Origin: Escherichia coli
GTDB taxonomy: Bacteria > Pseudomonadota > Gammaproteobacteria > Enterobacterales > Enterobacteriaceae
Length of the DNA: 64,000 nucleotides
Assembly (NCBI RefSeq): GCF_045037415.1
Contig: NZ_CP173438.1
Reading direction: 5' to 3' (one strand)
Shown: positions 1 through 64,000 of the stretch, piece after piece
How positions within the stretch are numbered: position 1 is the first letter of the stretch
Layout: each line of letters starts with the position of its first letter
Translations under genes and position numbers: made by a program
Notes under the pieces: model-generated
Database searches by the model: none
What the model was told of the DNA's origin: nothing
What the model saw: only the letters and a program-made list of their open reading frames with translations

Positions 1-721
1 TCAGTCTGGCGGTTGTGCTATCCATTGCCAGGATTGCAGCATCAGCCAGCTTTGCATCCCGTTCACACTCAACGAACATGAGCTTGATCAGCTTGATAAT
101 ATCATTGAGCGGAAGAAGCCTATTCAGAAAGGCCAGACGCTGTTTAAGGCTGGAGATGAACTTAAATCGCTTTATGCCATCCGCTCCGGTACGATTAAAA
201 GTTATACCATCACTGAGCAAGGCGACGAGCAAATCACTGGTTTCCATTTAGCAGGCGATCTGGTGGGATTTGATGCCATCGGCAGCGGTCATCACCCGAG
301 TTTCGCGCAGGCGCTGGAAACCTCGATGGTATGTGAAATCCCGTTCGAAACGCTGGACGATTTGTCTGGTAAAATGCCGAATCTGCGTCAGCAGATGATG
401 CGTCTGATGAGCGGTGAAATCAAAGGCGATCAGGACATGATCCTGCTGTTGTCGAAGAAAAATGCCGAGGAACGTCTGGCTGCATTCATCTACAACCTGT
501 CCCGTCGTTTTGCCCAACGCGGCTTCTCCCCTCGTGAATTCCGCCTGACGATGACTCGTGGTGATATCGGTAACTATCTGGGCCTGACGGTTGAAACCAT
601 CAGCCGTCTGCTGGGTCGCTTCCAGAAAAGCGGTATGCTGGCAGTCAAAGGTAAATACATCACTATCGAAAATAACGATGCGCTGGCCCAGCTTGCTGGT
701 CACACGCGTAACGTTGCCTGA
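1..721 (+). CDS. fnr: FNR, fumarate/nitrate reduction transcriptional regulator (5' end cut by window edge; frame begins at nt 2)
   Basis: Translation from nt 2 gives [18 protein letters not shown]... (Fe-S cysteine cluster) followed by the CRP/FNR-type body of ORF 263..721; stop TGA at 719-721. Confidence 0.95.
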
Positions 722-872
722 TTCTTCCGCATAACTCACTATCCTTCTGTCATATCATTAAATTTTTCTGATTTATTGATCTGACAGAAGGTTCATCACT
801 GTTTCATTCACCAGATATGGGTTAATCTTTTAATTACAAACTGCGTTGACAGTTGTTGTAAGGAGACCCTGT

Positions 873-1823
873 ATGGCTATGTATCAGAACATGCTCGTTG
901 TTATCGATCCTAACCAGGACGACCAACCAGCATTGCGGCGAGCTGTTTATTTACATCAACGGATTGGTGGCAAAATTAAAGCCTTTTTGCCGATCTATGA
1001 CTTCTCATACGAAATGACCACCCTGCTCTCTCCGGACGAACGTACCGCTATGCGTCAGGGCGTCATCAGCCAGCGTACAGCCTGGATCCACGAGCAGGCA
1101 AAATATTATCTCAATGCTGGCGTTCCCATTGAAATTAAAGTGGTCTGGCATAACCGTCCTTTCGAAGCCATCATTCAGGAAGTGATCAGCGGCGGGCACG
1201 ATTTGGTGCTAAAAATGGCGCACCAACATGACCGTCTGGAAGCGGTGATTTTTACGCCAACGGACTGGCATCTGTTACGCAAATGCCCAAGCCCCGTGTG
1301 GATGGTGAAAGACCAGCCGTGGCCGGAAGGGGGTAAGGCGCTGGTGGCGGTGAATCTCGCCAGTGAAGAGCCGTACCATAATGCGCTCAATGAAAAACTG
1401 GTCAAAGAGACGATCGAACTGGCAGAACAAGTCAACCATACCGAAGTTCATCTGGTTGGCGCTTATCCGGTAACGCCAATTAATATCGCGATTGAACTGC
1501 CGGAATTTGACCCGAGCGTTTATAACGATGCCATTCGTGGGCAACATTTGCTGGCAATGAAAGCTCTGCGACAGAAATTCGGCATTAATGAAAACATGAC
1601 GCACGTAGAAAAAGGTCTGCCAGAAGAGGTGATTCCTGATTTGGCGGAGCACTTACAGGCGGGGATTGTGGTTCTGGGCACGGTCGGACGCACCGGTATT
1701 TCAGCAGCATTCCTCGGCAACACGGCGGAACAGGTGATTGATCATCTTCGCTGCGACCTGCTGGTCATTAAACCTGACCAGTATCAGACACCCGTTGAAC
1801 TGGATGACGAAGAAGACGATTAA
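873..1823 (+). CDS. uspE: Universal stress protein E (tandem UspA domains)
   Basis: ORF 846..1823; start placed at [10 protein letters not shown] (nt 873) to give 316 aa; recognised protein sequence. Confidence 0.9.
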
Positions 1824-1844
1824 CGACTCTTCAATAACTGACAA

Positions 1845-1871
1845 GGCCCGAGTTATCGGGCCTATTTTTTA
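1845..1871. terminator. Hairpin plus T-tract between convergent uspE and ynaJ
   Basis: GGCCCGA-gtta-TCGGGCC stem followed by TATTTTTTA. Confidence 0.6.
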
Positions 1872-1872
1872 C

Positions 1873-2130
1873 TTACTGCTCTTCGCCGCCAAGGAAATAA
1901 ATTCCCAACGGGATTGCCAGCAACACAGTAAAGACCAGGCTATAAACAAAAATCATCGATGACTGAATCACATACATTGATGTCGTCCACTCAGACAGCG
2001 GAATATTGTACTGTTCTATAACGCCGCCGATGGTCGCGCGAGTCACAACCGACGCCGCAATAATGAAAACCGCCAACAAACCAAAGAGAAATTTCTTCCC
2101 TTTCGCTGACTTCAGTTTCGCCATAATCAT
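1873..2130 (-). CDS. ynaJ: Small inner-membrane protein YnaJ (DUF2534)
   Basis: 85-aa ORF with two hydrophobic segments; position between uspE and ynaI. Confidence 0.85.
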   Translation of the reverse strand: MIMAKLKSAKGKKFLFGLLAVFIIAASVVTRATIGGVIEQYNIPLSEWTTSMYVIQSSMIFVYSLVFTVLLAIPLGIYFLGGEEQ

Positions 2131-2373
2131 GATGTAATCCTTGTGCAGACAAATTTTTTGTTACCTAAACGTAACAATACCATGACATTTCACCGTTGTC
2201 TGCTCTGAAAACCTCACCTCTTAGCTGGATTTACAATCAACGCATTGATTAGTTAGCTAATGTTGCTACTTCCTTCCCTGACTATTGATGATCTGAATGA
2301 ATTGTCGCGGTAAAATAGTCCCGCCAGGGGTTTCCGGCATGACGACAATTATCTGGAGGAGCCTGATAAAACA

Positions 2374-3405
2374 ATGATCGCTGAACTGTTTACAAATAAT
2401 GCGCTTAATCTGGTCATTATTTTCGGTAGCTGCGCAGCATTGATTCTGATGAGCTTTTGGTTTCGCCGTGGAAATCGTAAAAGAAAAGGATTTTTATTCC
2501 ATGCGGTGCAATTTTTAATCTACACCATAATTATTAGTGCTGTTGGTAGCATCATTAACTATGTTATAGAAAACTATAAACTCAAATTTATCACCCCAGG
2601 CGTTATCGATTTTATCTGTACGTCCCTGATTGCGGTTATTCTGACGATTAAGCTATTTCTGCTGATTAATCAGTTTGAAAAACAGCAGATTAAAAAAGGT
2701 CGCGATATCACCAGTGCGCGGATCATGTCGCGCATTATCAAAATCACCATTATTGTGGTGCTTGTTCTGCTTTATGGCGAACATTTCGGCATGAGCCTTT
2801 CTGGCTTGTTGACCTTTGGTGGTATTGGTGGTCTGGCTGTCGGTATGGCCGGTAAAGATATTCTGAGTAACTTCTTTTCCGGGATTATGCTCTATTTCGA
2901 CCGTCCTTTCAGTATTGGCGACTGGATCCGTTCACCGGACAGAAATATCGAAGGTACAGTAGCGGAAATTGGCTGGCGAATTACCAAAATTAAGACCTTT
3001 GATAATCGTCCATTGTACGTACCGAACTCGCTGTTTTCGTCGATCAGCGTAGAAAATCCTGGACGAATGACCAACCGGCGCATTACCACGACCATTGGTT
3101 TACGTTATGAGGATGCGGCAAAAGTGGGCGTTATTGTCGAAGCCGTACGTGAGATGCTGAAAAATCACCCGGCCATCGACCAGCGACAAACCTTACTGGT
3201 TTATTTCAACCAGTTTGCTGATTCGTCATTAAATATTATGGTTTATTGCTTTACCAAAACCACGGTATGGGCTGAATGGCTTGCTGCACAGCAAGACGTT
3301 TATTTGAAGATTATCGATATTGTACAGTCACACGGCGCGGACTTTGCCTTCCCCAGCCAGACGCTGTATATGGATAACATTACACCGGCGGACCAGGGTC
3401 GCTAA
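2374..3405 (+). CDS. ynaI: MscS-family mechanosensitive channel YnaI
   Basis: 343-aa ORF; N-terminal TM helices plus MscS-like C-terminal domain; synteny. Confidence 0.9.
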
Positions 3406-3415
3406 ATCAGACATC

Positions 3416-3445
3416 ACTGGCGTTATCCACAAGGGTAACGCCAGT
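3416..3445. terminator. Bidirectional hairpin between convergent ynaI and mppA
   Basis: ACTGGCGTTA / TAACGCCAGT 10-bp inverted repeat with 10-nt loop. Confidence 0.5.
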
Positions 3446-3455
3446 TCTCATCACA

Positions 3456-5069
3456 TCAATGCTTCACAATATACATAGTCCGACTGTACGCCACATCTTC
3501 AGGGTTGTTAATGGGATAACCTTTCAGCCACGGCTTGATTAATCGTCCATTGGTATATTGATAAATTGGTGCAATCGGTGCTTGCTCCATGAGGATTTTT
3601 TCTGCCGCGTTGTAATCGGCATTACGCGCTTTAACGGTATTTTCCGTCGATGCCTGGGCCAGAACTTTGTCATATGCCGGATTGTTAAAGCGTGAAATAT
3701 TCCCGGAATGCGTTGACGTTAATAATGTCAGGAAAGTGGAGGGTTCATTATAATCCCCTACCCACGAGGCGCGGATAACATCAAAATTGCCGGTATTACG
3801 GCTATCGATATAGGTTTTCCATTCCTGGTTTTGCAATTTAACATCTACGCCCAGGTTCTTTTTCCACATCGATGCTACAGCAATCGCAATTTTTTGATGG
3901 TTTTCTGAAGTGTTATACAAAAGCGTCAGCTTCAGCGGTTTTTGCGGACCATAACCAGCGGCGCTCAACAAAGTTTTTGCCTGCGCATTCAGTTCTTCCT
4001 GACTCATTTGTTCAAACGGCGAAGGTTCCGGCGTAAATCCCGCGGTAACATCTGGTGTAAAATGCCACGCTGGCTTTTCGCCCGTCCCCAACACTTTTTC
4101 GGTCATCAGGCGGCGATCTATCGTCATACTTAATGCCAGGCGAACGCGCTGATCTGCCGTCGGCCCTTTTTGCGTGTTAAACGCATAATAATAGGTCCCG
4201 AGCTGCGGCGGCGTATAAACCTGCCCCGGAATATCCTTCAACAGCTTCTGATACATATTTTTCGGGAAGGATTCGGTGATATCAATATCCCCCGCGAGAT
4301 AACGCTTAGTGGCTGCGGATTCCTGATTAATTGGCAGGAAGGTCACTTTTTGCAGTACCGTTTTGGCGTTATCCCAATAATGGGTATTCGGCACTACGAC
4401 CAGTTTTTCATTGACTACGCGCTCTTTAAGAACATAAGCGCCATTGCCGATCAGATTTCCGGGTTTCGTCCACTCTTTACTGCTTTCTACGTTGGCTTTT
4501 TGCACCGGGAAGAAGGCAAAGTTAGCGGTTAAATTCACAAACCACGGCAACGGTTTATCAAGCTGGATTTTCAAAGTATGGGCATCAACTGCGGTAACGC
4601 CAAGCTGGTCAGGCGTGGCTTTACCATCAATAATCGCCTGTGCGTTGTTGATTCCCGCCAGCGCGGCAAACCATGCAAATGGCGAAAGCGTTTTCGGGTC
4701 CACCAGACGTTGCCAGCTGTAGACAAAATCTTGCGCCGTTACCGGTGTGCCATCCGCCCATTTTGCGTTATCGCGCAGGGTAAAAGTCCAGATACGGTTG
4801 TCATTACTTTTCCACTGAGTCGCAACGCCGGGGACAATCTCCCCTTTCTCGTTCTGATTCACCAGTCCTTCAAACAGATCGCGAATGACCTGAATCTCCG
4901 GCAGGCCCACGGCTTTAGCGGGATCCAGCGACGCTGGCTCATCTTTAATGTGGCGCACCAGCTCCTGCTTCTCTGCCAGTACTGTGCCGCTCGGAACTTC
5001 AGCAGCATACGAAAGAGAAATGCTGCTGACCAACAGCGCACAACACGTGACTGAAACAGAGTGCTTCAT
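3456..5069 (-). CDS. mppA: Periplasmic murein tripeptide-binding protein MppA (OppA paralog)
   Basis: ORF 3456..5090; start placed at MKHSVSVTCCALL (signal peptide) giving 537 aa; SBP family 5. Confidence 0.9.
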   Translation of the reverse strand: MKHSVSVTCCALLVSSISLSYAAEVPSGTVLAEKQELVRHIKDEPASLDPAKAVGLPEIQVIRDLFEGLVNQNEKGEIVPGVATQWKSNDNRIWTFTLRDNAKWADGTPVTAQDFVYSWQRLVDPKTLSPFAWFAALAGINNAQAIIDGKATPDQLGVTAVDAHTLKIQLDKPLPWFVNLTANFAFFPVQKANVESSKEWTKPGNLIGNGAYVLKERVVNEKLVVVPNTHYWDNAKTVLQKVTFLPINQESAATKRYLAGDIDITESFPKNMYQKLLKDIPGQVYTPPQLGTYYYAFNTQKGPTADQRVRLALSMTIDRRLMTEKVLGTGEKPAWHFTPDVTAGFTPEPSPFEQMSQEELNAQAKTLLSAAGYGPQKPLKLTLLYNTSENHQKIAIAVASMWKKNLGVDVKLQNQEWKTYIDSRNTGNFDVIRASWVGDYNEPSTFLTLLTSTHSGNISRFNNPAYDKVLAQASTENTVKARNADYNAAEKILMEQAPIAPIYQYTNGRLIKPWLKGYPINNPEDVAYSRTMYIVKH

Positions 5070-5125
5070 AAGTTTCCCTCTAACCGACATTAAAATTGAT
5101 GCGTAATTATTTGTTTCGCCTTAAA

Positions 5126-5161
5126 GAAATGCAAACAACTTCCATCAAAAAAGTGACAAAG
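5126..5161 (+). repeat. Copy A of a ~36-bp conserved element (AATGCAAACAACTTCC..CAAAAAAGTGA), upstream of mppA
   Basis: Near-identical to 8237..8273 (about 33 of 38 positions by eye). Confidence 0.7.
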
Positions 5162-5405
5162 GAAGCATCAAATGTTTTAAGTATCAATATATCAAATCAG
5201 ATTTAGTGTAAATAATAGTCTCCAAAATGCGGTAAAGCACATAGAACTCCGAACACTACGTTCGGGCTTCGCACATTCAAACCCGTTTTCGGTATCATAA
5301 TCAGCATCTGTCGCCATTGTGCGAAGAATAAAAAATAACCAAAACGTTGAAAGGAACTGAGAATACGTTAAGAGAAGAATTAAATTAATGTATCAGCAAG
5401 TAGTG

Positions 5406-6305
5406 CTAAACAGCACCTTTATACTTCAGCCTATCTATAAATAATGAGAATGCCGAGCCAGCATGTCGACGGTGTGGATAGTACAGGTGATAACCGGGTA
5501 AATCTGGTGTGAATTTATCCAAAACACGTATCAGTTTTTTTTCTTTAATAGCCCGCTCCACCTGATCATAAGGTAGATACGCCAATCCATGCCCATCAAT
5601 TGCAGCATCAATGATCAGATCTATCGTATTCAGTAAAAGCTGACCTTCCATGCGAACACGAACTTCACGTCCACCGCGTATTAATCTCCAGCGATTTGCT
5701 GTACCCGATGTGGGAAGATACAAATTAATTGCCTGATGATCTATTAATTGTGACACTGACGTTGGAGCACTTCGACGAGAAAAATAATCCGGTGAGCCAA
5801 CAATAGCCATTGGTATGTCTGGCCCGATTCGAATGGCGATCATATCTTTATCCATCTCCCCACCCAGACGGACGCCTGCATCAAAACGTTCAGAAACGAC
5901 ATCGGTCAAACCATAATCAATGGTAAGCTGAATATCAATTTCAGGATGCGATTTCAGGAATGTGCGCATGGCTGGTAACAATATCGTTTTTGCTGCATGT
6001 TCTACAGTAGTAATACGTATTGTCCCGGATGGGCGGTTCTGCAGATCGCTCAGGGATGTCAGGGCAGAATCTATGTCATGCAACATAGGGCCAAGAACAG
6101 ACAAAAGATGCTCGCCCGCTTCAGTGGGTACAACGCTGCGCGTGGTTCGCGTCAGAAGCCGCAATCCCAATCGTTCTTCTATACGGCGCACTATCTGGCT
6201 TAAAGCTGACTGCGCCATGCTCAGGCGGGCTGCTGCGCGAGTGAAGCTACGCTCCTCTGCAACAACGACAAACGCCATCAGATCAGCGATTTCTTCACGC
6301 TTCAT
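5406..6305 (-). CDS. ycjZ: LysR-family transcriptional regulator YcjZ
   Basis: 299-aa ORF; N-terminal LysR HTH (FTRAAARLSMAQSALSQ) and substrate-binding domain. Confidence 0.85.
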   Translation of the reverse strand: MKREEIADLMAFVVVAEERSFTRAAARLSMAQSALSQIVRRIEERLGLRLLTRTTRSVVPTEAGEHLLSVLGPMLHDIDSALTSLSDLQNRPSGTIRITTVEHAAKTILLPAMRTFLKSHPEIDIQLTIDYGLTDVVSERFDAGVRLGGEMDKDMIAIRIGPDIPMAIVGSPDYFSRRSAPTSVSQLIDHQAINLYLPTSGTANRWRLIRGGREVRVRMEGQLLLNTIDLIIDAAIDGHGLAYLPYDQVERAIKEKKLIRVLDKFTPDLPGYHLYYPHRRHAGSAFSLFIDRLKYKGAV

Positions 6306-6442
6306 TCAGTATCTCCATACAATCTATTAATCATTTAAATGATAGGTCTAATCATGATTTTGGGTCTAATCAACTTAATGATCAATATCTATAGTGATAT
6401 CACCAACCGTTAAAACGAACCGACAACTCCATGAGGAACGGA

Positions 6443-7363
6443 ATGATGAATAATAAAGTCAGCTTCACTAACAGCAATAATCCAACCATCTCTTTGTCTG
6501 CAGTGATCTATTTCCCTCCAAAATTTGATGAAACCCGTCAGTATCCGGCAATTGTGGTATCTCACCCAGGTGGGGGCGTTAAAGAGCAAACGGCCGGAAC
6601 CTATGCCGAAAAACTGGCGGAAAAAGGATTTGTCACTATTGCTTATGACGCATCTTATCAAGGTGAAAGCGGCGGCGAGCCGCGTCAGTTAGAAAACCCA
6701 TACATTCGTACTGAAGACGTCAGTGCCGTGATTGATTACCTGACAACGCTTTCTTATGTCGACAATACCCGAATTGGTGCGATGGGAATTTGTGCCGGTG
6801 CAGGATATACAGCCAATGCTGCAATTCAGGATCGCCGCATCAAGGCCATCGGTACTGTTAGTGCGGTCAATATTGGTTCGATGTTCCGTAATGGTTGGGA
6901 AAACAATGTGAAATCTATTGATGCCCTACCATACGTTGACGCGGGTTCAAACGCCCGAACCAGCGATATTAGCAGCGGAGAATACGCCACTATGCCACTG
7001 GCACCAATGAAGGAGTCCGATGCGCCGAACGAAGAACTGCGTCAGGCCTGGGAATATTACCACACCCCTCGCGCGCAGTATCCAACAGCACCGGGTTACG
7101 CTACTTTGCGCAGCCTTAACCAGATTATTACCTATGATGCTTACCATATGGCGGAAGTGTACCTGACTCAGCCGATACAGATTGTGGCGGGCAGCCTGGC
7201 TGGGAGCAAATGGATGAGTGACGACCTGTACGATCGAGCATCAAGCCAGGATAAACGCTATCACATTGTTGAAGGCGCAAACCATATGGATCTTTATGAT
7301 GGCAAAGTCTATGTGGCTGAAGTAATTTCAGTATTAGCTCCGTTCTTTGAGGAAACTCTGTAA
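6443..7363 (+). CDS. ycjY: Alpha/beta-hydrolase family protein YcjY
   Basis: ORF 6431..7363; start placed at second/third ATG after an AGGA; GxCxG nucleophile-elbow-like motif (MGICAGAG). Confidence 0.8.
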   Translation: MMNNKVSFTNSNNPTISLSAVIYFPPKFDETRQYPAIVVSHPGGGVKEQTAGTYAEKLAEKGFVTIAYDASYQGESGGEPRQLENPYIRTEDVSAVIDYLTTLSYVDNTRIGAMGICAGAGYTANAAIQDRRIKAIGTVSAVNIGSMFRNGWENNVKSIDALPYVDAGSNARTSDISSGEYATMPLAPMKESDAPNEELRQAWEYYHTPRAQYPTAPGYATLRSLNQIITYDAYHMAEVYLTQPIQIVAGSLAGSKWMSDDLYDRASSQDKRYHIVEGANHMDLYDGKVYVAEVISVLAPFFEETL

Positions 7364-7433
7364 TGAAACATATTCAAATCCGTAATAGTGATATGGCCTG
7401 GCATATTGCTGCCAATAATCTGGGAAAAGTTTC

Positions 7434-8072
7434 ATGAAAAATGTACTGATTCTTGGTGCTGGCGGTCAGATAGCCCGCCATGTGATTAATCAACTGGCAG
7501 ATAAACAAACCATTAAACAAACTTTATTTGCCCGTCAGCCAGCAAAAATCCACAAACCCTATCCAACTAATAGCAAGATTATTATGGGGGATGTACTGAA
7601 TCATGCAGCACTGAAGCAGGCCATGCAGGGACAGGATGTTGTGTATGCCAACCTTACGGGGGAAGATTTAGATATTCAGGCAAATTCAGTGATCGCTGCG
7701 ATGAAAGCCTGTGATGTTAAACGTCTGATCTTTGTTCTTTCCCTCGGTATTTATGATGAAGTTCCAGGAAAATTTGGCGAATGGAATAATGCAGTTATTG
7801 GTGAACCCCTAAAACCATTCCGCAGGGCTGCGGATGCAATTGAGGCTTCTGGACTGGAATATACAATTCTTCGCCCTGCCTGGCTGACTGATGAAGATAT
7901 TATTGATTATGAGCTTACCTCACGCAATGAACCATTCAAAGGTACGATCGTATCACGTAAGAGTGTCGCAGCATTAATCACAGATATCATCGATAAACCT
8001 GAGAAACACATTGGTGAGAATATAGGCATCAATCAACCCGGGACTGATGGTGATAAGCCCTTCTTCATGTAA
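7434..8072 (+). CDS. NAD(P)-binding NmrA/SDR-like oxidoreductase (ymjC-like, apparently intact)
   Basis: 212-aa ORF; N-terminal Rossmann motif VLILGAGGQIARHV. Confidence 0.75.
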   Translation: MKNVLILGAGGQIARHVINQLADKQTIKQTLFARQPAKIHKPYPTNSKIIMGDVLNHAALKQAMQGQDVVYANLTGEDLDIQANSVIAAMKACDVKRLIFVLSLGIYDEVPGKFGEWNNAVIGEPLKPFRRAADAIEASGLEYTILRPAWLTDEDIIDYELTSRNEPFKGTIVSRKSVAALITDIIDKPEKHIGENIGINQPGTDGDKPFFM

Positions 8073-8090
8073 ATCAATTATATAGCTACC

Positions 8091-8117
8091 ATCGTACTGT
8101 ACTATGTGCAGTACGAT
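8091..8117 (+). terminator. Hairpin downstream of the ymjC-like gene
   Basis: ATCGTACTG / CAGTACGAT 9-bp inverted repeat followed by an AT-rich tract. Confidence 0.4.
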
Positions 8118-8236
8118 TTATTAAACTTATTAAGGTGAACTGATCAATCAGATGCGATTAACATGTGTAGAACCAGTAAGAATAAAATACGCCATGTATA
8201 TAACATTACGACAATTCTAATATCTGCACATCAATG

Positions 8237-8273
8237 AAAATGCAAACAACTTCCGGCAAAAAAGTGATACAAG
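8237..8273 (+). repeat. Copy B of the ~36-bp conserved element, upstream of mpaA
   Basis: Near-identical to 5126..5161. Confidence 0.7.
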
Positions 8274-8362
8274 ATCGATGACATAGCGTTGAAGAAAAGG
8301 ATTTGATAATCCGCAAAATTTGCACAACACTGCCTGTAATACTTCCTGAACCAGAGACGATC

Positions 8363-9091
8363 ATGACCGTAACTCGCCCACGCGCCGAACGCGGCGCATT
8401 TCCGCCCGGAACAGAACATTACGGACGTTCATTATTGGGCGCGCCGTTAATCTGGTTTCCGGCCCCTGCAGCCAGTCACGAAAGTGGTTTGATTCTGGCT
8501 GGCACTCACGGTGATGAAAACTCTTCGATCGTCACGCTCTCCTGTGCTCTGCGGACTTTGACACCTTCTTTGCGCCGCCATCATGTGGTGCTGTGTGTGA
8601 ATCCTGACGGCTGCCAGTTAGGGTTACGGGCCAATGCTAATGGTGTGGATTTAAACCGAAACTTTCCGGCAGCGAACTGGAAGGAAGGTGAAACAGTTTA
8701 TCGCTGGAACAGCGCCGCTGAAGAACGTGATGTTGTATTACTGACAGGTGACAAACCTGGCTCCGAACCTGAAACCCAGGCGCTGTGCCAGCTTATACAC
8801 CGCATTCAACCTGCCTGGGTGGTCTCATTCCACGATCCGCTGGCCTGTATTGAAGATCCCAGACACAGCGAATTAGGTGAATGGCTGGCCCAGGCGTTTG
8901 AATTGCCTCTGGTAACCAGCGTCGGTTATGAAACGCCTGGCTCTTTCGGCAGTTGGTGTGCAGATCTCAACTTGCATTGCATCACCGCAGAGTTTCCACC
9001 CATCTCCTCCGACGAAGCCAGCGAAAAATATCTCTTTGCGATGGCAAACTTGCTGCGCTGGCATCCTAAAGATGCAATTCGCCCGTCGTGA
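8363..9091 (+). CDS. mpaA: Murein peptide amidase A (gamma-D-Glu-meso-DAP amidase, M14 family)
   Basis: ORF 8303..9091; start placed at MTVTRPRAERG giving 242 aa; zinc-carboxypeptidase-like HGDE motif. Confidence 0.9.
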   Translation: MTVTRPRAERGAFPPGTEHYGRSLLGAPLIWFPAPAASHESGLILAGTHGDENSSIVTLSCALRTLTPSLRRHHVVLCVNPDGCQLGLRANANGVDLNRNFPAANWKEGETVYRWNSAAEERDVVLLTGDKPGSEPETQALCQLIHRIQPAWVVSFHDPLACIEDPRHSELGEWLAQAFELPLVTSVGYETPGSFGSWCADLNLHCITAEFPPISSDEASEKYLFAMANLLRWHPKDAIRPS

Positions 9092-10031
9092 ACTGAAGCG
9101 CCGGTTCCACATCTACCGCCAGCCAGGTCGGTCCGTCAAGATCGGCGAAACTGACCTGCGGCACCAGCGGTAAAGCGGCGCTAATGGCACGAGAGGTACA
9201 CAACATGCAGCCCAGCATCAGACGAAAACCTTGTGCACGCGCTTCAGTCGCCAGCGCCAGCGCTTCCGTCAGACCACCGGTTTTATCAAGCTTAATGTTA
9301 ACCATCTCATAGCGCCCTTTCAGCGCCTTCAGATTGCTACGAGTATGACAACTTTCATCAGCACAAATCGGTAACGGATGAATAAAATTCTCCAGCGCCG
9401 CATCGTCCTGCGCAGGAAGCGGTTGTTCAAGCATCGCAACGCCTAAATCCGCCAATAGCTGGCAACGCGCCGCCAACCCTTCTGCACGCCAGGATTCATT
9501 TGCATCAACGATCAGCGTCGCATCGGGCACAGCTGTGCGAATTGCCACCATCCGCTCACTGATAAGATGGTTATCCAGCTTCACTTTCAGTAATTTCGCG
9601 CCTGCCTGCCAGAGTGTTGATGCACTATTGGCCATCTGATCAGGCGTACCGATGACTATCGTCTGTGCCGTGGTGACTGTCTCGGGAAGCGTTATGCCGA
9701 TCAAATCAGCCAGCGATTGCTGCTGTTTTCGCGCCGCCAGATCCCACAATGCACAATCCAGCGCATTACGTGCTGCGCCGGCAGGGAGGATTTTTTGCAA
9801 CTCCTCCCGTGTCAGCCCTTTCTCTAGTTGCGGCACGACGCTCATAATTTGCGCCATTACCGAGGCATCGCTTTCCCCATAACGCGGATACGGCGTGCAT
9901 TCACCGGTGCCTTTGATACCCTCTTCTTCCAGTTCAACCACCACCACGCGCGCTTCACTGCGACTTCCCCGAGCAATCACAAACGGGGTATGTAAGGGCC
10001 AGGCCTCCTCAAATACCTTAACGGTTCTCAT
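9066..10031 (-). CDS. ycjG: L-Ala-D/L-Glu epimerase (enolase superfamily)
   Basis: ORF 9066..10073; start placed at MRTVKVFEEAW giving 321 aa; 3' end overlaps mpaA 3' end by 26 bp. Confidence 0.9.
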   Translation of the reverse strand: MRTVKVFEEAWPLHTPFVIARGSRSEARVVVVELEEEGIKGTGECTPYPRYGESDASVMAQIMSVVPQLEKGLTREELQKILPAGAARNALDCALWDLAARKQQQSLADLIGITLPETVTTAQTIVIGTPDQMANSASTLWQAGAKLLKVKLDNHLISERMVAIRTAVPDATLIVDANESWRAEGLAARCQLLADLGVAMLEQPLPAQDDAALENFIHPLPICADESCHTRSNLKALKGRYEMVNIKLDKTGGLTEALALATEARAQGFRLMLGCMLCTSRAISAALPLVPQVSFADLDGPTWLAVDVEPALQFTTGELHL

Positions 10032-10149
10032 CTTTACTCCTTGTTGTCGCGGTGGTCTGCGGATTAAGCGCAAATAGCGTTTGCTGTGTTATTGACAGTT
10101 AGCATAAACTAGGTGTGACGTTAACTATATGTAAACAGGAAAGATAATC

Positions 10150-10656
10150 ATGTCACAAACCGTTCATTTCCAGGGCAACCCGGTTACAGTCGCCAATTCC
10201 ATCCCGCAGGCGGGTAGCAAAGCGCAGACTTTTACTCTCGTGGCAAAAGATCTGTCTGACGTCACCCTCGGTCAGTTTGCGGGTAAACGCAAAGTGCTGA
10301 ACATTTTCCCGAGTATTGATACCGGTGTTTGCGCCGCATCAGTACGTAAGTTTAACCAACTGGCAACCGAGATCGACAACACCGTTGTGCTGTGTATCTC
10401 TGCCGATCTGCCGTTCGCCCAGTCTCGTTTCTGCGGCGCAGAAGGTCTGAACAACGTTATCACCCTCTCCACTTTCCGTAACGCTGAATTCCTGCAAGCC
10501 TACGGTGTGGCAATTGCTGATGGCCCACTGAAAGGTCTGGCAGCGCGTGCCGTTGTGGTTATTGATGAAAATGACAATGTGATTTTCAGCCAGCTGGTGG
10601 ATGAAATCACCACCGAGCCGGATTACGAAGCAGCTCTGGCTGTACTGAAAGCATAA
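10150..10656 (+). CDS. tpx: Thiol peroxidase (atypical 2-Cys peroxiredoxin)
   Basis: 168-aa ORF; recognised sequence. Confidence 0.95.
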
Positions 10657-10659
10657 GTT

Positions 10660-10694
10660 AATATGCCTGATGGTATTGCACCATCAGGCATATT
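10660..10694. terminator. Bidirectional hairpin between convergent tpx and tyrR
   Basis: AATATGCCTGATGG / CCATCAGGCATATT 14-bp inverted repeat with 7-nt loop. Confidence 0.5.
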
Positions 10695-10699
10695 CACGC

Positions 10700-12241
10700 T
10701 TACTCTTCGTTCTTCTTCTGACTCAGACCATATTCCCGCAACTTATTGGCAATCGCGGTATGTGAAACGCCGAGACGTTTTGCCAGTTTGCGCGTGCTGG
10801 GATAATTGCGATAAAGCTGGGTTAATACCGAGCGTTCAAAACGGCTGGTGATTTCGTCCAGCGAACCTTCCATCGCATCTTCGCCCACGGCTACCGTTGC
10901 GGCGTCATAATCCGGCAACAAAATATCCTGTGGACGCAGCTCATAACCGTCCAGTTGTGTCAGTGCACGATAGATAGCGTTCTTTAACTGCCGCACATTT
11001 CCCGGCCACGCATAACGCGTAAGTACAGTATTCAGATCAGCGGCCAGTTTCGGACGCGGCACGCCCTGCTCGTCGGCAAAGCGGGCGACGAACAGCTCGG
11101 TTAACGGCATGATGTCCTGCGGACAGTCACGTAGCGGCGGCAGATTGAGCGTCAACACGTTCAGACGATAATAGAGATCTTCACGGAACACGCCTTTTTG
11201 CACCAGTTCGACCAGATTCTTCTGCGTAGCGCAAATCACCCGCACATCGACATGCACCTCATGGTCTTCGCCAACCCGACGGAAGGTGCCATCATTAAGG
11301 AAACGCAGTAATTTCGCCTGCATCCGTGGTGACATCTCACCTATTTCATCCAACAGCACCGAACCACCGTTCGCCTGCTCAAAGAACCCTTTCTTCCCTT
11401 CCGGAGCATGACCAAACAGTTCACTCTCGACCGCATCTTCCGGTATAGACGCACAGTTCAGCGCCAGGTAAGGTTTGCTCGCTCTGGGGCTTGCCTGATG
11501 ACAGGCGTAGGCAAAGAGATCTTTTCCGGTGCCGGTATCACCCGTAATCAGCAGTGGCGCGCTTAGCATCGCCAGTTTCTGCGCCTGTTCGACAACATGC
11601 TTCATTTTCGGGCTGACAGCGACAATTTGACTGAAGGCGCTGACATCCTGGGCGGCGACATTTTGCAACTGACGGCCCATACGAATCGTTGATCGCAGCA
11701 TCACCACCGCACCGGTCAGGACGTGTTGATCATTTTCATCCTGAAGATAAACAGGCGTAATCTCCATCAGGAAATTCTGCCCATTAATAACGACATGCTC
11801 GTTATGCGAATCTTGCGGTTCGCTTTCCAGCCAGCGTAAAAAATTAAAGCCGTTAATCAATTGCGCGGCGGTATGGTTGCGCAGGCGATCCAATTTTTGC
11901 CCAAAAAGCTGACAGCTCGCCGGGTTCGCCATATCCACTTTGCTTTTCATATCGACAGAGAGCACAGGTTCAGGCAACGCCTCCAGTAACGCGCTCAACG
12001 CCAGATGCTCACGTTCGGAAGGCATCCACGGGACAGTACGCACATCGGTAACACCTGCAATACGGCGTATTTCGGCCATCAGACTGCTGAAACTCTCAAA
12101 CTCCAGTTCAGCAAAATTGAGGTAGATTCGCCCAATGGGGTCAATCTCAATACCGCGTAAATCAATGCCTCTTAGCACGAGTAGATCGAGTAATTCGCGG
12201 GTCAGACCGAGTCGGTCTTCACAAAAGACTTCCAGACGCAT
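10700..12241 (-). CDS. tyrR: TyrR, sigma54-type AAA+ transcriptional regulator of aromatic amino acid genes
   Basis: ORF 10700..12268; start placed at MRLEVFCEDR giving 513 aa; Walker A GDTGTGKD and C-terminal HTH. Confidence 0.95.
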   Translation of the reverse strand: MRLEVFCEDRLGLTRELLDLLVLRGIDLRGIEIDPIGRIYLNFAELEFESFSSLMAEIRRIAGVTDVRTVPWMPSEREHLALSALLEALPEPVLSVDMKSKVDMANPASCQLFGQKLDRLRNHTAAQLINGFNFLRWLESEPQDSHNEHVVINGQNFLMEITPVYLQDENDQHVLTGAVVMLRSTIRMGRQLQNVAAQDVSAFSQIVAVSPKMKHVVEQAQKLAMLSAPLLITGDTGTGKDLFAYACHQASPRASKPYLALNCASIPEDAVESELFGHAPEGKKGFFEQANGGSVLLDEIGEMSPRMQAKLLRFLNDGTFRRVGEDHEVHVDVRVICATQKNLVELVQKGVFREDLYYRLNVLTLNLPPLRDCPQDIMPLTELFVARFADEQGVPRPKLAADLNTVLTRYAWPGNVRQLKNAIYRALTQLDGYELRPQDILLPDYDAATVAVGEDAMEGSLDEITSRFERSVLTQLYRNYPSTRKLAKRLGVSHTAIANKLREYGLSQKKNEE

Positions 12242-12311
12242 GGGAACCTTCACCTGAAAAAAGAACAATTAATATGATGATATGACACTATTTGGATAGC
12301 AGGAAGGTTTC

Positions 12312-12329
12312 TGTCAACAATCATTGACA
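12312..12329. promoter_or_regulatory. Candidate TyrR box in the tyrR upstream region
   Basis: Perfect inverted repeat TGTCAA-N6-TTGACA, one mismatch per arm from the TGTAAA-N6-TTTACA consensus; about 70-90 bp upstream of the tyrR start. Confidence 0.45.
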
Positions 12330-12388
12330 CAAAGACGGAAAAACGGGCACTTCGGCGTAAAGATATCCGGTCAGCACCCGATATTGCA

Positions 12389-13450
12389 TTATTTTTCGCT
12401 GGGCGTTTTGCCTTTTTGCAGAGTTTCTTTCACCTGACCGATAAGCTGACGACGGAAATCCCCGAGGCGTGGCTTGTCATCGTCAATCCACGGCAGCGGG
12501 CGGCAAAGCTCCATAGCTTTAATCCCGAGTCGTGCCGTCAGAAGTCCAGCACCAATCCCCTGAGCTGCCCGGGTAGACAAACGCGCAGCGAGATCTTGCG
12601 ACATCCAGTCCATCCCCACTTCGCGCACCAGTTCGCTGGCTCCGGCGAAAGCGATATTCAGCAATACCAGCTTAAACAGGCGCAAACGGCTGTAATATCC
12701 CAGTTCAATGCCATACAGCGTGGCGATGCGATTAATCAAACGCAGATTGCGCCAGGCGATAAACGCCATATCCACCAGCGCCAGTGGGCTAACGGCAATC
12801 ATTAACGTTGATTCCGCCGCTGAGCGGCTGATTTCGCGCCGCGCCTGGGCATCTAAAACTGGCTGGACCAGGTGAGCATACAAACTGACCACTTCACGAT
12901 CGTTCTGCGTTTCATGGATTGAGGCATACCAGCGCTGCAGCGCCGGATGTGACTGATCGATGCCCGCCTGCTGCGCCAGTTTTTCGCAGAATGCACGGCC
13001 TTTACCCGTGCCGTGACTGTGCAACAAATCGCGCGCTTCATCGCGTTCATGGGCGCGCTGTCGCAAGCGCCATAAGCGCCGCCACTCTGTTACCACAGAA
13101 CCTACGCCAGCGCCGATAATCAATGCCCCAGCGGCACATCCACCCAGCGCCACCCAGTCCTGGGTTTGCCAGGCGTTCATTGTCCACTGCACGCCCTGCC
13201 CGACAACGCTTGCGCCAAACAGAGCCAGCCCGCCCATCACCATTTTGCGCCACAGGCTGCGTTTCGGACGTAACGCTGCGTCCATCACCGCTTCAACTTG
13301 CCCCTCTTCTTCCTGTGCTTCGTCGAGCGTGGCCGGGGCAAAATTTTGCGCCTGATTTTCGTCAAAGGTCTGCTGCGCCCTGAATTTTGGATTCTGATCG
13401 ACCTCCAGTGGACCGTCGAAATCAATACGTGGTTTTAACGGTTCGGTCAT
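12389..13450 (-). CDS. ycjF: Inner-membrane protein YcjF (DUF697)
   Basis: 353-aa ORF; start overlaps the ycjX stop by 4 bp. Confidence 0.85.
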
Positions 13451-14844
13451 CGCAATTTATCTCCTATTAAAAATTCCAGCGCAGCATCAAGACGAATATG
13501 CGGTAGCGGTTTGTCGACATCCATCACCTGCGGACGAAACGCCTCAAACTGGAAGCCTTGCTTATCCCAGAACGCCTGACCTGGCAAACGTGCGGGAACT
13601 TCGCCAGGATAAACAGTGAGCGGTGCGCCATCGCTGAGTCGATTACCGCGCAGCGCCGGGATTTTCTCACCGTTAACATCAATCATTCCGCTGGTGGTCG
13701 CCTGAACAGACGCCAGCCCCAGGCAGTCCATACTGATCCCTTCGAACGCCGCATTTTGCCATGCATCCTGAATCAGTTGTTGCAGCAATGAAACCATATT
13801 GGCGTGCTGATCGATGGTCACATGGTCCGCTTTAGTGGCAGCAAACAATAGCTTATCGATAACCGGCGAAAACAAACGCCGGAACAGGGTACGCTGCCCG
13901 TAGTGGAAACTTTGCATCAGCTGCGTCAGCGCCAGACGCATATCATTAAATGCCTGTGGCCCACTGTTGAGAGGTTGCAGGCAATCCACCAGCACAATCT
14001 GGCGGTCAAAGCGCAGAAAATGATTCTTATAGAACCCCTTCACCACTTTCTCGCAGTAATAATTAAACCGCTCGCGCAACATTCCGGCATTAGTGTGCTT
14101 ATCGGCCTGCGCCAGTTTGGACTCGCCCCAGGCATCGACATCCGGCCACGGGAAGAATTGCAGCGCGGGTGCTCCTGCCATATCTCCCGGCAAGACAAAG
14201 CGCCCAGGCTGAATAAAGTGCAACCCCTGCTGTTTGCAGTGATGGAGATACTCGGTCCAGGCGGCGGCAATGTCTGCCAGCCGGTTTTCGTCGGCAGGCG
14301 CTAGCGGGTCCAGCCCTTCGCACATCATTCGCCATTTCGCCGACCATTCGCCGCGCTGACCATTGAGTAAGCCCGTCATCTGGCGCGACCAGCTTAAATA
14401 GTCCTGCGCCAGCATCGGCAGGTCGAGCAACCATTCGCCGGGGTAATCCACAATCTCCAGATACAGCGTGGAGGTATCCTTAAAGTGGCGCAGCAGCGAA
14501 TCGTTCGATTTAAAACGTAACGCCAGGCGAATTTCACTGACACCGCGCGTAGGCGTCGGCCAGGCGGGAGGATCGCCATATAACTGCGCCAACCCTTCAT
14601 CATAGGTGAAGCGCGGAATGCCAAAGTCACGCTGGGGAATGCGTTTTACGCCCAGCAGGCGCTCTTCACGCACCGCACTTAAAAGCGGCAAACGTGCTCC
14701 GGCATGAATATTGAGCAACTGATTAACCATCGCGGTGATAAACGCTGTTTTGCCGCTGCGGCTAAGTCCGGTTACAGCGAGGCGCAGATGTCTGTCGACA
14801 CCCCGATTCACCAGCGCATTGAGTTCATTTTTAAGTCGCTTCAT
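13447..14844 (-). CDS. ycjX: P-loop NTPase YcjX (DUF463)
   Basis: ORF 13447..14916; start placed at [11 protein letters not shown] giving 465 aa; Walker A GLSRSGKT. Confidence 0.85.
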
Positions 14845-14897
14845 TGCTGTCCTGTGCTGCTCTGAAGACCAGAAAAAAAATCGTTCGTAAGGATATG

Positions 14898-14926
14898 AAT
14901 GTGGGGGCCAGGCCATTGATTATCAA
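14898..14926 (-). promoter_or_regulatory. Candidate sigma32 (heat-shock) promoter for ycjX-ycjF(-tyrR)
   Basis: Minus strand reads TTGATA - 13 bp - CCCCCACAT, resembling the sigma32 -35 TTGAAA and -10 CCCCATNT; ycjX is a reported sigma32 regulon member. Confidence 0.5.
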
Positions 14927-14999
14927 CTACCCGTGTTGTCATCGACGGGCGAACTCCATAAGATGTGCAGCATTCACGTTCGGACGGAGTTCCTGACCT

Positions 15000-15998
15000 A
15001 TGTCCCCTACTATTTATGATATTGCCAGGGTTGCAGGCGTATCAAAATCCACCGTATCACGCGTGCTGAATAAGCAAACCAATATCTCCCCGGAAGCGCG
15101 CGAAAAAGTGTTACGGGCCATTGAAGAATTACAGTATCAACCAAACAAGCTGGCCCGCGCGCTGACCTCTTCGGGTTTTGATGCCATTATGGTGATTTCT
15201 ACTCGTTCGACCAAAACTACGGCGGGTAATCCATTTTTCTCTGAAGTTTTGCATGCCATCACCGCCAAAGCAGAAGAAGAAGGTTTCGACGTGATATTAC
15301 AAACGTCGCACAATCCGGCAGAAGATCTGCAAAAATGCGAAAGCAAAATTAAGCAGAAAATGATTAAAGGCATTATTATGCTAAGTTCGCCTGCCGATGA
15401 ATCCTTCTTTGCACAACTCGACAAATACGAGATCCCGGTGGTGGTGATCGGTAAAGTTGAAGGTCAATACAGCCATGTTTATTCCGTCGATACCGATAAT
15501 TATGGCGACAGTATTGCGCTGACCAATGCGTTAATTGAAAGCGGGCATAAGAATATAGCCTGCCTGCATGCGCCGCTTGATGTACAAGTTTCAGTGGATC
15601 GGGTAAATGGTTATAAGCAAAGTCTGGCTACGCATAATATTGCAGTGCGTGATGAATGGATTGTTGACGGCGGTTATACCCATGAGACAGCATTAAAAGC
15701 AGCACGGGAATTATTAAGCCAGTCACCGTTGCCTGAGGCAGTGTTTGCTACTGACAGCCTGAAATTAATGAGTATTTATCGTGCGGCGGCAGAGAAAAAC
15801 ATTGCTATTCCGCAGCAGTTAGCGGTGGTGGGTTATAGTAATGAAACGCTGTCGTTTATATTAACGCCTGCACCAGGCGGCATCGATGTTCCGACGCAGG
15901 AGTTAGGTCAACAAAGCTGCGAGTTATTATTCCAGTTAATTGCCGGAAAACCGTCACCACAAAATATTACCGTTGCTACGCATATGTCGTTGAAATAA
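15000..15998 (+). CDS. ycjW: LacI-family transcriptional repressor YcjW
   Basis: 332-aa ORF; N-terminal LacI HTH ([21 protein letters not shown]) and periplasmic-binding-protein-like sensor domain. Confidence 0.9.
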
Positions 15999-16003
15999 AT
16001 GTA

Positions 16004-16035
16004 TGCCGGATTTGGCGCTCGCCCCGCATCCGGCA
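16004..16035. repeat. REP-like palindromic unit between convergent ycjW and ompG (probably also a terminator)
   Basis: TGCCGGAT...ATCCGGCA inverted repeat, GC-rich, resembling REP/PU elements. Confidence 0.5.
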
Positions 16036-16048
16036 ATTTAGCACATTA

Positions 16049-16954
16049 TCAGAACGAGTAATTCACCCCAACACCCGCATAATGGAATTTATCGCTGTCG
16101 CCTTCGTCGTGATCCTGCCACTCAAACGCGTATTCCAGCGAAACGGAAAGACCATTCTGGAAATCATAACCGTAAAATAAACCCACACGGTTAAAATCAT
16201 GGCCTTCACGTTCAATATCATCCTGCCAGTCCCAGTTACTCCAGCGATCCAGCCCAATGCGCGTATACGGCGTCACCGAGTGGTTGCCGAGCGTCAGCGG
16301 CAAATAGGCGCGAATTTCTTGCGTGGAAAACTCACCGTTATTGCGGCTATCATCCATATTGAAACCACGCTCGAGATAATAGTTCACTCGCAAGGCAACC
16401 GTTTCGTTGAAGGTATATTGCAGACCCGTTTCCGTTTCGACACGGGTATCAGCATAACCGGTCGTATTCAGATCGTTGGCAAATTTATACATCGACAGCC
16501 AACCGTTGAAACGTAAATCGTCAGTCAGTTTCACATCCCAGTCTGGCGCGATTTTCCAGCGCTGCATATTTGCCGTGTCTTTACCCGGTTCATCAACGTA
16601 GTGATAACCATAGTTACGGAAACCACCAGTCAGACCGAGACTGAAATCATCGCTTTCGAGGAACTGATAATGTACCTCCAGCTCCGGGCGATCAAACCAC
16701 GTTCCACGTTTACCCGCGCTATAATCTACCGGCCCTTCCTGATAATAGGCCAGAGAAATTCTCCACGGCCCGTTGGCGGCATTAAAATAGACAGAAGGCT
16801 CTGCCAGCCCATCCATATCTTCGACATAACCCTCGACGTTTTCTATTTCGTACATCGCGCCGATATTAAAGTGCCAGTTGTTCTTTTCCTCGGCCTGTGC
16901 GCAGGCCATTCCCGCACACATCACCAGTGCGGTACAGGGTAATAACTTTTTCAT
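16049..16954 (-). CDS. ompG: Outer membrane porin OmpG
   Basis: ORF 16049..17005; start placed at MKKLLPCTALVMCAGMACA (signal peptide) giving 301 aa; C-terminal aromatic residue. Confidence 0.9.
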   Translation of the reverse strand: MKKLLPCTALVMCAGMACAQAEEKNNWHFNIGAMYEIENVEGYVEDMDGLAEPSVYFNAANGPWRISLAYYQEGPVDYSAGKRGTWFDRPELEVHYQFLESDDFSLGLTGGFRNYGYHYVDEPGKDTANMQRWKIAPDWDVKLTDDLRFNGWLSMYKFANDLNTTGYADTRVETETGLQYTFNETVALRVNYYLERGFNMDDSRNNGEFSTQEIRAYLPLTLGNHSVTPYTRIGLDRWSNWDWQDDIEREGHDFNRVGLFYGYDFQNGLSVSLEYAFEWQDHDEGDSDKFHYAGVGVNYSF

Positions 16955-16998
16955 TATTGTTCCTTGTATTATCCTGGGAGAATGCCTTCCCCCTGTAT

Positions 16999-18081
16999 TT
17001 AGCAAATTGCTATTTCCGTTTCTGCATCAAAGAAATGACATTTAGTCATATCAAAATGAATAGTGATATTTTCTCCTGCATGATAATCATTTAACGCACC
17101 AGCACGGACCACTAACTCGTGCCCCCCAACCGTGGTGTAGAGCATAAATTCCGCACCGGTTAATTCCGCCACGCTAATTTTGGCGGAAATGTTATTTTCT
17201 TCTTGCGCATCCGGATGAATATCCTCCGGGCGTATTCCCATCACAATGGGTTTATGTAAACTTTCCTGCGTTTTCAGAACCGCTAATTTCTCTTCGGGAA
17301 TGGTTAATTTAAGTGTTTCCGTAACGAATTTATCGCCATCGATCGTGCCGCGAATAAAATTCATTGCTGGTGACCCAATAAATCCGGCAACAAACATATT
17401 CGCCGGTTGGTTATAGACCGTTTTCGGCGCACCGACCTGCTGAACAATCCCATCCTTCATAATGACAATCCGCGTCGCCATGGTCATCGCTTCGGTCTGA
17501 TCGTGGGTCACGTAGATCATGGTGGTGTTCAGTTTCTGATGCAGCTTGCTGATCTCTGCGCGCATTTGCACACGCAGCTTGGCATCCAGGTTAGAGAGCG
17601 GCTCATCCATTAAAAACACGCCCGCTTCGCGCACAATCGCCCGCCCAAGCGCCACTCGCTGACGTTGCCCGCCGGAAAGCGCGCCCGGCTTGCGTTTCAG
17701 GTACTCACGCAGGCCGAGGATTTGCGCCGCCCAGTTAACCCGCTCATCAATCATCTCTTTGGCGATTTTTTGTATCTTCAGGCCAAACGCCATGTTGTCG
17801 TAGACCGTCATATGCGGATACAGCGCGTAGTTCTGGAACACCATCGCGATATTGCGTGCTTTGGCTGGAACGTCATTCATTCGTTTGCCGTCGATCAACA
17901 GCTCACCGCCGCTGATCTCCTCAAGCCCGGCAATCATACGCAGGGTGGTCGATTTACCGCAGCCCGACGGACCGACAAACACGATGAACTCTTTATCGGC
18001 AATCTCCAGGCTGAAGTCCTTCACCACATGCACCTGGTTATCGTAGATCTTTTGAATATGTTGTAACGAAAGCTGTGCCAT
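16999..18081 (-). CDS. ycjV: ABC transporter ATP-binding protein YcjV (MalK/UgpC-like), apparently intact
   Basis: 360-aa ORF; Walker A GPSGCGKST, signature LSGGQRQRV, Walker B FLMDEPLS and a C-terminal MalK-type regulatory domain. Confidence 0.9.
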   Translation of the reverse strand: MAQLSLQHIQKIYDNQVHVVKDFSLEIADKEFIVFVGPSGCGKSTTLRMIAGLEEISGGELLIDGKRMNDVPAKARNIAMVFQNYALYPHMTVYDNMAFGLKIQKIAKEMIDERVNWAAQILGLREYLKRKPGALSGGQRQRVALGRAIVREAGVFLMDEPLSNLDAKLRVQMRAEISKLHQKLNTTMIYVTHDQTEAMTMATRIVIMKDGIVQQVGAPKTVYNQPANMFVAGFIGSPAMNFIRGTIDGDKFVTETLKLTIPEEKLAVLKTQESLHKPIVMGIRPEDIHPDAQEENNISAKISVAELTGAEFMLYTTVGGHELVVRAGALNDYHAGENITIHFDMTKCHFFDAETEIAIC

Positions 18082-18094
18082 GTTGATTCCTTTG

Positions 18095-18754
18095 CTATAC
18101 GTTTTGCCAGAAGGCCGATAACCGCGGCCAGGTCAGGGAGTCCGTTGAGGGCAACAATAATTGCGCCCCGGTTAAGCCCGCGCCGATCCCCACCGAGCGC
18201 ATACCGCTGGCGTTAATGGCGTCAATGCCCGCCTGCGCATCTTCAATGCCGATACATGCCTGTGGCGGCACGCCCAGCCCTGCACAGGCGGCGAGAAAGA
18301 TTTCCGGGTCCGGTTTCGAATTTTTGAGTTGGGAAGCGTCCGCGCAGAAGGTGAAAAACTCGCGCAGCTCCAGCGCTGCTAAAATCGTCGGCGCATTCAG
18401 GGAGACAGAAGCCAGCCCAACTGGAATCTGCTGTGCCCGGAGATCTACCAGCAAATTGTGAATGCCAGGCAGCACAGCATTAACCGTCAGTTCGCGCAGT
18501 GAGTGGACGTAAAGCAGATTTTTGCGATACGCCAGTTGCGCCCGTTCCTGTGGGTTAAAATCGCCCTCTTTACCCCCGTGCTGCAGAATTCGCCGCAGGG
18601 ACTCATCGCGGCTGATCCCTTTTAGGAATTCGTTAAACTGCGCATCAATGCTGATGCCAATTTCAGCGGCAATCTGCTGCCACGCCTGGAAATGCAGATG
18701 CGCGGTATCGGTGATTACTCCATCCAGATCGAAAATTACCCCTTGCAGTTTCAT
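18095..18754 (-). CDS. ycjU: Beta-phosphoglucomutase (HAD superfamily)
   Basis: 219-aa ORF; HAD motif [11 protein letters not shown]. Confidence 0.9.
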
Positions 18755-21018
18755 TCACCCTCCTGATGCGTGGTAGCGGTCCCATTGAAGGGCAAAATAA
18801 AATCCCCCAAACAGAAAACAGATTCTTCAGCGACGTAAATAAGCTGACCGTTCAAACGCAGTGAAACAGGCGCAGAAGTTCGAATCGCAATACGCTGCGC
18901 GTCGAGAGTGACCTGTAATTCGCAGCCCTGCCAGAACAGAGGGAAAGACAACTGTTGCCACTGCTCAGGTAACGCCGGATTGAGATGTAATTCACCGTCA
19001 CGCACGCTCACCCCGGCAAAACCCTGAATCGCCCCCAGCCAGATAGCGCCAGTTGCGGCAGCGTGGATACCGTCATCACAGCTATGCGGATCAGCACCAA
19101 GATCGATTTCAGTCCCCTCGCGCCAGAACTGATAACTTTGGGTCAGCAGGCCACAGCGTGCGGCAACAATGCCGTGGATTGCTTTACTTAATGACGAGTC
19201 GTGAATAGTGCGCGGTTCATAAAATTGCAGATTGGCAAGACACGATGCCGCTGAGAACTGCTCCGGCAGCATGTAATTGAGCATCACCACATCAGCTTGT
19301 TTGAGGATCTGCATCTCGTTCACTTCTGCGCGTGAATAATCCAGCAGAATGGTTTGCTTCCCCGCCGCCGCTTTGTATTTCGCCAGATTAATCACCGGCT
19401 TAGCCATAAACGAATCATCCTGCGGCAAAACGCCGTCGGGCTGAATTTCTGGCAGCCGCAGTTCTTTGAGGTACATTTCTGCACGATGAATAAACGCGTC
19501 GTCGCTACAGCCAAACTGACGAGCGATATTCAGCGCCTGCTGGACGTTGTAATACGCCATATAGCTGGTGAAGGCGTTATTATTGACATGTTCGGTATAT
19601 TCGTCTGGCCCAATAACATCATGAATTTCCAGACGCTCGTTAACCCTCACCGCGCGGCTAATCCAGAACTTTGCCGTCTCCAGAAGTAGCGCCATGCCTT
19701 CATGAGCAATGAAACTTTCATCCCCCGTGGTCCGCCAGTATTGAATCACCGCCCAGGCGATATCGGCGACCAGATGGTGTTCCGCCTGCGCAGAGGCCAC
19801 TTTTTGCCGCAGCCCGGTACGAATGTTAATGGCGGCAAATTCCGGCGTCTCTTCTTCGCCGCTACGCGCGCTTTCCCACGGAAACAGAGCGCCCTGCCAG
19901 CCGTTGCGTCGCGCTTTCTCCTGCGCGCCAGGCAAGTTGTGCCAGCGATAACGCAGTAAACTTCGGGCAACCGTCGGATCGCTAAACAGATGGAACGGTA
20001 GCAAAAATACTTCTGTATCCCAGAAAACGTGGCCTTTGTAGCCTTCGCCGGTTAAACCTTTCGCCGCAATGCTGCTGCGCTCATCGTGGGCAGGCGTCAT
20101 GATGCGCAGGTGATAAAGCGCATAATCTAATGCTTGCTGATCGTGCGCATCGCGGCCGTTTACCGTGATACGACGTTTCTGCCACCATTGACGCCAGTTT
20201 TCTGTTGATGCTGCAAGAAGTTGGTCGTAACTCTGCTGCGCGCACATTTCAAGCTGACGAAGCGACGCACTGCCCCATTCGTCTAAAGCGGCTTGTCTGT
20301 CGTCCCGCCAGTCGATCCACACCAGTTTTTGCAGCGTCAGCGTCTCACCTGCGTGAAGCTGCGCGCAGGTATGTTGCAATAAACGGCGCTCTTTGGCGGT
20401 ATAGCATTGCTGCACATCACCGCTCACCTTACAGCAACAGCTGATGGCCACATCACTACGCCCATCCTGGGTGGTGTAGATCCCCTGCATCAGATGCTGA
20501 CCAAACACCCGCACCTGGATTTCGTCAATATGCTGGCGACCGTGGTTGGTTTGCGTGGCGTCAATGCCTGTTGAAATCAGCACTGACGCGTCGGCGTCCA
20601 GTGGAGTAATAGTGATTTCCAGCGCAATGAGCGGCAGTTGGTCTGCCGAAACAAAGCGACGGCTGGCGATGGTGTAACCAGTGCCGTTGCTGGTACGCCA
20701 GACAACGTTGCGACGTAATTCGCCACTGGCAAAGTTAAGCTCACGCTGCCATGCTTCGCGGGATAACGAGAAAATCTCACCATTTATGGCAATCTCCATC
20801 CCCACGACATCAGGCAGGTTCACCAGTTCGTTGATTTCTCCTTTACCCGCTCGATGATACAGCCCCGCCAGATACATCCCACGGGTCTGGCGCGTGTAAT
20901 CTTCTTCATGGCTGGCACGAAGCCCAAGATAGCCGTTCCCCTGCGCCATCAGCGAAGCATACTTGTTCAGGGTATGCTGGCTGAAATGGGGTTCTGATAA
21001 CGTTACTGGCCTGGTCAT
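18751..21018 (-). CDS. ycjT: Kojibiose phosphorylase (glycoside hydrolase family 65)
   Basis: 755-aa ORF; GH65 architecture; synteny in the ycj cluster. Confidence 0.9.
18769..18785. promoter_or_regulatory. Candidate YcjW (LacI-family) operator, inside the last codons of ycjT and just upstream of ycjU
   Basis: CGTGGTAGCGGTCCCAT, identical over 17 bp to 28696..28712; fits the LacI-family core TGnnAnCGnTnnCA. Confidence 0.6.
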
Positions 21019-22070
21019 AATTCCACACGCGTCCCTGTTTCCGCGGATTGATACAACGCCGCCACCAGTTGCTGGATGATGTACCCCTGCTCGGCGTCGG
21101 CTATCATCACGGGCTTGCCCTGTACGTGATTGATAAAGGCTTCCATGCTGCGCAAATGGCGGTTGTCGTCTGCCATTTCCCGTTGCATCAGCGTCATTAA
21201 TTCACCGTTGTTATCGGTGTAGATATGTGCCGGAAACAGCGTCGCACCGGCTTTATCACCACAAAAGCTGACATTCATAATCGACTGTTCGCGGATGTTG
21301 AGTGCAAATGACGTTTCCAGCCACAGAATGCCGCCGTTATGAAATTCAATGGTGCCAAACAGCGAATCTTCAACGCTGTAAGTTGCCGGGTCCCACTCGC
21401 CAAATTGACCACAGCTCTTTTGCGTGCCGATCTTTTGAAAGCTATGCGCATTCACGCTTTTCACCGCCGGAAAGCCCAGCACATACATCGCAGCATCCAG
21501 CATATGAATGCCGATGTCGATCAGCGGGCCACCACCCTGCAGTTCTTTATTGGTAAAGACACCCCAGCCGGGAACGCCGCTGCGACGCAGGGCGCGGGCG
21601 GTGGTAACGTAAATCTCTCCCAAAACGCCGTTGGTCACCTGTTCACGCAGCTGTTGCGTATCGAACGCAAAACGATGGTGAAAGTCGTAGGCCAGCACCT
21701 TGCCCTGTTTGCGCGCGGTATCGCACATTTCCCGCGCCTGTTCTGCCGTCATGGCGGGCGGTTTTTCGCACATCACATGGCAGCCCGCTTCAAGCGCCAT
21801 CAGGGTATGTTCGTAATGAAAACGGTTCGGTGAGCAGACGCTAACCACATCAGGTTTCACCGCCAGCAGCATGGCCTGCGGATCGTCCCACAAGGATGCA
21901 TTACCGTATTTTTCTGCCAGCGCCTGCGCCTGGGAAAGGCGGCTGTCACAGACGGCCACCAGTTCCAGATCGTTGCGGGTGCAGTAGTACGAAGCATGAA
22001 CCTTATCCGCCACCTGGCCTGCGCCGATTATCGCGACACGCAGCGGAGAGCTTGTCATTGCACTTTTCAC
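21015..22070 (-). CDS. ycjS: Gfo/Idh/MocA-family NAD-dependent sugar dehydrogenase YcjS
   Basis: 351-aa ORF; N-terminal Rossmann fold VAIIGAGQVA. Confidence 0.85.
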   Translation of the reverse strand: MKSAMTSSPLRVAIIGAGQVADKVHASYYCTRNDLELVAVCDSRLSQAQALAEKYGNASLWDDPQAMLLAVKPDVVSVCSPNRFHYEHTLMALEAGCHVMCEKPPAMTAEQAREMCDTARKQGKVLAYDFHHRFAFDTQQLREQVTNGVLGEIYVTTARALRRSGVPGWGVFTNKELQGGGPLIDIGIHMLDAAMYVLGFPAVKSVNAHSFQKIGTQKSCGQFGEWDPATYSVEDSLFGTIEFHNGGILWLETSFALNIREQSIMNVSFCGDKAGATLFPAHIYTDNNGELMTLMQREMADDNRHLRSMEAFINHVQGKPVMIADAEQGYIIQQLVAALYQSAETGTRVEL

Positions 22071-22079
22071 AAAGACCTC

Positions 22080-22868
22080 TTAGCAGGTGCGCAACCAGGC
22101 CAACGAATCACGGTACGCCTGGGCAGGAGCTTCTGCCCGGATACGCCCTTCATACACCACATAACCCTGATAGTTATCGGCGCGCAGCTGTTCAAACAGC
22201 GCGTGGAAATCGAGGGTGCCGCTGCCCGGCTGGTAACGATGGTTATCGGCAATATGCACATGACCGAGCAAGTCGCGGTGGTCATGCAGCGCCTGCGCCA
22301 GGTTATCTTCTTCGATGTTCATGTGATAGAAATCGCCGATAATCTGCACATGTTTAAGATCGTTTTCGACGATGTAACGGCGGGCATCGGCGAGAGTATT
22401 GATCATATGATCCTGATAACGGTTTAACGGTTCGAGATACACCACGGTTCCGGTACGCGCGGCGACCTGTTCCAGTACGCGCAGGGAATCACTCACCATT
22501 TTGCGGTCGCCGTCCAGGCTGCGCGGCGAGGTCATCGGCGGTAAACGGAAGGTAAACATGCCCCATGCAGCAGGAACGACGATACCTTTACCGCCCACTT
22601 CTGCCAGCGCTTCGAGAATGCGTTCGATCTGCTTTAAGCCATTAAGACGACGCTCTTCGATAAAATCACCAATCCAGCCGTCATAGCCGCCGCAGGCAGT
22701 GGTCACCGGTAAACCGGTTTCTTTGATCGCCGCTTTGACTTCTTCGATGTTGTTGACCAGCAGTTTGCCGTCAATCTCAAAACCATCGAAGCCCATCTCT
22801 TTGATGTAACGAAATTTCTCCAGAATATTTCCCGGAAAGAATGCCTGATTCTGTGTGCCTATTTTCAT
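22080..22868 (-). CDS. ycjR: Sugar-phosphate isomerase/epimerase (xylose-isomerase-like TIM barrel) YcjR
   Basis: ORF 22080..22997; start placed at MKIGTQNQAFF (ATG at 22866-22868) giving 262 aa. Confidence 0.85.
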   Translation of the reverse strand: MKIGTQNQAFFPGNILEKFRYIKEMGFDGFEIDGKLLVNNIEEVKAAIKETGLPVTTACGGYDGWIGDFIEERRLNGLKQIERILEALAEVGGKGIVVPAAWGMFTFRLPPMTSPRSLDGDRKMVSDSLRVLEQVAARTGTVVYLEPLNRYQDHMINTLADARRYIVENDLKHVQIIGDFYHMNIEEDNLAQALHDHRDLLGHVHIADNHRYQPGSGTLDFHALFEQLRADNYQGYVVYEGRIRAEAPAQAYRDSLAWLRTC

Positions 22869-22885
22869 TTTTTCATTCCTTTGAA

Positions 22886-23938
22886 TTAAAACGTAACGCC
22901 CATTTTGATGCTCTGTTCCGGATGCTGATCGACATACTGCATGTAGCTTTCCGGGCTGTTGGCAAAGGTCACTACCGGGTCGATTAAATCTTCGCAATTG
23001 AGATAACCGTTCATCAGCAGTTCCCAGCAGGTTTCTTCAATACGCTTACGGCTCCAGCGCGGATAATCCGGGTTCGGTTCGCTGCACGCGCGGGAGAAAA
23101 CAATTTTGGCGTTATTGAAATGCGCTTCGCGTCCGAGGTTAAAACCTTCAGCAAATGGTTTGGCAAACGCGACATAGGAGATGGTGCCGCCGTAGGCCAG
23201 ACCGCGGAGCGCCGACTGCAGCGCGTCGGCGTAGCCGCTGGTTTCGATAATCACATCGGCACCCTGCTTGCCGGTCAGCGTTTTGATCTCTTTACCTACG
23301 TCAGCGCCAATGGGGTTAAGACAGAAATCCGCACCGTGGCGACGGGCAATATCACAGCGATGAGCGATAGGATCGACACCAATCACCACCGACGCGCCAG
23401 CGCGTTTTGCCAGTTGAATGGCAATTTGACCAATCGTGCCAAGCCCTACCACCACCACAAAATCGCCCACGCGCACGTTGGCATCGCGCACGCCGCTCAT
23501 GGCAAACTGCGCCGGGTCGTAACAGACGGCGTTTTTCCAGGAGCTGCCTTGCGGCATTTTGCGCAGCTTGTAGTTATTCACTGCGTTAATGATGACCGTC
23601 TCGGAGAGCGGGCCGTAGCCGCATACGCTGTCGCCCACCGCGTAGTCGTTAACGTCGCTGCCGCACTCGATAATGTCGCCAACCACCATGTTGCCAAGCT
23701 GGAACTTGCCAAACTCAATGCCGCGCGGCGCATTTGCCGGACGCGGGCTGAACATCTGCCATTCACCGTTAAAGTCTTCATCGATAAACGGACTGGCAGC
23801 GCGGAAATCGACCACTTCCGTCCCGTGCTTCGGAGCGCCGAAACGCACGCGGATCTTCACTTCATTGGCTAAAATCGCCCGCTCTTCATACTCAACCAGC
23901 GCAGCTACACGCGGTGCTGTGGCTACTAACTTTTTCAT
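22886..23938 (-). CDS. ycjQ: Zinc-binding medium-chain alcohol/sugar dehydrogenase YcjQ
   Basis: 350-aa ORF; MDR-family NAD-binding GxGxxG (VVGLGTIGQ). Confidence 0.85.
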   Translation of the reverse strand: MKKLVATAPRVAALVEYEERAILANEVKIRVRFGAPKHGTEVVDFRAASPFIDEDFNGEWQMFSPRPANAPRGIEFGKFQLGNMVVGDIIECGSDVNDYAVGDSVCGYGPLSETVIINAVNNYKLRKMPQGSSWKNAVCYDPAQFAMSGVRDANVRVGDFVVVVGLGTIGQIAIQLAKRAGASVVIGVDPIAHRCDIARRHGADFCLNPIGADVGKEIKTLTGKQGADVIIETSGYADALQSALRGLAYGGTISYVAFAKPFAEGFNLGREAHFNNAKIVFSRACSEPNPDYPRWSRKRIEETCWELLMNGYLNCEDLIDPVVTFANSPESYMQYVDQHPEQSIKMGVTF

Positions 23939-23968
23939 GTAAAACTCCTTGTAAAGAAATTGGTCGCT

Positions 23969-24811
23969 TTAGCCCTTCACGCCACCAGCGGTCAAACCAC
24001 TCTTAATAAAACGTTCCGAAAGCGCATACATAATCACTACCGGTAGTGCGGTCACCAGCGAGGCCGCCATCATCCGTCCCCAGATGTAATCAGGCGTACT
24101 GAACAGCGCGTTCAGGCCCACAGGTAAGGTGAAATTGCTGGCGCTGGAAAGGAAAATCGACGCAAACAGATAGTCGTTCCACGCCACCATAAAGCAGTAG
24201 ACGAATACGGATATCAGCCCGGACATTGCCAGGGGCACGGTGATACGGAAGATAATTTGCAGACGATTGAGGCCATCCATCATTGCCGCTTCTTCGATTT
24301 CATCGGGGATGGTGTCGAAGTAGCTTTTCAGCATAAACACGGCGGTAGGCAGAGTTTGCGTCACCATGGTGATAATCAGCGCCATCTCGGTGTCGTAAAT
24401 GCCAAGTGCGGTGATGATTTTGAACAGCGGCACCACCAGCAAAATGCCGGAGAACATGTACACCGTGTAAAAGCTGGCGTTGATGGTCATTCGCCCTTTA
24501 AAGCGCAGGCGGGAAAGCGCGTAAGCCCCAAGAATGCCGAGAAATACCGCCACCACGGATGAAACCACCGACACCACCATGCTGTTACGGAAGTAGTCGA
24601 CAAACGGGAAAATCACCGGATTAAAAATGTCGACGTAATGCTCCAGCGTCCACTGCTGTGGCAGCAACGTAGGATGCAGCGAGATCGCCTCTTTTGCGCT
24701 CTTGAACGAGGTCATCAGCATCACAAAAAATGGAAACAGCGTGATGATGAGAAACAGCGCCAGCCCGCAGTAAAAACCGATTCGACTGAGTGTGCGTTTA
24801 TTTGTTGCCAT
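23969..24811 (-). CDS. ycjP: ABC sugar transporter permease YcjP
   Basis: 280-aa ORF; multiple TM helices and MalG-like EAA loop region. Confidence 0.85.
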   Translation of the reverse strand: MATNKRTLSRIGFYCGLALFLIITLFPFFVMLMTSFKSAKEAISLHPTLLPQQWTLEHYVDIFNPVIFPFVDYFRNSMVVSVVSSVVAVFLGILGAYALSRLRFKGRMTINASFYTVYMFSGILLVVPLFKIITALGIYDTEMALIITMVTQTLPTAVFMLKSYFDTIPDEIEEAAMMDGLNRLQIIFRITVPLAMSGLISVFVYCFMVAWNDYLFASIFLSSASNFTLPVGLNALFSTPDYIWGRMMAASLVTALPVVIMYALSERFIKSGLTAGGVKG

Positions 24812-25679
24812 TGAGGTTCACCCGTTTCCTGGTCAGCAGAATGACAGCGAAAATAATGATGAAAAGCACCACCGAGATCGCCGCCGCTTTCCCTAAGTCA
24901 TTAAAGGCAAAGGCGGTTTTGTAGAGATAGACACCGAGAATATCGACCTTGGTCGTCAGCAGATAAACATCCGCGAACATGTAGAACATCCAGATAGTGC
25001 GCAGGGTCACCACCGTCGCCAGAACCGGCATAATCGCGGGCAGCGTGACGATGCGAAACCGTTGCCAGGCATTCGCGCCATCCATCTCTGCCGCTTCGTA
25101 CAGCGATTTGTCGATGGTCTGCAAAATCGCCAGAAACGAGATAAAGGCATACGGGAAGTAGCGCCAGATGGCGAACAGCACCACCAGCACAAAACTACTG
25201 CCCGGGTTATCGAACCACAGCGGCGCCTGCTCATAGAGATGCAGAAGATCGACGCCGAGGTAGTTCACAATGCCGTAGCCGTTGTTGAACATGTATTTCC
25301 AGGCGAACACCAGCGAAATAGACGGCGTTACGTAGGAAAGGATCACCAGCGAACGCGCGGTTTTGCGCAGGCGGAACTCGCGGTTGAAAAACATCGCCAC
25401 GGCCAGCCCGAGCACGGTGCTGCCCGCCACCACAAGCGCGGTATACCAGACCGTCATCCACAGCGAGTGCCAGAAACCAGGATCGGAGAGAATGCGCACA
25501 TAGTTACTCACCCCAACAAACGTTGACTCGATGTTGGGATTAAGCGGCAGACGTAAAAAACTGATTTCGATATTCGACACCATCGGCCACGCCACCAGAC
25601 CGCCCAGCAGTAATAAGCTGGGCGCGAGAAGCAACAGCGCAAAGGGCATATCGGAACGACCTGAAAAAAGCCTGTTCAT
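24798..25679 (-). CDS. ycjO: ABC sugar transporter permease YcjO
   Basis: 293-aa ORF; MalF-like permease; 14-bp overlap with ycjP. Confidence 0.85.
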   Translation of the reverse strand: MNRLFSGRSDMPFALLLLAPSLLLLGGLVAWPMVSNIEISFLRLPLNPNIESTFVGVSNYVRILSDPGFWHSLWMTVWYTALVVAGSTVLGLAVAMFFNREFRLRKTARSLVILSYVTPSISLVFAWKYMFNNGYGIVNYLGVDLLHLYEQAPLWFDNPGSSFVLVVLFAIWRYFPYAFISFLAILQTIDKSLYEAAEMDGANAWQRFRIVTLPAIMPVLATVVTLRTIWMFYMFADVYLLTTKVDILGVYLYKTAFAFNDLGKAAAISVVLFIIIFAVILLTRKRVNLNGNK

Positions 25680-25699
25680 TGCGGATTCCTGTCCTGGGT

Positions 25700-26992
25700 T
25701 TAGCGCTGTTCGACCAACTCATCCAGCTTTTTCTGGCTCGCTTGCAGCGTGCCAGGGAGGTCGGCTTTACCCACGGTGACGTTATGCACCATTGAACTCA
25801 CCACACCAGACCCCGTCACATCACCCATGCGGGTAAAGTTTTTATCCCCTACTGCGCCAAAGACCTGAATATTTGGCAATTCGCTGATTAGCTGATTCGG
25901 CAATTCTCCCAGCGCCTTAATAACGTCGTTGTCTTTCCAGGTGGCGGTAGTGACAACCGCTTTGTTCACCGGCAGCGCCGCGCCTGGTGACATCATCACC
26001 CAGTCGGCAATGTTGTCCGCCTGCTCCATAAAGGTGACAAATTTTTCAGCCGCTTCGGTCTCTTCAGTCTTTTGCCCGGCGGTAATGGTCAGCGAGGTCA
26101 ACATGCCGTAGACCGCAGAATTTTTCTCGGTTGGCACCACGAAACCAACGTTTTTCGGATCGCCTTCTTTAATCACAGCCGGAAGGATATAGGTGGAGTA
26201 AATCGCCATCGGCGCGGTGCCGTTCATAAAAGCGTCTTTCACTTCCATGATGTCGTTAGAACCTGGCATGGTGTTGGCAGCAAGGTTGCGGTAATAGGTC
26301 AGCGCCTGCATCATCTCTGGTGTATCAAGGGTGATTTTGCCTTCGGCGTTAAAGACGTTAGCCTGATTGGATAACGCAAACTGGGAGAAAGACTGTTCCG
26401 TCAACACGCTTTCTGCTGTAGGCAGCGCAATACCGTATTTTTTATTCGCCGGGTCATTCAGTTTCTGTGCAACGTCCAGCAATTGCTGCCAGTTTTTTGG
26501 CTCCTCCAGCCCAGCTTTTGCCAGCACATCTTTGCGATACCAGATCCCGCCAATCCATGCGCTGACAGGAACACCGGTCCAGGCGCTGCCATCTTCGGTG
26601 CGCACAATCCGCAGTACGCCATCGTAGAACGCGCCTTCACCGACGTTGCTGATGACCGTGGCAACCGCTTTACGATCGATAAGCTGCTCTTTGTCCATCA
26701 CTTTGGCGTAGTCATGGCTGGTTTCGATCACTTCCGGCAGCGAACCGCTACGTGAAAGGGTAATGACTTTGGTGTTATAGGCGTCTTCTTCCACGGGCAC
26801 TTGTTTTACGGTGATACCTGGGTTTTCTTTTTCAAAACGGGCAATCAATTTGCTGATGACGGCCTGGCGCTCCTGCTCCACCGAAGAATGCATAAATTCG
26901 ATGGATACATTATTTTTATTTTCTTCTTTACAGCCTGAAATCAGGGCGCAGGAAACCAGTGCTGATAACAGCACGATTTTTGATTTAATCAT
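25700..26992 (-). CDS. ycjN: Periplasmic sugar-binding protein YcjN (ABC transporter)
   Basis: 430-aa ORF; lipoprotein-like signal (LISGC); SBP family 1. Confidence 0.85.
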   Translation of the reverse strand: MIKSKIVLLSALVSCALISGCKEENKNNVSIEFMHSSVEQERQAVISKLIARFEKENPGITVKQVPVEEDAYNTKVITLSRSGSLPEVIETSHDYAKVMDKEQLIDRKAVATVISNVGEGAFYDGVLRIVRTEDGSAWTGVPVSAWIGGIWYRKDVLAKAGLEEPKNWQQLLDVAQKLNDPANKKYGIALPTAESVLTEQSFSQFALSNQANVFNAEGKITLDTPEMMQALTYYRNLAANTMPGSNDIMEVKDAFMNGTAPMAIYSTYILPAVIKEGDPKNVGFVVPTEKNSAVYGMLTSLTITAGQKTEETEAAEKFVTFMEQADNIADWVMMSPGAALPVNKAVVTTATWKDNDVIKALGELPNQLISELPNIQVFGAVGDKNFTRMGDVTGSGVVSSMVHNVTVGKADLPGTLQASQKKLDELVEQR

Positions 26993-27005
26993 GAAATGTT
27001 CCTTT

Positions 27006-28685
27006 TTATTTAATCCACATAACCTGCCAGGGATGCAGTGTTATTTCATTACCCAATATATCAACTTCACTAATCAGATCCCGACCGTGCAGGTCAGTAA
27101 TATTTATATGCTGAATATTTTCGCTGACATTAAACAATCCCGTCAGGCAATCGCCATCCGCATTGCTTCTTTGAATTCGCATTACAAATGAATTAATTGC
27201 ATCGATGGTGAAATTATTATCCGGATGAAACTCTTTATGACTGCGACGAAGGGTAATTAAATGCGACAACTTATAATATACCGAATACCTTAATGTCGCT
27301 TTATTGTCCAGTTCTGTCGTTATCTCTTTACTAGAGTATTTTTTACGGTTAATCGCGCGATTATATCCAAGTTTTTCGACACCGGCGTAATCATTACGCG
27401 ACCCCAGAATGCTTTGAATATATATCGCTGGCACACCGGGGAAACTTAACAAAATCGCATGGGCGAGAATAAACCTGGCACACCGTTCTTCGTCGCTACA
27501 CTCACGGCGGCTCAACGCATCCATATAGGTGACATTCATTTCATAGGGGCTACGCGTACCGTCGGGATTATTTTTCCAGTTTACTAATGCCCCTTCCTGC
27601 TGTAACACCTCGACCAGCGCTAATATTTCGTTTTCGGGTAACAACCCCCGCAGTGGGTTAAGCCCGATGCCATCGTGAGAGGCAAGGAAGTTAAACCAGG
27701 TGGTGTTGCTGGAAGGTAGTGTCAGGTTTTGCGCCCACGCACAAAGTGCCTCAACGTTCTGTTTTTGCACCGCATGCAGCACCAGCGGCGGCAGCGAGAA
27801 CTGGTACACCATATGCGCTTCGTCATCGCCTTCGCCAAAGTAAGCAATGTTGTCTTTATGCGGAACATTGGTCTCGGTAATGATCACTGTGCCTGGCGCG
27901 ACGTTATCAATAATCGAACGTAACAGTTTGATAATCAGATGTGTTTTTTCCAGATGGATGCAGTTTGTTCCCGGCTCTTTCCACATAAAGCCAACGGCAT
28001 CCAGACGGACATACTCTGCGCCCTTTTCCAGGTAGCACAGCAATACATCCACCATCGCCAGCAACACTTCAGGGCTACGGTAATTGAGGTCAATTTGATC
28101 GTCGCTAAAGGTGGTCCATAAATGACGCGTTGAATGATCGCGCATCTGGAATGGCGTTAATAACGGTAACGCACGCGGGCGAGTGACGGCGCTGAGATCG
28201 GTTTTCGGATCAACGGTAATAAAAAAATCTTCAAAACCTGGCTGCTGTTGTAAATAGTTTTTAAACCATTCACTTTTTGCCGACATATGGTTGCAGACAA
28301 AATCAAACATTAAATGGCTGCATTCACCGAGTTGCTGAATATCCTGCCACTCCCCCGCTTCACTGGCGACCTGATGATAATCAATTACCGAAAATCCATC
28401 ATCAGATGACCATGGATAAAAAGGTAATAAATGAACATGTGAAAAAATTCTTTGCAGCCATTGAGGGTAAAACTGATTAAATGTGGGTAGTGGCTTTAAA
28501 TCATTACTGTGAAATTGATCGGCATAGGTAATTAACACGACATCACTTTCATCCCAGTGTTTTTTACGTCGCTGTGTAATTAATCGTTTCGCACTCTCAA
28601 GACGCGTTACAAGTTTCTGTAAATGAGTCGCGGTAAATGTTCCACCGTAGATTTCGTCCAGGTAATCCGTAATTTTCTGTTGCAT
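27006..28685 (-). CDS. ycjM: GH13 sucrose-phosphorylase-like enzyme YcjM (reported glucosylglycerate phosphorylase)
   Basis: ORF 27006..28712; start placed at MQQKITDYL (ATG at 28683-28685) giving 559 aa. Confidence 0.85.
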   Translation of the reverse strand: MQQKITDYLDEIYGGTFTATHLQKLVTRLESAKRLITQRRKKHWDESDVVLITYADQFHSNDLKPLPTFNQFYPQWLQRIFSHVHLLPFYPWSSDDGFSVIDYHQVASEAGEWQDIQQLGECSHLMFDFVCNHMSAKSEWFKNYLQQQPGFEDFFITVDPKTDLSAVTRPRALPLLTPFQMRDHSTRHLWTTFSDDQIDLNYRSPEVLLAMVDVLLCYLEKGAEYVRLDAVGFMWKEPGTNCIHLEKTHLIIKLLRSIIDNVAPGTVIITETNVPHKDNIAYFGEGDDEAHMVYQFSLPPLVLHAVQKQNVEALCAWAQNLTLPSSNTTWFNFLASHDGIGLNPLRGLLPENEILALVEVLQQEGALVNWKNNPDGTRSPYEMNVTYMDALSRRECSDEERCARFILAHAILLSFPGVPAIYIQSILGSRNDYAGVEKLGYNRAINRKKYSSKEITTELDNKATLRYSVYYKLSHLITLRRSHKEFHPDNNFTIDAINSFVMRIQRSNADGDCLTGLFNVSENIQHINITDLHGRDLISEVDILGNEITLHPWQVMWIK

Positions 28686-28695
28686 GTTGCCTTTC

Positions 28696-28712
28696 CGTGG
28701 TAGCGGTCCCAT
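28696..28712. promoter_or_regulatory. Candidate YcjW (LacI-family) operator in the ycjM leader
   Basis: CGTGGTAGCGGTCCCAT about 10-27 bp upstream of the ycjM start codon; twin of 18769..18785. Confidence 0.6.
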
Positions 28713-28856
28713 GAAGCGAGAGACTACTCCGCATAAAATAAACTGTCAATTGAGCTCAAGGGGTTTAGTCACGCAGGAAATCTTTTTTTACCTGGGAAAA
28801 AGCGTATTTGTGAGCTGACGCAAATAATCTATGGGGATGTAAATAAGGTGTGACAG

Positions 28857-28878
28857 AAAAAAACGGCGCATAAGCGCC
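28857..28878 (-). terminator. Rho-independent terminator downstream of pspE
   Basis: Minus strand: GGCGC-TTAT-GCGCC hairpin followed by TTTTTTT. Confidence 0.7.
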
Positions 28879-28895
28879 GCTCATGGTGAATTCTT

Positions 28896-29210
28896 TTAAC
28901 CTTTGACCTTCGGCATTGCGATGTCTTTCAGGCCACCGGCGTTCTCAACGTGGGTATATCCCATCTCGCTAAGGATCTCTTTTGCCTGCCCTGACTGGCG
29001 TCCGGCATTGCAATACACTTTCACGGTGTCGTTTTTATCCGGAACGGCGGTAGCAATGCGCTCTTTCACTTCCTTCAGGGGAATATTGATGGCCCCCTGA
29101 ACGTGCTCTTGCTGATACTGCTCTGGAACACGAACATCGATCCAGTGTTCAGCGGCGAAAACGGGCAGTGAAAACACCAGTGTCAGAGCAAGTAAGCCTT
29201 TTTTAAACAT
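28896..29210 (-). CDS. pspE: Periplasmic rhodanese (thiosulfate sulfurtransferase) PspE
   Basis: 104-aa ORF with signal peptide and rhodanese active-site region (VKVYCNAGRQS). Confidence 0.95.
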   Translation of the reverse strand: MFKKGLLALTLVFSLPVFAAEHWIDVRVPEQYQQEHVQGAINIPLKEVKERIATAVPDKNDTVKVYCNAGRQSGQAKEILSEMGYTHVENAGGLKDIAMPKVKG

Positions 29211-29284
29211 GTAAGCGTCCTTCTATGGATGAAAATTGCTATCCATTATACGCCTGAGATTTAACCATTTTTGCGAAACTCCCC

Positions 29285-29506
29285 TCACCTTTTATAACGC
29301 TGCGCCAGTTTATTGGCAGCCCGACTTAACAGCGGTTCCAGCGCCACAGCCAGCAACATTTTCAGCGGTCGGCGAGCAACTGATTTTATCGCCCAGCCCG
29401 CCACACCCGCCGGGCCATAGCGCAGTGCGGTAAGAAGTACCAGCTTGCCTGCTAATTTGAACCCAGGCTTCACCTTTTGCCCGGCCTGTTGCCAGCGAGT
29501 ATTCAT
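29285..29506 (-). CDS. pspD: Phage shock protein D
   Basis: ORF 29285..29518; start placed at [10 protein letters not shown] giving 73 aa. Confidence 0.85.
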
Positions 29507-29514
29507 AACTTTCC

Positions 29515-29874
29515 TCACAGTTGACGGAAACGGCTACGCAGCGTGAAAGTGTCGGAAGTGACATAACGTTCCATCTCGCGTAAACGCGTTTCACTTGCCG
29601 CCAGTTCACGGTCGACTTCATCCAGCAATTCGCTGCTGGAAGGTAGCTGCTCACCAAAGGCCATGTTGTCCGGCATTGGATCAAGCGCAAATGACAAAAT
29701 GATGTAAGCAACCAGGGTAAACAGCGCCAGACCGAAGAAAATCGACAGCACCACCAGGATACGCACCAGTTTTACTGGTACATCAAAATAGTTGGCAATC
29801 CCGGCGCAGACGCCACGGACCATGCCCTGCTGCGGAATACGCCATAATTTTTTATTGAGATTAATGCCCGCCAT
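29515..29874 (-). CDS. pspC: Phage shock protein C
   Basis: 119-aa ORF; PspC domain with one TM helix. Confidence 0.9.
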
Positions 29875-30098
29875 TAGCGATCCCTCCAGTTCGGATGTTC
29901 TGCATCAAGAATGGATTCCAGCGCCTGAATACGCTCGCGCATCCGTTTTGCTTCATCAGCCAGTTGCGCTAATCGCTGCTGCTCACTTTGTGACAATTCA
30001 CTGCGACCGGAACGATTGCTGTAATGCAGCCATAACCAGATCGGTAAAACAAACAGCACAAAAATGGTTAACGGAATAGCCAGAAATAGCGCGCTCAT
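29874..30098 (-). CDS. pspB: Phage shock protein B
   Basis: 74-aa ORF; N-terminal TM helix; 1-nt overlap with the pspC start. Confidence 0.9.
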   Translation of the reverse strand: MSALFLAIPLTIFVLFVLPIWLWLHYSNRSGRSELSQSEQQRLAQLADEAKRMRERIQALESILDAEHPNWRDR

Positions 30099-30151
30099 AA
30101 GTACTCCTTAGACGATGAGCGGCGGCGCGTTCGGACGCCGCCTGGATGTTA

Positions 30152-30892
<741 letters not shown>

Positions 30893-30986
30893 TTATCTTT
30901 TTGATTTATAAAGATCTGATTGAAGAATCAACAGCAACATGCCAGGATGAATTAGCGAATTACACTAACAAGTGGCGAATTTCATC

Positions 30987-31964
30987 ATGGCAGAATACAA
31001 AGATAATTTACTCGGTGAGGCGAACAGCTTTCTCGAAGTGCTGGAACAGGTTTCGCATCTCGCACCGCTGGACAAACCGGTGCTCATCATCGGCGAGCGC
31101 GGCACCGGTAAAGAGCTGATTGCCAGCCGTCTGCATTATCTCTCCTCCCGTTGGCAAGGGCCGTTTATTTCCCTTAACTGCGCGGCGTTAAATGAAAATT
31201 TGCTGGATTCCGAACTGTTTGGTCACGAAGCGGGGGCGTTTACCGGTGCGCAAAAACGTCATCCAGGGAGATTTGAACGTGCCGACGGCGGTACGCTATT
31301 TCTTGATGAACTCGCTACGGCACCGATGATGGTGCAGGAAAAATTATTGCGTGTGATTGAGTACGGTGAACTGGAGCGCGTCGGCGGCAGCCAGCCATTG
31401 CAGGTGAATGTGCGGTTGGTATGCGCGACGAATGCCGATCTCCCGGCAATGGTCAATGAAGGGACTTTTCGCGCTGACCTGCTCGACCGACTAGCGTTCG
31501 ATGTTGTGCAACTGCCGCCACTACGCGAACGTGAAAGCGACATTATGTTGATGGCAGAACACTTTGCCATCCAGATGTGTCGGGAAATCAAGCTGCCTCT
31601 GTTCCCGGGTTTTACCGAGCACGCCAGAGAAACATTGCTGAATTATCGCTGGCCGGGAAATATACGTGAATTGAAAAACGTGGTGGAACGTTCAGTGTAT
31701 CGCCACGGCACCAGCGATTATCCGCTTGATGACATCATTATTGATCCCTTTAAACGCCGTCCATCTGAAGAAGCCATCGCCGTTTCAGAAAACACCTCGC
31801 TTCCGACGCTGCCGCTGGATTTACGCGAGTTTCAGATGCAGCAGGAAAAAGAACTGCTTCAGGTCAGCTTGGAACAAGGGAAGTATAACCAGAAGCGCGC
31901 CGCTGAATTGCTGGGGTTAACCTATCATCAGTTCCGCGCGTTGCTGAAAAAGCACCAGCTTTAG
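30987..31964 (+). CDS. pspF: PspF, sigma54-dependent enhancer-binding activator of the psp operon
   Basis: ORF 30972..31964; start placed at MAEYKDNLLG giving 325 aa; AAA+ Walker A GERGTGKE, GAFTGA motif, C-terminal HTH. Confidence 0.95.
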   Translation: MAEYKDNLLGEANSFLEVLEQVSHLAPLDKPVLIIGERGTGKELIASRLHYLSSRWQGPFISLNCAALNENLLDSELFGHEAGAFTGAQKRHPGRFERADGGTLFLDELATAPMMVQEKLLRVIEYGELERVGGSQPLQVNVRLVCATNADLPAMVNEGTFRADLLDRLAFDVVQLPPLRERESDIMLMAEHFAIQMCREIKLPLFPGFTEHARETLLNYRWPGNIRELKNVVERSVYRHGTSDYPLDDIIIDPFKRRPSEEAIAVSENTSLPTLPLDLREFQMQQEKELLQVSLEQGKYNQKRAAELLGLTYHQFRALLKKHQL

Positions 31965-31983
31965 CATTTCGACAATGCAACTT

Positions 31984-32065
31984 GCCGGGTGTGCCGTGAA
32001 CGCCTTATCAGGCCTACAAAATCAATACGTCGTTTGCAGGCCTGATAAGCGCTGCGCATCAGGCA
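31984..32065. repeat. REP/BIME-like palindromic elements downstream of pspF
   Basis: GCCGGGTGTGCCGTGAACGCCTTATCAGGCCTAC ... GCAGGCCTGATAAGCGCTGCGCATCAGGC, typical REP consensus pieces in inverted orientation. Confidence 0.7.
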
Positions 32066-32095
32066 TTATTGCGTTAACCCTGCTTCTGCGTATTA

Positions 32096-32167
32096 ATCTC
32101 TCAGCGCATCCTGCAAAATTTTCATTGCCGCATCGAATTGCGCAACCGGGATGGTATGGGCTTCGTT
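32096..32167 (-). pseudogene. Possible 3'-terminal remnant of a class-III aminotransferase gene (puuE/gabT-like)
   Basis: Minus-strand frame ends ...[24 protein letters not shown] followed by stop TAA at 32093-32095; resembles GabT-type C-termini (TIxDAQ.....I); no upstream ORF. Confidence 0.3.
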
Positions 32168-32255
32168 AGGCGGCGCATATTTGTGGTATTTGATCCGCCG
32201 CTATCGCAAAGTGCCATTGTATGATGGCGACAGAACGCCGGTGAGCGAAACGTAA
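32157..32255 (+). pseudogene. Possible 3'-terminal remnant of an APC-family permease gene (puuP-like)
   Basis: Plus-strand frame ends ...[32 protein letters not shown] (hydrophobic helix end plus basic cytoplasmic tail); no start or upstream ORF. Confidence 0.25.
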
Positions 32256-32388
32256 TAGTCGAATGCGCGGCGCATTATCCTGCCTGAGGGTAATGCACCG
32301 CGCCATTAACTATAAAAATATGTATGACCCGGATCACGAGTGCTATCATCCGCCCTTATGCTTAGCGCATTAACCCCAGGGGCAAATA

Positions 32389-32634
32389 ATGAACCACGAT
32401 ATCCCGCTAAAATATTATGATATTGCCGATGAGTACGCGACCGAATGCGCAGAGCCTGTCGCAGACGCTGAACGCACACCGCTGGCCCACTACTTCCAGT
32501 TACTGCTCACCCGTTTGATGAACAATGAAGAGATCAGTGAAGAAGCCCAACATGAAATGGCTGCTGAAGCGGGGATTAATCCCGTACGCATTGATGAGAT
32601 CGCAGAGTTTTTGAATCAATGGGGTAATGAGTAA
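32389..32634 (+). CDS. ymjA: Small protein YmjA (DUF2543)
   Basis: 81-aa acidic ORF; synteny next to sapA. Confidence 0.8.
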
Positions 32635-32664
32635 TTATTTAATTGCAGACTATCGGTCAGTATC

Positions 32665-32697
32665 GTTGCCCGGATAAAGCGTTCGCGCCGCATCCGG
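32665..32697. repeat. REP-like palindromic unit between ymjA and sapA
   Basis: TTGCCCGGATAAAGCGTTCGCGCCGCATCCGGC. Confidence 0.6.
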
Positions 32698-32946
32698 CTA
32701 AAAATGACACGCACTGCAGCGTGCTTTAATGGGTTTCTCACGATCGTACCGCTCTGCTCCTCGCTAAGTTGTTCTGTGAGTTATAGTTATAAAGAAATCA
32801 CGGGTACGAATGTTGAACTGATGGCGACGCCACCTGTTCAATGACCAACCACACGGCCCTCATTATTACCTCTGAACACAAACGGTAATGGCAAATGTCA
32901 TTAAATATTAGTAAGATAGCCTCTTTACATAAAATCCCTTAATATT

Positions 32947-34590
32947 ATGCGCCAGGTATTATCGTCTCTTTTGGTGATTGCTGGACTTGTGAGTGGTCAG
33001 GCAATCGCCGCGCCTGAATCCCCCCCGCATGCTGATATCCGCGACAGCGGTTTTGTCTATTGCGTCAGCGGGCAAGTCAACACCTTTAACCCATCCAAAG
33101 CGAGCAGTGGGTTAATTGTCGATACCCTTGCCGCCCAGTTTTATGATCGACTGCTGGATGTCGATCCCTATACCTATCGTCTGATGCCGGAACTTGCCGA
33201 AAGCTGGGAAGTACTCGACAACGGCGCAACCTATCGCTTCCACCTGCGTCGCGATGTTCCGTTTCAAAAAACCGACTGGTTTACTCCCACTCGTAAAATG
33301 AATGCCGACGATGTGGTTTTTACCTTCCAGCGAATTTTTGACCGCAACAACCCGTGGCATAACGTTAATGGCAGCAACTTCCCCTACTTCGACAGCCTGC
33401 AATTTGCCGATAACGTGAAAAGCGTCCGCAAACTGGATAATCATACCGTTGAGTTCCGTCTGGCTCAGCCGGATGCTTCTTTTTTGTGGCACCTCGCGAC
33501 CCATTATGCTTCGGTCATGTCGGCAGAATATGCAGGGAAGTTAGAGAAAGAAGATCGCCAGGAGCAACTCGACCGTCAACCGGTCGGCACCGGTCCGTAT
33601 CAGTTGTCGGAATACCGCGCCGGGCAATATATTCGCTTACAACGTCATGATGATTTCTGGCGTGGTAAGCCGTTGATGCCACAAGTGGTGGTGGATTTAG
33701 GCTCTGGCGGTACAGGACGATTGTCGAAACTCCTGACCGGGGAGTGCGACGTTCTGGCCTGGCCTGCTGCCAGTCAGCTATCCATTTTGCGTGACGACCC
33801 ACGCTTGCGTTTAACGCTGCGTCCTGGGATGAACGTCGCCTATCTGGCATTCAACACCGCCAAACCGCCGCTAAATAATCCCGCTGTCCGCCATGCGCTG
33901 GCACTGGCAATTAATAACCAGCGCCTGATGCAATCCATCTATTATGGTACGGCTGAAACAGCGGCCTCTATTTTACCGCGCGCCTCGTGGGCCTATGACA
34001 ACGAGGCTAAAATTACTGAATACAATCCGGCAAAATCGCGCGAACAGTTGAAGGCGTTGGGGCTGGAAAACTTAACGCTGAAACTGTGGGTGCCCACACG
34101 TTCGCAGGCGTGGAACCCCAGTCCACTGAAAACCGCCGAACTGATTCAGGCGGATATGGCACAGGTTGGCGTAAAAGTGGTGATTGTGCCGGTAGAAGGT
34201 CGTTTTCAGGAGGCGCGGTTGATGGATATGAGCCATGATCTGACGTTATCCGGTTGGGCGACGGACAGTAACGACCCGGACAGTTTCTTCCGTCCGTTAC
34301 TGAGCTGCGCGGCAATTCATTCGCAGACCAACCTCGCCCACTGGTGCGATCCGAAATTCGACAGCGTGTTGCGTAAGGCGCTCTCCTCGCAGCAGCTGGC
34401 GGCGCGTATTGAAGCCTATGACGAAGCGCAAAGTATTCTGGCGCAGGAATTACCTATTCTGCCGCTGGCGTCGTCATTGCGTTTGCAGGCCTATCGGTAC
34501 GATATCAAAGGTCTGGTACTTAGCCCGTTTGGTAACGCCTCCTTTGCTGGGGTGTATCGCGAGAAACAGGATGAGGTGAAAAAGCCATGA
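32947..34590 (+). CDS. sapA: Periplasmic binding protein SapA (peptide/putrescine ABC transporter)
   Basis: 547-aa ORF; signal peptide; SBP family 5; heads the sapABCDF operon. Confidence 0.9.
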
Positions 34591-35552
34591 TTATCTTCAC
34601 CTTACGCCGTATTTTGTTATTGATTGTGACCTTGTTCCTGCTGACCTTCGTTGGCTTCAGCTTGAGCTATTTCACCCCACATGCGCCGTTACAAGGCGCG
34701 TCACTGTGGAATGCCTGGGTGTTCTGGTTTAATGGCCTGATCCACTGGGATTTTGGTGTTTCCAGCATTAACGGTCAACCGATTGCCGAACAGTTAAAAG
34801 AGGTCTTCCCGGCAACGATGGAACTGTGCATCCTCGCCTTCGGTTTTGCGCTGATTGTTGGCATCCCCGTGGGGATGATTGCCGGGATTACGCGCCATAA
34901 GTGGCAGGATAACTTGATCAACGCCATCGCCTTACTGGGCTTTTCAATCCCGGTGTTCTGGCTGGCGCTTCTGTTGACGCTGTTTTGTTCACTCACGCTA
35001 GGTTGGTTGCCCGTTTCAGGGCGTTTCGATCTGCTCTACGAAGTGAAACCGATTACCGGTTTTGCGTTGATTGATGCCTGGCTTTCGGACTCACCGTGGC
35101 GGGATGAAATGATCATTAGCGCAATCCGCCATATGGTATTGCCCGTGATCACCCTGTCGGTTGCGCCAACAACTGAAGTGATCCGACTGATGCGTATCAG
35201 CACTATCGAAGTGTATGACCAGAACTATGTTAAAGCAGCGGCGACCCGCGGTTTGTCGCGCTTTACTATTTTGCGTCGCCACGTTCTGCATAACGCGTTA
35301 CCTCCGGTTATTCCTCGCCTGGGCTTACAGTTTTCCACCATGCTGACGCTGGCGATGATCACCGAAATGGTTTTTAGCTGGCCGGGTTTAGGGCGCTGGT
35401 TAATTAACGCCATCCGCCAGCAGGATTACGCAGCCATTTCCGCCGGAGTGATGGTGTGTGGCTCACTGGTCATTATTGTTAACGTGATTTCTGATATTTT
35501 GGGTGCCATGGCTAACCCTCTGAAACATAAGGAATGGTATGCCTTACGATAG
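34587..35552 (+). CDS. sapB: ABC transporter permease SapB
   Basis: 321-aa ORF; DppB-like permease; 4-bp overlap with sapA. Confidence 0.9.
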
Positions 35553-36429
35553 CGTATACAGCGAAAAGCGCCCGCCGGGCACGCTGCGTACCGCCTGGCG
35601 CAAATTTTATAGTGACGCCTCTGCGATGGTCGGCCTGTACGGCTGCGCGGGGCTGGCTGTACTGTGTATTTTTGGCGGCTGGTTTGCGCCTTACGGCATC
35701 GACCAGCAATTTCTCGGTTATCAATTATTGCCGCCGTCATGGTCGCGCTATGGCGAAGTTTCTTTCTTCCTGGGGACTGACGACCTCGGACGCGATGTTT
35801 TAAGCCGTTTACTGAGCGGAGCTGCGCCAACCGTAGGTGGCGCATTTGTGGTGACGCTTGCCGCGACGATCTGTGGCCTGGTACTGGGCACCTTCGCCGG
35901 GGCGACCCACGGCCTACGCTCAGCGGTGCTTAACCATATTCTGGATACCTTACTGGCGATCCCTTCGCTGCTGCTGGCAATTATCGTTGTAGCGTTTGCC
36001 GGACCGAGTTTGTCTCACGCCATGTTTGCTGTCTGGCTGGCGCTGCTGCCACGTATGGTACGTTCGATTTACAGCATGGTGCATGACGAACTGGAAAAAG
36101 AGTACGTTATCGCCGCCCGTCTGGATGGCGCATCAACGCTGAATATTCTCTGGTTTGCTGTGATGCCCAACATCACCGCCGGGCTGGTCACCGAGATCAC
36201 CCGCGCACTGTCGATGGCAATTCTCGATATCGCCGCGCTGGGCTTTCTCGATCTCGGCGCACAACTGCCCTCGCCTGAATGGGGAGCGATGCTCGGTGAT
36301 GCGCTGGAACTGATTTATGTCGCCCCGTGGACTGTCATGCTGCCTGGTGCGGCGATTATGATTAGCGTGCTGTTGGTTAACCTCCTTGGCGACGGTGTCC
36401 GTCGTGCAATTATTGCGGGGGTGGAATAA
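35539..36429 (+). CDS. sapC: ABC transporter permease SapC
   Basis: 296-aa ORF; DppC-like permease. Confidence 0.9.
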
Positions 36430-37421
36430 TGCCATTACTCGATATTCGTAACCTGACCATTGAATTTAAAACCGGTGATGAGTGGGTTAAAGCCGTCGAC
36501 CGCGTAAGTATGACCTTAACCGAAGGTGAAATCCGCGGTCTTGTTGGCGAATCCGGTTCCGGTAAAAGTTTGATTGCGAAAGCGATTTGTGGGGTGAATA
36601 AAGATAACTGGCGTGTTACTGCTGACCGTATGCGTTTTGATGATATCGATTTGCTGCGTCTCTCCGCACGCGAACGGCGCAAGCTGGTTGGTCACAACGT
36701 GTCGATGATTTTCCAGGAACCGCAGTCGTGTCTTGACCCTTCAGAACGTGTGGGTCGCCAGTTGATGCAAAACATCCCAGCCTGGACCTATAAAGGCCGT
36801 TGGTGGCAGCGTTTTGGCTGGCGCAAACGCCGTGCCATTGAACTGCTGCACCGCGTGGGGATTAAAGATCACAAAGATGCGATGCGCAGTTTTCCCTATG
36901 AGTTGACCGAAGGCGAATGTCAGAAAGTGATGATAGCCATTGCACTGGCGAATCAACCGCGTCTGCTGATTGCTGACGAACCGACAAACTCAATGGAGCC
37001 AACAACCCAGGCGCAAATCTTTCGCCTCCTGACGCGTCTCAACCAAAACAGCAATACCACTATTTTGCTTATCAGCCATGACTTACAAATGCTTAGCCAA
37101 TGGGCGGATAAAATTAACGTGCTTTACTGCGGTCAAACGGTGGAAACCGCGCCGAGTAAGGAGTTGGTGACGATGCCACACCATCCTTATACCCAGGCGC
37201 TGATCCGCGCGATACCAGACTTCGGCAGCGCGATGCCGCATAAAAGTCGCCTCAATACGCTGCCCGGCGCTATCCCGCTACTGGAACAGTTACCGATTGG
37301 TTGTCGTCTGGGGCCACGTTGCCCGTATGCACAACGAGAATGCATTGTGACGCCACGTTTGACGGGGGCGAAAAATCATCTCTATGCCTGTCATTTCCCA
37401 CTGAACATGGAGAAAGAGTGA
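36429..37421 (+). CDS. sapD: ABC transporter ATP-binding protein SapD
   Basis: 330-aa ORF; Walker A GESGSGKS. Confidence 0.9.
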
Positions 37422-37422
37422 G

Positions 37423-38229
37423 ATGATCGAAACGCTACTTGAAGTGCGTAATTTAAGTAAAACGTTCCGCTACCGGACCGGCTGGTTTCGTCGTCAGACC
37501 GTAGAAGCGGTAAAACCCTTGAGCTTTACGCTACGTGAAGGCCAGACACTGGCGATTATCGGCGAGAATGGTTCGGGTAAATCCACGCTGGCAAAAATGC
37601 TGGCGGGAATGATAGAACCTACCAGCGGCGAGTTATTGATTGACGATCATCCGCTGCATTTTGGCGATTATTCCTTCCGCAGTCAGCGTATTCGCATGAT
37701 TTTTCAGGATCCTTCCACCTCGTTGAATCCCCGTCAACGTATCTCGCAAATTCTGGATTTTCCACTGCGCCTGAACACCGACCTGGAACCGGAACAGCGT
37801 CGCAAACAGATTATTGAAACGATGCGTATGGTTGGGCTGCTACCGGATCACGTCAGTTACTATCCGCATATGTTGGCACCCGGGCAAAAACAGCGTCTGG
37901 GTCTGGCGCGCGCGCTGATATTGCGCCCAAAAGTCATTATTGCCGATGAAGCCCTCGCCTCACTGGATATGTCGATGCGTTCGCAGTTGATTAATCTGAT
38001 GCTGGAGTTACAGGAAAAACAGGGCATTTCGTATATTTATGTTACCCAGCATATCGGAATGATGAAGCACATTAGCGACCAGGTGCTGGTGATGCATCAG
38101 GGCGAGGTTGTCGAGCGAGGCAGCACCGCAGATGTGCTGGCATCGCCGCTGCATGAACTCACCAAACGGCTGATCGCCGGTCATTTTGGCGAGGCATTGA
38201 CGGCGGATGCGTGGCGTAAGGACCGTTAG
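37423..38229 (+). CDS. sapF: ABC transporter ATP-binding protein SapF
   Basis: 268-aa ORF; Walker A GENGSGKST. Confidence 0.9.
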   Translation: MIETLLEVRNLSKTFRYRTGWFRRQTVEAVKPLSFTLREGQTLAIIGENGSGKSTLAKMLAGMIEPTSGELLIDDHPLHFGDYSFRSQRIRMIFQDPSTSLNPRQRISQILDFPLRLNTDLEPEQRRKQIIETMRMVGLLPDHVSYYPHMLAPGQKQRLGLARALILRPKVIIADEALASLDMSMRSQLINLMLELQEKQGISYIYVTQHIGMMKHISDQVLVMHQGEVVERGSTADVLASPLHELTKRLIAGHFGEALTADAWRKDR

Positions 38230-38236
38230 TGTTTTG

Positions 38237-38272
38237 CACCTCATCCTGACAGGCCCCCCTCAGGATGAGGTG
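38237..38272. terminator. Bidirectional hairpin between convergent sapF and the MFS gene
   Basis: CACCTCATCCTGA / TCAGGATGAGGTG perfect 13-bp inverted repeat with 10-nt loop. Confidence 0.6.
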
Positions 38273-38276
38273 TTCA

Positions 38277-39440
38277 TTACTTTTGGTTGTCGATTCTGGT
38301 GAGAGCAACCAGCAATGCCAGCGTATAACACACCGTAATTGCCAGACTCATTTTTAACAGTGTTTCTCCGCCAATTCCCGACAATGGCGCGGCTATACCG
38401 CCGAAGACAAACATGCTCATCCCCATCAACGCAGACGCCGTTCCAGATTCCTGCGTCCCTACTGCACTCATAGCCTCTGCCCCGCCAACAGTGCCGATGC
38501 CGCTACAAAATGCGATGGTGAAAAATAATGCCACCAGTGCCGGAATGGGCAATTGTATCCATGCGCATAAGACCGTGAGCAATGCACACAAAATTGCCGC
38601 TATCAGGCCACCTCGCAACAATGTCATCGCGTTAATCCGTCGCGCCAGGCGCGAGAAGATCCATGAAGCAATGATAAGTCCGGTGCCGTTAAGGCCAAAC
38701 ACCAGGCTAAATTGCATTGGACTAAAGCCAAATTCCTTCTGCAACACGAACGACGAAGAGCCGATATATGCAAACAAACCGGCCAGCATAAAACTTTGAA
38801 TCAGGCAAAAGCGCATAAAACGGCGGTTCTGCACCACGCTTCGTCCGGTTAATAGCAATGATGAGCCCCTTTTATTTTCTGGCAAGGTCTCATGAATAAA
38901 TAACAGACAGCCCAGCAACAGTACGGTGCTAATTTCAGCCATTACCCAGAATAAAGTGCGCCAGTCAAAAGTGCTAACAATGTACCCGCCCAGCACTGGC
39001 GACAACACCGGTGCCAGGCCATTCACCGTCATTAACAGCGCAAAAAACTGGGTCAACGTTACTCCCTGATATTTGTCACGAGCAATAGAACGAGAGAGCA
39101 CCGAACCACCCGCCCCCGCGATCCCTTGAATAAAACGCCAGACCACCAGCCAGTAAATATTGTTCGTTGTCGCGCATAAAATGGAAGAAACAATAAACAA
39201 TAGCAACGACAAGATTAACGGACGTTTACGCCCTATTTTGTCGCTCAGAGGGCCAAATAACAGTTGTCCGACGCCAAGACCAATCAGTGATGCGGTCAGG
39301 GTTAATTGCGTTATGGTCGTGGTTGCCGCCAGTTGCTCAGACATCTCCGGCAAAGCCGGCAAATAAAGATCGGTACACATCGGGCCGATACCGGCTAAAA
39401 GACCAAGAATCAATGCCCATGAAAGAGAGACTCTAGCCAT
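38277..39440 (-). CDS. MFS drug:H+ antiporter, Bcr/CflA (DHA1) family
   Basis: 387-aa ORF; about 12 predicted TM helices; MFS motif A GPLSDKIGRKRP; N-terminus resembles Bcr. Confidence 0.8.
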   Translation of the reverse strand: MARVSLSWALILGLLAGIGPMCTDLYLPALPEMSEQLAATTTITQLTLTASLIGLGVGQLLFGPLSDKIGRKRPLILSLLLFIVSSILCATTNNIYWLVVWRFIQGIAGAGGSVLSRSIARDKYQGVTLTQFFALLMTVNGLAPVLSPVLGGYIVSTFDWRTLFWVMAEISTVLLLGCLLFIHETLPENKRGSSLLLTGRSVVQNRRFMRFCLIQSFMLAGLFAYIGSSSFVLQKEFGFSPMQFSLVFGLNGTGLIIASWIFSRLARRINAMTLLRGGLIAAILCALLTVLCAWIQLPIPALVALFFTIAFCSGIGTVGGAEAMSAVGTQESGTASALMGMSMFVFGGIAAPLSGIGGETLLKMSLAITVCYTLALLVALTRIDNQK

Positions 39441-39448
39441 ATTATTCC

Positions 39449-40822
39449 TTACTTGAGTGATGACATACCGCCGCCCAGCGACTGCCAGAGCGTGATTCGG
39501 TTTGTAAAATCAGTCAGTTGCAGTGCCAGCAGCTCCTGCTGTGCGCTCCACAAGCTGCGCTGCGCCGTCAACACGGTCAGGTAATCACCAACACCCGCCT
39601 GATAGCGACGCAAGCCAACATCGACCGTTTGTTGTTCAGCTTTAACATACTGGCGCTGTGCATCCAGTTGCTCTTCAAGCGTGGTCCGCCGCGCCAGTGC
39701 GTTAGCGACATCTTTAAATGCGCTCTGAACGGTTTTTTCATAGGTGGCAATGAGTCCACGCTTTTGTGCTTCTGCGTAACGAAGCTGCGCCAGATTACTT
39801 CCGCCAGTAAACAGCGGTAATGTGACCGATGGCGCAAATGACCAGATCTGCATTCCGTGGCTGAACAACGACGACAACGCGTCACTGCCAACACCGGCAC
39901 TGGCAGTCAGCGAAATCGTCGGGAAAAAGTTAGCCCGCGCCGCGCCAATATCTGCATTGGCGCTCTTCAAATTATGTTCCGCTTCCTGGATATCCGGGCG
40001 ACGCAGCAGAACATCAGATGATACTCCCGCAGGAACCAGACTTATCATTTGTTCCGGCAGGCTTTCCAGTGTTCCCGGTAGCAGATTTTCCGCAAGCGTT
40101 GTACCTGCCAGTAAGTTCAGCGCATTTTTATCCTGCATCACTTGTGTCTGATAGCTGGCAACGCTGGCGCGCGCTTGCTGATAAACACTCATCGCCTCAC
40201 TGACATCTGTCGCTGCCGCCGTGCCAACCTGTTGCTGGCGCTGGATAATTTTCAATGAGTTTTCTGCACTGGCCATCGTTTCTTTTGCCAGGGCCAGGTT
40301 GCTGTTATCAGCCGCCAGTGTCAGCCAGGCGGTGCTGATTTCAGCAATCAGCGTTAAACGAGTGTTCTGGGCTGTAAATTCACTGGCAAGCCAGGTTTCC
40401 CGCGCCGCCCGAGATAAACTCTGATTACGACCAAACAGATCTAACGTATAACTGGACACCGTGCCGTCAGCCTCGGCAGTTGTTCCCGTACCATTCGCCA
40501 GCGAACGGCTGCGGGTCGAACTTAAGGCCGCATTCACCGTCGGAAATAACGACGCATTAGTTTGCCCATAGAGCGCCCGTGCTGAGTCAATATCAGCAAT
40601 CGCTTTTTGCACATCGCGGTTACTGTTCAGTGCAATGGTTACTACCTGCTGCAATCGGGGATCGTGGATCACCTGCTGCCAGTCATGGCTGATTGCCTTC
40701 CCCTGGCCCTGTGCTCCCGGCAAGGTCGCCGGGATTGGGGATTCAGGCGTACTGTAGTGAGGATCGAGCGAGACACATCCCGCACTCAACAACACCAGAA
40801 AAATAAGAGAACGACGCAACAT
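39449..40822 (-). CDS. Outer-membrane efflux lipoprotein (OMF, NodT/OprM family)
   Basis: 457-aa ORF; lipobox LLSAGC; two coiled-coil/TolC-like repeats. Confidence 0.85.
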   Translation of the reverse strand: MLRRSLIFLVLLSAGCVSLDPHYSTPESPIPATLPGAQGQGKAISHDWQQVIHDPRLQQVVTIALNSNRDVQKAIADIDSARALYGQTNASLFPTVNAALSSTRSRSLANGTGTTAEADGTVSSYTLDLFGRNQSLSRAARETWLASEFTAQNTRLTLIAEISTAWLTLAADNSNLALAKETMASAENSLKIIQRQQQVGTAAATDVSEAMSVYQQARASVASYQTQVMQDKNALNLLAGTTLAENLLPGTLESLPEQMISLVPAGVSSDVLLRRPDIQEAEHNLKSANADIGAARANFFPTISLTASAGVGSDALSSLFSHGMQIWSFAPSVTLPLFTGGSNLAQLRYAEAQKRGLIATYEKTVQSAFKDVANALARRTTLEEQLDAQRQYVKAEQQTVDVGLRRYQAGVGDYLTVLTAQRSLWSAQQELLALQLTDFTNRITLWQSLGGGMSSLK

Positions 40823-40825
40823 AAC

Positions 40826-43800
40826 TTACTCCTGACGGCGCGGTTTACCGGCAAACAAACGTTTCACCAGTACAAAAAACAGAGGAACGAAGAAAATGGC
40901 CAGTAATGTAGCGGTCAGCGTGCCGCCAATAATGCCCGTACCAATGGCGATGCGGCTGTTCGCCCCTGCGCCGGTTGCTATCGCCAGCGGCATTACCCCC
41001 GCAATAAACGCCAGCGAGGTCATGATGATTGGGCGTAAACGAGTCTGCGCCGCGCGTAATGCCGCACGACTCAAGGAATAGCCCTCTGCAACCGCCGCTT
41101 CAGCAAATTCCACAATCAGAATGGCGTTTTTCGACGACAAGCCGATAGTAGTTAATAGCGCTACCTGGAAGTAAACGTCGTTGTTTAAATCACGCATCCA
41201 GGCCGCCAGCGCCGCGCCAAGAAGCCCCAGAGGGATCACCAGAATGACCGAGAACGGGACTGACCAGCTTTCGTACAGTGCTGCAAGGCAGAGGAAAACC
41301 ACCAGAATAGAAACTGCATACAGACTTAATGCCTGACCGCTGGCCAGTTTCTCCTGCAATGACAAACCACTCCAGGCCCAGGTTGTTCCCGCAGGAAGAC
41401 TGTTTGCCAGTTCCTCCATTTTTGTCATTGCATCGCCGGAACTAAAGCCAGTCGCGTTTTCGCCCTGAATTTCATAGGCTGCCGAGCCGTTGTAGCGCAC
41501 CAGTCTTTCCGGTCCATACAGCCAGCGGGTGGTCGCAAAAGCAGAGAATGGTGTCATGGCGTTATCGCTGCCGCGCACAAACCATTTACCTAAGTCTGAC
41601 GGCGCGGAACGAAATTCGCTGTCGCCCTGAATGTAGACTTTTTTCACACGACCACGGTCAATAAAGTCATTCACATAAGTACCGCCCCACGCACTGGACA
41701 GGGTGTCGGTGACATCATTCAAACTCAACCCTAATGACACCGCTTTATTACTATCAATATCTACCTGCAATTGCGGCATTTGTGGCAAATCATTGGCGCG
41801 TACAGAATGTAACTCCGGACTTTGATTCGCTTTTTCTATCAACTGATTACGCATTTGCAGCAGTGTTTCACGATCGGTTCCACCGTTAGCTAACAATTCA
41901 AACGTAAAACCATTGCTTTGGCCCAGCCCATCAACGGCTGGCGGCGTCATCGCAAATACCGTGGCATCACGAATTGTGCCCAGCTCTTTGGTTGCCCGTA
42001 GGGCGATAGCCTGGGCGGTGTTTTCTGCCCCTTTACGTTGAGACCAGTTTTTCAACGAAACAAACGCCATCCCGGTGTTCTGTCCGCTACCGCTAAAACT
42101 GAAACCATCAACGGTAAAGATGACATCGGTATTTGCTTTCTCGTTAATCAGGAACCAGTCAACAATCTGGCGATTCACTTCTGCTGTACGGGCAGCGGTC
42201 GCCCCGGCCGGCAGCGTGTACTGCACCATGATTTCGCCCTGGTCTTCAGTGGGTAAGAAACTGCCCGGCAGTTTCCACATCATCAGGGCCATTCCACCAC
42301 CCAGCACGACATAAAGCCCCATCGTTCGGGCTGCACGGCGCAGGACATAAATTACGCCTCGCTGATATTTATCTTCAGTACGGCGGTAAAAGCGGTTAAA
42401 TGCGCCGAAAAAGCCTTTTTTATGTGGTGGAACATGCTGGAGGACGGAACCGCACAGGGCGGGAGTCAAGGTCAATGCCACCACCACGGAAAGCAGCATT
42501 GCGGAGATGATGGTGATGGAGAACTGACGATAAATTACCCCCGTAGATCCCCCAAAGAAGGCCATCGGCAGGAATACGGCTGACAACACCAGCGCAATGG
42601 CAACCAGTGCGCCAGAAATCTCGCCCATTGATTTTTCCGTGGCTTCACGCGCGGGCAACCCTTCGTCACGCATAATGCGTTCGACGTTCTCTACCACCAC
42701 AATGGCATCGTCCACCAGCAAGCCGATCGCCAGCACCATTGCAAACAACGTCAGGGTATTAATCGAATAGCCAAACAACGCAAGAACGCCGAATGTGCCC
42801 AGCAAAACGACGGGGACAGCTAACGCCGGAATCAGTGTGGCACGCAGGTTTTGCAGGAATAAATACATCACGCAAACCACCAATACGATGGCTTCAAACA
42901 GCGTCTGAATTACGTCCTCTACGGAGATTTTAATAAATTCAGTGCTGTCTTTCGGGTATGCGATGTCGTATCCCTGCGGCATGTTCCGCTGGAATTCGGC
43001 AATCTTATCCTTGACCAGCGTCGCCGTATTCAGCGCATTCGCACCGGGCGAAAGCATTACAGCAACCCCGGCAGACGGGTGACCGTTAAGTTTGCCGATA
43101 GCGGTATAATCTTCACTGCCCATCTCAACGCGAGCCACATCTTTTATACGAACAACTGCGCCGTCTGACTGGCTTTTCACGATAATATTTTTGAACTGAT
43201 CCACCGTCTGCAAGCGAGACTGCGCACGTACCGTTGCGGTCAGTTGCTGAGTATCCGGTGAAGGCAATGCCCCTATTTTCCCGGCAGTAACCTGCACGTT
43301 TTGCGCTTCAATAGCACTTTGCACGTCTGAAGGCATCAGCGAGTAAGACGCCAGTTTGGCCGGGTCAAGCCAGATGCGCATAGCGTATTCCGCGCCAAAG
43401 ACTTGCAGACTCCCCACACCTTCAACACGCGCCAGCGGGTCCTGAACGTTACTGACCAGCCAGTCGGCGATATCCGAACTGGAGGCTTTGTCAGTGGTGT
43501 CATACACGGCAGCAATCAGCAAAAAGTTGCTTTGTGATTTCTCCACCGTAACACCCGTTTGCTGCACTTCGCTGGGTAGGCGCGACTCCGCCTGCTGAAT
43601 TTTATTCTGCACCTGAACCTGTGCAGTATCTGGATCGGTACCTTGTTCAAAGGTCACATTAATACTGACCGAACCATCAGAGCTACTGGTTGAGCTGAAA
43701 TAGAGTAAATTATCAAGCCCAGTGAGTTGTTGCTCGATAACCTGAGTCACGCTGTTCTCCAGCGTTTCGGCAGAAGCACCAGTATAAGTGGCTGAAATTT

Positions 43801-43933
43801 TAATGGTCGGCGGTGCAACGTCAGGATATTGCGCGACGGGCAATGTGCGAATAGCCAGAATCCCTGCCAACATAATCAAAATGGCGATAACCCAGGCAAA
43901 GACCGGGCGGCGAACAAAAAAGCGCGAAAACAT
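40826..43933 (-). CDS. RND multidrug efflux transporter (HAE1 family, AcrB/MexB-like)
   Basis: 1035-aa ORF; N-terminus MFSRFFVRRPVFAWVIAILIMLAG and overall motifs closely parallel AcrB but not identical; 12-TM RND architecture. Confidence 0.9.
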   Translation of the reverse strand: MFSRFFVRRPVFAWVIAILIMLAGILAIRTLPVAQYPDVAPPTIKISATYTGASAETLENSVTQVIEQQLTGLDNLLYFSSTSSSDGSVSINVTFEQGTDPDTAQVQVQNKIQQAESRLPSEVQQTGVTVEKSQSNFLLIAAVYDTTDKASSSDIADWLVSNVQDPLARVEGVGSLQVFGAEYAMRIWLDPAKLASYSLMPSDVQSAIEAQNVQVTAGKIGALPSPDTQQLTATVRAQSRLQTVDQFKNIIVKSQSDGAVVRIKDVARVEMGSEDYTAIGKLNGHPSAGVAVMLSPGANALNTATLVKDKIAEFQRNMPQGYDIAYPKDSTEFIKISVEDVIQTLFEAIVLVVCVMYLFLQNLRATLIPALAVPVVLLGTFGVLALFGYSINTLTLFAMVLAIGLLVDDAIVVVENVERIMRDEGLPAREATEKSMGEISGALVAIALVLSAVFLPMAFFGGSTGVIYRQFSITIISAMLLSVVVALTLTPALCGSVLQHVPPHKKGFFGAFNRFYRRTEDKYQRGVIYVLRRAARTMGLYVVLGGGMALMMWKLPGSFLPTEDQGEIMVQYTLPAGATAARTAEVNRQIVDWFLINEKANTDVIFTVDGFSFSGSGQNTGMAFVSLKNWSQRKGAENTAQAIALRATKELGTIRDATVFAMTPPAVDGLGQSNGFTFELLANGGTDRETLLQMRNQLIEKANQSPELHSVRANDLPQMPQLQVDIDSNKAVSLGLSLNDVTDTLSSAWGGTYVNDFIDRGRVKKVYIQGDSEFRSAPSDLGKWFVRGSDNAMTPFSAFATTRWLYGPERLVRYNGSAAYEIQGENATGFSSGDAMTKMEELANSLPAGTTWAWSGLSLQEKLASGQALSLYAVSILVVFLCLAALYESWSVPFSVILVIPLGLLGAALAAWMRDLNNDVYFQVALLTTIGLSSKNAILIVEFAEAAVAEGYSLSRAALRAAQTRLRPIIMTSLAFIAGVMPLAIATGAGANSRIAIGTGIIGGTLTATLLAIFFVPLFFVLVKRLFAGKPRRQE

Positions 43934-45054
43934 CAGGCGTTGCCTCCATTAGCCTGAACTTCAACAGCCTTGACGGTCTGCCCTGAAGTGACTTTGGCAG
44001 AACCTTCAACAATCAGTCGGTCGCCGTTGTGCAGGCCGTTCAGCACCAGCCATTTATCACCATACGTTTCTCCCGTTTCGAGCGTTCGCTGCTCTACTTT
44101 ATTGTCTTTATTCACCACCAGCGCAGTTGCATTGCCTTTAGCATCGCGCGTAACGCCCTGTTGAGGCGCGAGAATAGCGTTTTCCATCACGCCTTCATCG
44201 ACACGAGCGCGAACAAACATTCCCGGTAATAACTGCTGTTGTGGATTGGGGAAAATTGCCCGTAATATCACCGAACCGGTAGACTCATCCACCGCGACTT
44301 CGGTGAGTTCCAGACGCCCTTTTTCGCTGTAGGTTGTGCCATCTTCCAGAATAAGTGAGACGCTCATGGTGTCACTGTTGGTCGCCAGTGACTGTTTACG
44401 CAGACGTAATAAATCGACACTGGAGCGAGTGAGGTCGACATACATTGTATCCAGACCACGAATAGTCGTTAACGCTGTATCCTGCGACGCGGTCACCAGT
44501 GCGCCAGGGGTTACCGACGAAATACCAATACGCCCCGAAATCGGTGCGGTTACCGTGGTCCAGTCAAGATTAATGCGCGCAGTTTCCAGTGCGGCTTTTT
44601 TCGCCTCTACACTGGCTTTATCTTGTGCACAGGTAGACTGAGCATCATCAGCATCCTGTTGTGAAACACCATTCTCTTTCACCAGTCGGGCATAACGCTG
44701 CGCTTTCTGGCAATCGGCTTTTACCAGTGCCTGTGCTTGTTGTAATGCTGCCCGGGCTTCATTCCATGCAGCCTGATAACTGGCCGCATCAATCTGGTAG
44801 AGAGGCTGTCCAGCCTTGACCAGATCACCTTCCTTAAATAAGCGTTTCTGGATAATTCCCCCAACCTGCGGACGTACTTCAGCACTGAGCGCAGCACTGG
44901 TGCGTCCGGTTAATTCACTGACTACCGAAACCGGTTGAGATTTGAGCGTAACAACGCCGACTTCTGTTTCTGACGGGGATGAATTGTTACTTTGCGTATT
45001 ATCACAACCCGATAAGAGCAGCATTGCCACTACAGATGTTGCTATATACTTCAT
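43933..45054 (-). CDS. RND periplasmic adaptor (membrane fusion protein, AcrA/MexA-like lipoprotein)
   Basis: ORF 43933..45087; start placed at MKYIATSVVAMLLLSGC (ATG 45052-45054, preceded by GGAG SD); 1-nt overlap with the RND start. Confidence 0.85.
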   Translation of the reverse strand: MKYIATSVVAMLLLSGCDNTQSNNSSPSETEVGVVTLKSQPVSVVSELTGRTSAALSAEVRPQVGGIIQKRLFKEGDLVKAGQPLYQIDAASYQAAWNEARAALQQAQALVKADCQKAQRYARLVKENGVSQQDADDAQSTCAQDKASVEAKKAALETARINLDWTTVTAPISGRIGISSVTPGALVTASQDTALTTIRGLDTMYVDLTRSSVDLLRLRKQSLATNSDTMSVSLILEDGTTYSEKGRLELTEVAVDESTGSVILRAIFPNPQQQLLPGMFVRARVDEGVMENAILAPQQGVTRDAKGNATALVVNKDNKVEQRTLETGETYGDKWLVLNGLHNGDRLIVEGSAKVTSGQTVKAVEVQANGGNA

Positions 45055-45138
45055 TATTTTCTCCAGGGTGAGAAATACCCTCCTCATTGAAATTAATGAG
45101 GATATGTCAGGGATATTCAGTTATAACGAACCCGCATC

Positions 45139-45154
45139 GCGAAATGAATTTCGC
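45139..45154. promoter_or_regulatory. Candidate repressor operator upstream of the adaptor-RND-OMF-MFS genes
   Basis: Palindrome GCGAAATGAATTTCGC (7+2+7) about 85 bp upstream of the adaptor start codon. Confidence 0.4.
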
Positions 45155-45164
45155 AATGAAATAA

Positions 45165-45182
45165 GGGGGATTAATATCCCCC
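45165..45182 (-). terminator. Hairpin downstream of the TetR-family gene (possible attenuating terminator before the pump genes)
   Basis: GGGGGAT-taat-ATCCCCC inverted repeat about 20 bp after the TetR stop, followed on the minus strand by TTATTT. Confidence 0.5.
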
Positions 45183-45202
45183 GCTATTGGTTAATTCTGT
45201 TC

Positions 45203-45769
45203 TTATTTATTTATCAACATACTAACAATATCCTGATATATTTCCTGCAGATGTTGTGGATCGCTTTTTTGCGGTGTTAAACGACGATAAACCGTACCTT
45301 CCATCATGGTAGCAAACACTTCAACGCAGCAACGAATGTGCTCGTCGCTAAGATGGGGATGCATTCTTTTCATATGTGCACAACCGTTAGCGAACATTCT
45401 GGCGTCAGCTTCTTCAAGCATTGCCATAACCCGCGGGTTGCGTGTGGCTTCTGCAGCCACTTCCAGCATCAGCGCGTCGTCGTCCTCATTTAAGGATTTA
45501 CGCAAGGCAAGGACTTCCGGGAAGTGATCGGTACGCGCGTCAATGTCCATTTGGGCAATACGAAAGTCGATGATACGGCGAACCATCTCTTCAATAATGG
45601 CGTCTTTGTTGGCGAAGTAACGATATATCTGACCCACGCTAAGCTGAGCTTCGCTGGCAATTTGCGACATACTGGCGGCATGAAATCCGCAGCGACGAAA
45701 ACACCGACGGGCGGCGTTAATGATTTCATCCTGACGCTGTTTGTGGCGTATCTCCAGCTTGCTGGTCAT
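45203..45769 (-). CDS. TetR-family transcriptional regulator (probable repressor of the adjacent efflux genes)
   Basis: ORF 45203..45868; start placed at MTSKLEIRHKQRQDEI (ATG 45767-45769, AGGAGA SD) because the longer N-terminus would begin upstream of the predicted promoter; TetR HTH (MSQIASEAQLSVGQIYRYF). Confidence 0.8.
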   Translation of the reverse strand: MTSKLEIRHKQRQDEIINAARRCFRRCGFHAASMSQIASEAQLSVGQIYRYFANKDAIIEEMVRRIIDFRIAQMDIDARTDHFPEVLALRKSLNEDDDALMLEVAAEATRNPRVMAMLEEADARMFANGCAHMKRMHPHLSDEHIRCCVEVFATMMEGTVYRRLTPQKSDPQHLQEIYQDIVSMLINK

Positions 45770-45795
45770 TTCTGTCTCCTGGCCTATCACTTGGT

Positions 45796-45827
45796 GAGAA
45801 TGATCATTCTCATTTTTGCTAATTATA
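45796..45827 (-). promoter_or_regulatory. Candidate promoter -10 with overlapping palindromic operator for the TetR-family gene
   Basis: Minus strand: TATAAT at 45822-45827, then 10 bp, then perfect 16-bp palindrome GAGAATGATCATTCTC (45796-45811), about 27 bp before the start codon. Confidence 0.5.
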
Positions 45828-46246
45828 CGTTTCTCCAAAGTAATGGAAAGTATTTTTATCTTATTCATGATGCATATTCTGATAATGAAGAGATTGTGGA
45901 GATTCTGTGAAGATAGTTGACAATATTAAGTTGGAGTCAATTCATCAGAAAGACAGCGACTTGTTGTCGCCAGTTCTGTTTTCATCATTAAACTTATAGG
46001 AGCTAATACGAATAGTTTCAAAGTCAGATTCTATAAGATATTTCCCCAACCTCCCCCTTGCAGGCGTCAGGAGTAGATAACGCAAAATGCTCTGTACCGC
46101 AGCTTCTCTCCGCTACAGAAAGCGCAACTATAGCCACCCACAGCCAGGTTGATTATAATAACCGTTTATCAGTTCGTACTGTTTACTAAAACGACGAATC
46201 GCCTGATTTTCAGGCACAACAAGCATCAACAATAAGGATTAAAGCT

Positions 46247-47035
46247 ATGGGTTTTCTTTCCGGTAAGCGCATTCTGGTAACCGGTGTTGCCAGCAAACTG
46301 TCCATCGCCTACGGTATCGCTCAGGCGATGCACCGCGAAGGAGCTGAACTGGCATTCACCTACCAGAACGACAAACTGAAAGGCCGCGTAGAAGAATTTG
46401 CCGCTCAATTGGGTTCTGACATCGTTCTGCAGTGCGATGTTGCCGAAGATACCAGCATCGACACCATGTTCGCTGAACTGGGGAAAGTTTGGCCGAAATT
46501 TGACGGTTTCGTACACTCTATTGGTTTTGCACCTGGCGATCAGCTGGATGGTGACTATGTTAACGCCGTTACTCGTGAAGGCTTCAAAATTGCCCACGAC
46601 ATCAGCTCCTACAGCTTCGTTGCAATGGCAAAAGCTTGCCGCTCCATGCTGAATCCGGGTTCTGCCCTGCTGACCCTTTCCTACCTTGGCGCTGAGCGCG
46701 CTATCCCGAATTACAACGTTATGGGTCTGGCAAAAGCGTCTCTGGAAGCGAACGTGCGCTATATGGCGAACGCGATGGGTCCGGAAGGTGTGCGTGTTAA
46801 CGCCATCTCTGCTGGTCCGATCCGTACTCTGGCGGCTTCCGGTATCAAAGACTTCCGCAAAATGCTGGCTCATTGCGAAGCCGTTACCCCGATTCGCCGT
46901 ACCGTTACTATTGAAGATGTGGGTAACTCCGCGGCATTCCTGTGCTCCGATCTCTCTGCCGGTATCTCCGGTGAAGTGGTCCACGTTGACGGCGGTTTCA
47001 GCATCGCTGCAATGAACGAACTCGAACTGAAATAA
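46247..47035 (+). CDS. fabI: Enoyl-ACP reductase (NADH) FabI
   Basis: 262-aa ORF; recognised sequence [40 protein letters not shown]. Confidence 0.95.
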
Positions 47036-47179
47036 TCGTTCTGTTGGTAAATATTGGGCGGCGTTCTGCCGCCCGTTATCTCTGTTATACCTTTCTGATA
47101 TTTGTTATCGCCGATCCGTCTTTCTCCCCTTCCCGCCTTGCGTCAGGATAACGATTTCCTTTACGACCAAGGAGCGCCC

Positions 47180-48307
47180 ATGGAACAACGCCACATCACC
47201 GGCAAAAGCCACTGGTATCATGAAACGCAATCCAGTACTGCGGAGTATGACGTTCTGCCTCTGGTCCCGGAAGCCGCAAAGGTCAGCGATCCCTTTCTGC
47301 TCGACGTGATCCTTGATGAAGAAACGCTGGCCCCCTTCCTTTCATGGCTGGTCCCTGCGCGCGTTCTTGCAGTGGAGTTGTTCCCTGACCCGCTTACCGT
47401 GACTCGTTCACAGACCTTCACCGCTTATGAACGCTTGTCGACGGCCCTGACGGTTGCTCAGGTTTGCGGCGTCCAACGGTTATGTAACTACTATTCTGCG
47501 CGACTTACGCCGCTCCCCGGGCCTGATTCCTCCAGGGAAAGTAATCATCGGTTGGCACAAATCACGCAATATGCCCGCCAACTGGCTAGCTCGCCTTCTA
47601 TTATCGACAACCGATCGCGCCAGCATCTGAATGACGTTGGTCTTACTGTCTGTGACTGTGTGATCATTAACCAAATCATTGGTTTTATTGGCTTTCAGGC
47701 GCGGACCATTGCGACATTTCAGGCTTATCTCGGGCATCCAGTACGCTGGTTACCCGGGCTGGAGATACAAAACTACGCCGACGCGTCACTGTTTGCTGAT
47801 GAATCATTACGCTGGCGAAGCAGCTATGAGGTGGAAAAACTCCCTGAAGAGCACACAAAAAGTTCAACTGCAGAACTTTGCCAACTGGCCAACACACTCT
47901 CTCTCCACCCTATTTCACTTTCCCTTCTCGAAAAGTTGTTAAACAGCACACGGGTCAATACACAGCCGGATAATCAGCTTGCGGCGTTGTTATGCGCGCG
48001 GATAAATGGCAGTCCTGCTTGTTTTGCCGCCTGTATGAATTCATCAAATGAATATAAAAAAATCAGCCCCCTTCTGCGCAAGGGCGAAAATGAAATTAAC
48101 CGATGGGCTGACCGTCATTCTGTTGAGCGCGCTACCGTTCAGGCGATACAATGGCTGACCCGAGCACCCGATCGCTTTAGCGCCGCCCAGTTCAGCCCAT
48201 TACTCGAACACGAAAAATCATCAACGCAGATTATTAATCTGCTAGTATGGAGCGGGCTGTGTGGCTGGATAAATCGCTTAAAAATCGCGTTGGGTGAGAC
48301 ATATTAA
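47180..48307 (+). CDS. yciW: CMD (carboxymuconolactone decarboxylase-like) domain protein YciW
   Basis: ORF 47102..48307; start placed at [13 protein letters not shown] (ATG 47180, AAGGAG SD) giving 375 aa. Confidence 0.8.
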
Positions 48308-48374
48308 CCTTGCCGCGTCAGACAGATTCGCGTAAAACTGTCAGCCGCTCTAATGGCCACCAAAATAGACAATT

Positions 48375-50309
48375 ATGTTTCAGGACAACCCGCTGCTAGC
48401 GCAGCTTAAACAGCAACTGCATTCCCAGACGCCACGCGCTGAAGGGGTGGTAAAAGCCACAGAAAAAGGCTTTGGCTTCCTGGAAGTCGACGCGCAAAAA
48501 AGTTATTTCATTCCGCCGCCGCAGATGAAAAAAGTCATGCATGGCGACCGAATTATCGCGGTGATCCACAGTGAAAAAGAACGTGAATCCGCAGAGCCAG
48601 AAGAACTGGTTGAACCGTTCCTGACTCGTTTCGTGGGTAAAGTTCAGGGCAAAAATGACCGTCTGGCCATCGTTCCTGACCATCCACTCTTAAAAGACGC
48701 CATTCCTTGCCGCGCAGCCCGTGGCCTGAACCACGAGTTTAAAGAAGGTGACTGGGCGGTTGCCGAAATGCGCCGTCATCCGCTGAAAGGCGATCGTTCT
48801 TTCTATGCTGAACTGACACAATACATCACTTTTGGTGACGATCACTTTGTACCGTGGTGGGTTACCCTTGCGCGTCATAATCTGGAAAAAGAAGCACCAG
48901 ACGGCGTTGCTACCGAAATGCTCGATGAAGGTCTGGTTCGTGAAGATCTGACTGCGCTGGATTTTGTCACCATCGACAGTGCCAGCACAGAAGATATGGA
49001 TGACGCCCTTTTCGCCAAGGCGTTACCGGATGGCAAACTTCAGCTGATTGTGGCGATTGCCGATCCAACCGCGTGGATTGCTGAAGGCAGCAAGCTGGAC
49101 AAAGCCGCGAAAATTCGCGCATTCACCAACTATCTGCCTGGCTTCAACATCCCTATGCTGCCTCGCGAGCTTTCTGACGATCTCTGCTCACTGCGCGCCA
49201 ATGAAGTCCGCCCGGTACTGGCATGCCGCATGACGCTCTCCACTGATGGCACCATTGAAGATAATATCGAATTCTTTGCCGCCACCATCGAATCCAAAGC
49301 GAAGCTGGTGTATGACCAGGTTTCTGACTGGCTGGAAAATACCGGTGACTGGCAGCCTGAAAGCGAAGCAATTGCCGAACAAGTCCGTTTGCTAGCACAA
49401 ATTTGCCAACGCCGCGGCGAGTGGCGTCATAACCACGCACTGGTGTTTAAAGATCGCCCGGATTACCGCTTTATTCTCGGTGAAAAAGGTGAAGTGCTGG
49501 ATATCGTCGCCGAGCCTCGTCGCATTGCCAACCGTATCGTCGAAGAAGCGATGATTGCCGCTAACATTTGTGCGGCCCGCGTACTGCGCGATAAGCTCGG
49601 TTTTGGCATCTATAACGTGCATATGGGCTTTGATCCGGCGAATGCCGACGCGCTGGCAGCGTTGCTGAAAACGCACGGTCTGCATGTCGATGCTGAAGAA
49701 GTGCTCACGCTGGACGGTTTCTGCAAACTGCGTCGTGAACTGGATGCGCAACCAACTGGTTTCCTCGACAGCCGCATTCGTCGCTTCCAGTCATTTGCTG
49801 AAATTAGCACTGAACCCGGTCCTCACTTTGGCCTCGGTCTGGAAGCATACGCCACTTGGACTTCGCCGATCCGTAAATATGGCGACATGATCAACCACCG
49901 TCTGCTGAAAGCGGTTATCAAAGGCGAAACTGCGACGCGTCCACAGGATGAAATCACTGTCCAAATGGCCGAGCGTCGCCGTCTCAACCGGATGGCAGAA
50001 CGTGATGTTGGCGACTGGTTATACGCACGCTTCCTGAAAGACAAAGCCGGGACCGACACCCGTTTCGCGGCGGAAATTGTCGATATCAGCCGTGGCGGCA
50101 TGCGTGTTCGTTTGGTTGATAACGGCGCTATCGCCTTTATTCCAGCACCTTTCTTACACGCTGTGCGCGATGAACTGGTTTGCAGCCAGGAAAACGGCAC
50201 TGTACAAATTAAAGGTGAAACGGCTTACAAAGTGACTGACGTTATTGACGTCACCATTGCCGAAGTCCGCATGGAAACCCGCAGCATTATTGCGCGCCCA
50301 GTCGCGTAA
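48375..50309 (+). CDS. rnb: Exoribonuclease II
   Basis: 644-aa ORF; RNB catalytic domain plus C-terminal S1 domain; recognised sequence. Confidence 0.95.
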
Positions 50310-50319
50310 TCTCCTTTCA

Positions 50320-50353
50320 CGGCCCATTCCTCATGGATGGGCCGTTTATTTCC
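50320..50353 (+). terminator. Rho-independent terminator of rnb
   Basis: CGGCCCAT / ATGGGCCG stem with 9-nt loop followed by TTTATTTCC. Confidence 0.7.
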
Positions 50354-50542
50354 CCGCTCAACCTTCGTCATATCCCGGCAGATTTTTAACTGACTTTCGT
50401 TTGAAAACTGGCGTTTTTCCAAAACTGGATTACAAATAAATATATAAAAAAACAATGTGTTTAGCCGCCGTTAATTTCATGTAAGTCATGTTGTTCCTTT
50501 TATTTAACTGCGGACTCCGCTGTTAACCGGAGGATATGCATC

Positions 50543-52528
50543 ATGAAAACCGTTAGGGAGTCCACAACGTTGTACAACTTTCTCGGATCGCACAATCCAT
50601 ACTGGCGGTTGACGGAAAGCAGCGATGTTTTGCGCTTTTCTACCACCGAAATCACAGAACCCGATCGTATTTTGCAACTATCTGCCGAACAGGCTGCTCG
50701 CATCAGGGAAATGACGGTCATCACCTCCAGCCTGATGATGAGTCTGACCGTCGATGAAAGCGATCTTTCTGTGCATCTGGTAGGACGAAAAATCAATAAA
50801 CGAGAATGGGGAGGCAACGCGTCTGCATGGCATGACACACCGGCGGTTGCTCGTGATTTATCACATGGGCTTTCCTTTGCTGAGCAGGTAGTTTCTGAAG
50901 CACATTCCGCAATAGTGATTCTCGACAGCCGGGGGAATATCCAGCGCTTTAATCGGTTATGTGAAGATTACACAGGCTTGAAAGAACACGACGTCATTGG
51001 GCAAAGCGTGTTTAAACTGTTTATGAGTCGTCGTGAAGCTGCGGCATCCAGGCGCAATAACCGTGTATTTTTTCGAAGCGGCAATGCATATGAAGTCGAA
51101 CTGTGGATACCAACACGTAAAGGCCAGCGGCTGTTTCTGTTTCGCAATAAATTTGTCCACAGCGGCAGTGGCAAAAACGAGATTTTTTTAATCTGTTCCG
51201 GCACCGACATTACCGAAGAGCGCCGCGCTCAGGAGCGACTGCGTATTCTGGCAAATACCGACAGTATCACCGGACTGCCGAATCGTAACGCAATGCAGGA
51301 GTTAATCGATCACGCTATTAATCAGGCAGATAACAATAAAGTTGGGGTTGTGTATCTTGATTTGGATAATTTTAAAAAGGTCAACGACGCCTATGGGCAT
51401 TTGTTTGGTGACCAGTTATTACGCGACGTGTCATTGGCTATTTTAAGCTGTCTCGAACATGACCAGGTATTGGCGCGTCCAGGTGGCGATGAGTTTCTGG
51501 TACTGGCATCCAATACCTCACAAAGCGCGCTGGAAGCAATGGCATCACGAATTTTGACCCGCTTACGGCTCCCCTTTCGCATTGGTTTAATTGAAGTTTA
51601 TACCAGCTGTTCAGTAGGTATTTCACTCTCTCCCGAACATGGTTCGGACAGCGCGGCTATTATTCGTCACGCCGACACAGCAATGTACACAGCGAAGGAA
51701 GGCGGACGAGGACAATTTTGCGTTTTTACCCCAGAAATGAATCAGAGGGTATTTGAATATCTCTGGCTGGATACCAACTTGCGTAAAGCACTGGAAAACG
51801 ATCAGTTGGTTATTCACTATCAACCGAAAATCACCTGGCGTGGTGAAGTGCGCAGTCTGGAAGCACTAGTACGTTGGCAGTCACCTGAACGTGGGTTGAT
51901 TCCACCGTTGGACTTCATTTCCTACGCCGAAGAATCAGGGCTAATTGTGCCTTTAGGCCGTTGGGTGATTCTCGATGTCGTACGCCAGGTAGCGAAGTGG
52001 CGGGATAAAGGCATTAACCTGCGAGTAGCGGTAAATATTTCTGCACGTCAGCTCGCCGATCAAACCATTTTCACCGCCCTGAAACAGGTTCTCCAGGAAC
52101 TCAATTTTGAATACTGCCCTATAGATGTTGAACTGACGGAGAGCTGCCTGATTGAGAATGATGAACTGGCACTGTCTGTTATTCAACAATTTAGCCGATT
52201 AGGTGCGCAAGTTCATCTGGACGATTTTGGTACCGGCTACTCTTCACTTTCGCAACTGGCGCGCTTTCCGATCGATGCCATCAAACTTGACCAGGTTTTT
52301 GTTCGGGATATTCACAAACAGCCTGTCTCGCAATCACTGGTCCGGGCGATCGTCGCTGTGGCCCAGGCATTGAATCTTCAGGTGATCGCCGAAGGTGTAG
52401 AAAGTGCAAAGGAAGATGCTTTTTTAACCAAGAACGGGATCAATGAGCGACAAGGATTTTTGTTTGCCAAACCGATGCCCGCCGTCGCCTTCGAACGCTG
52501 GTATAAACGCTATCTGAAGCGCGCATAA
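50543..52528 (+). CDS. pdeR: c-di-GMP phosphodiesterase PdeR (YciR; PAS-GGDEF-EAL)
   Basis: 661-aa ORF; GGDEF region and EAL motifs (EALVRW, DDFGTG). Confidence 0.9.
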   Translation: MKTVRESTTLYNFLGSHNPYWRLTESSDVLRFSTTEITEPDRILQLSAEQAARIREMTVITSSLMMSLTVDESDLSVHLVGRKINKREWGGNASAWHDTPAVARDLSHGLSFAEQVVSEAHSAIVILDSRGNIQRFNRLCEDYTGLKEHDVIGQSVFKLFMSRREAAASRRNNRVFFRSGNAYEVELWIPTRKGQRLFLFRNKFVHSGSGKNEIFLICSGTDITEERRAQERLRILANTDSITGLPNRNAMQELIDHAINQADNNKVGVVYLDLDNFKKVNDAYGHLFGDQLLRDVSLAILSCLEHDQVLARPGGDEFLVLASNTSQSALEAMASRILTRLRLPFRIGLIEVYTSCSVGISLSPEHGSDSAAIIRHADTAMYTAKEGGRGQFCVFTPEMNQRVFEYLWLDTNLRKALENDQLVIHYQPKITWRGEVRSLEALVRWQSPERGLIPPLDFISYAEESGLIVPLGRWVILDVVRQVAKWRDKGINLRVAVNISARQLADQTIFTALKQVLQELNFEYCPIDVELTESCLIENDELALSVIQQFSRLGAQVHLDDFGTGYSSLSQLARFPIDAIKLDQVFVRDIHKQPVSQSLVRAIVAVAQALNLQVIAEGVESAKEDAFLTKNGINERQGFLFAKPMPAVAFERWYKRYLKRA

Positions 52529-52675
52529 GTAGATGAATATATATACTTAGCGCTATATTCCGTCATTATATATCGTATTCCCGGATGATAATTAGCCGTT
52601 GCTGTTAAACCCTTCTCTTTTAGCGGCAATTTTTGCATTATTCATTTTCCCCCTTTTGCTATAAGGATGTCCTTG

Positions 52676-52849
52676 ATGTCTGAATTTGATGCCCAGCGCG
52701 TTGCCGAACGTATTGATATTGTGTTAGATATCCTTGTGGCAGGCGATTACCACTCTGCGATCCATAATCTCGAGATACTTAAAGCAGAACTCTTGCGCCA
52801 GGTTGCTGAATCTACGCCAGACATCCCGAAGGCACCGTGGGAGATTTAA
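52676..52849 (+). CDS. yciZ: Small hydrophilic protein (UPF0509 / YciZ-like)
   Basis: ORF 52667..52849; start placed at MSEFDAQRV (ATG 8 nt after AGGA) giving 57 aa; name from memory. Confidence 0.5.
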
Positions 52850-52937
52850 CAATCGTGCCTTCAGGTTTTCCTATTTGAGGATGCCGGCGCGTCAGTATTT
52901 TTTTATTTAGTATTATAACGTTATAAGAATTACAGCG

Positions 52938-53687
52938 ATGAATTCCCGACAACAAACTATTCTACAGATGGTCATTGACCAGGGTCAGGTTAGCGTAACC
53001 GATCTGGCAAAAGCCACTGGAGTTTCTGAAGTTACCATTCGCCAGGATCTCAACACCCTCGAAAAACTGAGTTACCTCCGACGTGCACATGGTTTTGCAG
53101 TTTCGCTTGATAGTGATGACGTCGAAACCCGTATGATGAGCAACTATACGCTGAAGCGTGAACTCGCCGAGTTTGCCGCGTCACTGGTTCAACCGGGCGA
53201 AACCATCTTTATCGAAAATGGTAGCAGCAATGCCCTGCTCGCCCGGACTCTGGGCGAGCAGAAGAAAAATGTCACTATCATCACGGTCAGCAGCTACATC
53301 GCGCATTTGCTGAAAGACGCGCCTTGTGAAGTCATTTTGCTCGGTGGCGTGTACCAGAAAAAAAGCGAAAGTATGGTTGGCCCTTTGACACGCCAGTGCA
53401 TCCAACAGGTGCATTTCAGCAAAGCATTTATTGGTATTGATGGCTGGCAACCTGAAACTGGGTTTACCGGTCGCGATATGATGCGTACCGATGTGGTCAA
53501 TGCCGTGCTGGAAAAAGAGTGCGAGGCGATAGTCCTGACCGACAGCTCGAAATTTGGTGCTGTACATTCATACTCCATCGGCCCCGTTGAGCGATTCAAT
53601 CGCGTGATTACCGATTCGAAAATACGCGCCAGCGATCTGATGCATCTTGAACAAAGTAAACTCACCGTTCACGTCGTTGACATTTAA
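52938..53687 (+). CDS. deoT: DeoR-family transcriptional regulator DeoT (YciT)
   Basis: 249-aa ORF; N-terminal DeoR HTH and C-terminal sugar-phosphate-binding domain. Confidence 0.9.
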
Positions 53688-53955
53688 CCATTTCCCTTCT
53701 CTACGGATGATTTGCAGTTTGGCAAATCATCCGCTCTAAGATGATTCCTGGTTGATAATTAAGACTATTTACCTGTTATTAACACTCTCAAGATATAAAA
53801 TTATTATCAGCGATATAACAGGAAGTCATTATCACCTGCGTGATATAACCCTGCGCGCGAGCGGATTTCACGGAATAATTTCACCTGGCTTATTCTTAGC
53901 TATTATAGTTATAGAGAGCTTACTTCCGTGAATCATAAATTCAGGAGAGAGTATT

Positions 53956-54174
53956 ATGTTTGTAACGAGCAAAAAAATGACCGCGGCTGTTCTGGCAATT
54001 ACCCTGGCAATGTCTCTGAGTGCCTGTTCTAACTGGTCTAAACGGGACCGCAACACCGCAATCGGCGCAGGTGCAGGGGCATTAGGCGGTGCAGTACTGA
54101 CCGATGGCAGTACGTTGGGTACATTAGGTGGTGCAGCCGTCGGTGGTGTTATTGGTCACCAGGTCGGTAAATAA
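53956..54174 (+). CDS. osmB: Osmotically inducible lipoprotein OsmB
   Basis: 72-aa ORF; lipobox LSAC; glycine-zipper repeats (GAGAGALGGAV...). Confidence 0.95.
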   Translation: MFVTSKKMTAAVLAITLAMSLSACSNWSKRDRNTAIGAGAGALGGAVLTDGSTLGTLGGAAVGGVIGHQVGK

Positions 54175-54270
54175 TCGTAAATAAATGTCGATTATCGACT
54201 CGCAATTATAATACGCTTGATTCTGTTCAGTACGAAATAACTGAATAATACACACAGTAAAATATTCGAA

Positions 54271-54298
54271 AGCCACGGATATATCCGTGGCTTTTTAT
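54271..54298. terminator. Bidirectional terminator between convergent osmB and yciH
   Basis: Perfect 22-bp palindrome AGCCACGGAT-AT-ATCCGTGGCT followed by TTTTAT. Confidence 0.7.
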
Positions 54299-54299
54299 G

Positions 54300-54629
54300 T
54301 TAGCCGCCTGCAAGTTTTACCTTCATCCCTTTCGCTTCAAGCATTGATTTTAATAAATCACGCTTATCGCCCTGGATTTCAATAATTCCATCTTTTACTG
54401 CTCCGCCGCAGCCGCATTTTTTCTTCAGTTCAGCTGCCAGTTTCGTCAGTTCGGCATCATCGAGATCGACACCGGTAATCAGGCAAACGCCCTTACCTTT
54501 GCGTCCACTGGTCTGACGCTGAATACGCACCACACCGTCGCCTTTAGGGCGTACAGGGGCCGCTTTTGGCTCATCAATACGTCCGGTTTCCGTTGAGTAG
54601 ACCAGACGGCTGTTGGAATCACTCATCAT
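54300..54629 (-). CDS. yciH: SUI1/eIF1-like translation factor YciH
   Basis: 109-aa ORF (true start may be the second Met); SUI1 domain; 4-bp overlap with pyrF. Confidence 0.9.
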
Positions 54630-55363
54630 GCACTCCGCTGTAAAGAGGCGTTGATCGCTTTCAGCGTCTGCGCTGGATCTACCGATTGCGTTACCGGGCG
54701 ACCAATCACCATATAATCAACACCAGCCGCCAACGCCTGTTCTGGCGTCATAATGCGGCGCTGGTCGCCAGCATCACTCCCCTGCGGACGAATGCCCGGC
54801 GTAACCAGTTTGAACTCCTGACCGAATACCTGTTTAAAGCGCACAGCTTCCTGAGCAGAACACACCACACCATCAAGGCCACATTTTTGCGTCAGTGCCG
54901 CCAGACGTTCTGCATAATCTGCAGGTGACAGTGTCACGCCAAGATCGGCCAGGTCGCAGGCTTCCATGCTGGTCAACACTGTCACAGCAATCAAAAGCGG
55001 TGCATCTTTGCCAAACGGAACCAGTGCCTCACGCGCTGCGGCCATCATACGCGCCCCACCGGAGGCATGAACATTCACCATCCACACGCCTAAGTCAGCC
55101 GCAGCAGCGACAGCGTGCGCTGCAGTGTTGGGAATATCGTGGAATTTCAGGTCAAGAAAGATATCAAAATCACGCTGTTGAAGTTCGCGCACAAACTGTG
55201 GCCCAAACAATGTAAACATCTCTTTGCCGACCTTCAGACGACAATCGCGTGGGTCGATCTTGTCGACAAAGGCCAGCGCGGCATCGCGATTATGATAATC
55301 AAGGGCAACAACTACAGGAGAATTCGTAACAGCGCGGGAAGAAGATGAAGCAGTTAACGTCAT
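54626..55363 (-). CDS. pyrF: Orotidine-5'-phosphate decarboxylase
   Basis: ORF 54626..55423; start placed at [22 protein letters not shown] giving 245 aa; recognised sequence. Confidence 0.95.
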
Positions 55364-55554
55364 GACCAGACCTTCTTGATGATGGGCACCGGAAGTGGCG
55401 CGAAACAGGTAAACGGCGAGCATTCTACCCGTGGAAATAAAAAATTAACAGTTGCGATTTCTCCTCTGGCAGGCTTTTCCGCGCCGTCGGTACCGGAACA
55501 CAATAGAAGATCAATAATTAGTATGTTGTAACTAAAGTCGGATTTTTTTAAAAA

Positions 55555-56724
55555 TTACAGGCCATCAAGACCGCGAATTGGTTTAATGGTTGACCAGGCC
55601 CGACAAGACGGACAATGCCAGTAGAGGGTGTATGCGGTAAAACCACATTTCTGGCAGCGATAACGAGGCTTACTACGTACCTTCTCGCCAACCATGTCAC
55701 GCAGCACCATCAGACTCTCTTTGGCACGCCCTTCTTCTGCTTCATTTAAGTGGTAATCCATTAATTTATGGAACACACGCATGGTCGGATGACGCTGAAG
55801 CTGGCGCGTAATATAGACCTGTGCAGCCTCACTACCGTCGCGCGCTTCGATGATATCCGCAAGCATCAATTCAGCATCGGCACCGGTGTTCTCTTCCACC
55901 GCGCGCTGCAGGAATTCTGCCCATTCGGCAGTTTTACCCAACAGCTGATAGCATGTTTGCAGCATTTCCAGCGTTTCGCTGACCAGTTCTCTGTCCTGGG
56001 ATATGACACGTTGCAAACTTTCGACGGCTTTGGCGTATTCTGCTTTCGCCATAAACACGCGTCCCATCATGATGGATACGCGGGCGCTGTTTTTATCTGC
56101 CGCCGCACCTTTTTTTAGCAAAGTCATGGCACGATCGAGATCGTCGCTGGCCATATGCTGCAGAGCTAACTCACAGTAGAAATGGGCAATTTCGACGCGC
56201 TGTTTATCTTTACCCAGCTTCACCAGGCGTTCGGCAACATCAATTGCTTTCTGCCACTCGCTGGTAGCCTGGTAAATTTGTAGCAGTTGTTGCAGCGCGC
56301 CGATGCGGAAGTCAGTTTCATCTGTCAGCTGATTGAACATGTCTTCCGCGCGGTCGTATAACCCGGCAGCCATGTAATCACGCCCCAGTTGTTGAATCGC
56401 CAAAAGCCGCTGTTCATAGGTCAGCGAGGCGCTTTCCATTAGGGTCTGATGGATGCGAATAGCGCGATCAACTTCGCCACGCGAACGGAACAGGTTTCCG
56501 AGCGTAAGGTGGGCTTCAACGGTACCTGTATCCTCTTTAAGCATATCGAGAAACAGGTCTACCGCTTTATCCTGTTGATTACTAAGCAGGAAGTTAACCC
56601 CCGCTACGTAATCACGCGACAAGCGGTTGGCTTCATCTTGCTTGTTTTGTTGCGCACTTCTGCGGCCCATATACCAGCCATAGGCAGCGGCTACAGGCAA
56701 AAGCAGAAACAACAACTCCAGCAT
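55555..56724 (-). CDS. lapB: LPS assembly protein LapB (YciM; TPR repeats plus rubredoxin-like zinc finger)
   Basis: 389-aa ORF; C-terminal CQKCG...CPSC motif. Confidence 0.9.
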   Translation of the reverse strand: MLELLFLLLPVAAAYGWYMGRRSAQQNKQDEANRLSRDYVAGVNFLLSNQQDKAVDLFLDMLKEDTGTVEAHLTLGNLFRSRGEVDRAIRIHQTLMESASLTYEQRLLAIQQLGRDYMAAGLYDRAEDMFNQLTDETDFRIGALQQLLQIYQATSEWQKAIDVAERLVKLGKDKQRVEIAHFYCELALQHMASDDLDRAMTLLKKGAAADKNSARVSIMMGRVFMAKAEYAKAVESLQRVISQDRELVSETLEMLQTCYQLLGKTAEWAEFLQRAVEENTGADAELMLADIIEARDGSEAAQVYITRQLQRHPTMRVFHKLMDYHLNEAEEGRAKESLMVLRDMVGEKVRSKPRYRCQKCGFTAYTLYWHCPSCRAWSTIKPIRGLDGL

Positions 56725-56730
56725 AGAAAG

Positions 56731-57039
56731 TTATTCCTTCGCCGCAGACGAGTGCGGCGCTACAGCCACGTCAGTCGCGGGTGAAAGCTGGTTTTCCAGT
56801 CGCTTTATTTTACGTTCAGCGCGCGCCAGGGAAACACGAACTCGCAGCCAGAACAGGCCGCAAATCAACCAACCGATAGCAAACCCCGCAGCAAACAATA
56901 CCGCCAGCAATGTGGAAATACGGTACTCCCCTTGCGCTAACAGATAATTAAACGTCACCTGTTGATCGTTCTGCGCACCCAACGTGACCGAAATCACGAA
57001 GATCGCTAACACCAGTAAGAAAATGAGTAAATATTTCAC
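56731..57039 (-). CDS. lapA: LPS assembly protein LapA (YciS)
   Basis: 102-aa ORF; two TM helices; directly upstream of lapB. Confidence 0.9.
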   Translation of the reverse strand: MKYLLIFLLVLAIFVISVTLGAQNDQQVTFNYLLAQGEYRISTLLAVLFAAGFAIGWLICGLFWLRVRVSLARAERKIKRLENQLSPATDVAVAPHSSAAKE

Positions 57040-57187
57040 ATTACTTCCCGTTATGTGGTTAGAGCGAATAAATTATGGTCAACTTACCGCAATAGCCCTT
57101 TAAAGTACCATTTTCGCGCCGTCTGCGAAATGGCATCCACGCGCATTGTTGATGATTTAAGGGCTAAATTCGGAAAATCAACCAGCG

Positions 57188-57952
57188 TTAACTTTCTTGT
57201 TCTCGTTGCGCTATTTCGCGATTTTCTTCCGCAGGTGGTGTTAATGGCCCACAAATTCGTTGCGCAAGCCACGTTGCCACCGCCACCAGCGCCCACGAAA
57301 TCAACGTAGCTACAACCAGATCGCGTGGCCAATGCATCCCGAGCAGCAGGCGGCTTCCCATGACTCCCGTTGCCCAGACCAACAAGATAGCAATGGTTAA
57401 CGTTCGCCGACGCGGCCACAGCAAACCAACGGCCAGCAGTGCCCAACTGGCAGCAAACATCGTGTGACCGGAAGGAAAGGCAAACCCCGTCTCTTTCTGC
57501 CAGTGTGAACGCAAATATTGTGGGATATTTTTCTCTTCAGCCAACTGTTCTTTCACCAGATTTCCGCGTTCTGCTCGCTTTAAAGTGTAGAACTCATCAA
57601 CCGGAATATGATGTGTTTTTTCCAGCCAGATAACAAAAGGTCGTGGTTCCTGGACTTTGTCTTTGATCCAGGATTTAACGCCTTGTCCCATAAGGATTGC
57701 TGCCGCCAGAATGGCAAATAACATAATGGCAGCCTTAATGCGAAAACGCAGACACCAGAGAAACCAGCCGAATAAAATCAAATGTGTAATGACGCCCCAG
57801 GGCTGGGTGACAGTTTCAGTAACCCAAAAAGCCGCTTTTAGTAACCAACTTTGTTCTCCAGGTTGCCAACGCCAGCCAGAAATCCATACGGCTACTGGCA
57901 TGACAAGCAATAGTGCAGCTCCCACTGCGGTACGTCTGGCAATCGAACGCAT
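57188..57952 (-). CDS. pgpB: Phosphatidylglycerophosphatase B (PAP2 family)
   Basis: 254-aa ORF; PAP2 motifs (PSGH, SRLLLGMHWPRD). Confidence 0.9.
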   Translation of the reverse strand: MRSIARRTAVGAALLLVMPVAVWISGWRWQPGEQSWLLKAAFWVTETVTQPWGVITHLILFGWFLWCLRFRIKAAIMLFAILAAAILMGQGVKSWIKDKVQEPRPFVIWLEKTHHIPVDEFYTLKRAERGNLVKEQLAEEKNIPQYLRSHWQKETGFAFPSGHTMFAASWALLAVGLLWPRRRTLTIAILLVWATGVMGSRLLLGMHWPRDLVVATLISWALVAVATWLAQRICGPLTPPAEENREIAQREQES

Positions 57953-58121
57953 GGCCTCTCCTTTTTGATAAGTCCCACAATCATAACTGAAAATGCCAGT
58001 TCCAGGAAAAATTGACAGATTTGTGCCATTCCGTGAACGATCGACGCGTCGTGATTAGGTGAACCCCTTCTCGTTATGGCAAAATAAGCCAATACAGAAC
58101 CAGCATTATCTGGAGAATTTC

Positions 58122-58712
58122 ATGCAGCTTAAACGTGTGGCAGAAGCCAAACTGCCAACCCCATGGGGCGATTTCCTGATGGTGGGATTTGAAGAACTGG
58201 CAACCGGACACGATCATGTCGCGCTAGTCTATGGCGATATTTCCGGGCATACCCCGGTACTTGCGCGCGTCCATTCCGAATGTCTGACCGGTGACGCCCT
58301 GTTCAGCTTGCGCTGCGATTGTGGCTTCCAGCTCGAAGCGGCATTGACGCAAATTGCCGAGGAAGGCCGTGGTATTTTGCTGTATCACCGTCAGGAAGGT
58401 CGTAACATTGGTCTGCTGAATAAAATCCGCGCTTACGCACTGCAGGATCAAGGTTACGATACTGTAGAGGCTAACCACCAGTTAGGCTTCGCCGCTGATG
58501 AGCGCGACTTCACTCTTTGCGCTGATATGTTCAAACTCCTTGGCGTCAATGAAGTCCGCTTGTTAACCAATAACCCGAAAAAAGTCGAAATTCTGACCGA
58601 AGCAGGGATTAATATTATTGAACGCGTACCGTTGATTGTAGGTCGCAACCCCAATAACGAACATTATCTCGATACCAAAGCCGAGAAAATGGGTCATTTG
58701 CTGAACAAATAA
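58122..58712 (+). CDS. ribA: GTP cyclohydrolase II (riboflavin biosynthesis)
   Basis: ORF 58059..58712; start placed at [10 protein letters not shown] (ATG 58122, GGAGA SD) giving 196 aa; zinc-binding cysteines. Confidence 0.95.
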
Positions 58713-58733
58713 CCCTCTTGCATTGTGTAATTA

Positions 58734-58770
58734 ATTTGCTTGCCGGAAGCAAAATAACCGGCAAGCAAAT
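58734..58770. terminator. Bidirectional terminator between convergent ribA and acnA
   Basis: ATTTGCTTGCCGG / CCGGCAAGCAAAT 13-bp inverted repeat with 11-nt loop. Confidence 0.7.
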
Positions 58771-58775
58771 ACTCG

Positions 58776-61451
58776 TTACTTCAACATATTACGAATGACA
58801 TAATGCAAAATGCCGTCGTTCTGGTAGTAGGTCAACTCCGTCGCGGTGTCGATACGACAATGGCAGGGTACGACTTCCTGGCTACCATCCGCGCGCGTAA
58901 GCGTCACCGGAACCGTCGCGCCGGGTTGTAGATTTTGCAGATCACCAATATCAATCTTCTCTTCCCCGGTAAGCTCTAACGTTTTACGCGTCACACCTTG
59001 TGGAAATTCCAGCGGCAGGATGCCCATGCCTATTAAATTCGAACGGTGAATTCGTTCAAACGATTCGGCAATCACAACACGAATACCAAGCAGACGCGGA
59101 CCTTTTGCCGCCCAGTCACGGCTGGAGCCTGATCCATACTCTTTCCCGGCAATCACCGCCAGCGGCGTTTGCTCCTGCTTATAGCGCATTGCGGCATCAT
59201 AAATAGAGACGACATCGCTGTCAGGTAAATGGCGCGTCATCCCCCCTTCAACGCCAGGCACCATTTCATTACGGATGCGAATATTGGCGAAGGTGCCGCG
59301 CATCATCACTTCATGGTTACCACGCCGCGAACCATAGGAGTTAAAGTCTTTCCGCTCAACACCCCGACCTTGTAGATATCGACCCGCCGGGCTGTCGGGC
59401 TTAATACTGCCCGCCGGAGAGATATGGTCAGTGGTGACTGAATCCCCCAGCATTGCGAGGATCCGCGCACCGTGAATATCTTCCACAGGTGCTGGTGTTG
59501 CCTGCATTTCATCAAAGAAAGGCGATAAGCGAATATAGGTTGAATCCTCCTGCCAACCGTAGGTATCGGATCGTGTGACGTTAATTTCCTTCCACTCGGC
59601 TGTGCCTTCAAAAACTTCTGCGTACTCTTTGCGGAACATTTCTGTGGAGACTTGGTCTACCGCACGGGCAATTTCTTGTGCCGATGGCCAGATATCTTTC
59701 AGAAATACCGGCTCGCCTTTGCGATCATGGCCGATAGGCTCAGAAGCCAGATTGATATTCATATTTCCCGCCAGCGCATAGGCAACCACCAGCGGCGGCG
59801 AGGCCAGCCAGTTGGTTTTAACCAGCGGATGGATACGGCCTTCAAAGTTACGGTTGCCGGACAGCACTGCACCGACGGTTAAATCGCCTTTTTTGATTGC
59901 CGTTTCGATAGGATCGGGCAACGGTCCCGAGTTACCAATACAGGTGGTACAACCGTATCCCACAAGGTTAAATCCCAGTTCATCGAGATACGGTGTCAGT
60001 TTCGCTTTTGCCAGATAATCAGAAACGACTTTCGAACCCGGTGCCAGCGACGCTTTGACCCATGGTTGCCGCTTGAGGCCCAGAGTTACGGCTTTTTTCG
60101 CCAGCAAGCCTGCGGCCATCAGCACACTTGGGTTAGAGGTGTTGGTGCACGACGTTATCGCAGCAATGACCACAGCGCCATCAGGTAACTGATACTGATG
60201 TCCGTTCATAACATAATCGACCGGCAGGCGATCTTTATGCGTGGCATTCACTTCCAGTTCGCTACTGGCAGCAAATGCTTTTGGTACATCGGGCAGTGCA
60301 ACGCGATCCTGCGGGCGTTTTGGCCCTGCCAGGCTCGCTTCAACGTCATTCATATCCAGTTCTAACACACTGGTAAAAATTGGTTCATCGCCCGGATTAC
60401 GCCACATGCCCTGCGCTTTGGCATATTTTTCGACCAACTCGACCTGATCTTCACTGCGCCCGCTTAAACGCATGTAATCGAGGGTGACAGCATCGATTGG
60501 GAAGAAGCCACAGGTGGCACCATATTCTGGCGACATATTGGCAATGGTGGCGCGATCCGCCAGCGGTAGTGAATCCAGCCCATCACCATAAAATTCGACG
60601 AATTTCCCCACCACGCCATGTTTGCGCAACATTTGGGTAACAGTGAGAACCAGGTCTGTGGCGGTAATACCTTCACGTAATTTTCCGGTAAGTTTAAAGC
60701 CCACTACGTCCGGGATAAGCATGGAAACCGGCTGGCCTAACATTGCGGCTTCTGCTTCGATGCCACCAACGCCCCACCCCAGCACGCCAAGGCCGTTGAT
60801 CATGGTGGTGTGCGAGTCAGTACCAACGAGTGTATCCGGATAAGCAATCCATTCACCGTCCTGCAATTCGCTCCACACTGCTTTGCCGAGATATTCGAGG
60901 TTAACCTGATGGCAAATGCCTGTGCCTGGCGGCACGACGCTAAACCGACTGAACGCCTGCTTTCCCCATTTCAGGAACACATAACGTTCGTGGTTGCGCT
61001 CCATTTCCAGGCGTACGTTTTCTTCAAATGCCTCATCATCACCAAAACGATCGACGGTCACCGAGTGGTCAATGACCAGGTCGACCGGTGAGAGCGGATT
61101 AACCTTTGCAGTATCGCCGCCGAGGCGTTTAACCGCTTCGCGCATTGCCGCCAGATCAACAACGGCAGGTACGCCGGTAAAGTCCTGCATCAGCACTCTT
61201 GCCGGGCGGTAGGCAATTTCACGGTCAGCATGGGCATTTTTCAGCCATCCCGCCAGCGCGTGGATATCCTCTTCGGTAACCGATTTACCATCCCGCCAGC
61301 GCAGCAGGTTTTCGAGCAAAACTTTGAATGACTTGGGTAGACGGGTGATATCGCCCAGTGATTTGGCAGCAAGCGGCAAGCTGTAGTAGTGGTAAGTTTT
61401 ATCTTTGGCCTGCAACGTGTCCTTACTGGCTTCTCGTAGGGTTGACGACAT
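58776..61451 (-). CDS. acnA: Aconitate hydratase A
   Basis: 891-aa ORF; recognised sequence; aconitase family. Confidence 0.95.
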
Positions 61452-61600
61452 AGCTCCTCCTTAATGACAGGGTTGCGAAGCCCTGATTCTCTTCAGGGTG
61501 AATATTAAAGATAACACAAACATCGCGTAACGATTTGATAACAACCCAAATTGATAAAAGAGGAGAAACCTTGAGGCAAAGCAAACAGCGGGATCAGGGA

Positions 61601-61696
61601 TCAGTGAGTAATGATCCAGAGGAGTTCGGCCCAGAAGAGCATCGACAGAGAAAATGCGCCCATCCAGGACCAATATTTCATATTTGTGTTGATCAT
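61601..61696 (-). CDS. Candidate 31-aa small hydrophobic protein (sORF) in the acnA upstream region
   Basis: Hand translation MINTNMKYWSWMGAFSLSMLFWAELLWIITH; AAGGG SD-like element about 8 nt upstream; below the ORF-track length cutoff. Confidence 0.3.
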   Translation of the reverse strand: MINTNMKYWSWMGAFSLSMLFWAELLWIITH

Positions 61697-61809
61697 AGGC
61701 TACACCCTTAACGGTTATTACTTTGTGTTGAGATAACTCAACCTGTTATTGCTGCGGTGTATTAAAAGCCCTGTAATTCATTAAAAATGGGTAATAAGAA
61801 TGATGATAA

Positions 61810-61977
61810 TTATTGTTTCGGCTGATCATCTTCAGCAAACAGTTCTATAAAGGCTTGTTGCTGCGATGTTAGTTGCCAGTCGTCTGGAATAACGACGGAA
61901 CATTCCCGTTTTGCTTCTGGTTCATTGTCACTATGCTGACATAATGGTGACGACTCCAGTTGCTCCTGACCGACCAT
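61810..61977 (-). CDS. yciX: Small acidic protein (YciX-like)
   Basis: ORF 61810..61998; start placed at MVGQEQLESS, whose ATG overlaps the stop of the upstream small ORF (TAACCATGG) giving 55 aa; name from memory. Confidence 0.45.
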   Translation of the reverse strand: MVGQEQLESSPLCQHSDNEPEAKRECSVVIPDDWQLTSQQQAFIELFAEDDQPKQ

Positions 61978-61979
61978 GG

Positions 61980-62120
61980 TTATCCCCACAATTTCCAAAT
62001 AAGCAGTGCGACAACCACCCAGAAAAGTGCAGAACCAAGAAAAACCGCCAGCCAGGCTTTACGTTTTAATTCAGGATTGCGGCGGGGTTCCTGATTTCCA
62101 GAAGGCATTGCTAACCTCAT
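61980..62120 (-). CDS. ymiA: Small membrane protein (YmiA-like), translationally coupled to the downstream small gene
   Basis: Hand translation MRLAMPSGNQEPRRNPELKRKAWLAVFLGSALFWVVVALLIWKLWG (46 aa; alternative start at the second Met preceded by GAGG); one TM helix; name from memory. Confidence 0.4.
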   Translation of the reverse strand: MRLAMPSGNQEPRRNPELKRKAWLAVFLGSALFWVVVALLIWKLWG

Positions 62121-62438
62121 ATAATCGCCATCACTTATCAGCAAGACGTTGAACGATTGGTGTAATTAATCATACGATGAGACAAATCCTAAAGAAACTT
62201 TAGTCAAAAATCCAGCGAATTTACGAATCGTCTCCAGTGAATAATTCAATCTTTTGACCTGAAATAGATATTTGAAAACTGGAGTTTGCGAGGTGTGTAA
62301 TTAGACACTACTTTACAGGTAATTTACCCTATAAATATGAGGGATAAAAATATTGTGCACCGGATACAAATAAGTAACAAAGGAGAATATATTCCGGCAC
62401 CTTCGCTACATAAAAGGTGCCGAAAATAACGCAAGAAA

Positions 62439-63437
<999 letters not shown>

Positions 63438-63567
63438 TCAGAACATCGTTTTTTCGCCACACCAGGCGGGTGACTAATACGATTTAATAATAAAAAAGGT
63501 GCTAACTATAACCACTATATCATTTATAGCCTTAGTGTATAGGTGTGAAGAAAAAATAATATGCAAT

Positions 63568-63591
63568 AAAAAAGGGCCGCTTTCGCGACCC
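63568..63591 (-). terminator. Rho-independent terminator downstream of topA
   Basis: Minus strand: GGGUCGC-GAAA-GCGGCCC hairpin (one G-U pair) followed by TTTTTT. Confidence 0.6.
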
Positions 63592-63622
63592 TTTGTTTAT
63601 AAAAACCAGACGGAATTAAAGG

Positions 63623-64000
63623 TTATTTTTTCCCTTCAACCCATTTGCCATCAACATAAAATGCTGACCAACCAGTCGCCTTTCCGTCTTTTTCCGAAGA
63701 GACATATTGCTGTTTGGTTTTACGGCTAAAGCGAACCATGGTCTTATTACCTTCCGGATCCTGCTGTGGCGCATCGGCCAGATAACGCAGTTTTTCCGGC
63801 AGACGGTCGCGGAAGCGATAAAGCTCCTCCACCAGAGGCGCACGCGTTTCACGCGATTTCGGGAAGGTATTGGCCGCCAGGAACACACCGGCAGCACCGT
63901 CACGCAACACGAAATAGGCATCTGATTTTTCGCACGGCAGCTCCGGTAATGGCACCGGATCTTCTTTCGGTGGTGCCACTTCGCCGTTACGTAAAATCTT
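63623..64000 (-). CDS. topA: DNA topoisomerase I, C-terminal part (gene continues beyond the window edge)
   Basis: Minus-strand frame open to the window end; ends ...[16 protein letters not shown]; lysine-rich C-terminal domain; synteny upstream of cysB. Confidence 0.8.

Follow-up and report, generated by a model that had tools for sequence, protein, structure and literature searches.

The window, a 64,000-nucleotide stretch of Escherichia coli DNA, carries the gene ycjV on the minus strand between pgmB (ycjU) and ompG, as part of the ycjM-ompG/ycjW cluster, which is complete. This cluster opens with ycjM (27006-28685, minus strand), which encodes glucosylglycerate phosphorylase. It is followed on the same strand by ycjN (25700-26992), coding for a substrate-binding (lipo)protein of 430 aa with an SBP_bac_1 match, and by the genes of two permeases that both match BPD_transp_1, ycjO (24798-25679, 293 aa) and ycjP (23969-24811, 280 aa). 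The minus-strand segment 18095-23938 is occupied by ycjQ, ycjR, ycjS, ycjT (kojibiose phosphorylase) and pgmB/ycjU (beta-phosphoglucomutase), all with their K-12 lengths. On the other side of ycjV lies ompG (16049-16954, minus strand), the product of which is a monomeric porin of 301 aa recognized by Porin_OmpG. The gene of the LacI-family repressor YcjW (15000-15998, plus strand) is divergent from the cluster. The neighbouring ORFs from ycjM to ompG, as well as ycjW, have exactly the same lengths in the window as in K-12. The initial annotation had spoken of YcjNOP and kojibiose/glucoside genes encoded alongside ycjV, and this description holds: ycjN, ycjO, ycjP, the enzyme genes and ompG are all full length.

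The minus-strand genes of the cluster are spaced by -14 to +44 nt. The ycjV gene begins 13 nt after pgmB, and ompG is located 44 nt downstream of ycjV. A promoter scan around ycjV yielded three sigma-70-like sites vs. 4.3 in shuffled sequences, i.e., no excess, and in the ycjV-ompG spacer the coding strand is free of terminator-like hairpins. Neither of these results points to a transcription unit internal to the cluster. YcjW is reported to repress the ycj cluster, which may not be expressed in laboratory conditions. As for the permeases, a strict EAA pattern matched YcjO (EAAEMDGA at residue 195) and not YcjP, so the loop is confirmed in one of the two. All parts of a binding-protein-dependent importer, along with a porin, are present and uninterrupted in the window.

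Several differences between strains were seen in the surroundings of the cluster. The ompG-ycjW spacer (window 16001-16017) has 17 nt here vs. 77 nt in K-12 (L001 11064-11140), and the surplus K-12 sequence resembles REP/BIME palindromic units (GCCGGATGCGGCG ... GTAGGCCGGATAAG). At positions 7434-8072 (plus strand) the window has an intact ORF of 212 aa, annotated as an SDR family oxidoreductase in strain SK1144. K-12 is devoid of about 664 bp at this place (window 7569-8232) and retains a 138-bp remnant annotated as "NAD-dependent dehydratase, incomplete"; this is another case of a K-12 gene near ycjV that is deleted or reduced to a pseudogene. The ycjF gene is full length in the window (12389-13450, 353 aa). 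In SK1144 ycjF (L002 13632-14021) has a 672-bp in-frame deletion (window 12608-13279), flanked by about 15 bp of microhomology, that leaves a DUF697 protein of 129 aa.

The ORF listing and the raw sequence agree that ycjV is uninterrupted and comprises exactly 360 codons at window positions 16999-18081. The start codon is ATG at 18081, preceded 8 nt upstream by an AGGA Shine-Dalgarno sequence, and the stop codon is TAA at 16999-17001. Pfam assigned three domains to the protein, ABC_tran (PF00005; residues 21-162, E=5.7e-32, 111.6 bits vs. a cutoff of 25), OB_MalK (residues 236-288, E=1.7e-14, 54.9 bits vs. a cutoff of 27) and TOBE_2 (residues 282-351, E=5e-10, 39.8 bits vs. a cutoff of 21), which jointly span residues 21-351. 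The latter two form the MalK-type C-terminal regulatory domain (17029-17376, minus strand). All six catalytic motifs of the ABC nucleotide-binding domain (NBD) are present: the Walker A motif, or P-loop, GPSGCGKS (residues 37-44; 17950-17973, minus strand), the Q-loop VFQ (residues 81-83), the ABC signature LSGGQ (residues 135-139; 17665-17679, minus strand), the Walker B motif VFLMDEP (residues 155-161; 17599-17619, minus strand), the D-loop SNLD that comes after it (residues 163-166), and the H-switch THD (residues 192-194; 17500-17508, minus strand).

A search of PDB sequences aligned residues 1-359 end to end with solved ATPases of MalK-type sugar importers, MsmX, AlgS and Thermococcus litoralis MalK among them. 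The best solved relative is Bacillus subtilis MsmX (6yir, E=6e-147), a match well outside what chance would produce. The NCBIfam model NF008653 of the UgpC type gave 486.5 bits, above its cutoff of 432, although this is a subfamily model and passing its cutoff does not make YcjV equal to UgpC. The domains, the model score and the gene linkage classify YcjV as a predicted MalK/UgpC/MsmX-type ATPase of the CUT1 sugar importers. RefSeq annotates a sequence identical to that of the window as an intact CDS (WP_000068009.1). Nucleotide identity of ycjV to annotated E. coli loci with the same neighbours is 95.7-100%; the pgmB-ycjV-ompG synteny and this identity show that the ORF is ycjV. In these respects the initial annotation was accurate. 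It had read the gene as ycjV and its product as a full-length, uninterrupted, MalK-like ATPase of 360 aa with all nucleotide-binding motifs and a C-terminal regulatory domain; the minus strand is what it left unstated. It is thus highly likely that the ORF is the wild-type, intact ycjV of E. coli, encoding the nucleotide-binding subunit (MalK/UgpC/MsmX-type) of a CUT1-class ABC sugar importer.

The statement in the initial annotation that ycjV is annotated as a pseudogene in K-12 proved correct. In K-12 MG1655 (NZ_CP010439.1), the ycjV CDS has 1082 nt and is annotated as a "frameshifted" pseudogene, historically split into ycjV and ymjB. In metabolic-engineering papers, ycjV is routinely called a pseudogene and used as a neutral integration site. 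A global alignment of the window and K-12 genes, the check that had been proposed, revealed 46 substitutions and one gap, with 95.7% nucleotide identity over the full length; the two genes are therefore identical neither in length nor in sequence. The same alignment located the lesion. A homopolymer of six G (C6 on the plus strand) at window positions 17122-17127 (minus strand), i.e., CDS nt 955-960 in codons G319-G320, is reduced to G5 in K-12, and the one lost G is the sole length difference between the two genes. After the deletion the K-12 frame reads ...YTTVGGTS* and gives a product of 322 aa, which lacks the last 40 residues (321-360); residues 1-320 and every catalytic motif are spared. 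The deletion takes 31 of the about 70 residues matched by TOBE_2 (282-351), so that the domain is probably unable to fold. Past the lesion, the +2 frame of K-12 still encodes HELVVRAGALNDYHAGENITIHFDMTKCHFFDAETEIAIR, which is the window C-terminus bar the final residue. Moreover, restoring one G to K-12 ycjV reproduces the BL21 allele at every base, which identifies the K-12 lesion as a single, very recent event.

Megablast found the ycjV ORF in 5,001 of 5,426 complete E. coli genomes with an identity of 95.4-100%, and in these 5,001 genomes the gene is nearly always single-copy and chromosomal. A match is absent from the other 425 genomes, 7 matches are on plasmids, and genome DXMF6-3R keeps just the last 231 nt of ycjV, annotated as a "TOBE domain-containing protein". 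The state of the tract was determined with probes of 80 and 79 nt centred on it, for which any single difference lowers the identity below 99%. Of the 4995 genomes carrying the locus, 4377 match the G6 80-mer exactly, and 369, mostly laboratory derivatives of K-12, match the K-12 G5 version exactly; the remaining genomes match neither probe exactly and have SNPs near the tract. Among the G5 genomes listed, 58 of 60 are K-12 derivatives (e.g., MG1655, DH5alpha, DH1, C600, J53 and NCM3722). When the ranked matches were sampled at even intervals, 36 of the 39 full-length ones had 1083 nt, and the three with 1082 nt were K-12 strains. An intact CDS ("ABC transporter ATP-binding protein") is annotated in BL21, ATCC 25922, an O157:H7 strain and strain 1943. 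SK1144 and the window are 99.96-99.99% identical over 19 kb, and their ycjV genes are 100% identical. Pairwise dN/dS between ycjV alleles is 0.03-0.04 at dS 0.08-0.20, which indicates that the gene is under purifying selection. An intact ycjV is the norm of the species and K-12 is the exception; this state was already known from the annotation of thousands of genomes and from biochemical work on the protein, and the window strain is ordinary.

The G5 tract was also observed outside K-12, in 16 genomes of STEC, bovine, wild-bird and human isolates. They include STEC 2014C-3051, 08-00022, O22:H8 RM10809-3, EC6622, PEC1011 and FCI51, and eleven of the 16 are OkiPb bovine isolates that look clonal. 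The ycjV CDS is annotated as "frameshifted" in 2014C-3051 and 08-00022 (loci L003 and L004, CDS at 586-1667), and the 16 genomes have the G5 tract on an allele background other than that of K-12, with 21 differing sites in 2014C-3051. Individual assembly errors are unlikely to account for all 16, since these genomes come from several sources and projects. The simplest reading suggested by them is recurrent slippage at the G6 run. That the tract in codons 319-320 is a slippage hotspot, at which ycjV has been switched off independently in K-12 and at least one other lineage, is nevertheless a tentative proposal that we consider more doubtful than probable. Clonal descent among the OkiPb isolates, recombination at the 3' end or homopolymer assembly errors may also explain the non-K-12 G5 genomes; about 100 nt separate the tract from the first SNP on its upstream side that tells the alleles apart, which leaves room for such recombination. 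If the reading of the tract as a hotspot is true, the K-12 lesion could partly account for the persistent obscurity of the Ycj system, its substrate and its physiology, because the published transporter studies were done in K-12 and make no mention of its frameshift. In that case a one-base repair, or a strain with an intact allele, might expose a Ycj phenotype.

The partners of YcjV are probably YcjN as the binding lipoprotein and YcjO and YcjP as the permeases, all encoded in the same minus-strand gene string. By analogy with MalFGK2, two copies of YcjV would bind to YcjO and YcjP through the EAA loops of these permeases, and the dimer would close round two ATP molecules via Walker A/B, the Q-loop, LSGGQ and the H-switch. 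Hydrolysis of the ATP would then power the uptake of a glucoside handed over by YcjN, with OmpG as the likely outer-membrane passage for the sugar. The putative substrates are of the kojibiose, glucosylglycerate or guloside type. Once imported, the sugar would be processed by the adjacent YcjM, YcjQRS, YcjT and PgmB. We infer the pairing of YcjV with YcjNOP, the substrate and the loss of function by the K-12 truncation. MalK-type ATPases can be shared among importers, so gene neighbourhood is not proof of the pairing. The paper on the YcjN crystal structure names YcjV as the NBD of YcjNOP and does not mention the K-12 frameshift (PMC11543891), and the same is true of a 2025 paper on delta-ycjN in K-12 (PMC13053599). 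A thermal-shift screen of YcjN gave no ligand, kojibiose and glucose being included (PMC11543891). In the literature searched, no transport assay for YcjNOP-YcjV was found.

The contrast between this strain and K-12 drawn by the initial annotation has to be weighed against these data. One could suppose that the pseudogene is typical of E. coli and that the intact frame is peculiar to this strain, having arisen by reversion or representing a rare allele that still functions. This view derives only from a K-12-centred framing, K-12 being over-represented among the genomes and accounting for most of the 369 with G5. The G6/G5 counts, the sampled gene lengths, the intact annotations in BL21, ATCC 25922, O157:H7 and strain 1943, and the identity of K-12 plus one G to BL21 refute it, and we give it virtually no credence. 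The G6 frame is also ancestral, as it yields the C-terminus conserved in B. subtilis MsmX. Thus the K-12 copy is indeed annotated as a pseudogene, as the initial annotation stated, while the specialness that it implied for the window strain is reversed: the strain has an ordinary, functional-looking allele, which it shares with about nine in ten genomes of E. coli. The main live rival to a functional importer ATPase lost in K-12 is a frameshift devoid of physiological effect, either because the 322-aa product works or because YcjNOP borrows MalK or UgpC; the window strain would then gain nothing over K-12 from its intact ycjV. In the K-12 product the NBD is indeed complete, and about two thirds of the regulatory domain are preserved. 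Furthermore, MalK and UgpC were reportedly shown by Hekstra and Tommassen in 1993 to be exchangeable in E. coli. Related ATPases of the multitask MsmX type are interchangeable in some organisms (PMC7658222), and transport phenotypes have been reported for delta-ycjN in K-12 itself (PMC13053599). The swapping of NBDs is not general, however, as YcjV and MalK failed to replace MsmX (PMC7658222). The loss of 31 TOBE_2 residues probably prevents folding of the domain, and the whole-gene dN/dS shows that selection keeps the full-length protein. In addition, the MalK dimer is held together by its C-terminal domains, as seen in structures such as 1q12. On balance, we regard a frameshift without effect as unlikely.

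It is also conceivable that YcjV, like MsmX, MsmK and MsiK, is a multitask ATPase energizing several importers and is not dedicated to YcjNOP. Its closest solved relative is MsmX (492 bits vs. 332 bits for E. coli MalK in the PDB sequence search), and the YcjV-MsmX identity is given as 64% (PMC7658222). Against this, ycjV is not an orphan gene; it belongs to an operon-like string that also encodes a binding protein and permeases of its own. At the positions aligned with the MsmX signature D77, R104, E110 and K154, the window protein has N77, Q104, M110 and G154, and YcjV falls outside the MsmX/MsmK multitask type. The absence of the charged residues typical of multitask ATPases from YcjV has been pointed out by Leisico et al. 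2020, and the BL21 protein did not replace MsmX in msmX-null B. subtilis on arabinotriose or galactan (PMC7658222). A multitask role therefore appears quite improbable. The preferred reading remains that of an intact subunit of a dedicated importer. It follows for experimental work that studies of the ycj cluster in K-12 (YcjT, YcjQRS, YcjM, YcjN and OmpG) are carried out with a transporter ATPase that has lost its 40 C-terminal residues. K-12 is ill suited to work on the Ycj importer, the substrate of which is better sought with an intact allele or after a one-G repair.

The closest characterized counterpart of the window protein is BL21 YcjV (WP_000057985.1), which is encoded by the same gene in the same pgmB-ompG position and also has 360 aa. 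The two proteins share 354 of 360 residues and have identical motifs. The six substitutions between the window and BL21/K-12 proteins (S24N, E60D, I103M, M110V, A232S and C360R) are all located outside the catalytic motifs. At the nucleotide level, the window and BL21 genes differ at 46 positions (95.8% identity), being alleles of different phylogroups. Leisico et al. 2020 expressed BL21 YcjV in B. subtilis and purified it; the protein accumulates in soluble form and hydrolyses ATP (PMC7658222). ATPase activity has been measured only for this BL21 allele, and for the window allele, the product of which is 98.3% identical, it is predicted.

MsmX shares with YcjV the architecture of an NBD followed by OB/TOBE domains over residues 1-359. 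The msmX gene is an orphan and its product powers several importers; ycjV, by contrast, lies in a cluster with the genes of its own permeases. E. coli MalK (1q12 and, in MalFGK2, 2r6g) has the same fold class and motif set, with an alignment that reaches residue 352. To our knowledge, the regulatory partners of MalK, MalT and EIIAGlc, have no known counterpart for YcjV. The NCBIfam MalK equivalog model NF008233 gives YcjV 427.2 bits, below its cutoff of 568. As judged from sequence, YcjV is a paralogue of MalK, not an orthologue.

Follow-up and report, generated by a model that had tools for sequence, protein, structure and literature searches.

A second YcjW operator in the 3' end of ycjT of Escherichia coli: a 14 bp core conserved as DNA and a possible roadblock ahead of ycjU, ycjV and ompG

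The LacI-family repressor YcjW of Escherichia coli K-12 binds twice within one operon. ChIP-seq gave a 14 nt motif and put the two strongest YcjW peaks ahead of ycjM and at the ycjT/ycjU junction, and in EMSA YcjW bound a ycjM probe and was released by kojibiose (Luhachack 2019, PMC6599011). ChIP-exo placed a 30 bp interval at the ycjU site, where the signal-to-noise ratio of 1665 exceeds that of every other YcjW site (Gao 2021, PMC8464067 supplement). Published qRT-PCR of a ycjW deletion has ycjM, ycjT, ycjU and ompG all rising by 20–45-fold (ycjM ∼45-fold, ycjU ∼45-fold, ompG ∼40-fold and ycjT ∼22-fold), and in a transcriptome study the entire ycj operon was induced together with psp. The mechanism and the conservation of the internal site are not addressed in either Luhachack 2019 or Gao 2021, and roadblocks, looping and internal promoters go unmentioned in the 2019 paper.

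Sites in coding regions make up <1% of LacI-family sites, and the exceptions cited are a PurR site in purB and a LacI site in lacZ (Ravcheev 2014, PMC4052901). The element described here resembles both. With purB it shares a dimeric LacI-family repressor and a palindrome with a central CG that is placed beyond the promoter, in coding sequence; the purB site, however, is a few hundred base pairs into the regulated gene, whereas the ycjT site is found at a gene junction 9.9 kb downstream and repeats an operator that is already present next to the promoter. The PurR operator in purB is said to have been described by He and Zalkin in 1992 as a transcriptional roadblock; for ycjT we infer such an action. 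The lac O2 site in lacZ is likewise a second operator in coding sequence further down its own operon.

The window analysed here is a stretch of 64 000 nucleotides of E. coli (contig NZ_CP173438.1), in which the ycjM-to-ompG operon is on the minus strand (Table 1). In many E. coli lineages this operon is decaying into pseudogenes. A preliminary description had pointed to a 17-mer present exactly twice, about 10 kb apart, and this was confirmed: CGTGGTAGCGGTCCCAT occurs at 18769–18785 and 28696–28712, both on the plus strand and 9,927 bp apart, with no third copy in the window at up to three mismatches. The expected count is 0.09, at least two copies were found in 0 of 100 shuffles, and the 17-mer is the sole perfect direct repeat of at least 17 nt within positions 15000–29500. 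Both copies also fit the LacI-family pattern TGNNANCGNTNNCA, as had been claimed, although this degenerate pattern is not significant on its own (two matches against 1.48 expected); the search for additional weaker operator copies in the window and the operon gave only matches with 3–4 mismatches, at chance level. The internal copy was said to overlap the last codons of ycjT some 15–30 bp before ycjU; it spans codons 745–750 and is 15–31 nt upstream of the ycjU ATG (a 14 nt gap), and the ycjT stop (18753–18751) overlaps this ATG (18754–18752) as ATGA. The second copy is in the leader, with 10 nt between its end and the annotated ycjM ATG (28685). An ATG inside the leader copy (28712), which gives the longest open reading frame, was considered as the ycjM start and rejected, the RefSeq start being 28685; in Enterobacter the equivalent upstream GTG runs into a stop, by our own reading of the sequence.

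Table 1. Coordinates of the operators, predicted promoter elements and genes in the window
Feature	Position	Strand	Basis
Internal YcjW operator core	18771..18784	-	Exact match, allele and locus conservation, published ChIP-seq/ChIP-exo
Leader YcjW operator core	28698..28711	-	Exact match; core in published EMSA probe; ChIP-seq peak
17-mer of the preliminary description (core plus CG and T flanks)	18769..18785		Exact search; flanks polymorphic in E. coli
ycjU Shine-Dalgarno AGGAGGG, between operator and ycjU ATG	18758..18764	-	Read from sequence
Predicted ycjM -10 hexamer TAGTCT	28721..28726	-	Own relaxed scan; fixed 9 nt from operator
Predicted ycjM -35 hexamer TTGACA, 17 nt spacer	28744..28749	-	Scan; invariant in the enterobacterial leaders compared
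ycjM, glucosylglycerate phosphorylase, first operon gene	27006..28685	-	RefSeq
ycjT, kojibiose phosphorylase (GH65)	18751..21018	-	RefSeq annotation of identical strain
ycjU (pgmB), beta-phosphoglucomutase, first gene downstream of internal operator	18095..18754	-	RefSeq
ycjV, ABC transporter ATP-binding protein	16999..18081	-	RefSeq
ompG, monomeric porin, last operon gene	16049..16954	-	RefSeq
ycjW, LacI-family repressor, convergent with ompG	15000..15998	+	RefSeq; Pfam

The K-12 operator reported 'between ycjT and ycjU' (PMC6599011, PMC8464067) is the same element, with the same core, the same position and the same twin at ycjM. The two published papers (PMC6599011, PMC8464067) place it between the genes, whereas it is in fact inside the ycjT reading frame, and the two copies are identical over 17 nt in this strain versus 15 in K-12. 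The 30 bp ChIP-exo interval is centred on the internal core after our own coordinate conversion. The element is a second, distal YcjW operator, and the site and its binder were already known from the 2019 and 2021 publications. The proposal of a LacI-type operator with YcjW as its binder and a second copy in the ycjM leader is thus borne out by published ChIP-seq, EMSA and ChIP-exo, and the three checks suggested with it are essentially in print: the ycjM probe that was bound carries a core identical to that of the internal site, ChIP-seq peaks are found at both sites, and the rise of ycjU and ompG in the ycjW mutant is ∼40–45-fold.

The functional and conserved unit is the 14 bp core TGGTAGCGGTCCCA. 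The 17-mer was rejected as the functional unit because its flanking CG varies within E. coli: these two extra 5' bases read tt, tg or cg depending on the allele, so that the K-12 sites share only a 15-mer. The core is invariant in seven diverged E. coli alleles that differ in the flanks. On the operon strand the internal core reads TGGGACCGCTACCA, lies within ycjT codons 745–750 and leaves 16 nt to the ycjU ATG; the leader core is set between the -10 hexamer, 9 nt before it, and the ycjM ATG, 12 nt after it. Both are imperfect palindromes with a central CG and fit the LacI/GalR-family core TGnnAnCGnTnnCA, with half-sites, read from the sequence, of TGGGACC and TGGTAGC that are symmetric at five of seven positions. 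In most genera a Shine-Dalgarno-like GGAGG follows the internal operator by 1–10 nt. A role of the palindrome at the RNA level was rejected: with flanks included, neither site folds better than its shuffles (z = -0.9 and +1.1), and no Rfam family was found within 15000–29500. The cognate regulator is encoded at the locus: YcjW has a LacI helix–turn–helix domain at residues 4–49 (Pfam, E = 3e-20) and a Peripla_BP_1 domain at residues 77–323 (E = 2e-25), and the convergence of ycjW with ompG is kept throughout the Enterobacteriaceae.

The core is conserved at the orthologous position well beyond E. coli. An exact 14/14 match at the ycjT end is present in 33 of 55 proteobacterial loci, with close variants in further loci; the genera with an exact core include Escherichia, Citrobacter, Salmonella, Enterobacter, Leclercia, Lelliottia, Trabulsiella and Huaxiibacter, in which YcjT is 60–73% identical. 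A codon alignment of 33 taxa puts the operator fourth among the 2,291 14 nt windows of ycjT, and the five third-codon positions of the operator are conserved at 0.85–1.0, compared with a gene mean of 0.56 and values of 0.3–0.6 in the surrounding tail. This tail (approximately residues 730–755) is past the last Pfam domain, which ends at residue 726, and solved homologues align only up to residues 716–731; the operator is inside the tail. The core is selected as DNA rather than as protein, down to its frozen synonymous positions. The Atlantibacter operator is intergenic, 10 nt past the ycjT stop.

Homologous operons of Firmicutes (Neobacillus, Gottfriedia, Bacillus and Listeria; L050–L084) have the same ycjM-to-ycjT content and the same motif family, TGGGAGCGGTACCA. 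All of their 2–5 operator copies are in the leader beside a divergent ycjW, the first copy 9–10 nt after the -10 hexamer and the last directly before the Shine-Dalgarno sequence, and none is at the ycjT end. Chimaeribacter and Limnobaculum likewise keep the leader site and are missing the internal site, with ycjU and ycjV still downstream; in Budvicia the internal site is degenerate. The internal site and ompG do not go together consistently, and a link between the two was rejected: ompG is present in Budvicia, where the site is degenerate, and absent from Franconibacter, where the site is near-consensus.

The losses in these three genera are what would be expected if YcjW were bound at the internal site with no regulatory effect, the site being either left over from the time when the distal genes joined the operon or a sink for free repressor with a buffering effect, and the decay of the operon in E. 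coli points the same way. A neutral relic, however, is not expected to be retained at 14 of 14 positions, including synonymous ones, across more than ten genera while the neighbouring codons diverge, and we regard this explanation as improbable. Strong selection on the core in more than ten genera, with four ycjT codons fixed, leads us to expect some function; control of the distal genes by the internal site, as had been suggested, is a plausible one, in keeping with how deeply the core is conserved.

The two copies differ in their promoter context. The leader copy follows a conserved predicted promoter, TTGACA-17-TAGTCT/TAGATT, with the -10 hexamer (TAGTCT or TAGATT) at a constant distance of 9 nt from the operator across the Enterobacteriaceae. 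For the internal copy, the default scan gave no sigma-70 promoter within 18600–19400, and a relaxed scan (-35/-10 sum of 8 or more out of 12, A2 and T6 being obligatory) gave no candidate in the 400 nt upstream; within ∼40 nt upstream there is no conserved -35/-10 pair by consensus scan, and no hexamer upstream of the site is conserved across genera. Consensus scans miss weak and activator-dependent promoters, and the leader promoter, which the relaxed scan recovered, was itself missed by the default scan. The E. coli sequence has a hexamer, TATTTT, that precedes the internal operator by exactly 9 nt, as the -10 hexamer does in the leader, and this could be a weak -10 element.

The internal site could be the operator of a separate promoter for ycjU–ycjV–ompG, with YcjW at about +4 to +17 blocking initiation as it does at ycjM. 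Its position relative to the start codon is usual for the LacI family, in which most sites are 30–140 bp upstream, and the operon rule of RegPrecise divides operons at internal sites. The -10-like hexamer is TATTTT or TATTAC in E. coli and Citrobacter, 9 nt before the core like TAGTCT in the leader, but these letters are simply Phe-Ile-Leu codons of a conserved protein motif, with the key A conserved at 52% and the final T at 45%, and Enterobacter has TCTTGC at this position while its operator is still perfect. RNA polymerase is not flagged at the site in the ChIP-exo table, an observation of little weight in glucose-grown (repressing) cells. The derepression of ycjU and ompG in the ycjW deletion, about twice that of ycjT, would suit an internal promoter (and equally a second lock of another kind), yet ycjM reaches the same ∼45-fold, so that the ∼2-fold gap between ycjU and ycjT is within gene-to-gene scatter. 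Taken with the empty promoter scans, these points make an internal promoter unlikely in our judgement, although of the alternatives to a roadblock it is the one to be taken most seriously.

The preliminary description also raised looping to the ycjM leader site, in which the internal site would be an auxiliary operator that raises the local concentration of YcjW and tightens repression of the main promoter, as lac O2 does with O1. Two identical high-affinity sites in one operon would suit such a loop, and in 30 of 44 genomes the leader core matches the internal one exactly; in three more it does so in inverted orientation. LacI is a tetramer held together by its C-terminal helix, and lac O2 loops over 401 bp; the lac operator distances of 92 and 401 bp contrast with the 9.9 kb here. 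YcjW, at 332 amino acids, aligns only to residues 5–313 of LacI and ends nine residues past its Peripla_BP domain; judged from its sequence it is without the LacI-type tetramerization helix and would not be able to bridge two operators. The published homology model, built on PurR, is a dimer (Gao 2021, PMC8464067). With the internal site missing in Chimaeribacter, Limnobaculum and the Firmicutes, which keep the leader site, looping is disfavoured to the point of being very improbable.

By analogy with the purB operator, a roadblock on the distal genes appears to be the likeliest mechanism of the internal site. The site is inside the transcription unit, 9.9 kb downstream of the ycjM promoter, and the genes on either side of it are co-transcribed. 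A YcjW dimer on the 14 bp imperfect palindrome would form a second lock in cis on ycjU, ycjV and ompG, and this lock would mainly block RNA polymerases that have passed the leader operator, have started spuriously inside the operon or are reading through from psp. Inducer would free YcjW and open both locks together. Against such a lock, RNA polymerase could be aided in dislodging the repressor by ribosomes that translate ycjT across the site. The ycjT frame seems to have grown over a formerly intergenic operator, which in consequence is now read as Gly-Thr-Ala-Thr. That the second operator is a cis lock on the distal genes, acting mainly as a roadblock within a ycjT tail that has overrun it, is a reading to which we give about even weight. 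The broader proposal, of a promoter-less roadblock that gates ycjU–ycjV–ompG of the 12 kb operon and has been kept throughout the history of the Enterobacteriaceae by means of four frozen tail codons, is put forward more tentatively and may well prove wrong in part.

What is new here is the 14 bp unit, the conservation of the internal core, the frozen synonymous positions in a hypervariable tail past the GH65 fold and the intergenic site of Atlantibacter. The operon has a second full-strength operator 10 kb downstream of its promoter. Caution is advised in annotating the C-terminal residues of ycjT as protein features. If the roadblock is real, it would be a clean natural case of elongation control by a LacI-family repressor, one of very few, and it would guard the large-channel porin OmpG, the leaky expression of which is plausibly harmful. 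If it has also been conserved as proposed, this would be an operator that dictates protein sequence.

The 17-mer CGTGGTAGCGGTCCCAT is present exactly twice in the window, with both copies on the plus strand and separated by 9,927 bp; no further copy with three or fewer mismatches was found in the whole 64 kb. The expected count is 0.09, and none of 100 dinucleotide-preserving shuffles had two copies. The pair is the sole perfect direct repeat of at least 17 nt within 15000-29500. Both copies match the LacI-family core TGNNANCGNTNNCA, but this loose pattern on its own is not significant (two found versus 1.48 expected): the non-random feature is the exact duplication, as opposed to the loose-core match. 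The internal copy covers codons 745-750 of ycjT (Asn-Gly-Thr-Ala-Thr-Thr) and lies 15-31 nt upstream of the ycjU ATG, which overlaps the ycjT TGA as ATGA; a Shine-Dalgarno sequence, AGGAGGG, lies between site and start. The preliminary description had described two exact copies about 10 kb apart, both fitting the LacI-family core and one overlapping the last ycjT codons 15-30 bp before ycjU, and these observations hold. The annotated ycjM ATG (28685) follows 10 nt after the leader copy. A ycjM start at the ATG formed by the last three bases of the 17-mer (the longest open reading frame, 568 aa) was rejected, as the annotation gives 559 aa from 28685; this upstream ATG is not conserved in other genera.

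Positions of the sites, genes and intervals discussed (window coordinates unless another record is named)
Feature	Record	Position	Strand
ycjW	window	15000-15998	plus
ycjU (pgmB)	window	18095-18754	minus
ycjT	window	18751-21018	minus
Internal 17-mer	window	18769-18785	plus
Internal 14-bp core	window	18771-18784	
Leader 17-mer	window	28696-28712	plus
Leader 14-bp core	window	28698-28711	
Rejected to annotated ycjM start	window	28685-28712	minus
T-rich GATTTTATTTT	window	18794-18803	operon strand
Predicted RNA fold	window	18745-18800	minus
Terminator-like hairpin after pspE	window	28861-28882	minus
ChIP-exo, ycjU	NC_000913.2	1378133-1378162	
ChIP-exo, ycjM	NC_000913.3 (L087; window)	1370296-1370331 (1296-1331; roughly 28570-28605)	
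ChIP-exo, ycjN	NC_000913.3 (L087; window)	1371975-1372012 (2975-3012; roughly 26890-26925)	
Tandem TGGGAGCGGTACCA, Firmicute	L067	1870-2162	
Tandem TGGGAGCGGTACCA, Firmicute	L058	2006-2182	

In the RefSeq annotation of E. coli strain 4/1-1, to which the 801 bp around the internal site are 100% identical, the operon ycjM-N-O-P-Q-R-S-T-U(pgmB)-V-ompG lies on the minus strand of the window, downstream of pspABCDE, and ycjW is convergent, after ompG. YcjW ChIP-seq by Luhachack et al. (2019; PMC6599011) gave the top enrichment at 'two sites near ycjW' that have a 14-nt motif in common, one of them between a predicted transcription start and the ycjM start codon, the other between ycjT and ycjU. The published ycjM EMSA probe contains the identical core TGGGACCGCTACCA, and kojibiose releases YcjW from DNA (PMC6599011). 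The YcjW ChIP-exo site list of Gao et al. (2021; PMC8464067, supplementary file 5) has its strongest site (signal-to-noise 1665) assigned to ycjU, with a signal-to-noise of 840 for the ycjM site. The ycjM-assigned interval is ∼106 bp downstream of the leader core, inside ycjM, and a third, weak interval (signal-to-noise 38) is inside ycjN; no motif-like sequence was found in either, in contrast to the ycjU interval, which is centred on the core. The latter is GCCCTTCAATGGGACCGCTACCAAACATCA in NC_000913.3 after conversion from NC_000913.2 with an offset that we take to be 1,976 bp and that is supported by this centring. YcjW had been put forward as the binder of both sites, and the ChIP-seq and ChIP-exo binding and the EMSA probe agree with this; EMSA, ChIP-seq and RT-qPCR, the experiments proposed with that claim, are already in the literature and their results support it. 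What the element is and which protein binds it are nearly certain, and the finding is already known, as a published YcjW operator before ycjU.

The region around the internal site is present in 4,982 of 5,426 complete E. coli genomes, and a 40-nt query around the site matched 4,900 genomes, all except eight at 95% identity or more. Among seven E. coli alleles with up to 6% divergence in the region, the 14-bp core is unchanged at both sites; its two-base extension in the 17-mer is variable (cg, tg or tt), and in K-12 the identity between the two sites is only a 15-mer. One O157 leader has a 1-bp deletion adjoining the core. As an addition from this analysis, the functional unit is the 14-bp core. 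The ycjT/ycjU junction (18400-19200) falls into deep allele classes, with 782 genomes at least 99%, 1,788 95-99% and 2,411 only 90-95% identical to the window, a divergence that seems high for a chromosomal E. coli gene; six matches to this query are on records typed as plasmids. Several E. coli lineages have genes of the operon annotated as pseudogenes (L002-L006 and L087, the K-12 locus; alleles of window 16000-28700): ycjM has a frameshift or internal stop in L003, L004 and L006, ycjN an internal stop in O157 (L004), and ycjV and ycjQ are frameshifted in K-12 and L005, respectively. Both operator cores are intact in all of these alleles.

A YcjT scan with one genome per species gave 79 loci. 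The whole operon with convergent ycjW is syntenic throughout the Enterobacteriaceae, and exact TGGGACCGCTACCA (operon strand) is at the internal position in 33 of the 55 proteobacterial loci, from genera including Escherichia, Pseudocitrobacter, Citrobacter, Salmonella diarizonae, Enterobacter, Leclercia, Lelliottia, Trabulsiella and Huaxiibacter. In genera that keep it, identity to E. coli YcjT amounts to only 60-73%. In Buttiauxella, Siccibacter and Franconibacter the site reads TGGGAGCGGTACCA or differs from that variant by one base, in Budvicia a degenerate remnant is left, and among the 79 loci no internal site was found in Chimaeribacter, Limnobaculum or any Firmicute homologue. Leader and internal cores are the same in 30 of 44 genomes with both captured, and three Buttiauxella genomes have identical cores in opposite orientation; such co-evolution is the expectation for two targets of one protein. 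The homologous Firmicute operons differ in having two to five tandem TGGGAGCGGTACCA copies in the leader, next to a divergent ycjW. In these loci (L050-L084, about positions 1800-3800; Neobacillus, Gottfriedia, Bacillus and Listeria) the copies between ycjW and ycjM are 33-106 bp apart, the first 9-10 nt after a TTGACA-17-TATAAT promoter and the last directly before the Shine-Dalgarno sequence, and none has a copy at the ycjT end. Two loci look like mislabelled or contaminated assemblies: L034, labelled Chryseobacterium sp. 18061, has a complete enterobacterial ycj operon with an Enterobacter-like YcjT (∼62% identical to that of E. coli), and L009, labelled a Citrobacter MAG, is 95-99% identical to E. 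coli. In L078 (Limnobaculum) and several Firmicute loci, ycjT and ycjU are separated by an extra gene; in L078 its product begins MKIVIAPDSYKESL and presumably resembles glycerate kinase, which would fit glucosylglycerate catabolism.

A codon alignment of ycjT from 33 taxa was scored in 14-nt windows. The operator is the fourth most conserved of 2,291 windows and the third non-overlapping one, after catalytic-domain motifs, in the most variable part of YcjT (conservation is typically 0.3-0.6 in columns 10-30 nt to either side). The five third-codon positions of the operator are conserved at 0.85, 1.0, 1.0, 0.91 and 1.0, against a mean of 0.56 for all third positions of ycjT, of which only 6.4% reach 0.9. 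Operator variants change second codon positions and alter residues (Thr-Ala to Ser-Gly), so that the protein follows the DNA; judged from the alignment, selection at the operator is on DNA. The frozen synonymous positions argue against a site that is bound but is a functionless relic, which we consider unlikely. Residue 726 is the end of the last GH65 Pfam domain, and alignments with solved homologues reach only residues 716-731, placing the operator codons in an extension beyond the fold. In two of three Atlantibacter loci (L046 and L049) the conserved Asp-Phe-Ile motif is immediately followed by the end of YcjT, and the operator is 10 nt downstream, in an intergenic spacer. The operator may first have been intergenic, with the ycjT frame extended later across it up to the ycjU start. 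The conserved end of YcjT, Asp-Phe-Ile/Leu, comes from T-rich GATTTTATTTT (10-19 nt upstream of the internal core), in which two third-codon T's are conserved at 0.91 and 0.94 (33 taxa), unusually high for ycjT. Biased codon usage could account for this, as could a constraint on the DNA itself, such as a weak RNA-DNA hybrid at the point where polymerase would stall when blocked.

The leader layout is conserved across genera: TTGACA, a 17-nt spacer, TAGTCT (or TAGATT), 9 nt, the operator, ∼12 nt and the start codon. Counted from this predicted promoter, the leader operator would be at roughly +4 to +17, in agreement with the statement that the site follows a predicted transcription start (PMC6599011). 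For the internal site, we give an even chance to a roadblock, in which bound YcjW would act as a second lock on elongating polymerases. That it is instead the operator of an undetected weak internal promoter is possible but doubtful: E. coli has TATTTT exactly 9 nt upstream of the core, but a promoter scan of 18600-19400 gave no promoter-like site, and a relaxed scan of the 400 nt upstream gave no promoter while recovering that of the leader. The TATTTT bases are also Phe-Ile-Leu codons of a conserved C-terminal YcjT motif; conservation is only 52% for the diagnostic A and 45% for the final T, and Enterobacter has TCTTGC there with a perfect operator kept. At the RNA level, folds of the palindrome were not significant against shuffles and it had no Rfam family match. 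One predicted fold puts the operator in a loop closed by pairing of the ycjU Shine-Dalgarno GGAGGGU with GCCCUUC, which is upstream of the operator; this fold is no better than shuffles (z = −0.9).

LacI loops through a C-terminal tetramerisation helix. YcjW (332 residues) has a LacI HTH at 4-49 and a sugar-binding domain at 77-323 and aligns only to LacI residues 5-313, and would thus lack this helix; the two sites are also 9.9 kb apart. Looping to the ycjM site, suggested in the preliminary description, is therefore disfavoured and highly improbable. YcjW has been modelled as a dimer (PMC8464067). LacI-family sites in coding regions make up less than 1%, the named cases being LacI in lacZ and PurR in purB (Ravcheev, 2014). 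Like the purB site, the YcjW site would have a dimeric repressor and has no recognisable promoter, whereas lac O2 works by short-range looping and needs a tetrameric repressor. The YcjW site is set apart from both by its position 10 kb downstream, at a gene junction, and by being an exact duplicate of the primary operator. The PurR/purB case is a roadblock. We infer the mechanism in about this order: roadblock, weak internal promoter, relic and looping. Deletion of ycjW raises ycjM ∼45-fold, ycjT ∼22-fold, ycjU ∼45-fold and ompG ∼40-fold (qRT-PCR source data; PMC6599011), which does not discriminate between mechanisms: ycjU and ompG show about twice the derepression of ycjT, but so does ycjM. 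The role of the second site is not discussed in that paper, where the words loop, roadblock and internal are absent.

Downstream of pspE is a terminator-like hairpin. Plasma stress is reported to induce the psp operon together with the whole ycjM-to-ompG operon (transcriptome preprint), and pspE is up in the ycjW deletion (PMC6599011); there seems to be transcriptional cross-talk between these neighbouring operons. The co-induction agrees with read-through from psp; a downstream roadblock would then have transcription to stop. The remaining interest is modest; the deep conservation at the DNA level argues that the internal operator has a role.

Follow-up and report, generated by a model that had tools for sequence, protein, structure and literature searches.

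A 17-nt word, CGTGGTAGCGGTCCCAT on the plus strand, is present in two exact copies, at positions 18769-18785 and 28696-28712, within the 64-kb stretch of Escherichia coli DNA analysed here (the window). The question raised by this pair is whether the two copies are operators of a common repressor and, if so, which protein binds them, which genes each copy controls and how this control relates to the neighboring psp operon. The positions of the two copies had been given in an earlier note on this DNA, and an exact search of the window confirmed them. The surrounding sequence is the psp/ycjMNOPQRSTUV-ompG/ycjW region of E. coli, in which the psp and ycj genes lie on the minus strand. The region was found in 5422 of 5426 complete E. 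coli genomes, and the tested kilobase is 100% identical to E. coli chromosomes; gene coordinates were taken from the RefSeq annotation of identical DNA (window position = locus L001 position + 14299). Following the direction of transcription on the minus strand, the pspABCDE genes (through 29210 and beyond) include pspE, encoding a thiosulfate sulfurtransferase (28896-29210), and are followed by ycjM (27006-28685), which encodes a glucosylglycerate phosphorylase and is the first gene of the repressed operon. The genes ycjN to ycjS are located between ycjM and ycjT (18751-21018), and the unit continues with ycjU/pgmB (18095-18754), ycjV (16999-18081) and ompG (16049-16954), giving a ycjMNOPQRSTUV-ompG transcription unit at 16049-28685 that is under the control of both copies of the word. 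In the window strain, ycjV is intact and encodes a 360-aa ABC ATPase; in K-12, ycjV/ymjB are annotated as pseudogenes. The same locus contains a gene for a cognate repressor of the LacI/GalR family, ycjW (15000-15998, plus strand, 332 aa), whose K-12 counterpart b1320 carries the RefSeq name "DNA-binding transcriptional repressor YcjW". The copy in front of ycjM is referred to as site 1 and the copy at the ycjT/ycjU junction as site 2; the minus-strand orientation of the genes and the location of the second copy inside the ycjT coding sequence were points on which the earlier note was silent.

No third copy of the word was detected in the whole window, even when up to three mismatches were allowed, and the chance expectation for this word is 0.09. 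Exact repeats of this size are nevertheless not very rare in 64 kb, with five independent exact repeats of at least 17 nt in the window and an average of 0.6 repeated 17-mers in shuffled windows, so the meaning of the pair rests on its context and not on repetition as such. Other exact repeats of at least 17 nt in the window include an inverted pair at 1387/4398 and a direct pair at 5127/8238. On the minus strand, the 17-mer has the sequence ATGGGACCGCTACCACG and can be decomposed into A-TGGGACCGCTACCA-CG, which places the 14-bp core TGGGACCGCTACCA at 28698-28711 in site 1 and at 18771-18784 in site 2. An imperfect palindrome centered on CG is a hallmark of LacI-family operators, and this is the form that the core takes: TGGTAGCGGTCCCA and its reverse complement share 10 of 14 positions around a central C|G. 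A scan of the window with the symmetric pattern TGGNANCGNTNCCA at zero mismatches retrieved the two operator sites only. Relaxing these searches within the window yielded no further YcjW sites, as the 14-mer with up to three mismatches gave chance-level matches only, at 1115 and 57275, and the symmetric pattern with up to one mismatch gave one match, at 37165, that is likewise at chance level.

Published binding data identify the protein that recognizes the core. In a ChIP-seq study of YcjW, one of the two most enriched regions preceded the start codon of ycjM, the other was placed "between ycjT and ycjU", and a 14-nt motif was common to both (Luhachack et al., 2019; Nat Commun 10:2868; PMC6599011). 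In the same work, purified YcjW shifted a 50-bp ycjM probe in an electrophoretic mobility shift assay (EMSA), the shift was competed by cold probe, kojibiose at 0.5-1 mM disrupted the YcjW-DNA complex although trehalose and sucrose did not, and the genes of the operon were strongly upregulated in a ycjW deletion. The ycjM probe, LL58, has the sequence GAGTAGTCTCTCGTTTCATGGGACCGCTACCACGGAAAGGCAACatgAAAC (PMC6599011) and corresponds to window positions 28728-28679 on the minus strand, with the 17-mer at its center and two SNPs outside of it. The primer table of that study contains no site-2 probe, and the published EMSA covers site 1 only. A later ChIP-exo study reported ycjU (S/N 1665) and ycjM (S/N 840) far ahead of all others as the top YcjW peaks, derived a palindromic YcjW motif and, in its supplement, modeled YcjW as a dimer (Gao et al., 2021; NAR 49:9696; PMC8464067). 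After conversion of the ChIP-exo coordinates from NC_000913.2 to NC_000913.3, the ycjU peak (peak 20, 1380110-1380139) falls exactly on site 2, the core of which starts at 1380118. The converted "ycjM" peak (peak 18, 1370297-1370332, approximately window 28569-28604) is situated about 81-116 bp inside ycjM, which is about 100 bp downstream of site 1, and no good YcjW-like motif is present under it. A weaker YcjW peak (S/N 38) was listed 67-104 bp into ycjN. Taken from these published data, occupancy in vivo is documented for site 1 by ChIP-seq and for site 2 by both ChIP-seq and ChIP-exo.

With these results, the suggestion of the earlier note that the pair represents LacI-type operators is borne out by ChIP-seq, EMSA, release by kojibiose and de-repression in the ycjW deletion (PMC6599011) and by ChIP-exo (PMC8464067). 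Thus, the 17-mer very probably holds the 14-bp operator of YcjW, with site 1 positioned over the predicted transcription start of ycjM, site 2 controlling ycjU-ycjV-ompG and kojibiose acting as the inducer. Kojibiose, the substrate of YcjT, releases YcjW from the DNA and induces the operon. The twin operators, the repressor, the inducer and the operon are already known from a 2019 publication and its confirmation in 2021, and the value of the present analysis is mainly that of correct annotation. The closest known system is accordingly that of K-12, which shares the locus, the two positions of the 14-bp motif and the adjacent repressor gene; differences to the window strain are at the strain level only and comprise AA versus CG next to the site-2 core, the ycjV pseudogene versus an intact gene, and the two SNPs relative to the EMSA probe, which are located in the ycjM leader and in its second codon. 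The opposite reading, that the repeat is a coincidence or a by-product of the coding constraint acting on site 2, without any function in regulation, could draw on the frequency of 17-mer repeats given above and on the fact that site 2 is coding sequence. It has been refuted already by the published data, in which ChIP-seq and ChIP-exo independently place YcjW on these sequences in vivo and an EMSA does so in vitro, and it also conflicts with the palindromic symmetry around the central CG and with the absence of synonymous change from the site-2 core across genera in which YcjT is only about 62% identical; its probability is close to nil.

The extent of the conserved unit was assessed by scanning one genome per species, 100,044 species in total, for the exact 17-mer. 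Among the 50 loci obtained, 28 belong to Enterobacteriaceae, where every one of them (28 of 28) is found at one of two orthologous positions and three genera are represented. The remaining 22 loci are spread over unrelated, mostly G+C-rich genomes, which fits an estimate of about 35 chance matches. The 17-mer was the search criterion, so that its invariance among the loci retrieved is by construction; independent of this selection are the orthologous placement, the conserved promoter in front of site 1 and site 1 of Enterobacter quasihormaechei. This last site was not selected by the scan and reads cgTGGGACCGCTACCAtg, in which the core is retained at 14 of 14 positions and the flanks differ, in a species whose YcjM is 67% identical. 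At site 1, the core TGGGACCGCTACCA is invariant in 10 species of three genera. The three additional bases of the 17-mer vary, with other letters in K-12 at site 2 and in Enterobacter at site 1. The site-2 sequence of K-12, ATGGGACCGCTACCAaa, has AA after the core (L052 11633-11634) where the window strain has CG (18769-18770), so that sites 1 and 2 have just 15 nt in common in K-12. Because the flank of K-12 site 2 differs, the conserved unit is the 14-mer core, and the identity over 17 nt is a trait of the window strain and many of its relatives; the analysis thus adds to the published description that function resides in the 14-mer core and not in the full 17-mer. The AA of K-12 looks derived, because the window strain, E. 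whittamii, Citrobacter and Enterobacter all have CG at this place, and the exchange alters a C-terminal residue of YcjT. Two of the loci, L017 and L018, originate from a metagenome-assembled genome labeled "Citrobacter sp." (HRGM_Genome_0066); they encode Ycj and Psp proteins 93-100% identical to those of E. coli and, in contrast to genuine Citrobacter loci, contain pspE. This bin is probably mislabeled or contaminated.

For site 1, the annotated start of ycjM places the 17-mer 11-27 nt upstream of the ATG, in good agreement with the 10-27 bp given in the earlier note. On the minus strand, it is preceded by a putative promoter in which TTGACA (predicted -35, 28749-28744) is followed by 17 nt, TAGTCT (predicted -10, 28726-28721) and a further 8 nt before the 17-mer begins; both elements were read by eye and from an alignment. 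A consensus promoter scan around site 1 called nothing, and the promoter escaped the scanner because its -10 element agrees with the consensus at only three of six positions. In the alignment of ten species of Escherichia, Citrobacter and Enterobacter, TTGACAG and the core are both invariant, the spacing is constant, GTAGTCT is kept and replaced by GTAGATT in Enterobacter (-10 TAGATT), and the upstream sequence and the ycjM N-terminus diverge. The transcription start of ycjM is therefore predicted at about 28712-28714, which would yield a leader of approximately 27 nt. The literature searched contains no experimental transcription start for ycjM, and an Rfam scan of 28300-29300 returned no known RNA family. 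As the 17-mer begins 8 nt past the -10 element, site 1 would cover the predicted start from about +1 to +17, and a YcjW dimer bound there may sterically block either binding of RNA polymerase to the sigma-70 ycjM promoter or its escape from it. The location of this promoter by cross-genus conservation, with the operator over the predicted start, is a second addition to the published picture. The arrangement resembles that of lacO1 and LacI, in that an imperfect palindrome with a central CG lies just downstream of the -10 element (predicted for ycjM) and over the start (likewise predicted for ycjM) and is bound by a LacI-family repressor that is released by a sugar.

The predicted start also bears on where ycjM translation begins. 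Site 1 contains an ATG (28712-28710), and if this were the true start codon of ycjM, possibly on a leaderless mRNA, the 17-mer would be coding sequence instead of leader. The reading frame 27006-28712 on the minus strand is indeed in frame from 28712 and would specify 568 aa with nine additional codons (MGPLPRKGN), the frame is open in Citrobacter too, and the predicted transcription start falls at or beside the A of this ATG. Enterobacter, however, has a GTG at this place that is out of the ycjM frame and is followed by an in-frame stop, and RefSeq selects the downstream ATG in both strains, upstream of which a Shine-Dalgarno-like GGAAAGG is found. Initiation at the upstream ATG is thus highly improbable.

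Site 2 differs from site 1 in its context. It is not intergenic, as it resides inside the 3' end of ycjT, where its codons specify N-G-T-A-T-T, and it precedes by 15-31 nt the ycjU ATG, which is located at 18754 and overlaps the ycjT stop codon. Escherichia, Citrobacter and Enterobacter all have the site at the orthologous position, and its sequence block shows no synonymous change across these genera, even though YcjT is only about 62% identical, and both the ycjT codons beside the site and the ycjT/ycjU overlap differ between genera. This retention of site 2 within a reading frame in three genera, without any synonymous change, is a third addition to the published description. A consensus promoter scan around site 2 returned nothing, and no conserved promoter was found in front of it; a TATTTT located 8 nt upstream of site 2 in E. 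coli, with the same spacing as at site 1, is absent in Enterobacter. Site 2 may represent a second YcjW control point, over ycjU-ycjV-ompG. Because no conserved promoter precedes it, we infer that it most likely acts either as an elongation roadblock or on a weak, perhaps lineage-specific, internal promoter. Intragenic roadblock operators are known for other members of the LacI family, including the PurR site in purB and the CcpA cre sites inside reading frames. Site 2 is similar to these in its intragenic position, midway through a transcription unit, and in its strong occupancy, and it differs in that a roadblock is only proposed here and in that the site is also directly in front of the ycjU ribosome-binding site, as a promoter-proximal operator would be.

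The occurrence of two operators for one repressor suggests a further possibility, namely that sites 1 and 2 are bridged by a single YcjW oligomer in a looped repression complex comparable to lacO1 and its auxiliary operators. The identical cores, the very strong occupancy of both sites in vivo and the preservation of the site pair in three genera can be cited in its favor. Known operator pairs of the family are spaced by 92 and 401 bp for LacI and by 113 bp for GalR, and the 9,927 bp between sites 1 and 2 far exceed these distances. In a search of PDB sequences, YcjW aligned over its full length to LacI-family structures (E = 5e-49 to 1e-22), with the dimeric PurR and CcpA as the best matches; its residues 4-319 align to LacI 5-313, and the 13 residues that remain at its C-terminus leave it without a counterpart of LacI residues about 330-360, the tetramerization helix. 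The modeling of YcjW as a dimer (PMC8464067) agrees with the dimeric state of its closest solved relatives. A looped pair calls for a repressor able to bridge, as a tetramer or through an architectural partner, and for operators within a few hundred base pairs of each other, and the YcjW sites offer neither. Because the architecture of YcjW is dimeric, lacking the tetramerization helix, and its second site is 9.9 kb away and not 92 or 401 bp as in the lac system, lac-type looping is not expected and the bridged complex is considered very unlikely. The main text of the comparative study of the LacI family by Ravcheev (2014) does not mention YcjW.

The proximity of site 1 to the psp operon had led the earlier note to propose that read-through or de-repression could couple psp and ycj expression. 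Its estimate of roughly 150 bp between the pspE terminator and the 17-mer was accurate, the terminator being positioned about 140-150 bp upstream. Of the proposed coupling, one part has experimental support: by qRT-PCR, the mRNA of pspE, and not that of pspA, pspB or pspC, rises in a ycjW deletion (PMC6599011). That publication makes no mention of a terminator, of read-through or of a roadblock, and it offers no mechanism for the rise of pspE. The part that does not hold up well is the route. If transcripts passed the pspE terminator into ycjM and were gated by YcjW bound to site 1, psp induction would be linked to ycj expression, and the two genes are indeed co-directional, with about 185 bp from the pspE stop codon to site 1 and with psp-ycj adjacency kept in Escherichia, Citrobacter and Enterobacter; the increased pspE mRNA in the ycjW deletion could also be seen as a sign of a connection. 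Coupling of adjacent operons by read-through, however, depends on a weak or absent terminator, and the predicted intrinsic terminator of pspE (GAGCGGCGC-TTAT-GCGCCGTTT followed by a T-run, 28853-28882 on the minus strand, stem 28882-28861) is strong, with a 9-bp stem containing six G-C pairs, a 4-nt loop, a U7 tract, a folding energy of -16.3 kcal/mol and a z-score of -3.4. In addition, ycjM has its own conserved promoter with a consensus -35 element. The published link moreover runs in the opposite direction, since pspE, a gene upstream of the operator, goes up when YcjW is lost and pspABC do not change, and the ChIP-exo table lists no YcjW peak between acnA and ycjM (PMC8464067).

The gene neighborhood argues in the same direction. 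A comparison of the pspD-ycjM interval in loci L002, L007, L015, L024, L035 and L037 revealed that pspE is located between pspD and ycjM in the Escherichia loci only, and that ycjM directly follows pspD in Citrobacter and Enterobacter. These two genera retain the same ycjM promoter and operator though pspE is missing from the orthologous spot, and any link between YcjW and pspE would therefore be specific to Escherichia. Given the strong terminator and the separate ycjM promoter with its consensus -35 element, read-through from psp is improbable. That pspE is a neighbor of ycjM only in Escherichia is a further addition of this analysis, as it bears on how YcjW influences pspE and H2S production. 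The only candidate YcjW site near the pspE promoter, TGGAACCGCTGTTA at 29327-29340 on the minus strand, inside pspD, was considered and rejected. It combines a good left half-site with a poor right half and has four mismatches to the core, 16 kb of K-12 contain eight other matches of equal quality in addition to the two operators, and the likely -10 element of pspE, TATAAT (29245-29250), follows after about 80 bp; the ChIP-exo table lists no peak at this candidate.

A more speculative proposal extends the control by YcjW in two directions. Site 2 could serve as a roadblock, or "second lock", that keeps the large-pore porin OmpG together with YcjUV off despite leakage from the ycjM promoter, and the de-repressed ycjM promoter, about 0.5 kb downstream of the pspE promoter, could activate the latter via negative supercoiling. 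The combined proposal is tentative and considered rather unlikely. If it were true, supercoiling generated from the ycjM promoter would explain the rise of pspE mRNA in ycjW mutants.

Two sequence features elsewhere in the window were recorded as observations in their own right. The hairpin AAAGCCACGGATATATCCGTGGCTTT, which is another of the exact repeats of at least 17 nt, is located at 54269-54294. A perfect 18-bp palindrome, TGAGAATGATCATTCTCA, is found at 45795-45812, about 25 bp upstream of a minus-strand gene for a TetR/AcrR regulator that has fabI and an efflux cluster as neighbors. Among 5426 E. coli genomes, only 2033 carry at least 80% of the 1 kb tested in this region, and the palindrome is probably a TetR-type operator.

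Follow-up and report, generated by a model that had tools for sequence, protein, structure and literature searches.

In Escherichia coli K-12 MG1655, the puu cluster (b1296-b1302) lies between ymjA and pspF in the order ymjA, puuP, ymjE, puuA, puuD, puuR, puuC, puuB, puuE, pspF. The two flanking genes are 9,266 bp apart, with eight genes within this distance, and the arrangement is the same in the genomes TC_EC10 and PD23. A preliminary description of the DNA analysed here had given the presence and order of the K-12 cluster correctly; its size of about 10 kb was too large, and ymjE, between puuA and puuP, had been omitted.

Phylogroup B2 differs from this arrangement at the gene level. The genes puuPADRCBE, assigned to "putrescine degradation II", are listed among the activities that B2 specifically lacks (Touchon et al. 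2009, PMC2617782), and the genes absent from B2 are enriched for putrescine catabolism (Fang et al. 2018, PMC5996543). Both puu operons were reported to be lacking in B2 strains (Hogins et al. 2023, PMC10580932), and 26 B2 strains yielded no puu transcripts (bioRxiv 10.64898/2025.12.08.692790). The group behind the 2023 study has proposed that the putrescine content of B2 cells is higher in consequence (bioRxiv 10.64898/2025.12.08.692790; PMC11968103). The puu loss has already been known at the gene level since 2009, and it is a lineage-wide trait of B2, not a strain-specific one.

We analysed a stretch of 64,000 nucleotides from E. coli contig NZ_CP173438.1 (assembly GCF_045037415.1), hereafter called the window, which is from a B2 strain. 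The genes missing from it, the locus and the lineage are the same as in the published B2 absence, and the B2 references CFT073 and E2348/69 bear an identical scar. Whereas that absence was described at the level of genes (by Touchon, Fang and Hogins and their colleagues), analysis of the window adds a base-exact junction, a TGGT microhomology and two gene-end remnants. Our literature search (puuE/pspF/ymjA) found no open-access paper on the exact junction, the TGGT microhomology or the two remnants; the base-exact breakpoint with its microhomology may be a small unreported detail. We consider it very probable that the spacer between pspF and ymjA is the scar of a single 8,851-bp deletion, which occurred once in an early ancestor of phylogroup B2 and has been inherited vertically since then.

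The spacer is bordered on the left by pspF (30987..31964, plus strand), which encodes the transcriptional activator of the psp operon, and on the right by ymjA (32389..32634, plus strand), which encodes a DUF2543 protein. The coordinates of ymjA come from its open reading frame and annotations; for pspF we used its open reading frame together with the PGAP annotation of SK1144, a near-identical strain that stays in register with the window from position 13280 on. With pspF ending at 31964 and ymjA starting at 32389, the spacer spans 31965-32388, and the gap of 424 bp given in the preliminary description was confirmed. The SK1144 spacer, the closest match, is 100% identical to that of the window.

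We rejected the idea that the window equals SK1144 throughout, as the two differ within the first 13 kb: a 672-bp stretch of ycjF is deleted in SK1144 but present in the window. In SK1144, this in-frame deletion lies between imperfect short repeats (GTCCATC.CC.CTTC) and leaves a 129-codon "DUF697" gene. The ycjF gene of the window (12389-13450) is full length, with 353 codons, so that the "truncated ycjF" is a feature of SK1144, not of the window.

Two gene ends are retained in the spacer. The first, at 32093..32155 on the minus strand, consists of the last 20 codons plus the stop codon of puuE, which has 421 codons. Its peptide is identical to K-12 PuuE 402-421 at 18 of 20 residues (BLASTP, E=6e-10), and its DNA matches PD23 puuE at 61 of 63 nucleotides. 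The second, at 32152..32255 on the plus strand (codons 32154-32255), consists of the last 33 codons plus the stop codon of puuP, which has 461 codons; here all 33 residues are identical to K-12 PuuP 429-461 (BLASTP, E=1e-22), and 101 of 104 nucleotides match PD23 puuP. The preliminary description had read the minus-strand peptide as the C terminus of a class-III aminotransferase, and the plus-strand tail as that of a permease. Both readings held, as PuuE and PuuP respectively, and comparison of the two C termini with the K-12 proteins gave the significant matches listed above.

Relative to the intact K-12 cluster, the chromosomal position and gene orientation are the same and the puuE and puuP 3' ends are nearly identical, whereas the window is without 8,851 bp and is left with 20 of 421 PuuE codons and 33 of 461 PuuP codons. 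These shares correspond to 5% of PuuE and 7% of PuuP, and we regard both remnants as non-functional relics. Comparison with K-12, TC_EC10 and PD23 showed that the remnants lie between pspF and ymjA as their parent genes do in the intact cluster, where puuE converges with pspF and puuP runs in the same direction as ymjA. PGAP calls the puuP remnant a pseudogene of 108 nt (32148-32255), with entries in SK1144, CFT073, E2348/69, UPEC129 and EC67. When a 91-nt junction probe was searched against 28 Gb of sequence, its two halves matched annotated puuE and puuP separately, with E values of 1e-12 to 5e-16, which is far above chance.

The last variable PuuE residue differs by lineage, being R in the window, K in PD23, N in TC_EC10 and S in K-12. 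Directly 3' of the puuE stop codon, the window carries an 11-bp block, CTGCTTCTGCG, at 32080-32090; this block is found in B2 strains, in PD23 and in O157:H7-type genomes, and K-12 and TC_EC10 are without it.

The junction was placed by aligning the window with three genomes in which the cluster is intact, K-12, TC_EC10 and PD23, at their pspF-puuE and puuP-ymjA ends. Both sides aligned base for base with the intact genomes up to TGGT and diverged directly beyond it. On the puuE side, the match runs to ...CCGGGATGGT, after which the intact genomes read CAGCGG...; on the puuP side, the intact genomes read ...CTCGGTCTGGT followed by ATGGGC..., and the window matches them from TGGT on. The motif is present at both parental sites in the intact genomes and as a single copy in the window. 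A BLAST search with the probe 32110-32200 gave concordant breakpoints, with the puuP half matching from position 43 and the puuE half matching to position 46. Alignments, BLAST breakpoints and direct reading together place the deletion junction at 32152..32155, a 4-bp microhomology common to the puuE and puuP sides, and not near 32157-32167, where the two remnants had earlier been thought to abut. The wider match around TGGT is imperfect, with 7 of 9 bases shared (CGGGATGGT versus CGGTCTGGT).

Calculated from the codons that remain and their positions in K-12, the missing segment measures 8,851 bp and corresponds to approximately 1,357,906-1,366,756 of K-12 NC_000913.3. The sizes agree: 9,266 minus 8,851 leaves 415 bp, and adding the 11-bp block missing from K-12 and taking off a 2-bp indel by the pspF stop codon gives 424 bp. 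The comparison with the MG1655 region that had been suggested at the outset showed the same thing, with eight genes present there and 8,851 bp missing from the window. No foreign, insertion sequence or mobile-element DNA was found at the junction, every base of 31965-32388 aligning to native pspF-puuE or puuP-ymjA DNA.

An alternative origin of the puu-less state is ancestral absence, in which this lineage never had puu here and other E. coli gained the cluster by insertion between pspF and ymjA. Nothing specific favours this origin, apart from about 19% of genomes being without the cluster. However, the spacer carries true puuE and puuP 3' ends, 61/63 and 101/104 nucleotides of which are identical to an intact genome, and truncated internal gene ends at the empty site cannot be explained by an insertion. 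We regard ancestral absence as virtually impossible. Because the truncated 3' ends of both genes, which are terminal and convergently placed, were kept at the empty site, the puu-less state is derived by deletion; the preliminary description had proposed a deletion joining the 3' ends of puuE and puuP, and this proposal was borne out by true 3' ends in the correct orientation with native intergenic DNA on both sides.

In the deletion that we favour, puuE codon 402 would have been joined to puuP codon 428/429 across TGGT in a single chromosomal event. The missing segment comprises puuP codons 1-428, ymjE, puuA, puuD, puuR, puuC, puuB and puuE codons 1-401. Deletions by short-homology illegitimate recombination in E. 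coli have a clean junction and a few shared bases, without a mobile-element scar, and the junction in the window is like them on all three counts. Compared with such deletions in general, the homology here is only 4 bp (7/9 in the imperfect wider match), the distance is 8.85 kb, and the enzymology is not readable from sequence. A junctional overlap of at least 4 bp arises by chance in approximately 1.6% of random joins. The clean junction together with the microhomology suggests illegitimate, short-homology recombination, which may have proceeded, for example, by replication slippage or end joining; the 4-bp overlap fits such recombination without proving it and is weak evidence for any particular mechanism.

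To describe the distribution of the junction, we searched 5,426 complete E. coli genomes. A contiguous junction was found in 1,044 of them, with both a 701-nt probe and the 91-nt junction probe. Split matches, in annotated puuE and puuP lying apart, were found in about 4,300-4,380 of the 5,426 genomes, which are nearly all of the non-carriers. The carriers include the B2 reference strains CFT073 and E2348/69, the O25:H4 strain CU568-3 and many urinary and blood isolates; the three named strains represent three B2 lineages in which the junction is identical. In CFT073 and E2348/69, the locus consists of pspF, the 108-nt PGAP pseudogene and ymjA, with a junction that is base-identical to that of the window; the window and CFT073 are colinear over 41.6 kb, with 98.6% identity. 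The cluster is intact in K-12 (group A), in O157:H7 (group E; the matches fall in annotated puuE and puuP), in PD23 and in TC_EC10. Between two strains of the Reitzer laboratory, KE50 has the junction and KE47 is intact. For the 1,044 carriers, the equation of the junction with B2 is based on the literature, on strain names and on three strains that are either references or typed.

Derived changes lie inside the remnants, among them an A at 32146, which produces D405V at the conserved Asp405 of PuuE, and a T at 32191. They were present in all carriers examined and in none of the intact genomes. These changes bear on a second alternative, in which the deletion did not occur in a single B2 ancestor, having instead either arisen repeatedly from TGGT to TGGT at a hotspot or passed from lineage to lineage through homologous recombination. 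Recombination in flanking DNA is frequent in E. coli, and the junction sits on two REP haplotypes of the pspF-proximal 60 bp, one shared by the window and E2348/69 and the other by CFT073, UPEC129 and EC67. However, this haplotype difference is limited to approximately 60 bp and looks like local conversion after the deletion, a homology of 4 bp is too short for repeated identical deletions of 8.85 kb, and the derived substitutions are common to all junction carriers examined and absent in intact genomes. Recurrence or spread is accordingly very unlikely in our judgement. The shared junction and the derived substitutions instead speak for a single, old deletion that dates from the base of B2 or close to it.

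The remainder of the spacer is native DNA, and pspF and ymjA, together with their own intergenic regions, are intact. REP/BIME-type palindromic elements occupy 31984..32064, a stretch that aligns to the pspF-puuE intergenic region of intact K-12, TC_EC10 and PD23 and was kept after the deletion. It contains an inverted repeat with arms at 32004-32020 and 32033-32049 that are 94% complementary. The 133-bp puuP-ymjA intergenic region (32256..32388) is unaltered by the deletion and colinear with the corresponding spacer of K-12, TC_EC10 and PD23. A permissive Rfam scan of 30800-33000 revealed no RNA gene in the spacer, returning sub-threshold matches to the REP-derived naRNA4 (at 31941-32014, and a weak one at 32668-32735) and a spurious match to a Brucella sRNA. 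Likewise, a consensus scan of 31900-32450 for promoters and terminators gave no match.

Just 3' of the pspF stop codon, the REP sequence of the window (31965-32030) shows approximately 13 differences and a 2-bp indel within 60 bp relative to CFT073, UPEC129, EC67 and all aligned non-B2 genomes. E2348/69 has the same REP version after pspF as the window. The clustering of these differences suggests local gene conversion by another REP copy.

The junction also creates an open reading frame of 34 codons, running from an ATG at 32151 to the stop codon at 32255, and we considered whether it might be a functional small membrane protein under selection. Its ATG start was formed at the junction, and the frame is intact in all aligned B2 sequences. 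However, direct reading revealed no Shine-Dalgarno-like sequence upstream, the consensus scan found no promoter-like site in the spacer, and PGAP treats the frame as a pseudogene. B2 strains differ from one another in this frame by synonymous as well as non-synonymous changes (G/A at 32217, S/N in EC67 and C/T in UPEC129), and conservation is not above that of the neighbouring non-coding DNA. A selected function for this frame is exceedingly improbable, and its expression is a more remote possibility than a pathoadaptive origin of the loss, which is taken up below; we read the frame as part of the deletion scar.

Several other differences were seen elsewhere in the window and in related loci. 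Between sapF and fabI (38277-45769) lies a five-gene efflux island encoding a TetR/AcrR regulator, an RND adaptor, an RND permease, an outer-membrane factor and an MFS transporter; the corresponding site in TC_EC10 holds ycjD. Among the 5,426 complete genomes, 2,037 carry the island, and O157:H7 and B2 strains are among these carriers; its distribution is wider than B2 and not shared with the puu deletion. As a B2 marker co-distributed with the deletion, the island was rejected on this count. In E2348/69, an ISEc13 insertion lies between the MFS efflux gene and sapF. In TC_EC10, pspE adjoins ycjX, and the ycjM-ycjW/ompG sugar-utilisation cluster, which is present at approximately 15000-28700 of the window, is missing.

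As for function, the gene content of the locus implies that it would supply no Puu enzyme, PuuR repressor or PuuP importer, and that the gamma-glutamylated pathway of putrescine catabolism would be lost; this loss concerns the present locus, the PatA/PatD route and other putrescine transporters lying outside the window. A comparison can be made with cadA, which encodes the lysine decarboxylase that makes cadaverine. Maurelli and colleagues reportedly described pathoadaptive "black hole" deletions of cadA in Shigella and enteroinvasive E. coli in 1998, and an antivirulence effect is said to have been shown experimentally. The cadA losses are multiple and independent. The puu deletion resembles them in that a polyamine-related metabolic locus was deleted throughout an E. 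coli lineage enriched in pathogens. By contrast, the B2 puu loss looks like a single event, and any fitness benefit of it is putative, whereas the antivirulence effect of cadA is experimental.

A pathoadaptive interpretation of the B2 puu loss has already been raised, as a proposal, by the Reitzer group (bioRxiv 10.64898/2025.12.08.692790; PMC10580932; PMC11968103). If the deletion were a pathoadaptive loss fixed in the B2 ancestor and not a neutral relic, the main catabolic route and the PuuP importer would have been lost beside a retained sapBCDF putrescine exporter, and intracellular putrescine would have been raised and re-set, which could contribute to the distinct physiology of B2 and to extraintestinal virulence. 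We consider this interpretation conceivable, though unlikely.

The scar marks the window as belonging to phylogroup B2, the lineage that dominates urinary-tract and bloodstream infections, and the 91-nt junction sequence (32110-32200) could serve as a simple B2 marker if it is confined to B2. Current understanding is unchanged by these observations, the gene-level fact having been in the literature for years. The lack of the main putrescine degradation pathway in B2 would, on the reading that we favour, reflect one ancient deletion and not a lineage that never had the genes, and this bears on models of polyamine homeostasis in uropathogenic strains.

Follow-up and report, generated by a model that had tools for sequence, protein, structure and literature searches.

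EefABC of Klebsiella (Enterobacter) aerogenes was reported by Masi et al. 2005/2006. The eef genes of Escherichia coli were first noted by Colclough et al. 2019 (PMC6790063), and the eefRABCD operon of this species was described by Shen et al. 2025 (PMC12482432) and Pugh et al. 2024/2026 (PMC12817139). In ATCC 35218, EefR was studied by EMSA and with GFP reporters, and RT-PCR established that the five genes are co-transcribed (PMC12482432). EMSA identified TGAGAAN6TTCTCA as the EefR motif, promoter activity in a 316-bp upstream fragment could be repressed by EefR, and a strain without eefR showed 27- to 83-fold derepression (PMC12482432).

The function of the system has been approached in two studies. 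Ethidium efflux by Eef was shown by Pugh et al., who obtained no antibiotic phenotype upon eef deletion or upon pET expression in MG1655 without acrB, the sole effects being those with ethidium and rhodamine 6G (PMC12817139). Shen et al. found that cloned eefABC and eefD raise MICs, with 4- to 128-fold rises for pBR322 clones in DH5alpha without acrB (PMC12482432). These functional studies disagree.

A five-gene efflux locus between sapF and fabI

The window, i.e., the whole stretch of 64,000 nucleotides of E. coli DNA that was analyzed, carries five intact minus-strand genes, eefD to eefR (38277-45769), between sapF (37423-38229, plus strand; NF011692 588.9, cut-off 452) and fabI (46247-47035, plus strand; NF005938 594.9, cut-off 477). 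They are transcribed in the direction opposite to both flanking genes. An initial sequence-only reading had proposed five co-directional genes on the minus strand, and its coordinates were exact to the base when compared with the ORFs and the RefSeq CDS. The RefSeq CDS calls of strain SK1144, which is 100% identical to the window over 37400-47100, coincide exactly with all five. Longer mechanical ORFs can be drawn for the adaptor (to 45087) and the TetR protein (to 45868), the extra start codons of which are not conserved in other genera.

Family assignment relied on NCBIfam models with curated cut-offs, including equivalog models for named proteins. These models and the RefSeq annotation agree on the order TetR, adaptor, RND, OMF, MFS that the reading had given. 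The RND permease, the RND-type adaptor, and the NodT-type OMF each passed their curated family cut-offs, which defines an HAE1 tripartite RND efflux system. The published eefRABCD operons (ATCC 25922, SMS-3-5, and ATCC 35218) have the same sapF-fabI position, orientation, gene order, gene lengths, operator motif, and all listed diagnostic residues, and the only difference found is the central operator base. The locus is thus almost certainly the chromosomal eefRABCD operon of E. coli. The sequence-only reading had taken it for a known type of system and had guessed that it was EefABC-like; both views were correct, as the operon is already published (PMC12817139, PMC12482432, PMC6790063), and the finding is real, not new.

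Comparing the K-12 interval with the window by blastn showed that homology stops at 38219 and restarts at 46124, just before a fabI promoter-like site at 46131-46159. The strain-variable segment therefore spans 7.9 kb (38220..46123). Its K-12 equivalent is a 675-bp segment with ycjD, the sole gene between sapF and fabI in MG1655, as the initial reading had stated. The five genes are not at the K-12 site, and blastn detected no eef remnants in K-12. A hairpin with a 13-bp stem, read directly from the sequence, lies between the convergent ends of sapF and eefD (38237..38272) and is probably their shared bidirectional terminator. A 15-nt part of it (38237-38251) matches two sites in K-12 at 93%, a short and weak similarity (E 0.7).

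Pump and exporter proteins

The eefA gene (43933..45054, minus strand) encodes a 373-residue periplasmic adaptor lipoprotein (TIGR01730 273, cut-off 94.9) with an LLLSGC lipobox. It is preceded by a GGAG Shine-Dalgarno sequence at 45064-45061 and extends into the start region of eefB, coordinate 43933 belonging to both genes. The residues of the RLS(D) motif, R120, L124, S131, and D136, are present, as are R123, V125, and D134. The best models for EefA are MexA and AcrA, both of which it matches below the equivalog cut-off (401 versus 750 and 388.9 versus 765, respectively).

EefB, an HAE1 RND permease of 1035 residues (40826..43933, minus strand; TIGR00915 1553.7, cut-off 940 [940.35]), has the proton-relay residues D408, D409, K935, and T972. 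Its 60 best PDB matches are all other pumps, relatives of AcrB, MexB, and MdtF. AcrB and AcrD were considered as identities for EefB and are refuted by scores below the equivalog cut-offs (1379.4 versus 2150 and 1410.7 versus 1854, respectively), which bears out the initial description of the RND protein as a distinct paralog. Orthologs of EefB in Citrobacter, Kluyvera, Klebsiella, and Enterobacter are 87-91% identical to it.

The third component, EefC, is a NodT/OprM-type outer-membrane lipoprotein channel of 457 residues (39449..40822, minus strand; TIGR01845 373.8, cut-off 210 [210.05]). Its N terminus, MLRRSLIFLVLLSAGC, contains the lipobox Cys, OprM is its best solved relative (E 4e-101), and all six published EefC gate residues, D206, G412, L415, T416, L418, and T419, are present. 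The initial reading had called an operon-encoded OMF unusual for E. coli. This holds among multidrug (HAE1) RND pumps and not for K-12 as a whole, in which cusCFBA encodes the outer-membrane factor CusC.

The last gene of the operon, eefD (38277..39440, minus strand; WP_000135013.1), encodes an MFS exporter of 387 residues. It passed the Bcr/CflA model (TIGR00710 279.5, cut-off 200.9) and scored below the cut-offs of the Bcr, EmrD, and TcaB equivalogs (228 versus 303 for Bcr, NF008314). EefD is therefore a member of the Bcr/CflA family, not Bcr itself; its nearest solved structures are EmrD and MdfA.

EefR, its operator, and the promoter

The first gene, eefR (45203..45769, minus strand; WP_000202113.1), encodes a TetR-family repressor of 188 residues that has TetR HTH matches only, with no equivalog, and whose best solved relative is UidR (E 1.4e-12). 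V45 and R50 of helix 3, the sites of published derepressing mutations, are both present. A promoter-like site, PeefR (45822..45849, minus strand), combines a -35 box TTTCCA, a 16-nt spacer, and a -10 box TATAAT, with 10 matches out of 12. Just downstream of the -10 box, between it and eefR, is the operator TGAGAATGATCATTCTCA (45795..45812), a perfect 18-bp palindrome and the single TGAGAAN6TTCTCA site, where none is expected by chance. The published site of ATCC 35218, TGAGAACGATCATTCTCA, differs from it at one central base, C there and T here, and it is this T that makes the palindrome perfect; other E. coli also have C.

All six genera aligned have identical operator half-sites and an invariant ACGTAT in the -10 region, the full ACGTATAAT is found in five of them, and a CTTT(C/T)C block is conserved as well. 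With a combined pattern of the -10 box and the operator, we found promoter and operator to be kept in 34 species of Enterobacteriaceae. Across Enterobacteriaceae, regulation by EefR at this operator is an ancestral trait of the cassette, not an adaptation specific to E. coli.

In the mechanism that we consider most likely, EefR would bind the palindrome just past its own -10 box and keep the five-gene transcript nearly silent, as others have shown. What links the window to the experiments in ATCC 35218 is the sequence identity of the repressor, the operator half-sites, and the promoter. Loss of EefR, or its relief by a ligand, would give the single eefR-A-B-C-D mRNA, the existence of which has also been shown by others. 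Judging from homology and conserved residues, EefB should form a proton-driven RND trimer that, together with the EefA adaptor and the OprM-like lipoprotein EefC, makes up an envelope-spanning exporter, and EefD would act as a single-component MFS exporter of the inner membrane. Ethidium efflux and resistance upon overexpression were shown by others (PMC12817139; PMC12482432).

Distribution of the locus

With presence defined as one place covering at least 80% of the query, the whole locus was found in 2037 of 5426 complete E. coli genomes (~38%), and its absence from K-12 fits the strain-variable content that the initial reading had suspected. Among the matches listed, full-locus genomes are 98.1-100% identical to the window. 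Eef is a seventh RND pump, present in those phylogroups of E. coli with the strongest link to infection (B2, D, E, F, and G), and it can give multidrug resistance after repressor loss, as already published. The sapF-eef-fabI arrangement also occurs in E. whittamii, and eefR adjoins fabI in E. albertii. Outside Escherichia, the cassette is at other chromosomal positions.

Alternative identities and origins of the locus

Could the locus be, as a copy or an allele, one of the RND systems of K-12 (acrAB, acrEF, acrD, or mdtEF) and no separate pump? AcrB orthologs are the best solved-structure matches of EefB, which also has high raw scores with the AcrD and AcrB models, yet these scores and that of EefA with AcrA fall short of the equivalog cut-offs, EefB is ~57% identical to AcrB according to Pugh et al. 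(PMC12817139), the operon has its own OMF, MFS, and TetR genes at a fixed separate position, and K-12 is entirely without the locus. The chance that this explanation is right is practically nil. A heavy-metal exporter of the CusCBA type, in place of a multidrug or amphiphile pump, is suggested by the good scores of EefC against CusC and SilC. However, EefB belongs to HAE1 with the TIGR00915 score given above, and reaches only 386 against a cut-off of 701 (701.45) with the CusA/CzcA model TIGR00914, and Pugh et al. saw neither a methionine relay nor altered susceptibility to Co, Ni, Zn, or Fe (PMC12817139), which leaves this possibility extremely slight.

Recent acquisition as a mobile island, or a plasmid-borne and spreading locus, is also very improbable. 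Shen et al. listed eef on plasmids in five E. coli strains (PMC12482432), three E. coli records in PLSDB contain the full locus, and the different chromosomal positions of the same cassette in other genera indicate that it moved at some point in evolution. Nevertheless, two of these records, upon inspection, contain the whole chromosomal neighborhood pspA-sap-eef-fabI-rnb-osmB, including the essential gene fabI, the third is 4.9 Mb long, and all PLSDB matches are typed non-mobilizable. The copies inspected thus look like mislabeled chromosome pieces, and these records do not support plasmid-mediated spread of eef. Moreover, the RefSeq annotation of the segment and its borders shows no IS and no integrase, no repeats mark the borders, and those within 38100-46300 are short and at chance level. 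The GC content of the locus, a comparison that the initial reading had called for, is 0.49-0.54 and similar to that of the flanks, and the arrangements in E. whittamii and E. albertii likewise speak against recent arrival. A chromosomal eefRABCD operon accounts for these observations best.

Conserved hairpins in the eefR-eefA spacer

The 148-nt spacer between eefR and eefA contains one terminator-like hairpin and two further hairpins. HP1 (45155..45182, minus strand), GGGGGAU-AUUA-AUCCCCC followed by UUAUUUCAUU, was found by a terminator scan and in the predicted fold; it begins ~20 nt past the eefR stop codon and looks like an intrinsic terminator. All 23 eefR-containing species have a stem and a T-rich tail at this position, the tail being weak in E. 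albertii. HP1 is also found in K. pneumoniae, R. terrigena, and Enterobacter sp. 10-1, all without eefR, and HP1 to HP3 all persist in K. pneumoniae and two relatives that lost this gene.

HP2, CAUUGCGAAA-UUCA-UUUCGCGAUG (45135..45158, minus strand), and HP3, UCCUCAUU-AAUUUC-AAUGAGGA in the 5' region of eefA (45081..45102, minus strand), come from predicted folds and from alignments A4 and A5, respectively, and both are supported by covariation. For HP2, 96.1% of cells are paired across 23 species, with both-side changes in six of nine pairs; the corresponding values for HP3 are 93.9% across 26 species and six of eight pairs. None of 500 shuffles reached the observed value for either hairpin, and slid controls gave 35-50% for HP2 and 35-64% for HP3. 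At one HP2 pair, 17 of 23 sequences have U.G, pointing to a sense-strand RNA, and U.G occurs at two HP3 pairs, in 8 and 6 of 26 sequences. No Rfam family came near its gathering score in the leader, the three matches being at chance level (E 2.5-7.9), and we found no mention of the hairpins in the published eef literature searched.

Several palindromes are common at TetR-regulated loci, and the hairpins might accordingly be inverted repeats acting at the DNA level, as protein operators, or be functionless. We regard this as improbable. The stems differ greatly in sequence from genus to genus, yet 94-96% of the pairing is retained and both-side changes are numerous, although a protein site would conserve its sequence; the frequent U.G pairs of HP2 and HP3 correspond to A-C mismatches on the other strand; and EefR failed to bind a 148-bp probe downstream of eefR (PMC12482432). 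HP1 probably stops most basal transcripts after eefR, which would add a second layer of pump silence. It cannot be a complete block, since Shen et al. obtained an RT-PCR product spanning the eefR-eefA junction and found eefA to be 83-fold higher without eefR (PMC12482432). The leader might be a regulated attenuator of pump-gene transcription rather than a passive terminator, a tentative idea that we consider possible but unlikely. Such regulation would make the leader a second switch, acting at the RNA level, by which EefABC(D) stays cryptic until some signal allows read-through, and it could help explain the phenotype disagreement between the two published studies. The structured and conserved leader in front of eefA, with its terminator-like hairpin, is worth an experiment.

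Comparison with known systems

A close relative outside Escherichia is EefABC of Klebsiella, with an orthologous adaptor, RND permease, and OMF (EefA 77-79%, EefB 87%, and EefC 74% identical). These values agree with the published identities between E. coli and E. aerogenes EefA, EefB, and EefC, 78.1, 87.3, and 74.9% (PMC12482432), and this agreement supports the eef identity. K. pneumoniae and the window have the sequence of promoter and operator in common, and hairpins HP1 to HP3 as well. In contrast, the Klebsiella species sampled are without an eefR ORF, and their operator-to-eefA distance is 201-280 nt versus ~740 nt here. Silencing of eef in K. aerogenes has been attributed to H-NS. EefABC of Klebsiella was reportedly also the subject of Coudeyras et al. 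2008.

The eef system resembles AcrAB-TolC in its architecture, its proton-relay residues, and its local repressor of the TetR family. It differs in that the operon encodes its own OprM-like outer-membrane channel, not TolC, and in that eefR is co-transcribed as the first gene, whereas acrR is divergently transcribed. MexAB-OprM of P. aeruginosa, also a tripartite HAE1 pump, likewise has a lipoprotein channel of the OprM type encoded in its operon. Among solved structures, EefC matches OprM best, the top NCBIfam match of EefA is MexA, and MexB comes close to AcrB in its score against EefB. Nonetheless, EefA remains below the MexA cut-off, the mexAB-oprM operon has no MFS gene, its regulator MexR is a MarR-type protein, of another family than EefR, and MexAB-OprM is constitutive, whereas eef is cryptic.

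The five-gene locus is the eefRABCD operon

The five genes between sapF (37423-38229) and fabI (46247-47035) are the eefRABCD operon of E. coli, which has been described previously. All five ORFs are intact and co-directional on the minus strand, and code for a TetR/AcrR regulator (eefR, 45203-45769), an adaptor (eefA, 43933-45054), an RND permease (eefB, 40826-43933), an outer-membrane subunit (eefC, 39449-40822) and an MFS transporter (eefD, 38277-39440). The coordinates in the sequence-only reading agreed exactly with our ORF calls and with the RefSeq annotation, from which the flanking genes were also taken, and the MFS, outer-membrane, RND, adaptor and TetR assignments were each confirmed by NCBIfam models scoring above their curated cut-offs. 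EefB fell short of the cut-offs for AcrB (1379 for a cut-off of 2150) and AcrD (1410 for 1854), which rules out both identities and bears out the earlier view that the RND protein is a distinct paralog. A CusA/CzcA-type metal pump was likewise ruled out (386 for 701). A PADLOC search for a role of the locus in anti-phage defence gave no matches.

The locus had been expected to be strain-variable and missing from K-12. Indeed, the sapF-fabI interval of K-12 MG1655 contains ycjD alone, and at least 80% of the query was covered at one place in 2037 of the 5426 complete E. coli genomes, nearly all of the remainder matching the flanks only. The segment 37400-47100 is 100% identical in strains SK1144 and NR1430, with five identical RefSeq CDS.

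The presence of eefR, eefA and eefB in some strains of E. coli and E. albertii was reported by Colclough et al. 2019 (PMC6790063), and the five-gene operon between sapF and fabI by Pugh et al. (bioRxiv 2024; Microb Genom 2026, PMC12817139), who found it in phylogroups B2, D, E, F and G, and ycjD in its stead in phylogroups A, B1 and C. Its regulation was investigated experimentally by Shen et al. 2025 (PMC12482432), who reported that the palindrome TGAGAACGATCATTCTCA mediates repression by EefR of its own promoter, that all five genes are co-transcribed, that loss of eefR raises eefA-D mRNA 27- to 83-fold, and that cloned eefABC or eefD increases MICs in strains without acrB. The antibiotic phenotypes in the latter two studies (PMC12817139 and PMC12482432) are in conflict.

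We tested every sequence-level diagnostic given in these papers and found all of them in the window. EefR is 188 residues long and has V45 and R50; EefA has R120, R123, L124, V125, S131, D134 and D136; EefB has D408, D409, K935 and T972; and EefC has D206, G412, L415, T416, L418 and T419. The suggestion that this was a known, EefABC-like type of system thus proved right: the observation is confirmed, its interpretation is supported and the locus is already known.

Borders of the segment and differences from K-12

In blastn comparisons, homology to K-12 stops at 38219 and restarts at 46124, and a promoter-like site of fabI lies just past this right border (46131-46159). The segment is bounded by no IS or integrase in the RefSeq annotation; 38100-46300 contains only short repeats at the level expected by chance, none of them marking the borders; and there is no GC anomaly other than an AT-rich regulatory region (GC 0.43-0.47 around 45000-46000). 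A hairpin with a 13-bp stem at 38237-38272, between the convergent ends of sapF and eefD, is probably their shared terminator.

Fig. 3 of PMC12817139 suggests that eef remnants persist in K-12. We cannot confirm them, as blastn of the K-12 sapF-fabI interval with a word size of 7 and E values up to 1 found no remnant; apart from both flanks, it returned only a weak match of 15 nt (E 0.7) within the sapF terminator hairpin. Reading the K-12 sequence by eye shows a similar hairpin just upstream of ycjD, for which that match is the only blastn support. Downstream of ycjD, the K-12 region (L002, 3897-4460) contains an incomplete duplicate of the ycjD 3′ end (GGAGACGGTGCTGGAGAATATTC...) and G/C-rich palindromes that resemble REP elements, which suggests local rearrangement at the site.

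Other differences from K-12 were observed in the window. The putrescine-utilisation cluster puuP-ymjE-puuADRCBE, which in K-12 occupies approximately 9.1 kb between ymjA and pspF, is missing at 31965-32388, where a 108-nt pseudogene fragment (32148-32255) alone separates pspF from ymjA. The ycjF gene (13061-13450, minus strand) carries an in-frame 672-nt deletion and measures 390 nt (129 residues) versus 1062 nt (353 residues) in K-12, with a tyrR-ycjX distance of 534 nt versus 1206 nt; its high-numbered RefSeq accession, WP_126347409.1, suggests that the variant may be uncommon. Finally, an SDR oxidoreductase gene (8106-8744) and an ABC ATPase gene beside ompG (16999-18081) are intact, whereas in the K-12 record the former is reduced to a pseudogene fragment and the latter is frameshifted.

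Plasmid carriage of eef, of which Table S6 of PMC12482432 lists five cases, was also considered. Three E. coli records in PLSDB contain the full locus (CP054253.1, NZ_CP141085.1 and NZ_CP134663.1), and every PLSDB match is typed as non-mobilizable. The two that we inspected carry the whole chromosomal neighbourhood pspA-sap-eef-fabI-rnb-osmB, and the third is 4.9 Mb long. Plasmid carriage was rejected for the records checked on the basis of their chromosomal flanks and their typing. PLSDB therefore gives no support for plasmid spread, as these "plasmids" look like mislabelled pieces of chromosome.

EefR control and the cassette in other species

Upstream of eefR, the −10 box TATAAT of its promoter (45827-45822, minus strand) lies just upstream of the EefR operator, a perfect 18-bp palindrome (TGAGAATGATCATTCTCA, 45795-45812) that is the window's only instance of the operator motif, with none expected by chance. 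Position 7 of the operator is a T in the window, as in E. albertii, K. pneumoniae and the sampled Raoultella species, versus a C in the published site and in most other species sampled. The −10 box and operator are kept across six genera, their combined pattern matching 34 species in contigs representing one genome per species, which argues that EefR control is ancestral to the cassette.

The gene order sapF-eefDCBAR-fabI is found in E. whittamii, with 96-97% protein identity, and eefR adjoins fabI in E. albertii. The cassette occupies other chromosomal positions in C. koseri, C. amalonaticus, Kluyvera, Pseudocitrobacter and Lelliottia, EefB being 88-91% identical in these genera. Its content varies as well. 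Lelliottia has eefRABC without eefD, and in Kluyvera genomosp. 3 and K. georgiana eefR is directly followed by eefD, with no EefA, EefB or EefC matches in the DNA examined at those two loci. The eefR ORF has been lost from five Klebsiella species, R. terrigena and Enterobacter sp. 10-1, in which its promoter and operator persist. The operator, now an orphan, lies 201-280 nt from eefA in these species, compared with about 730-750 nt in those with the gene.

A conserved structured leader upstream of eefA

The 148-nt spacer between eefR and eefA (45055-45202, minus strand) is predicted to fold into three hairpins, HP1 to HP3, with a minimum free energy of −47.3 kcal/mol and a z-score of −3.36. 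All three are kept in K. pneumoniae, R. terrigena and Enterobacter sp. 10-1 in spite of the loss of eefR.

Covariation support for HP2 (45158-45135) and HP3 (45102-45081) is strong. HP2 is 96.1% paired over 23 species, with two-sided changes at 6 of its 9 pairs, and HP3 is 93.9% paired over 26 species, with such changes at 6 of 8 pairs. For each of them, none of 500 shuffles, which ignore phylogeny, reached the observed value, and slid controls gave 35-50% for HP2 and 35-64% for HP3. When MAFFT and RNAalifold were applied to the whole spacer, HP2 and some of HP1 were recovered, but the arms of HP3 were misaligned; we corrected this with an alignment that started at the first base of the HP3 stem. 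Judging from the sequences, the frequent U·G pairs point to a structure formed by the sense-strand RNA.

In HP1 (45182-45165) a G/C-rich stem precedes UUAUUUCAUU, and the hairpin has a terminator-like score. As its G and C runs prevent a single alignment register, it was detected sequence by sequence, with no covariation count. A stem of this type with a T-rich tail is present at the same place in all 23 eefR-containing species examined, the tail being weak in E. albertii, and also in the three eefR-less species named above; in the K. oxytoca group HP1 looks decayed. We read HP1 as a putative partial intrinsic terminator that would limit how much transcription continues past eefR into the pump genes.

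The spacer matches no Rfam family. A leader peptide was considered and rejected, as C. koseri and Kluyvera do not share the sole AUG (AUGCGG...), and no conserved second promoter is visible in the alignment between HP1 and eefA. The two main eef papers (PMC12817139 and PMC12482432) do not mention a terminator and use "hairpin" for protein domains only, and our literature search found no report of the spacer hairpins. The structured leader is the sole lead from this locus that is worth an experiment.

Proposed mechanism and comparison with known pumps

Work by others has shown that EefR occupies its operator and represses its own gene, that a single transcript spans eefR to eefD, and that derepression or overexpression causes ethidium efflux and, in one study, multidrug resistance as well. 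Among the PDB matches listed for EefB, all are other pumps, the nearest being AcrB and MexB. The nearest matches are UidR for EefR, OprM for EefC, and EmrD and MdfA for EefD, in accord with the published eef papers. By homology, EefD would be a 12-helix MFS exporter, and an EefB trimer, the EefA adaptor and the EefC lipoprotein channel would assemble into a machine like AcrAB-TolC or MexAB-OprM, probably driven by the conserved proton relay.

Follow-up and report, generated by a model that had tools for sequence, protein, structure and literature searches.

The window analysed here is a stretch of 64,000 nucleotides from Escherichia coli (assembly GCF_045037415.1, contig NZ_CP173438.1) that carries the accessory operon eefRABCD. 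Of 5426 complete E. coli genomes, 2043 contain the identical region. Annotated copies of the identical locus show the gene order fabI, TetR regulator, RND adaptor, RND permease, outer-membrane factor, MFS pump and sapF, and family-level matches (TetR family, adaptor) concur with the assignment. The operon was named and described by Pugh et al. (PMC12817139) and Shen et al. (PMC12482432). The pump has been reported to be cryptic under laboratory conditions, and the first description of eefABC, from K. aerogenes, was of an operon that lacks eefR. A search for EefA homologues, aimed at loci lacking eefR, yielded solely Escherichia and Shigella among the 120 matches listed.

The positions of the genes and regulatory features are collected in Table 1. 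On the minus strand, eefR ends with a TAA stop codon at 45203-45205. Its start codon is the ATG at 45769 and not the ATG of the longest reading frame at 45868, as indicated by RefSeq and by the cross-genus alignment. The start codon of eefA, at 45054, is kept in all orthologues; a second in-frame ATG upstream of it, at 45087, lies within the 3' arm of hairpin 3 and is specific to Escherichia. Taking the longest open reading frames makes both genes too long, with eefR reaching 221 aa (from 45868) and eefA 384 aa (from 45087). Among the matches listed, EefA entries in public databases range from 372 to 423 aa, showing that start-codon annotation varies between databases.

Table 1 Genes, regulatory sites and RNA hairpins around the eefR-eefA spacer.
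Feature	Position	Strand	Basis or remark
eefR, TetR-family repressor, 188 aa	45203..45769	-	RefSeq annotation of the identical locus, TetR family matches, orthologue alignment
eefA, periplasmic adaptor, 373 aa, lipoprotein signal MKYIATSVVAMLLLSGC	43933..45054	-	family and RefSeq evidence
eefR promoter, TTTCCA, 16-nt spacer, TATAAT	45822..45849	-	promoter scan, 10/12 matches
EefR operator, perfect 18-bp palindrome TGAGAATGATCATTCTCA	45795..45812	.	cross-genus conservation and published EMSA
Spacer between eefR and eefA, 148 nt	45055..45202	-	
Hairpin 1 (H1), GGGGGAU-AUUA-AUCCCCC, putative intrinsic terminator stem	45165..45182	-	terminator scan, folding, orthologues
U-run UUAUUUCAUU after H1	45155..45164	-	final bases overlap the 5' arm of H2
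Hairpin 2 (H2), CAUUGCGAAA-UUCA-UUUCGCGAUG, 10-bp stem	45135..45158	-	folding, RNAalifold, covariation
Hairpin 3 (H3), UCCUCAUU-AAUUUC-AAUGAGGA, 8-bp stem	45081..45102	-	repeat search, per-species folding
Possible short hairpin 4 (H4), GGGU...ACCC, and single-stranded block, consensus UCGUUCACCCUGGAAAAA	45057..45081	-	
Operator-like 22-mer AATGAGGAGGGTATTTCTCACC	45067..45088	.	one mismatch to TGAGAANNNNNNTTCTCA; overlaps the H3 3' arm and the eefA leader

With the eefR start placed at 45769, the operator palindrome sits between the -10 box and the ribosome-binding site of eefR. The promoter pattern CTTTCCA-N17-CGTATAAT is maintained across the orthologous loci, and the operator is kept by sequence as TGAGAAYGATCRTTCTCA in 37 sequences from about ten genera, with weight-matrix scores of 30-38 bits. 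Promoter and operator are preserved together, nucleotide by nucleotide, in Escherichia, Raoultella, Enterobacter, Lelliottia, Leclercia, Kluyvera, Pseudocitrobacter, Cedecea, Phytobacter, Dryocola, Kosakonia and Citrobacter. In the orthologue alignment the helix-turn-helix region of EefR is near-invariant, and the conservation of the operator sequence fits this. A 316-bp upstream fragment has been shown to drive GFP expression that is repressed by EefR, and in EMSA EefR binds the promoter palindrome, with binding lost on single-base changes (PMC12482432). Further upstream, in the interval that separates fabI from the eefR promoter, the minus strand carries a hairpin resembling a terminator, UGGCGACAACAAGUCGCUG, with a U-rich tail after it (45954-45972); it is probably the fabI terminator.

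The spacer between eefR and eefA is transcribed from the minus strand and reads, in this order, eefR stop, 20 nt, H1, U-run, H2, 32 nt, H3, GGGUAUUUCUCACCCU, GGAG, 7 nt and the AUG of eefA. H1 corresponds to GGGGGATTAATATCCCCC in the DNA, with a 7-bp stem and a 4-nt loop, and begins 20 nt past the eefR stop. H2 begins in the tail of the AU-rich U-run. Its core, GCGAAATGAATTTCGC (45139-45154), extends to an inverted repeat with arms of 11 nt (45135-45145 and 45148-45158) that are 91% complementary. H3, which reads CCTCATT-6 nt-AATGAGG in the DNA, lies at a fixed distance of about 30 nt from the eefA AUG. The most sequence-conserved part of the spacer is the block UCGUUCACCCUGGAAAAA, which includes the eefA Shine-Dalgarno sequence GGAG (45061-45064) and may close a short fourth hairpin. 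RNAalifold predicts H4 as a weak helix with little covariation; in three loci of Kluyvera and one labelled K. aerogenes (L082, see below) it is a distinct stem of 5 bp, GGGUG/CACCC.

An initial annotation of this DNA, made from the sequence alone, had pointed out the three inverted repeats of the spacer, and all of them lie where it placed them. The element it described as a 16-bp palindrome is correctly positioned at 45139-45154 and proves to be a 7+2+7 inverted repeat instead of a perfect palindrome. The GAATGA core that it saw in both this repeat and the palindrome at the eefR promoter shrinks to AATGA, as GAATGA occurs in TGAGAATGATCATTCTCA and is absent from GCGAAATGAATTTCGC. Folding of the leader, which it had proposed as a check, revealed structure beyond that of dinucleotide shuffles: the spacer RNA folds with -47.3 kcal/mol (z = -3.36), and none of 200 shuffled sequences folds as well. 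Each hairpin window is also significant on its own in the E. coli sequence (p 0 to 0.01, 300 shuffles). The E. coli spacer is single-copy and unannotated, and is at least 99% identical in 1865 of 2040 matching genomes. No described Rfam family was found over 44800-46300, where only sub-threshold matches appeared (at most 21 bits, E above 1), and the conserved three-hairpin spacer is not mentioned in PMC12817139 or PMC12482432.

A protein site read by an invariant DNA-binding domain keeps its sequence, whereas compensatory change is the signature of selection on RNA pairing. For the comparison between species, 80 loci encoding EefR relatives were fetched, 36 of which have eefA immediately downstream on the same strand. 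A covariance model located the module in 33 loci plus the window, covering about ten genera. In these 33 orthologous loci the three hairpins hold their position, and their stem sequences vary by genus. H1 stems occur as GGGGGAU/AUCCCCC, AGGGAAUU/AAUUCCCU, CGGGAAA/UUUCCCG and GGCGGUG/CACCGCC, and H3 stems as CCCUGCUA/UAGCAGGG, CCCUGUUAA/UUAACAGGG, UCCUCGC/GCGAGGA and others. When each spacer is folded singly, the three hairpins are obtained again (mean whole-spacer z of -3.15), and the hairpin windows are significant (p<=0.05) in 30 (H1), 28 (H2) and 29 (H3) of 32 species.

In the model-guided alignment 86.5% of cells pair, a value that drops to at most 58% once the partners are slid by 1-3 columns. 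Double (compensatory) changes are seen in 18 of 23 pairs, and for all five measures none of 500 shuffles reached the observed value. H2 is the most stable and best-supported helix, with 96.9% of cells paired and compensatory changes in six of nine pairs; a compensatory G-C to A-U change is present even inside the genus Escherichia, in E. albertii. Plain MAFFT alignment followed by RNAalifold recovers H2 only, since variable loops throw H1 and H3 out of register, and register is still lost in part of the model-guided alignment, making its values of about 80% paired for H1 and H3 underestimates. For this reason, per-species folding and arm-swap controls were added. Swapping the 3' arms between species lowered pairing from 97, 88 and 91% to 72, 59 and 59% for H1, H2 and H3, respectively (0/500); for H3, arms pair with their own partner in 90.9% of cells, compared with 59% after the swap. 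The stems thus covary while the operator keeps its sequence. These comparative data strongly support the view that the three inverted repeats of the spacer act as RNA structures and not as DNA binding sites.

Published work addresses in part the route by which the pump genes are transcribed. RT-PCR amplifies the eefR-eefA junction from cDNA (PMC12482432), which answers the question of co-transcription raised in the initial annotation. Without EefR the pump genes are derepressed 27-83-fold, eefA 83-fold (PMC12482432). Resistance plasmids of Shen et al. with inserts starting at 45367 behind Ptet, i.e., holding the last 165 nt of eefR and the entire spacer, still confer resistance (PMC12482432). 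The search for sigma-70-like promoters was negative for the transcribed strand of the E. coli spacer, and none is conserved in the 36 loci, even when the search is relaxed to 8/12 matches. Given this lack of a conserved internal promoter, the pump transcripts appear to arise via read-through, and the covariation of H2 requires that transcription enters from upstream of it. A promoter-like site is present in the 3' end of eefR on the plus strand, antisense to the gene (45214-45242; TCAACA, 17-nt spacer, TATATT, TG extension).

Just past the eefR stop codon, H1 offers the GC-rich stem-loop of an intrinsic terminator (7 bp with 5 G-C pairs, 4-nt loop), with an energy of -11.6 kcal/mol and a pair probability of 0.98 in the context of the eefR 3' end and the spacer. 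The U-run 3' of the stem, UUAUUUCAUU, is interrupted and has 5 T in its first 8 nt, which probably makes for a weak terminator. Across 32 orthologues the U-run has a median of 5/8 T and at least 4/8 in 28 of them, and the H1 stems are short, with a mean of -8.1 kcal/mol. Short stems combined with interrupted U-runs predict partial termination. From the side of the transcripts, the junction RT-PCR and the 83-fold rise of eefA without EefR likewise imply that H1 must be leaky. This anatomy leads us to infer that H1 and its U-run form a leaky intrinsic terminator inside the operon. The attenuation of read-through by this hairpin that had been suggested initially is therefore plausible and the preferred interpretation, as hairpin and T-run are conserved in most orthologous loci. 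The U-run is poor (2-3 T) but the hairpin persists in E. albertii (L005), E. asburiae (L020), Phytobacter (L028) and a MAG (L033) whose spacer is of the same type as that of Phytobacter, so termination may not be the sole or main role of H1. Taken together, a single EefR-controlled promoter with read-through of H1 is supported.

An internal promoter in the 3' end of eefR or in the spacer could instead drive eefABCD; H2 and H3 would then be part of its 5' UTR, and H1 would be a full terminator isolating eefR. Shen et al. suspect promoter elements upstream of eefA and report that multi-gene plasmids required upstream sequence to give a phenotype, and such a promoter would also agree with the antibiotic phenotype missing from a leaderless NdeI clone and with the first description of K. 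aerogenes eefABC as an eefR-less operon. Nevertheless, the need for upstream sequence may reflect only the native ribosome-binding site. No sigma-70-like site is conserved in the 36 loci, the covariation of H2 demands transcription from upstream of it, and loss or mutation of EefR derepresses eefA 83-fold though the spacer fragment did not compete for EefR, which points to read-through from the eefR promoter. We therefore consider an internal promoter unlikely.

In our reading, H2 and H3 are conserved stem-loops within the leader of eefA. A leader peptide (MRVRYN*) starting from the ATG at 45138 was considered and rejected, as the closing part of the H2 stem contains this ATG, which is not conserved. 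It has no Shine-Dalgarno spacing and is missing in most Kluyvera loci, Cedecea and Dryocola; the closing pairs of H2, CAUU/GAUG in the window, are CG/CG in most Kluyvera loci. More generally, the orthologues show neither a conserved short ORF nor an alternative terminator/antiterminator pairing of the kind expected for a ribosome-dependent attenuator. No antiterminator competing with H1 is consistent across species, and H1 forms with a mean probability of 0.89. The GAGGAGG in the 3' arm of H3 was likewise discarded as a hidden Shine-Dalgarno sequence, because no start codon follows it and the real ribosome-binding site is open. Nor does the leader resemble an RNA thermometer or another hairpin sequestering the Shine-Dalgarno sequence, with the GGAG at 45061-45064 and the AUG lying outside H3 and H4. 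The mean unpaired probability of the ribosome-binding site is 0.57, compared with 0.54 when the upstream sequence is shuffled, a small effect. As a guess, made with low confidence, H2 and H3 could serve processing, stability or Rho-shielding and protection of the 148-nt untranslated leader.

A more far-reaching reading is that H1-H2-H3, possibly with H4, constitute a dedicated and so far undescribed "eefA leader" that gates the cryptic EefABC/EefD pumps after initiation and independently of EefR. Gating would occur by conditional read-through, by processing, or through a small RNA or protein that binds to the conserved UCGUUCACCCUGGA block. If true, this could account for the silence of the pump in the laboratory and for leaderless clones without an antibiotic phenotype, but we regard it as a speculative and rather improbable proposal. 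A rival explanation is a conditional riboregulator, i.e., an attenuator that responds to a signal, or else the target of a small RNA or RNA-binding protein, that would gate the pump independently of EefR. Conservation of the structure in about ten genera, the conserved single-stranded block beside the ribosome-binding site and the cryptic nature of the pump would suit such an element, which, having no Rfam match, would be an undescribed module. Against it, the terminator comes first, no conserved antiterminator pairing was seen to compete with it, a leader peptide is lacking, conservation extends to few unpaired nucleotides, and the ribosome-binding site is not sequestered. We judge this possibility to be doubtful.

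Because the shared core appeared so limited, the initial annotation had offered two possibilities, namely that EefR accepts half-sites of divergent sequence or that another regulator is involved. In CmeR-cmeABC of Campylobacter jejuni, a TetR gene is co-oriented with the pump genes and an inverted-repeat operator lies in the spacer over the pump promoter. The eef locus resembles this system in gene order and in having a palindrome between the repressor and adaptor genes; it differs in lacking a conserved promoter or operator in the spacer and in having repeats that behave like stems of RNA. None of the three spacer palindromes matches the operator consensus TGAGAAYGATCRTTCTCA. The best score in the spacer belongs to the 22-mer AATGAGGAGGGTATTTCTCACC, which has one mismatch to TGAGAANNNNNNTTCTCA and is identical to the true EefR operator region at 17 of 22 positions. 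It reaches 10.9 bits, compared with 30-38 for true operators. In E. coli this is beyond chance, as none of 200 shuffles reaches the score; the signal is weaker in E. whittamii, gone in E. albertii and at chance in the other genera. The 22-mer is probably non-functional.

In the EMSA experiments of Shen et al., a "148 bp fragment downstream of eefR" served as nonspecific probe and failed to compete for EefR (PMC12482432). The primers of this fragment map to 45055-45075 and 45181-45200, so that the fragment is the spacer (45055-45200) and contains AATGAGGAGGGTATTTCTCACC; the published assay was a competition and not a direct shift of the labelled fragment. Both the EefR operator and the spacer palindromes lie in the same operon, which has the same regulator, yet the operator is the only demonstrated EefR site (PMC12482432). 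It lies about 600 bp upstream and is conserved in sequence, whereas the spacer palindromes covary and their fragment did not compete. Palindromes acting as DNA operators over a pump promoter in the spacer, bound by EefR through divergent half-sites or by a second regulator, could draw on the co-oriented TetR and pump genes with palindromes in between and on the E. coli 22-mer. This arrangement is very unlikely, given that the stems covary instead of holding their sequence, operator-like scores are at chance in every other genus, the fragment does not compete in an assay in which single-base operator changes abolish binding, and there is no conserved promoter for such a site to control. The outcome that would speak against the initial proposal, namely read-through without binding at the palindrome, is thus largely borne out by published data, as far as EefR is concerned. 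We conclude that the spacer holds no conserved EefR site and that EefR governs the whole operon from the single operator at the eefR promoter, a conclusion that the evidence strongly supports.

That the inverted repeats arose by chance or are copies of REP/ERIC-type repeats can practically be dismissed: AT-rich intergenic DNA often has short palindromes and an ERIC-like repeat did enter the spacer in one Escherichia lineage, but the z-scores and the cross-genus conservation with covariation contradict this, and in the 2040 of 5426 complete E. coli genomes with a match the spacer occupies one place per genome (median 1, highest 2).

Natural variants of the spacer were encountered in several genomes. 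In strain razor3, an IS1 element (L084, 1755-2452) has hit the eefR-eefA spacer at the equivalent of about 45146-45147 of the window and splits H2. Insertion sequences are known to change expression upstream of other cryptic pump operons, and by analogy the razor3 IS1 could alter pump expression. Escherichia sp. MOD1-EC7003 carries a 124-nt dispersed repeat between the eefR stop and H1 (L003, 3582-3712), a sequence with intergenic copies, about 94% identical, dispersed in 2760 of 5426 E. coli genomes. Judged by the ERIC core sequence, this insertion is ERIC-like. The spacer of Klebsiella sp. BIGb0407 (L040) is merely 42 nt long, and the hairpin set is altered in Kosakonia oryzendophytica, Citrobacter sp. 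JGM124 and the genome labelled K. aerogenes (L082). The existence of relatives without the full module indicates that it is widespread and not obligatory.

The last of these loci (L082, 3950-4720; GCA_029843285.1) encodes an EefR-like TetR protein (59% identity), has an operator TGAGAACAATCACTCTCA and continues with an eefA-like adaptor gene, in contrast to the literature, in which K. aerogenes eefABC is described as lacking eefR. In its spacer of 106 nt, an A-run comes after a hairpin, H2 is missing, and a strong GGGUG/CACCC hairpin precedes the ribosome-binding site. A gene for an EefD-like MFS protein (46-68% identity) directly follows the EefR homologue in Erwinia, Pantoea, Serratia, Brenneria, Lonsdalea, some Kosakonia and Kluyvera georgiana. 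In these EefR-EefD-type loci (L009-L012, L025, L027 and a subset of L031-L081) the spacer is usually almost nil. The gene arrangement suggests that eefABC, together with its structured leader, was inserted into an older eefR-eefD pair.

Overall, we favour with moderate confidence the explanation that the eefR-eefA interval is a transcribed spacer of eefRABCD with RNA hairpins, that EefR exerts control at the eefR promoter only, and that H1 is leaky and read through into the pump genes. H1 and its interrupted U-run would end part of the transcripts after eefR, and the remainder would run into eefABCD. Such partial termination would impose a fixed step-down between repressor and pump messages. 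The read-through RNA would bear H2, H3 and the short H4 before an open, A-rich ribosome-binding site, and, as a guess, an RNase E cut in the AU-rich U-run might place H2 as a 5'-terminal protective stem. With the operon and the operator already known, the three-hairpin spacer is best classed as a new case, so far unannotated, of a known type of element.

Partial intrinsic terminators within operons have precedents in the rplL-rpoB attenuator, with an RNase III processing hairpin nearby, and in T1 of rpsU-dnaG-rpoD. The eef spacer resembles both in having a hairpin and a U-run between cistrons, read-through to distal genes and more stem-loops in the spacer, and differs from them in that the upstream gene is the operon's own repressor, so that the predicted terminator would set the ratio of repressor to pump. 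Stabilising 5'-terminal or intercistronic stem-loops are known from the ompA 5' UTR, papB-papA processing, puf and the malEFG hairpins. These share with eef the stable hairpins in untranslated operon RNA beside AU-rich single-stranded stretches; for H2 and H3 a stabilising role is a proposal. In the regulator-led pump operons emrRAB, marRAB and vexRAB, the pump is expressed from the regulator's autoregulated promoter. As in eef, the regulator is the first cistron, while the regulator families partly differ (MarR-type versus TetR); none of these operons is known to have a conserved three-hairpin spacer.

The operon eefRABCD is a seventh RND efflux operon, is restricted to the E. coli phylogroups most tied to infection, and gives rise to multidrug resistance through eefR mutations. 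The mechanism favoured here is conventional, and its value lies mainly in correct annotation and in the design of experiments on this operon. Should the spacer be a transcribed, structured RNA that contains a leaky terminator, RNA elements and not a second operator would determine the ratio of repressor to pump. Insertions into the spacer, such as the razor3 IS1 or the ERIC-like repeat of another Escherichia lineage, may then shift pump output. Likewise, a pump cloned without its native leader may mislead, which may contribute to the conflicting phenotypes obtained by two laboratories.
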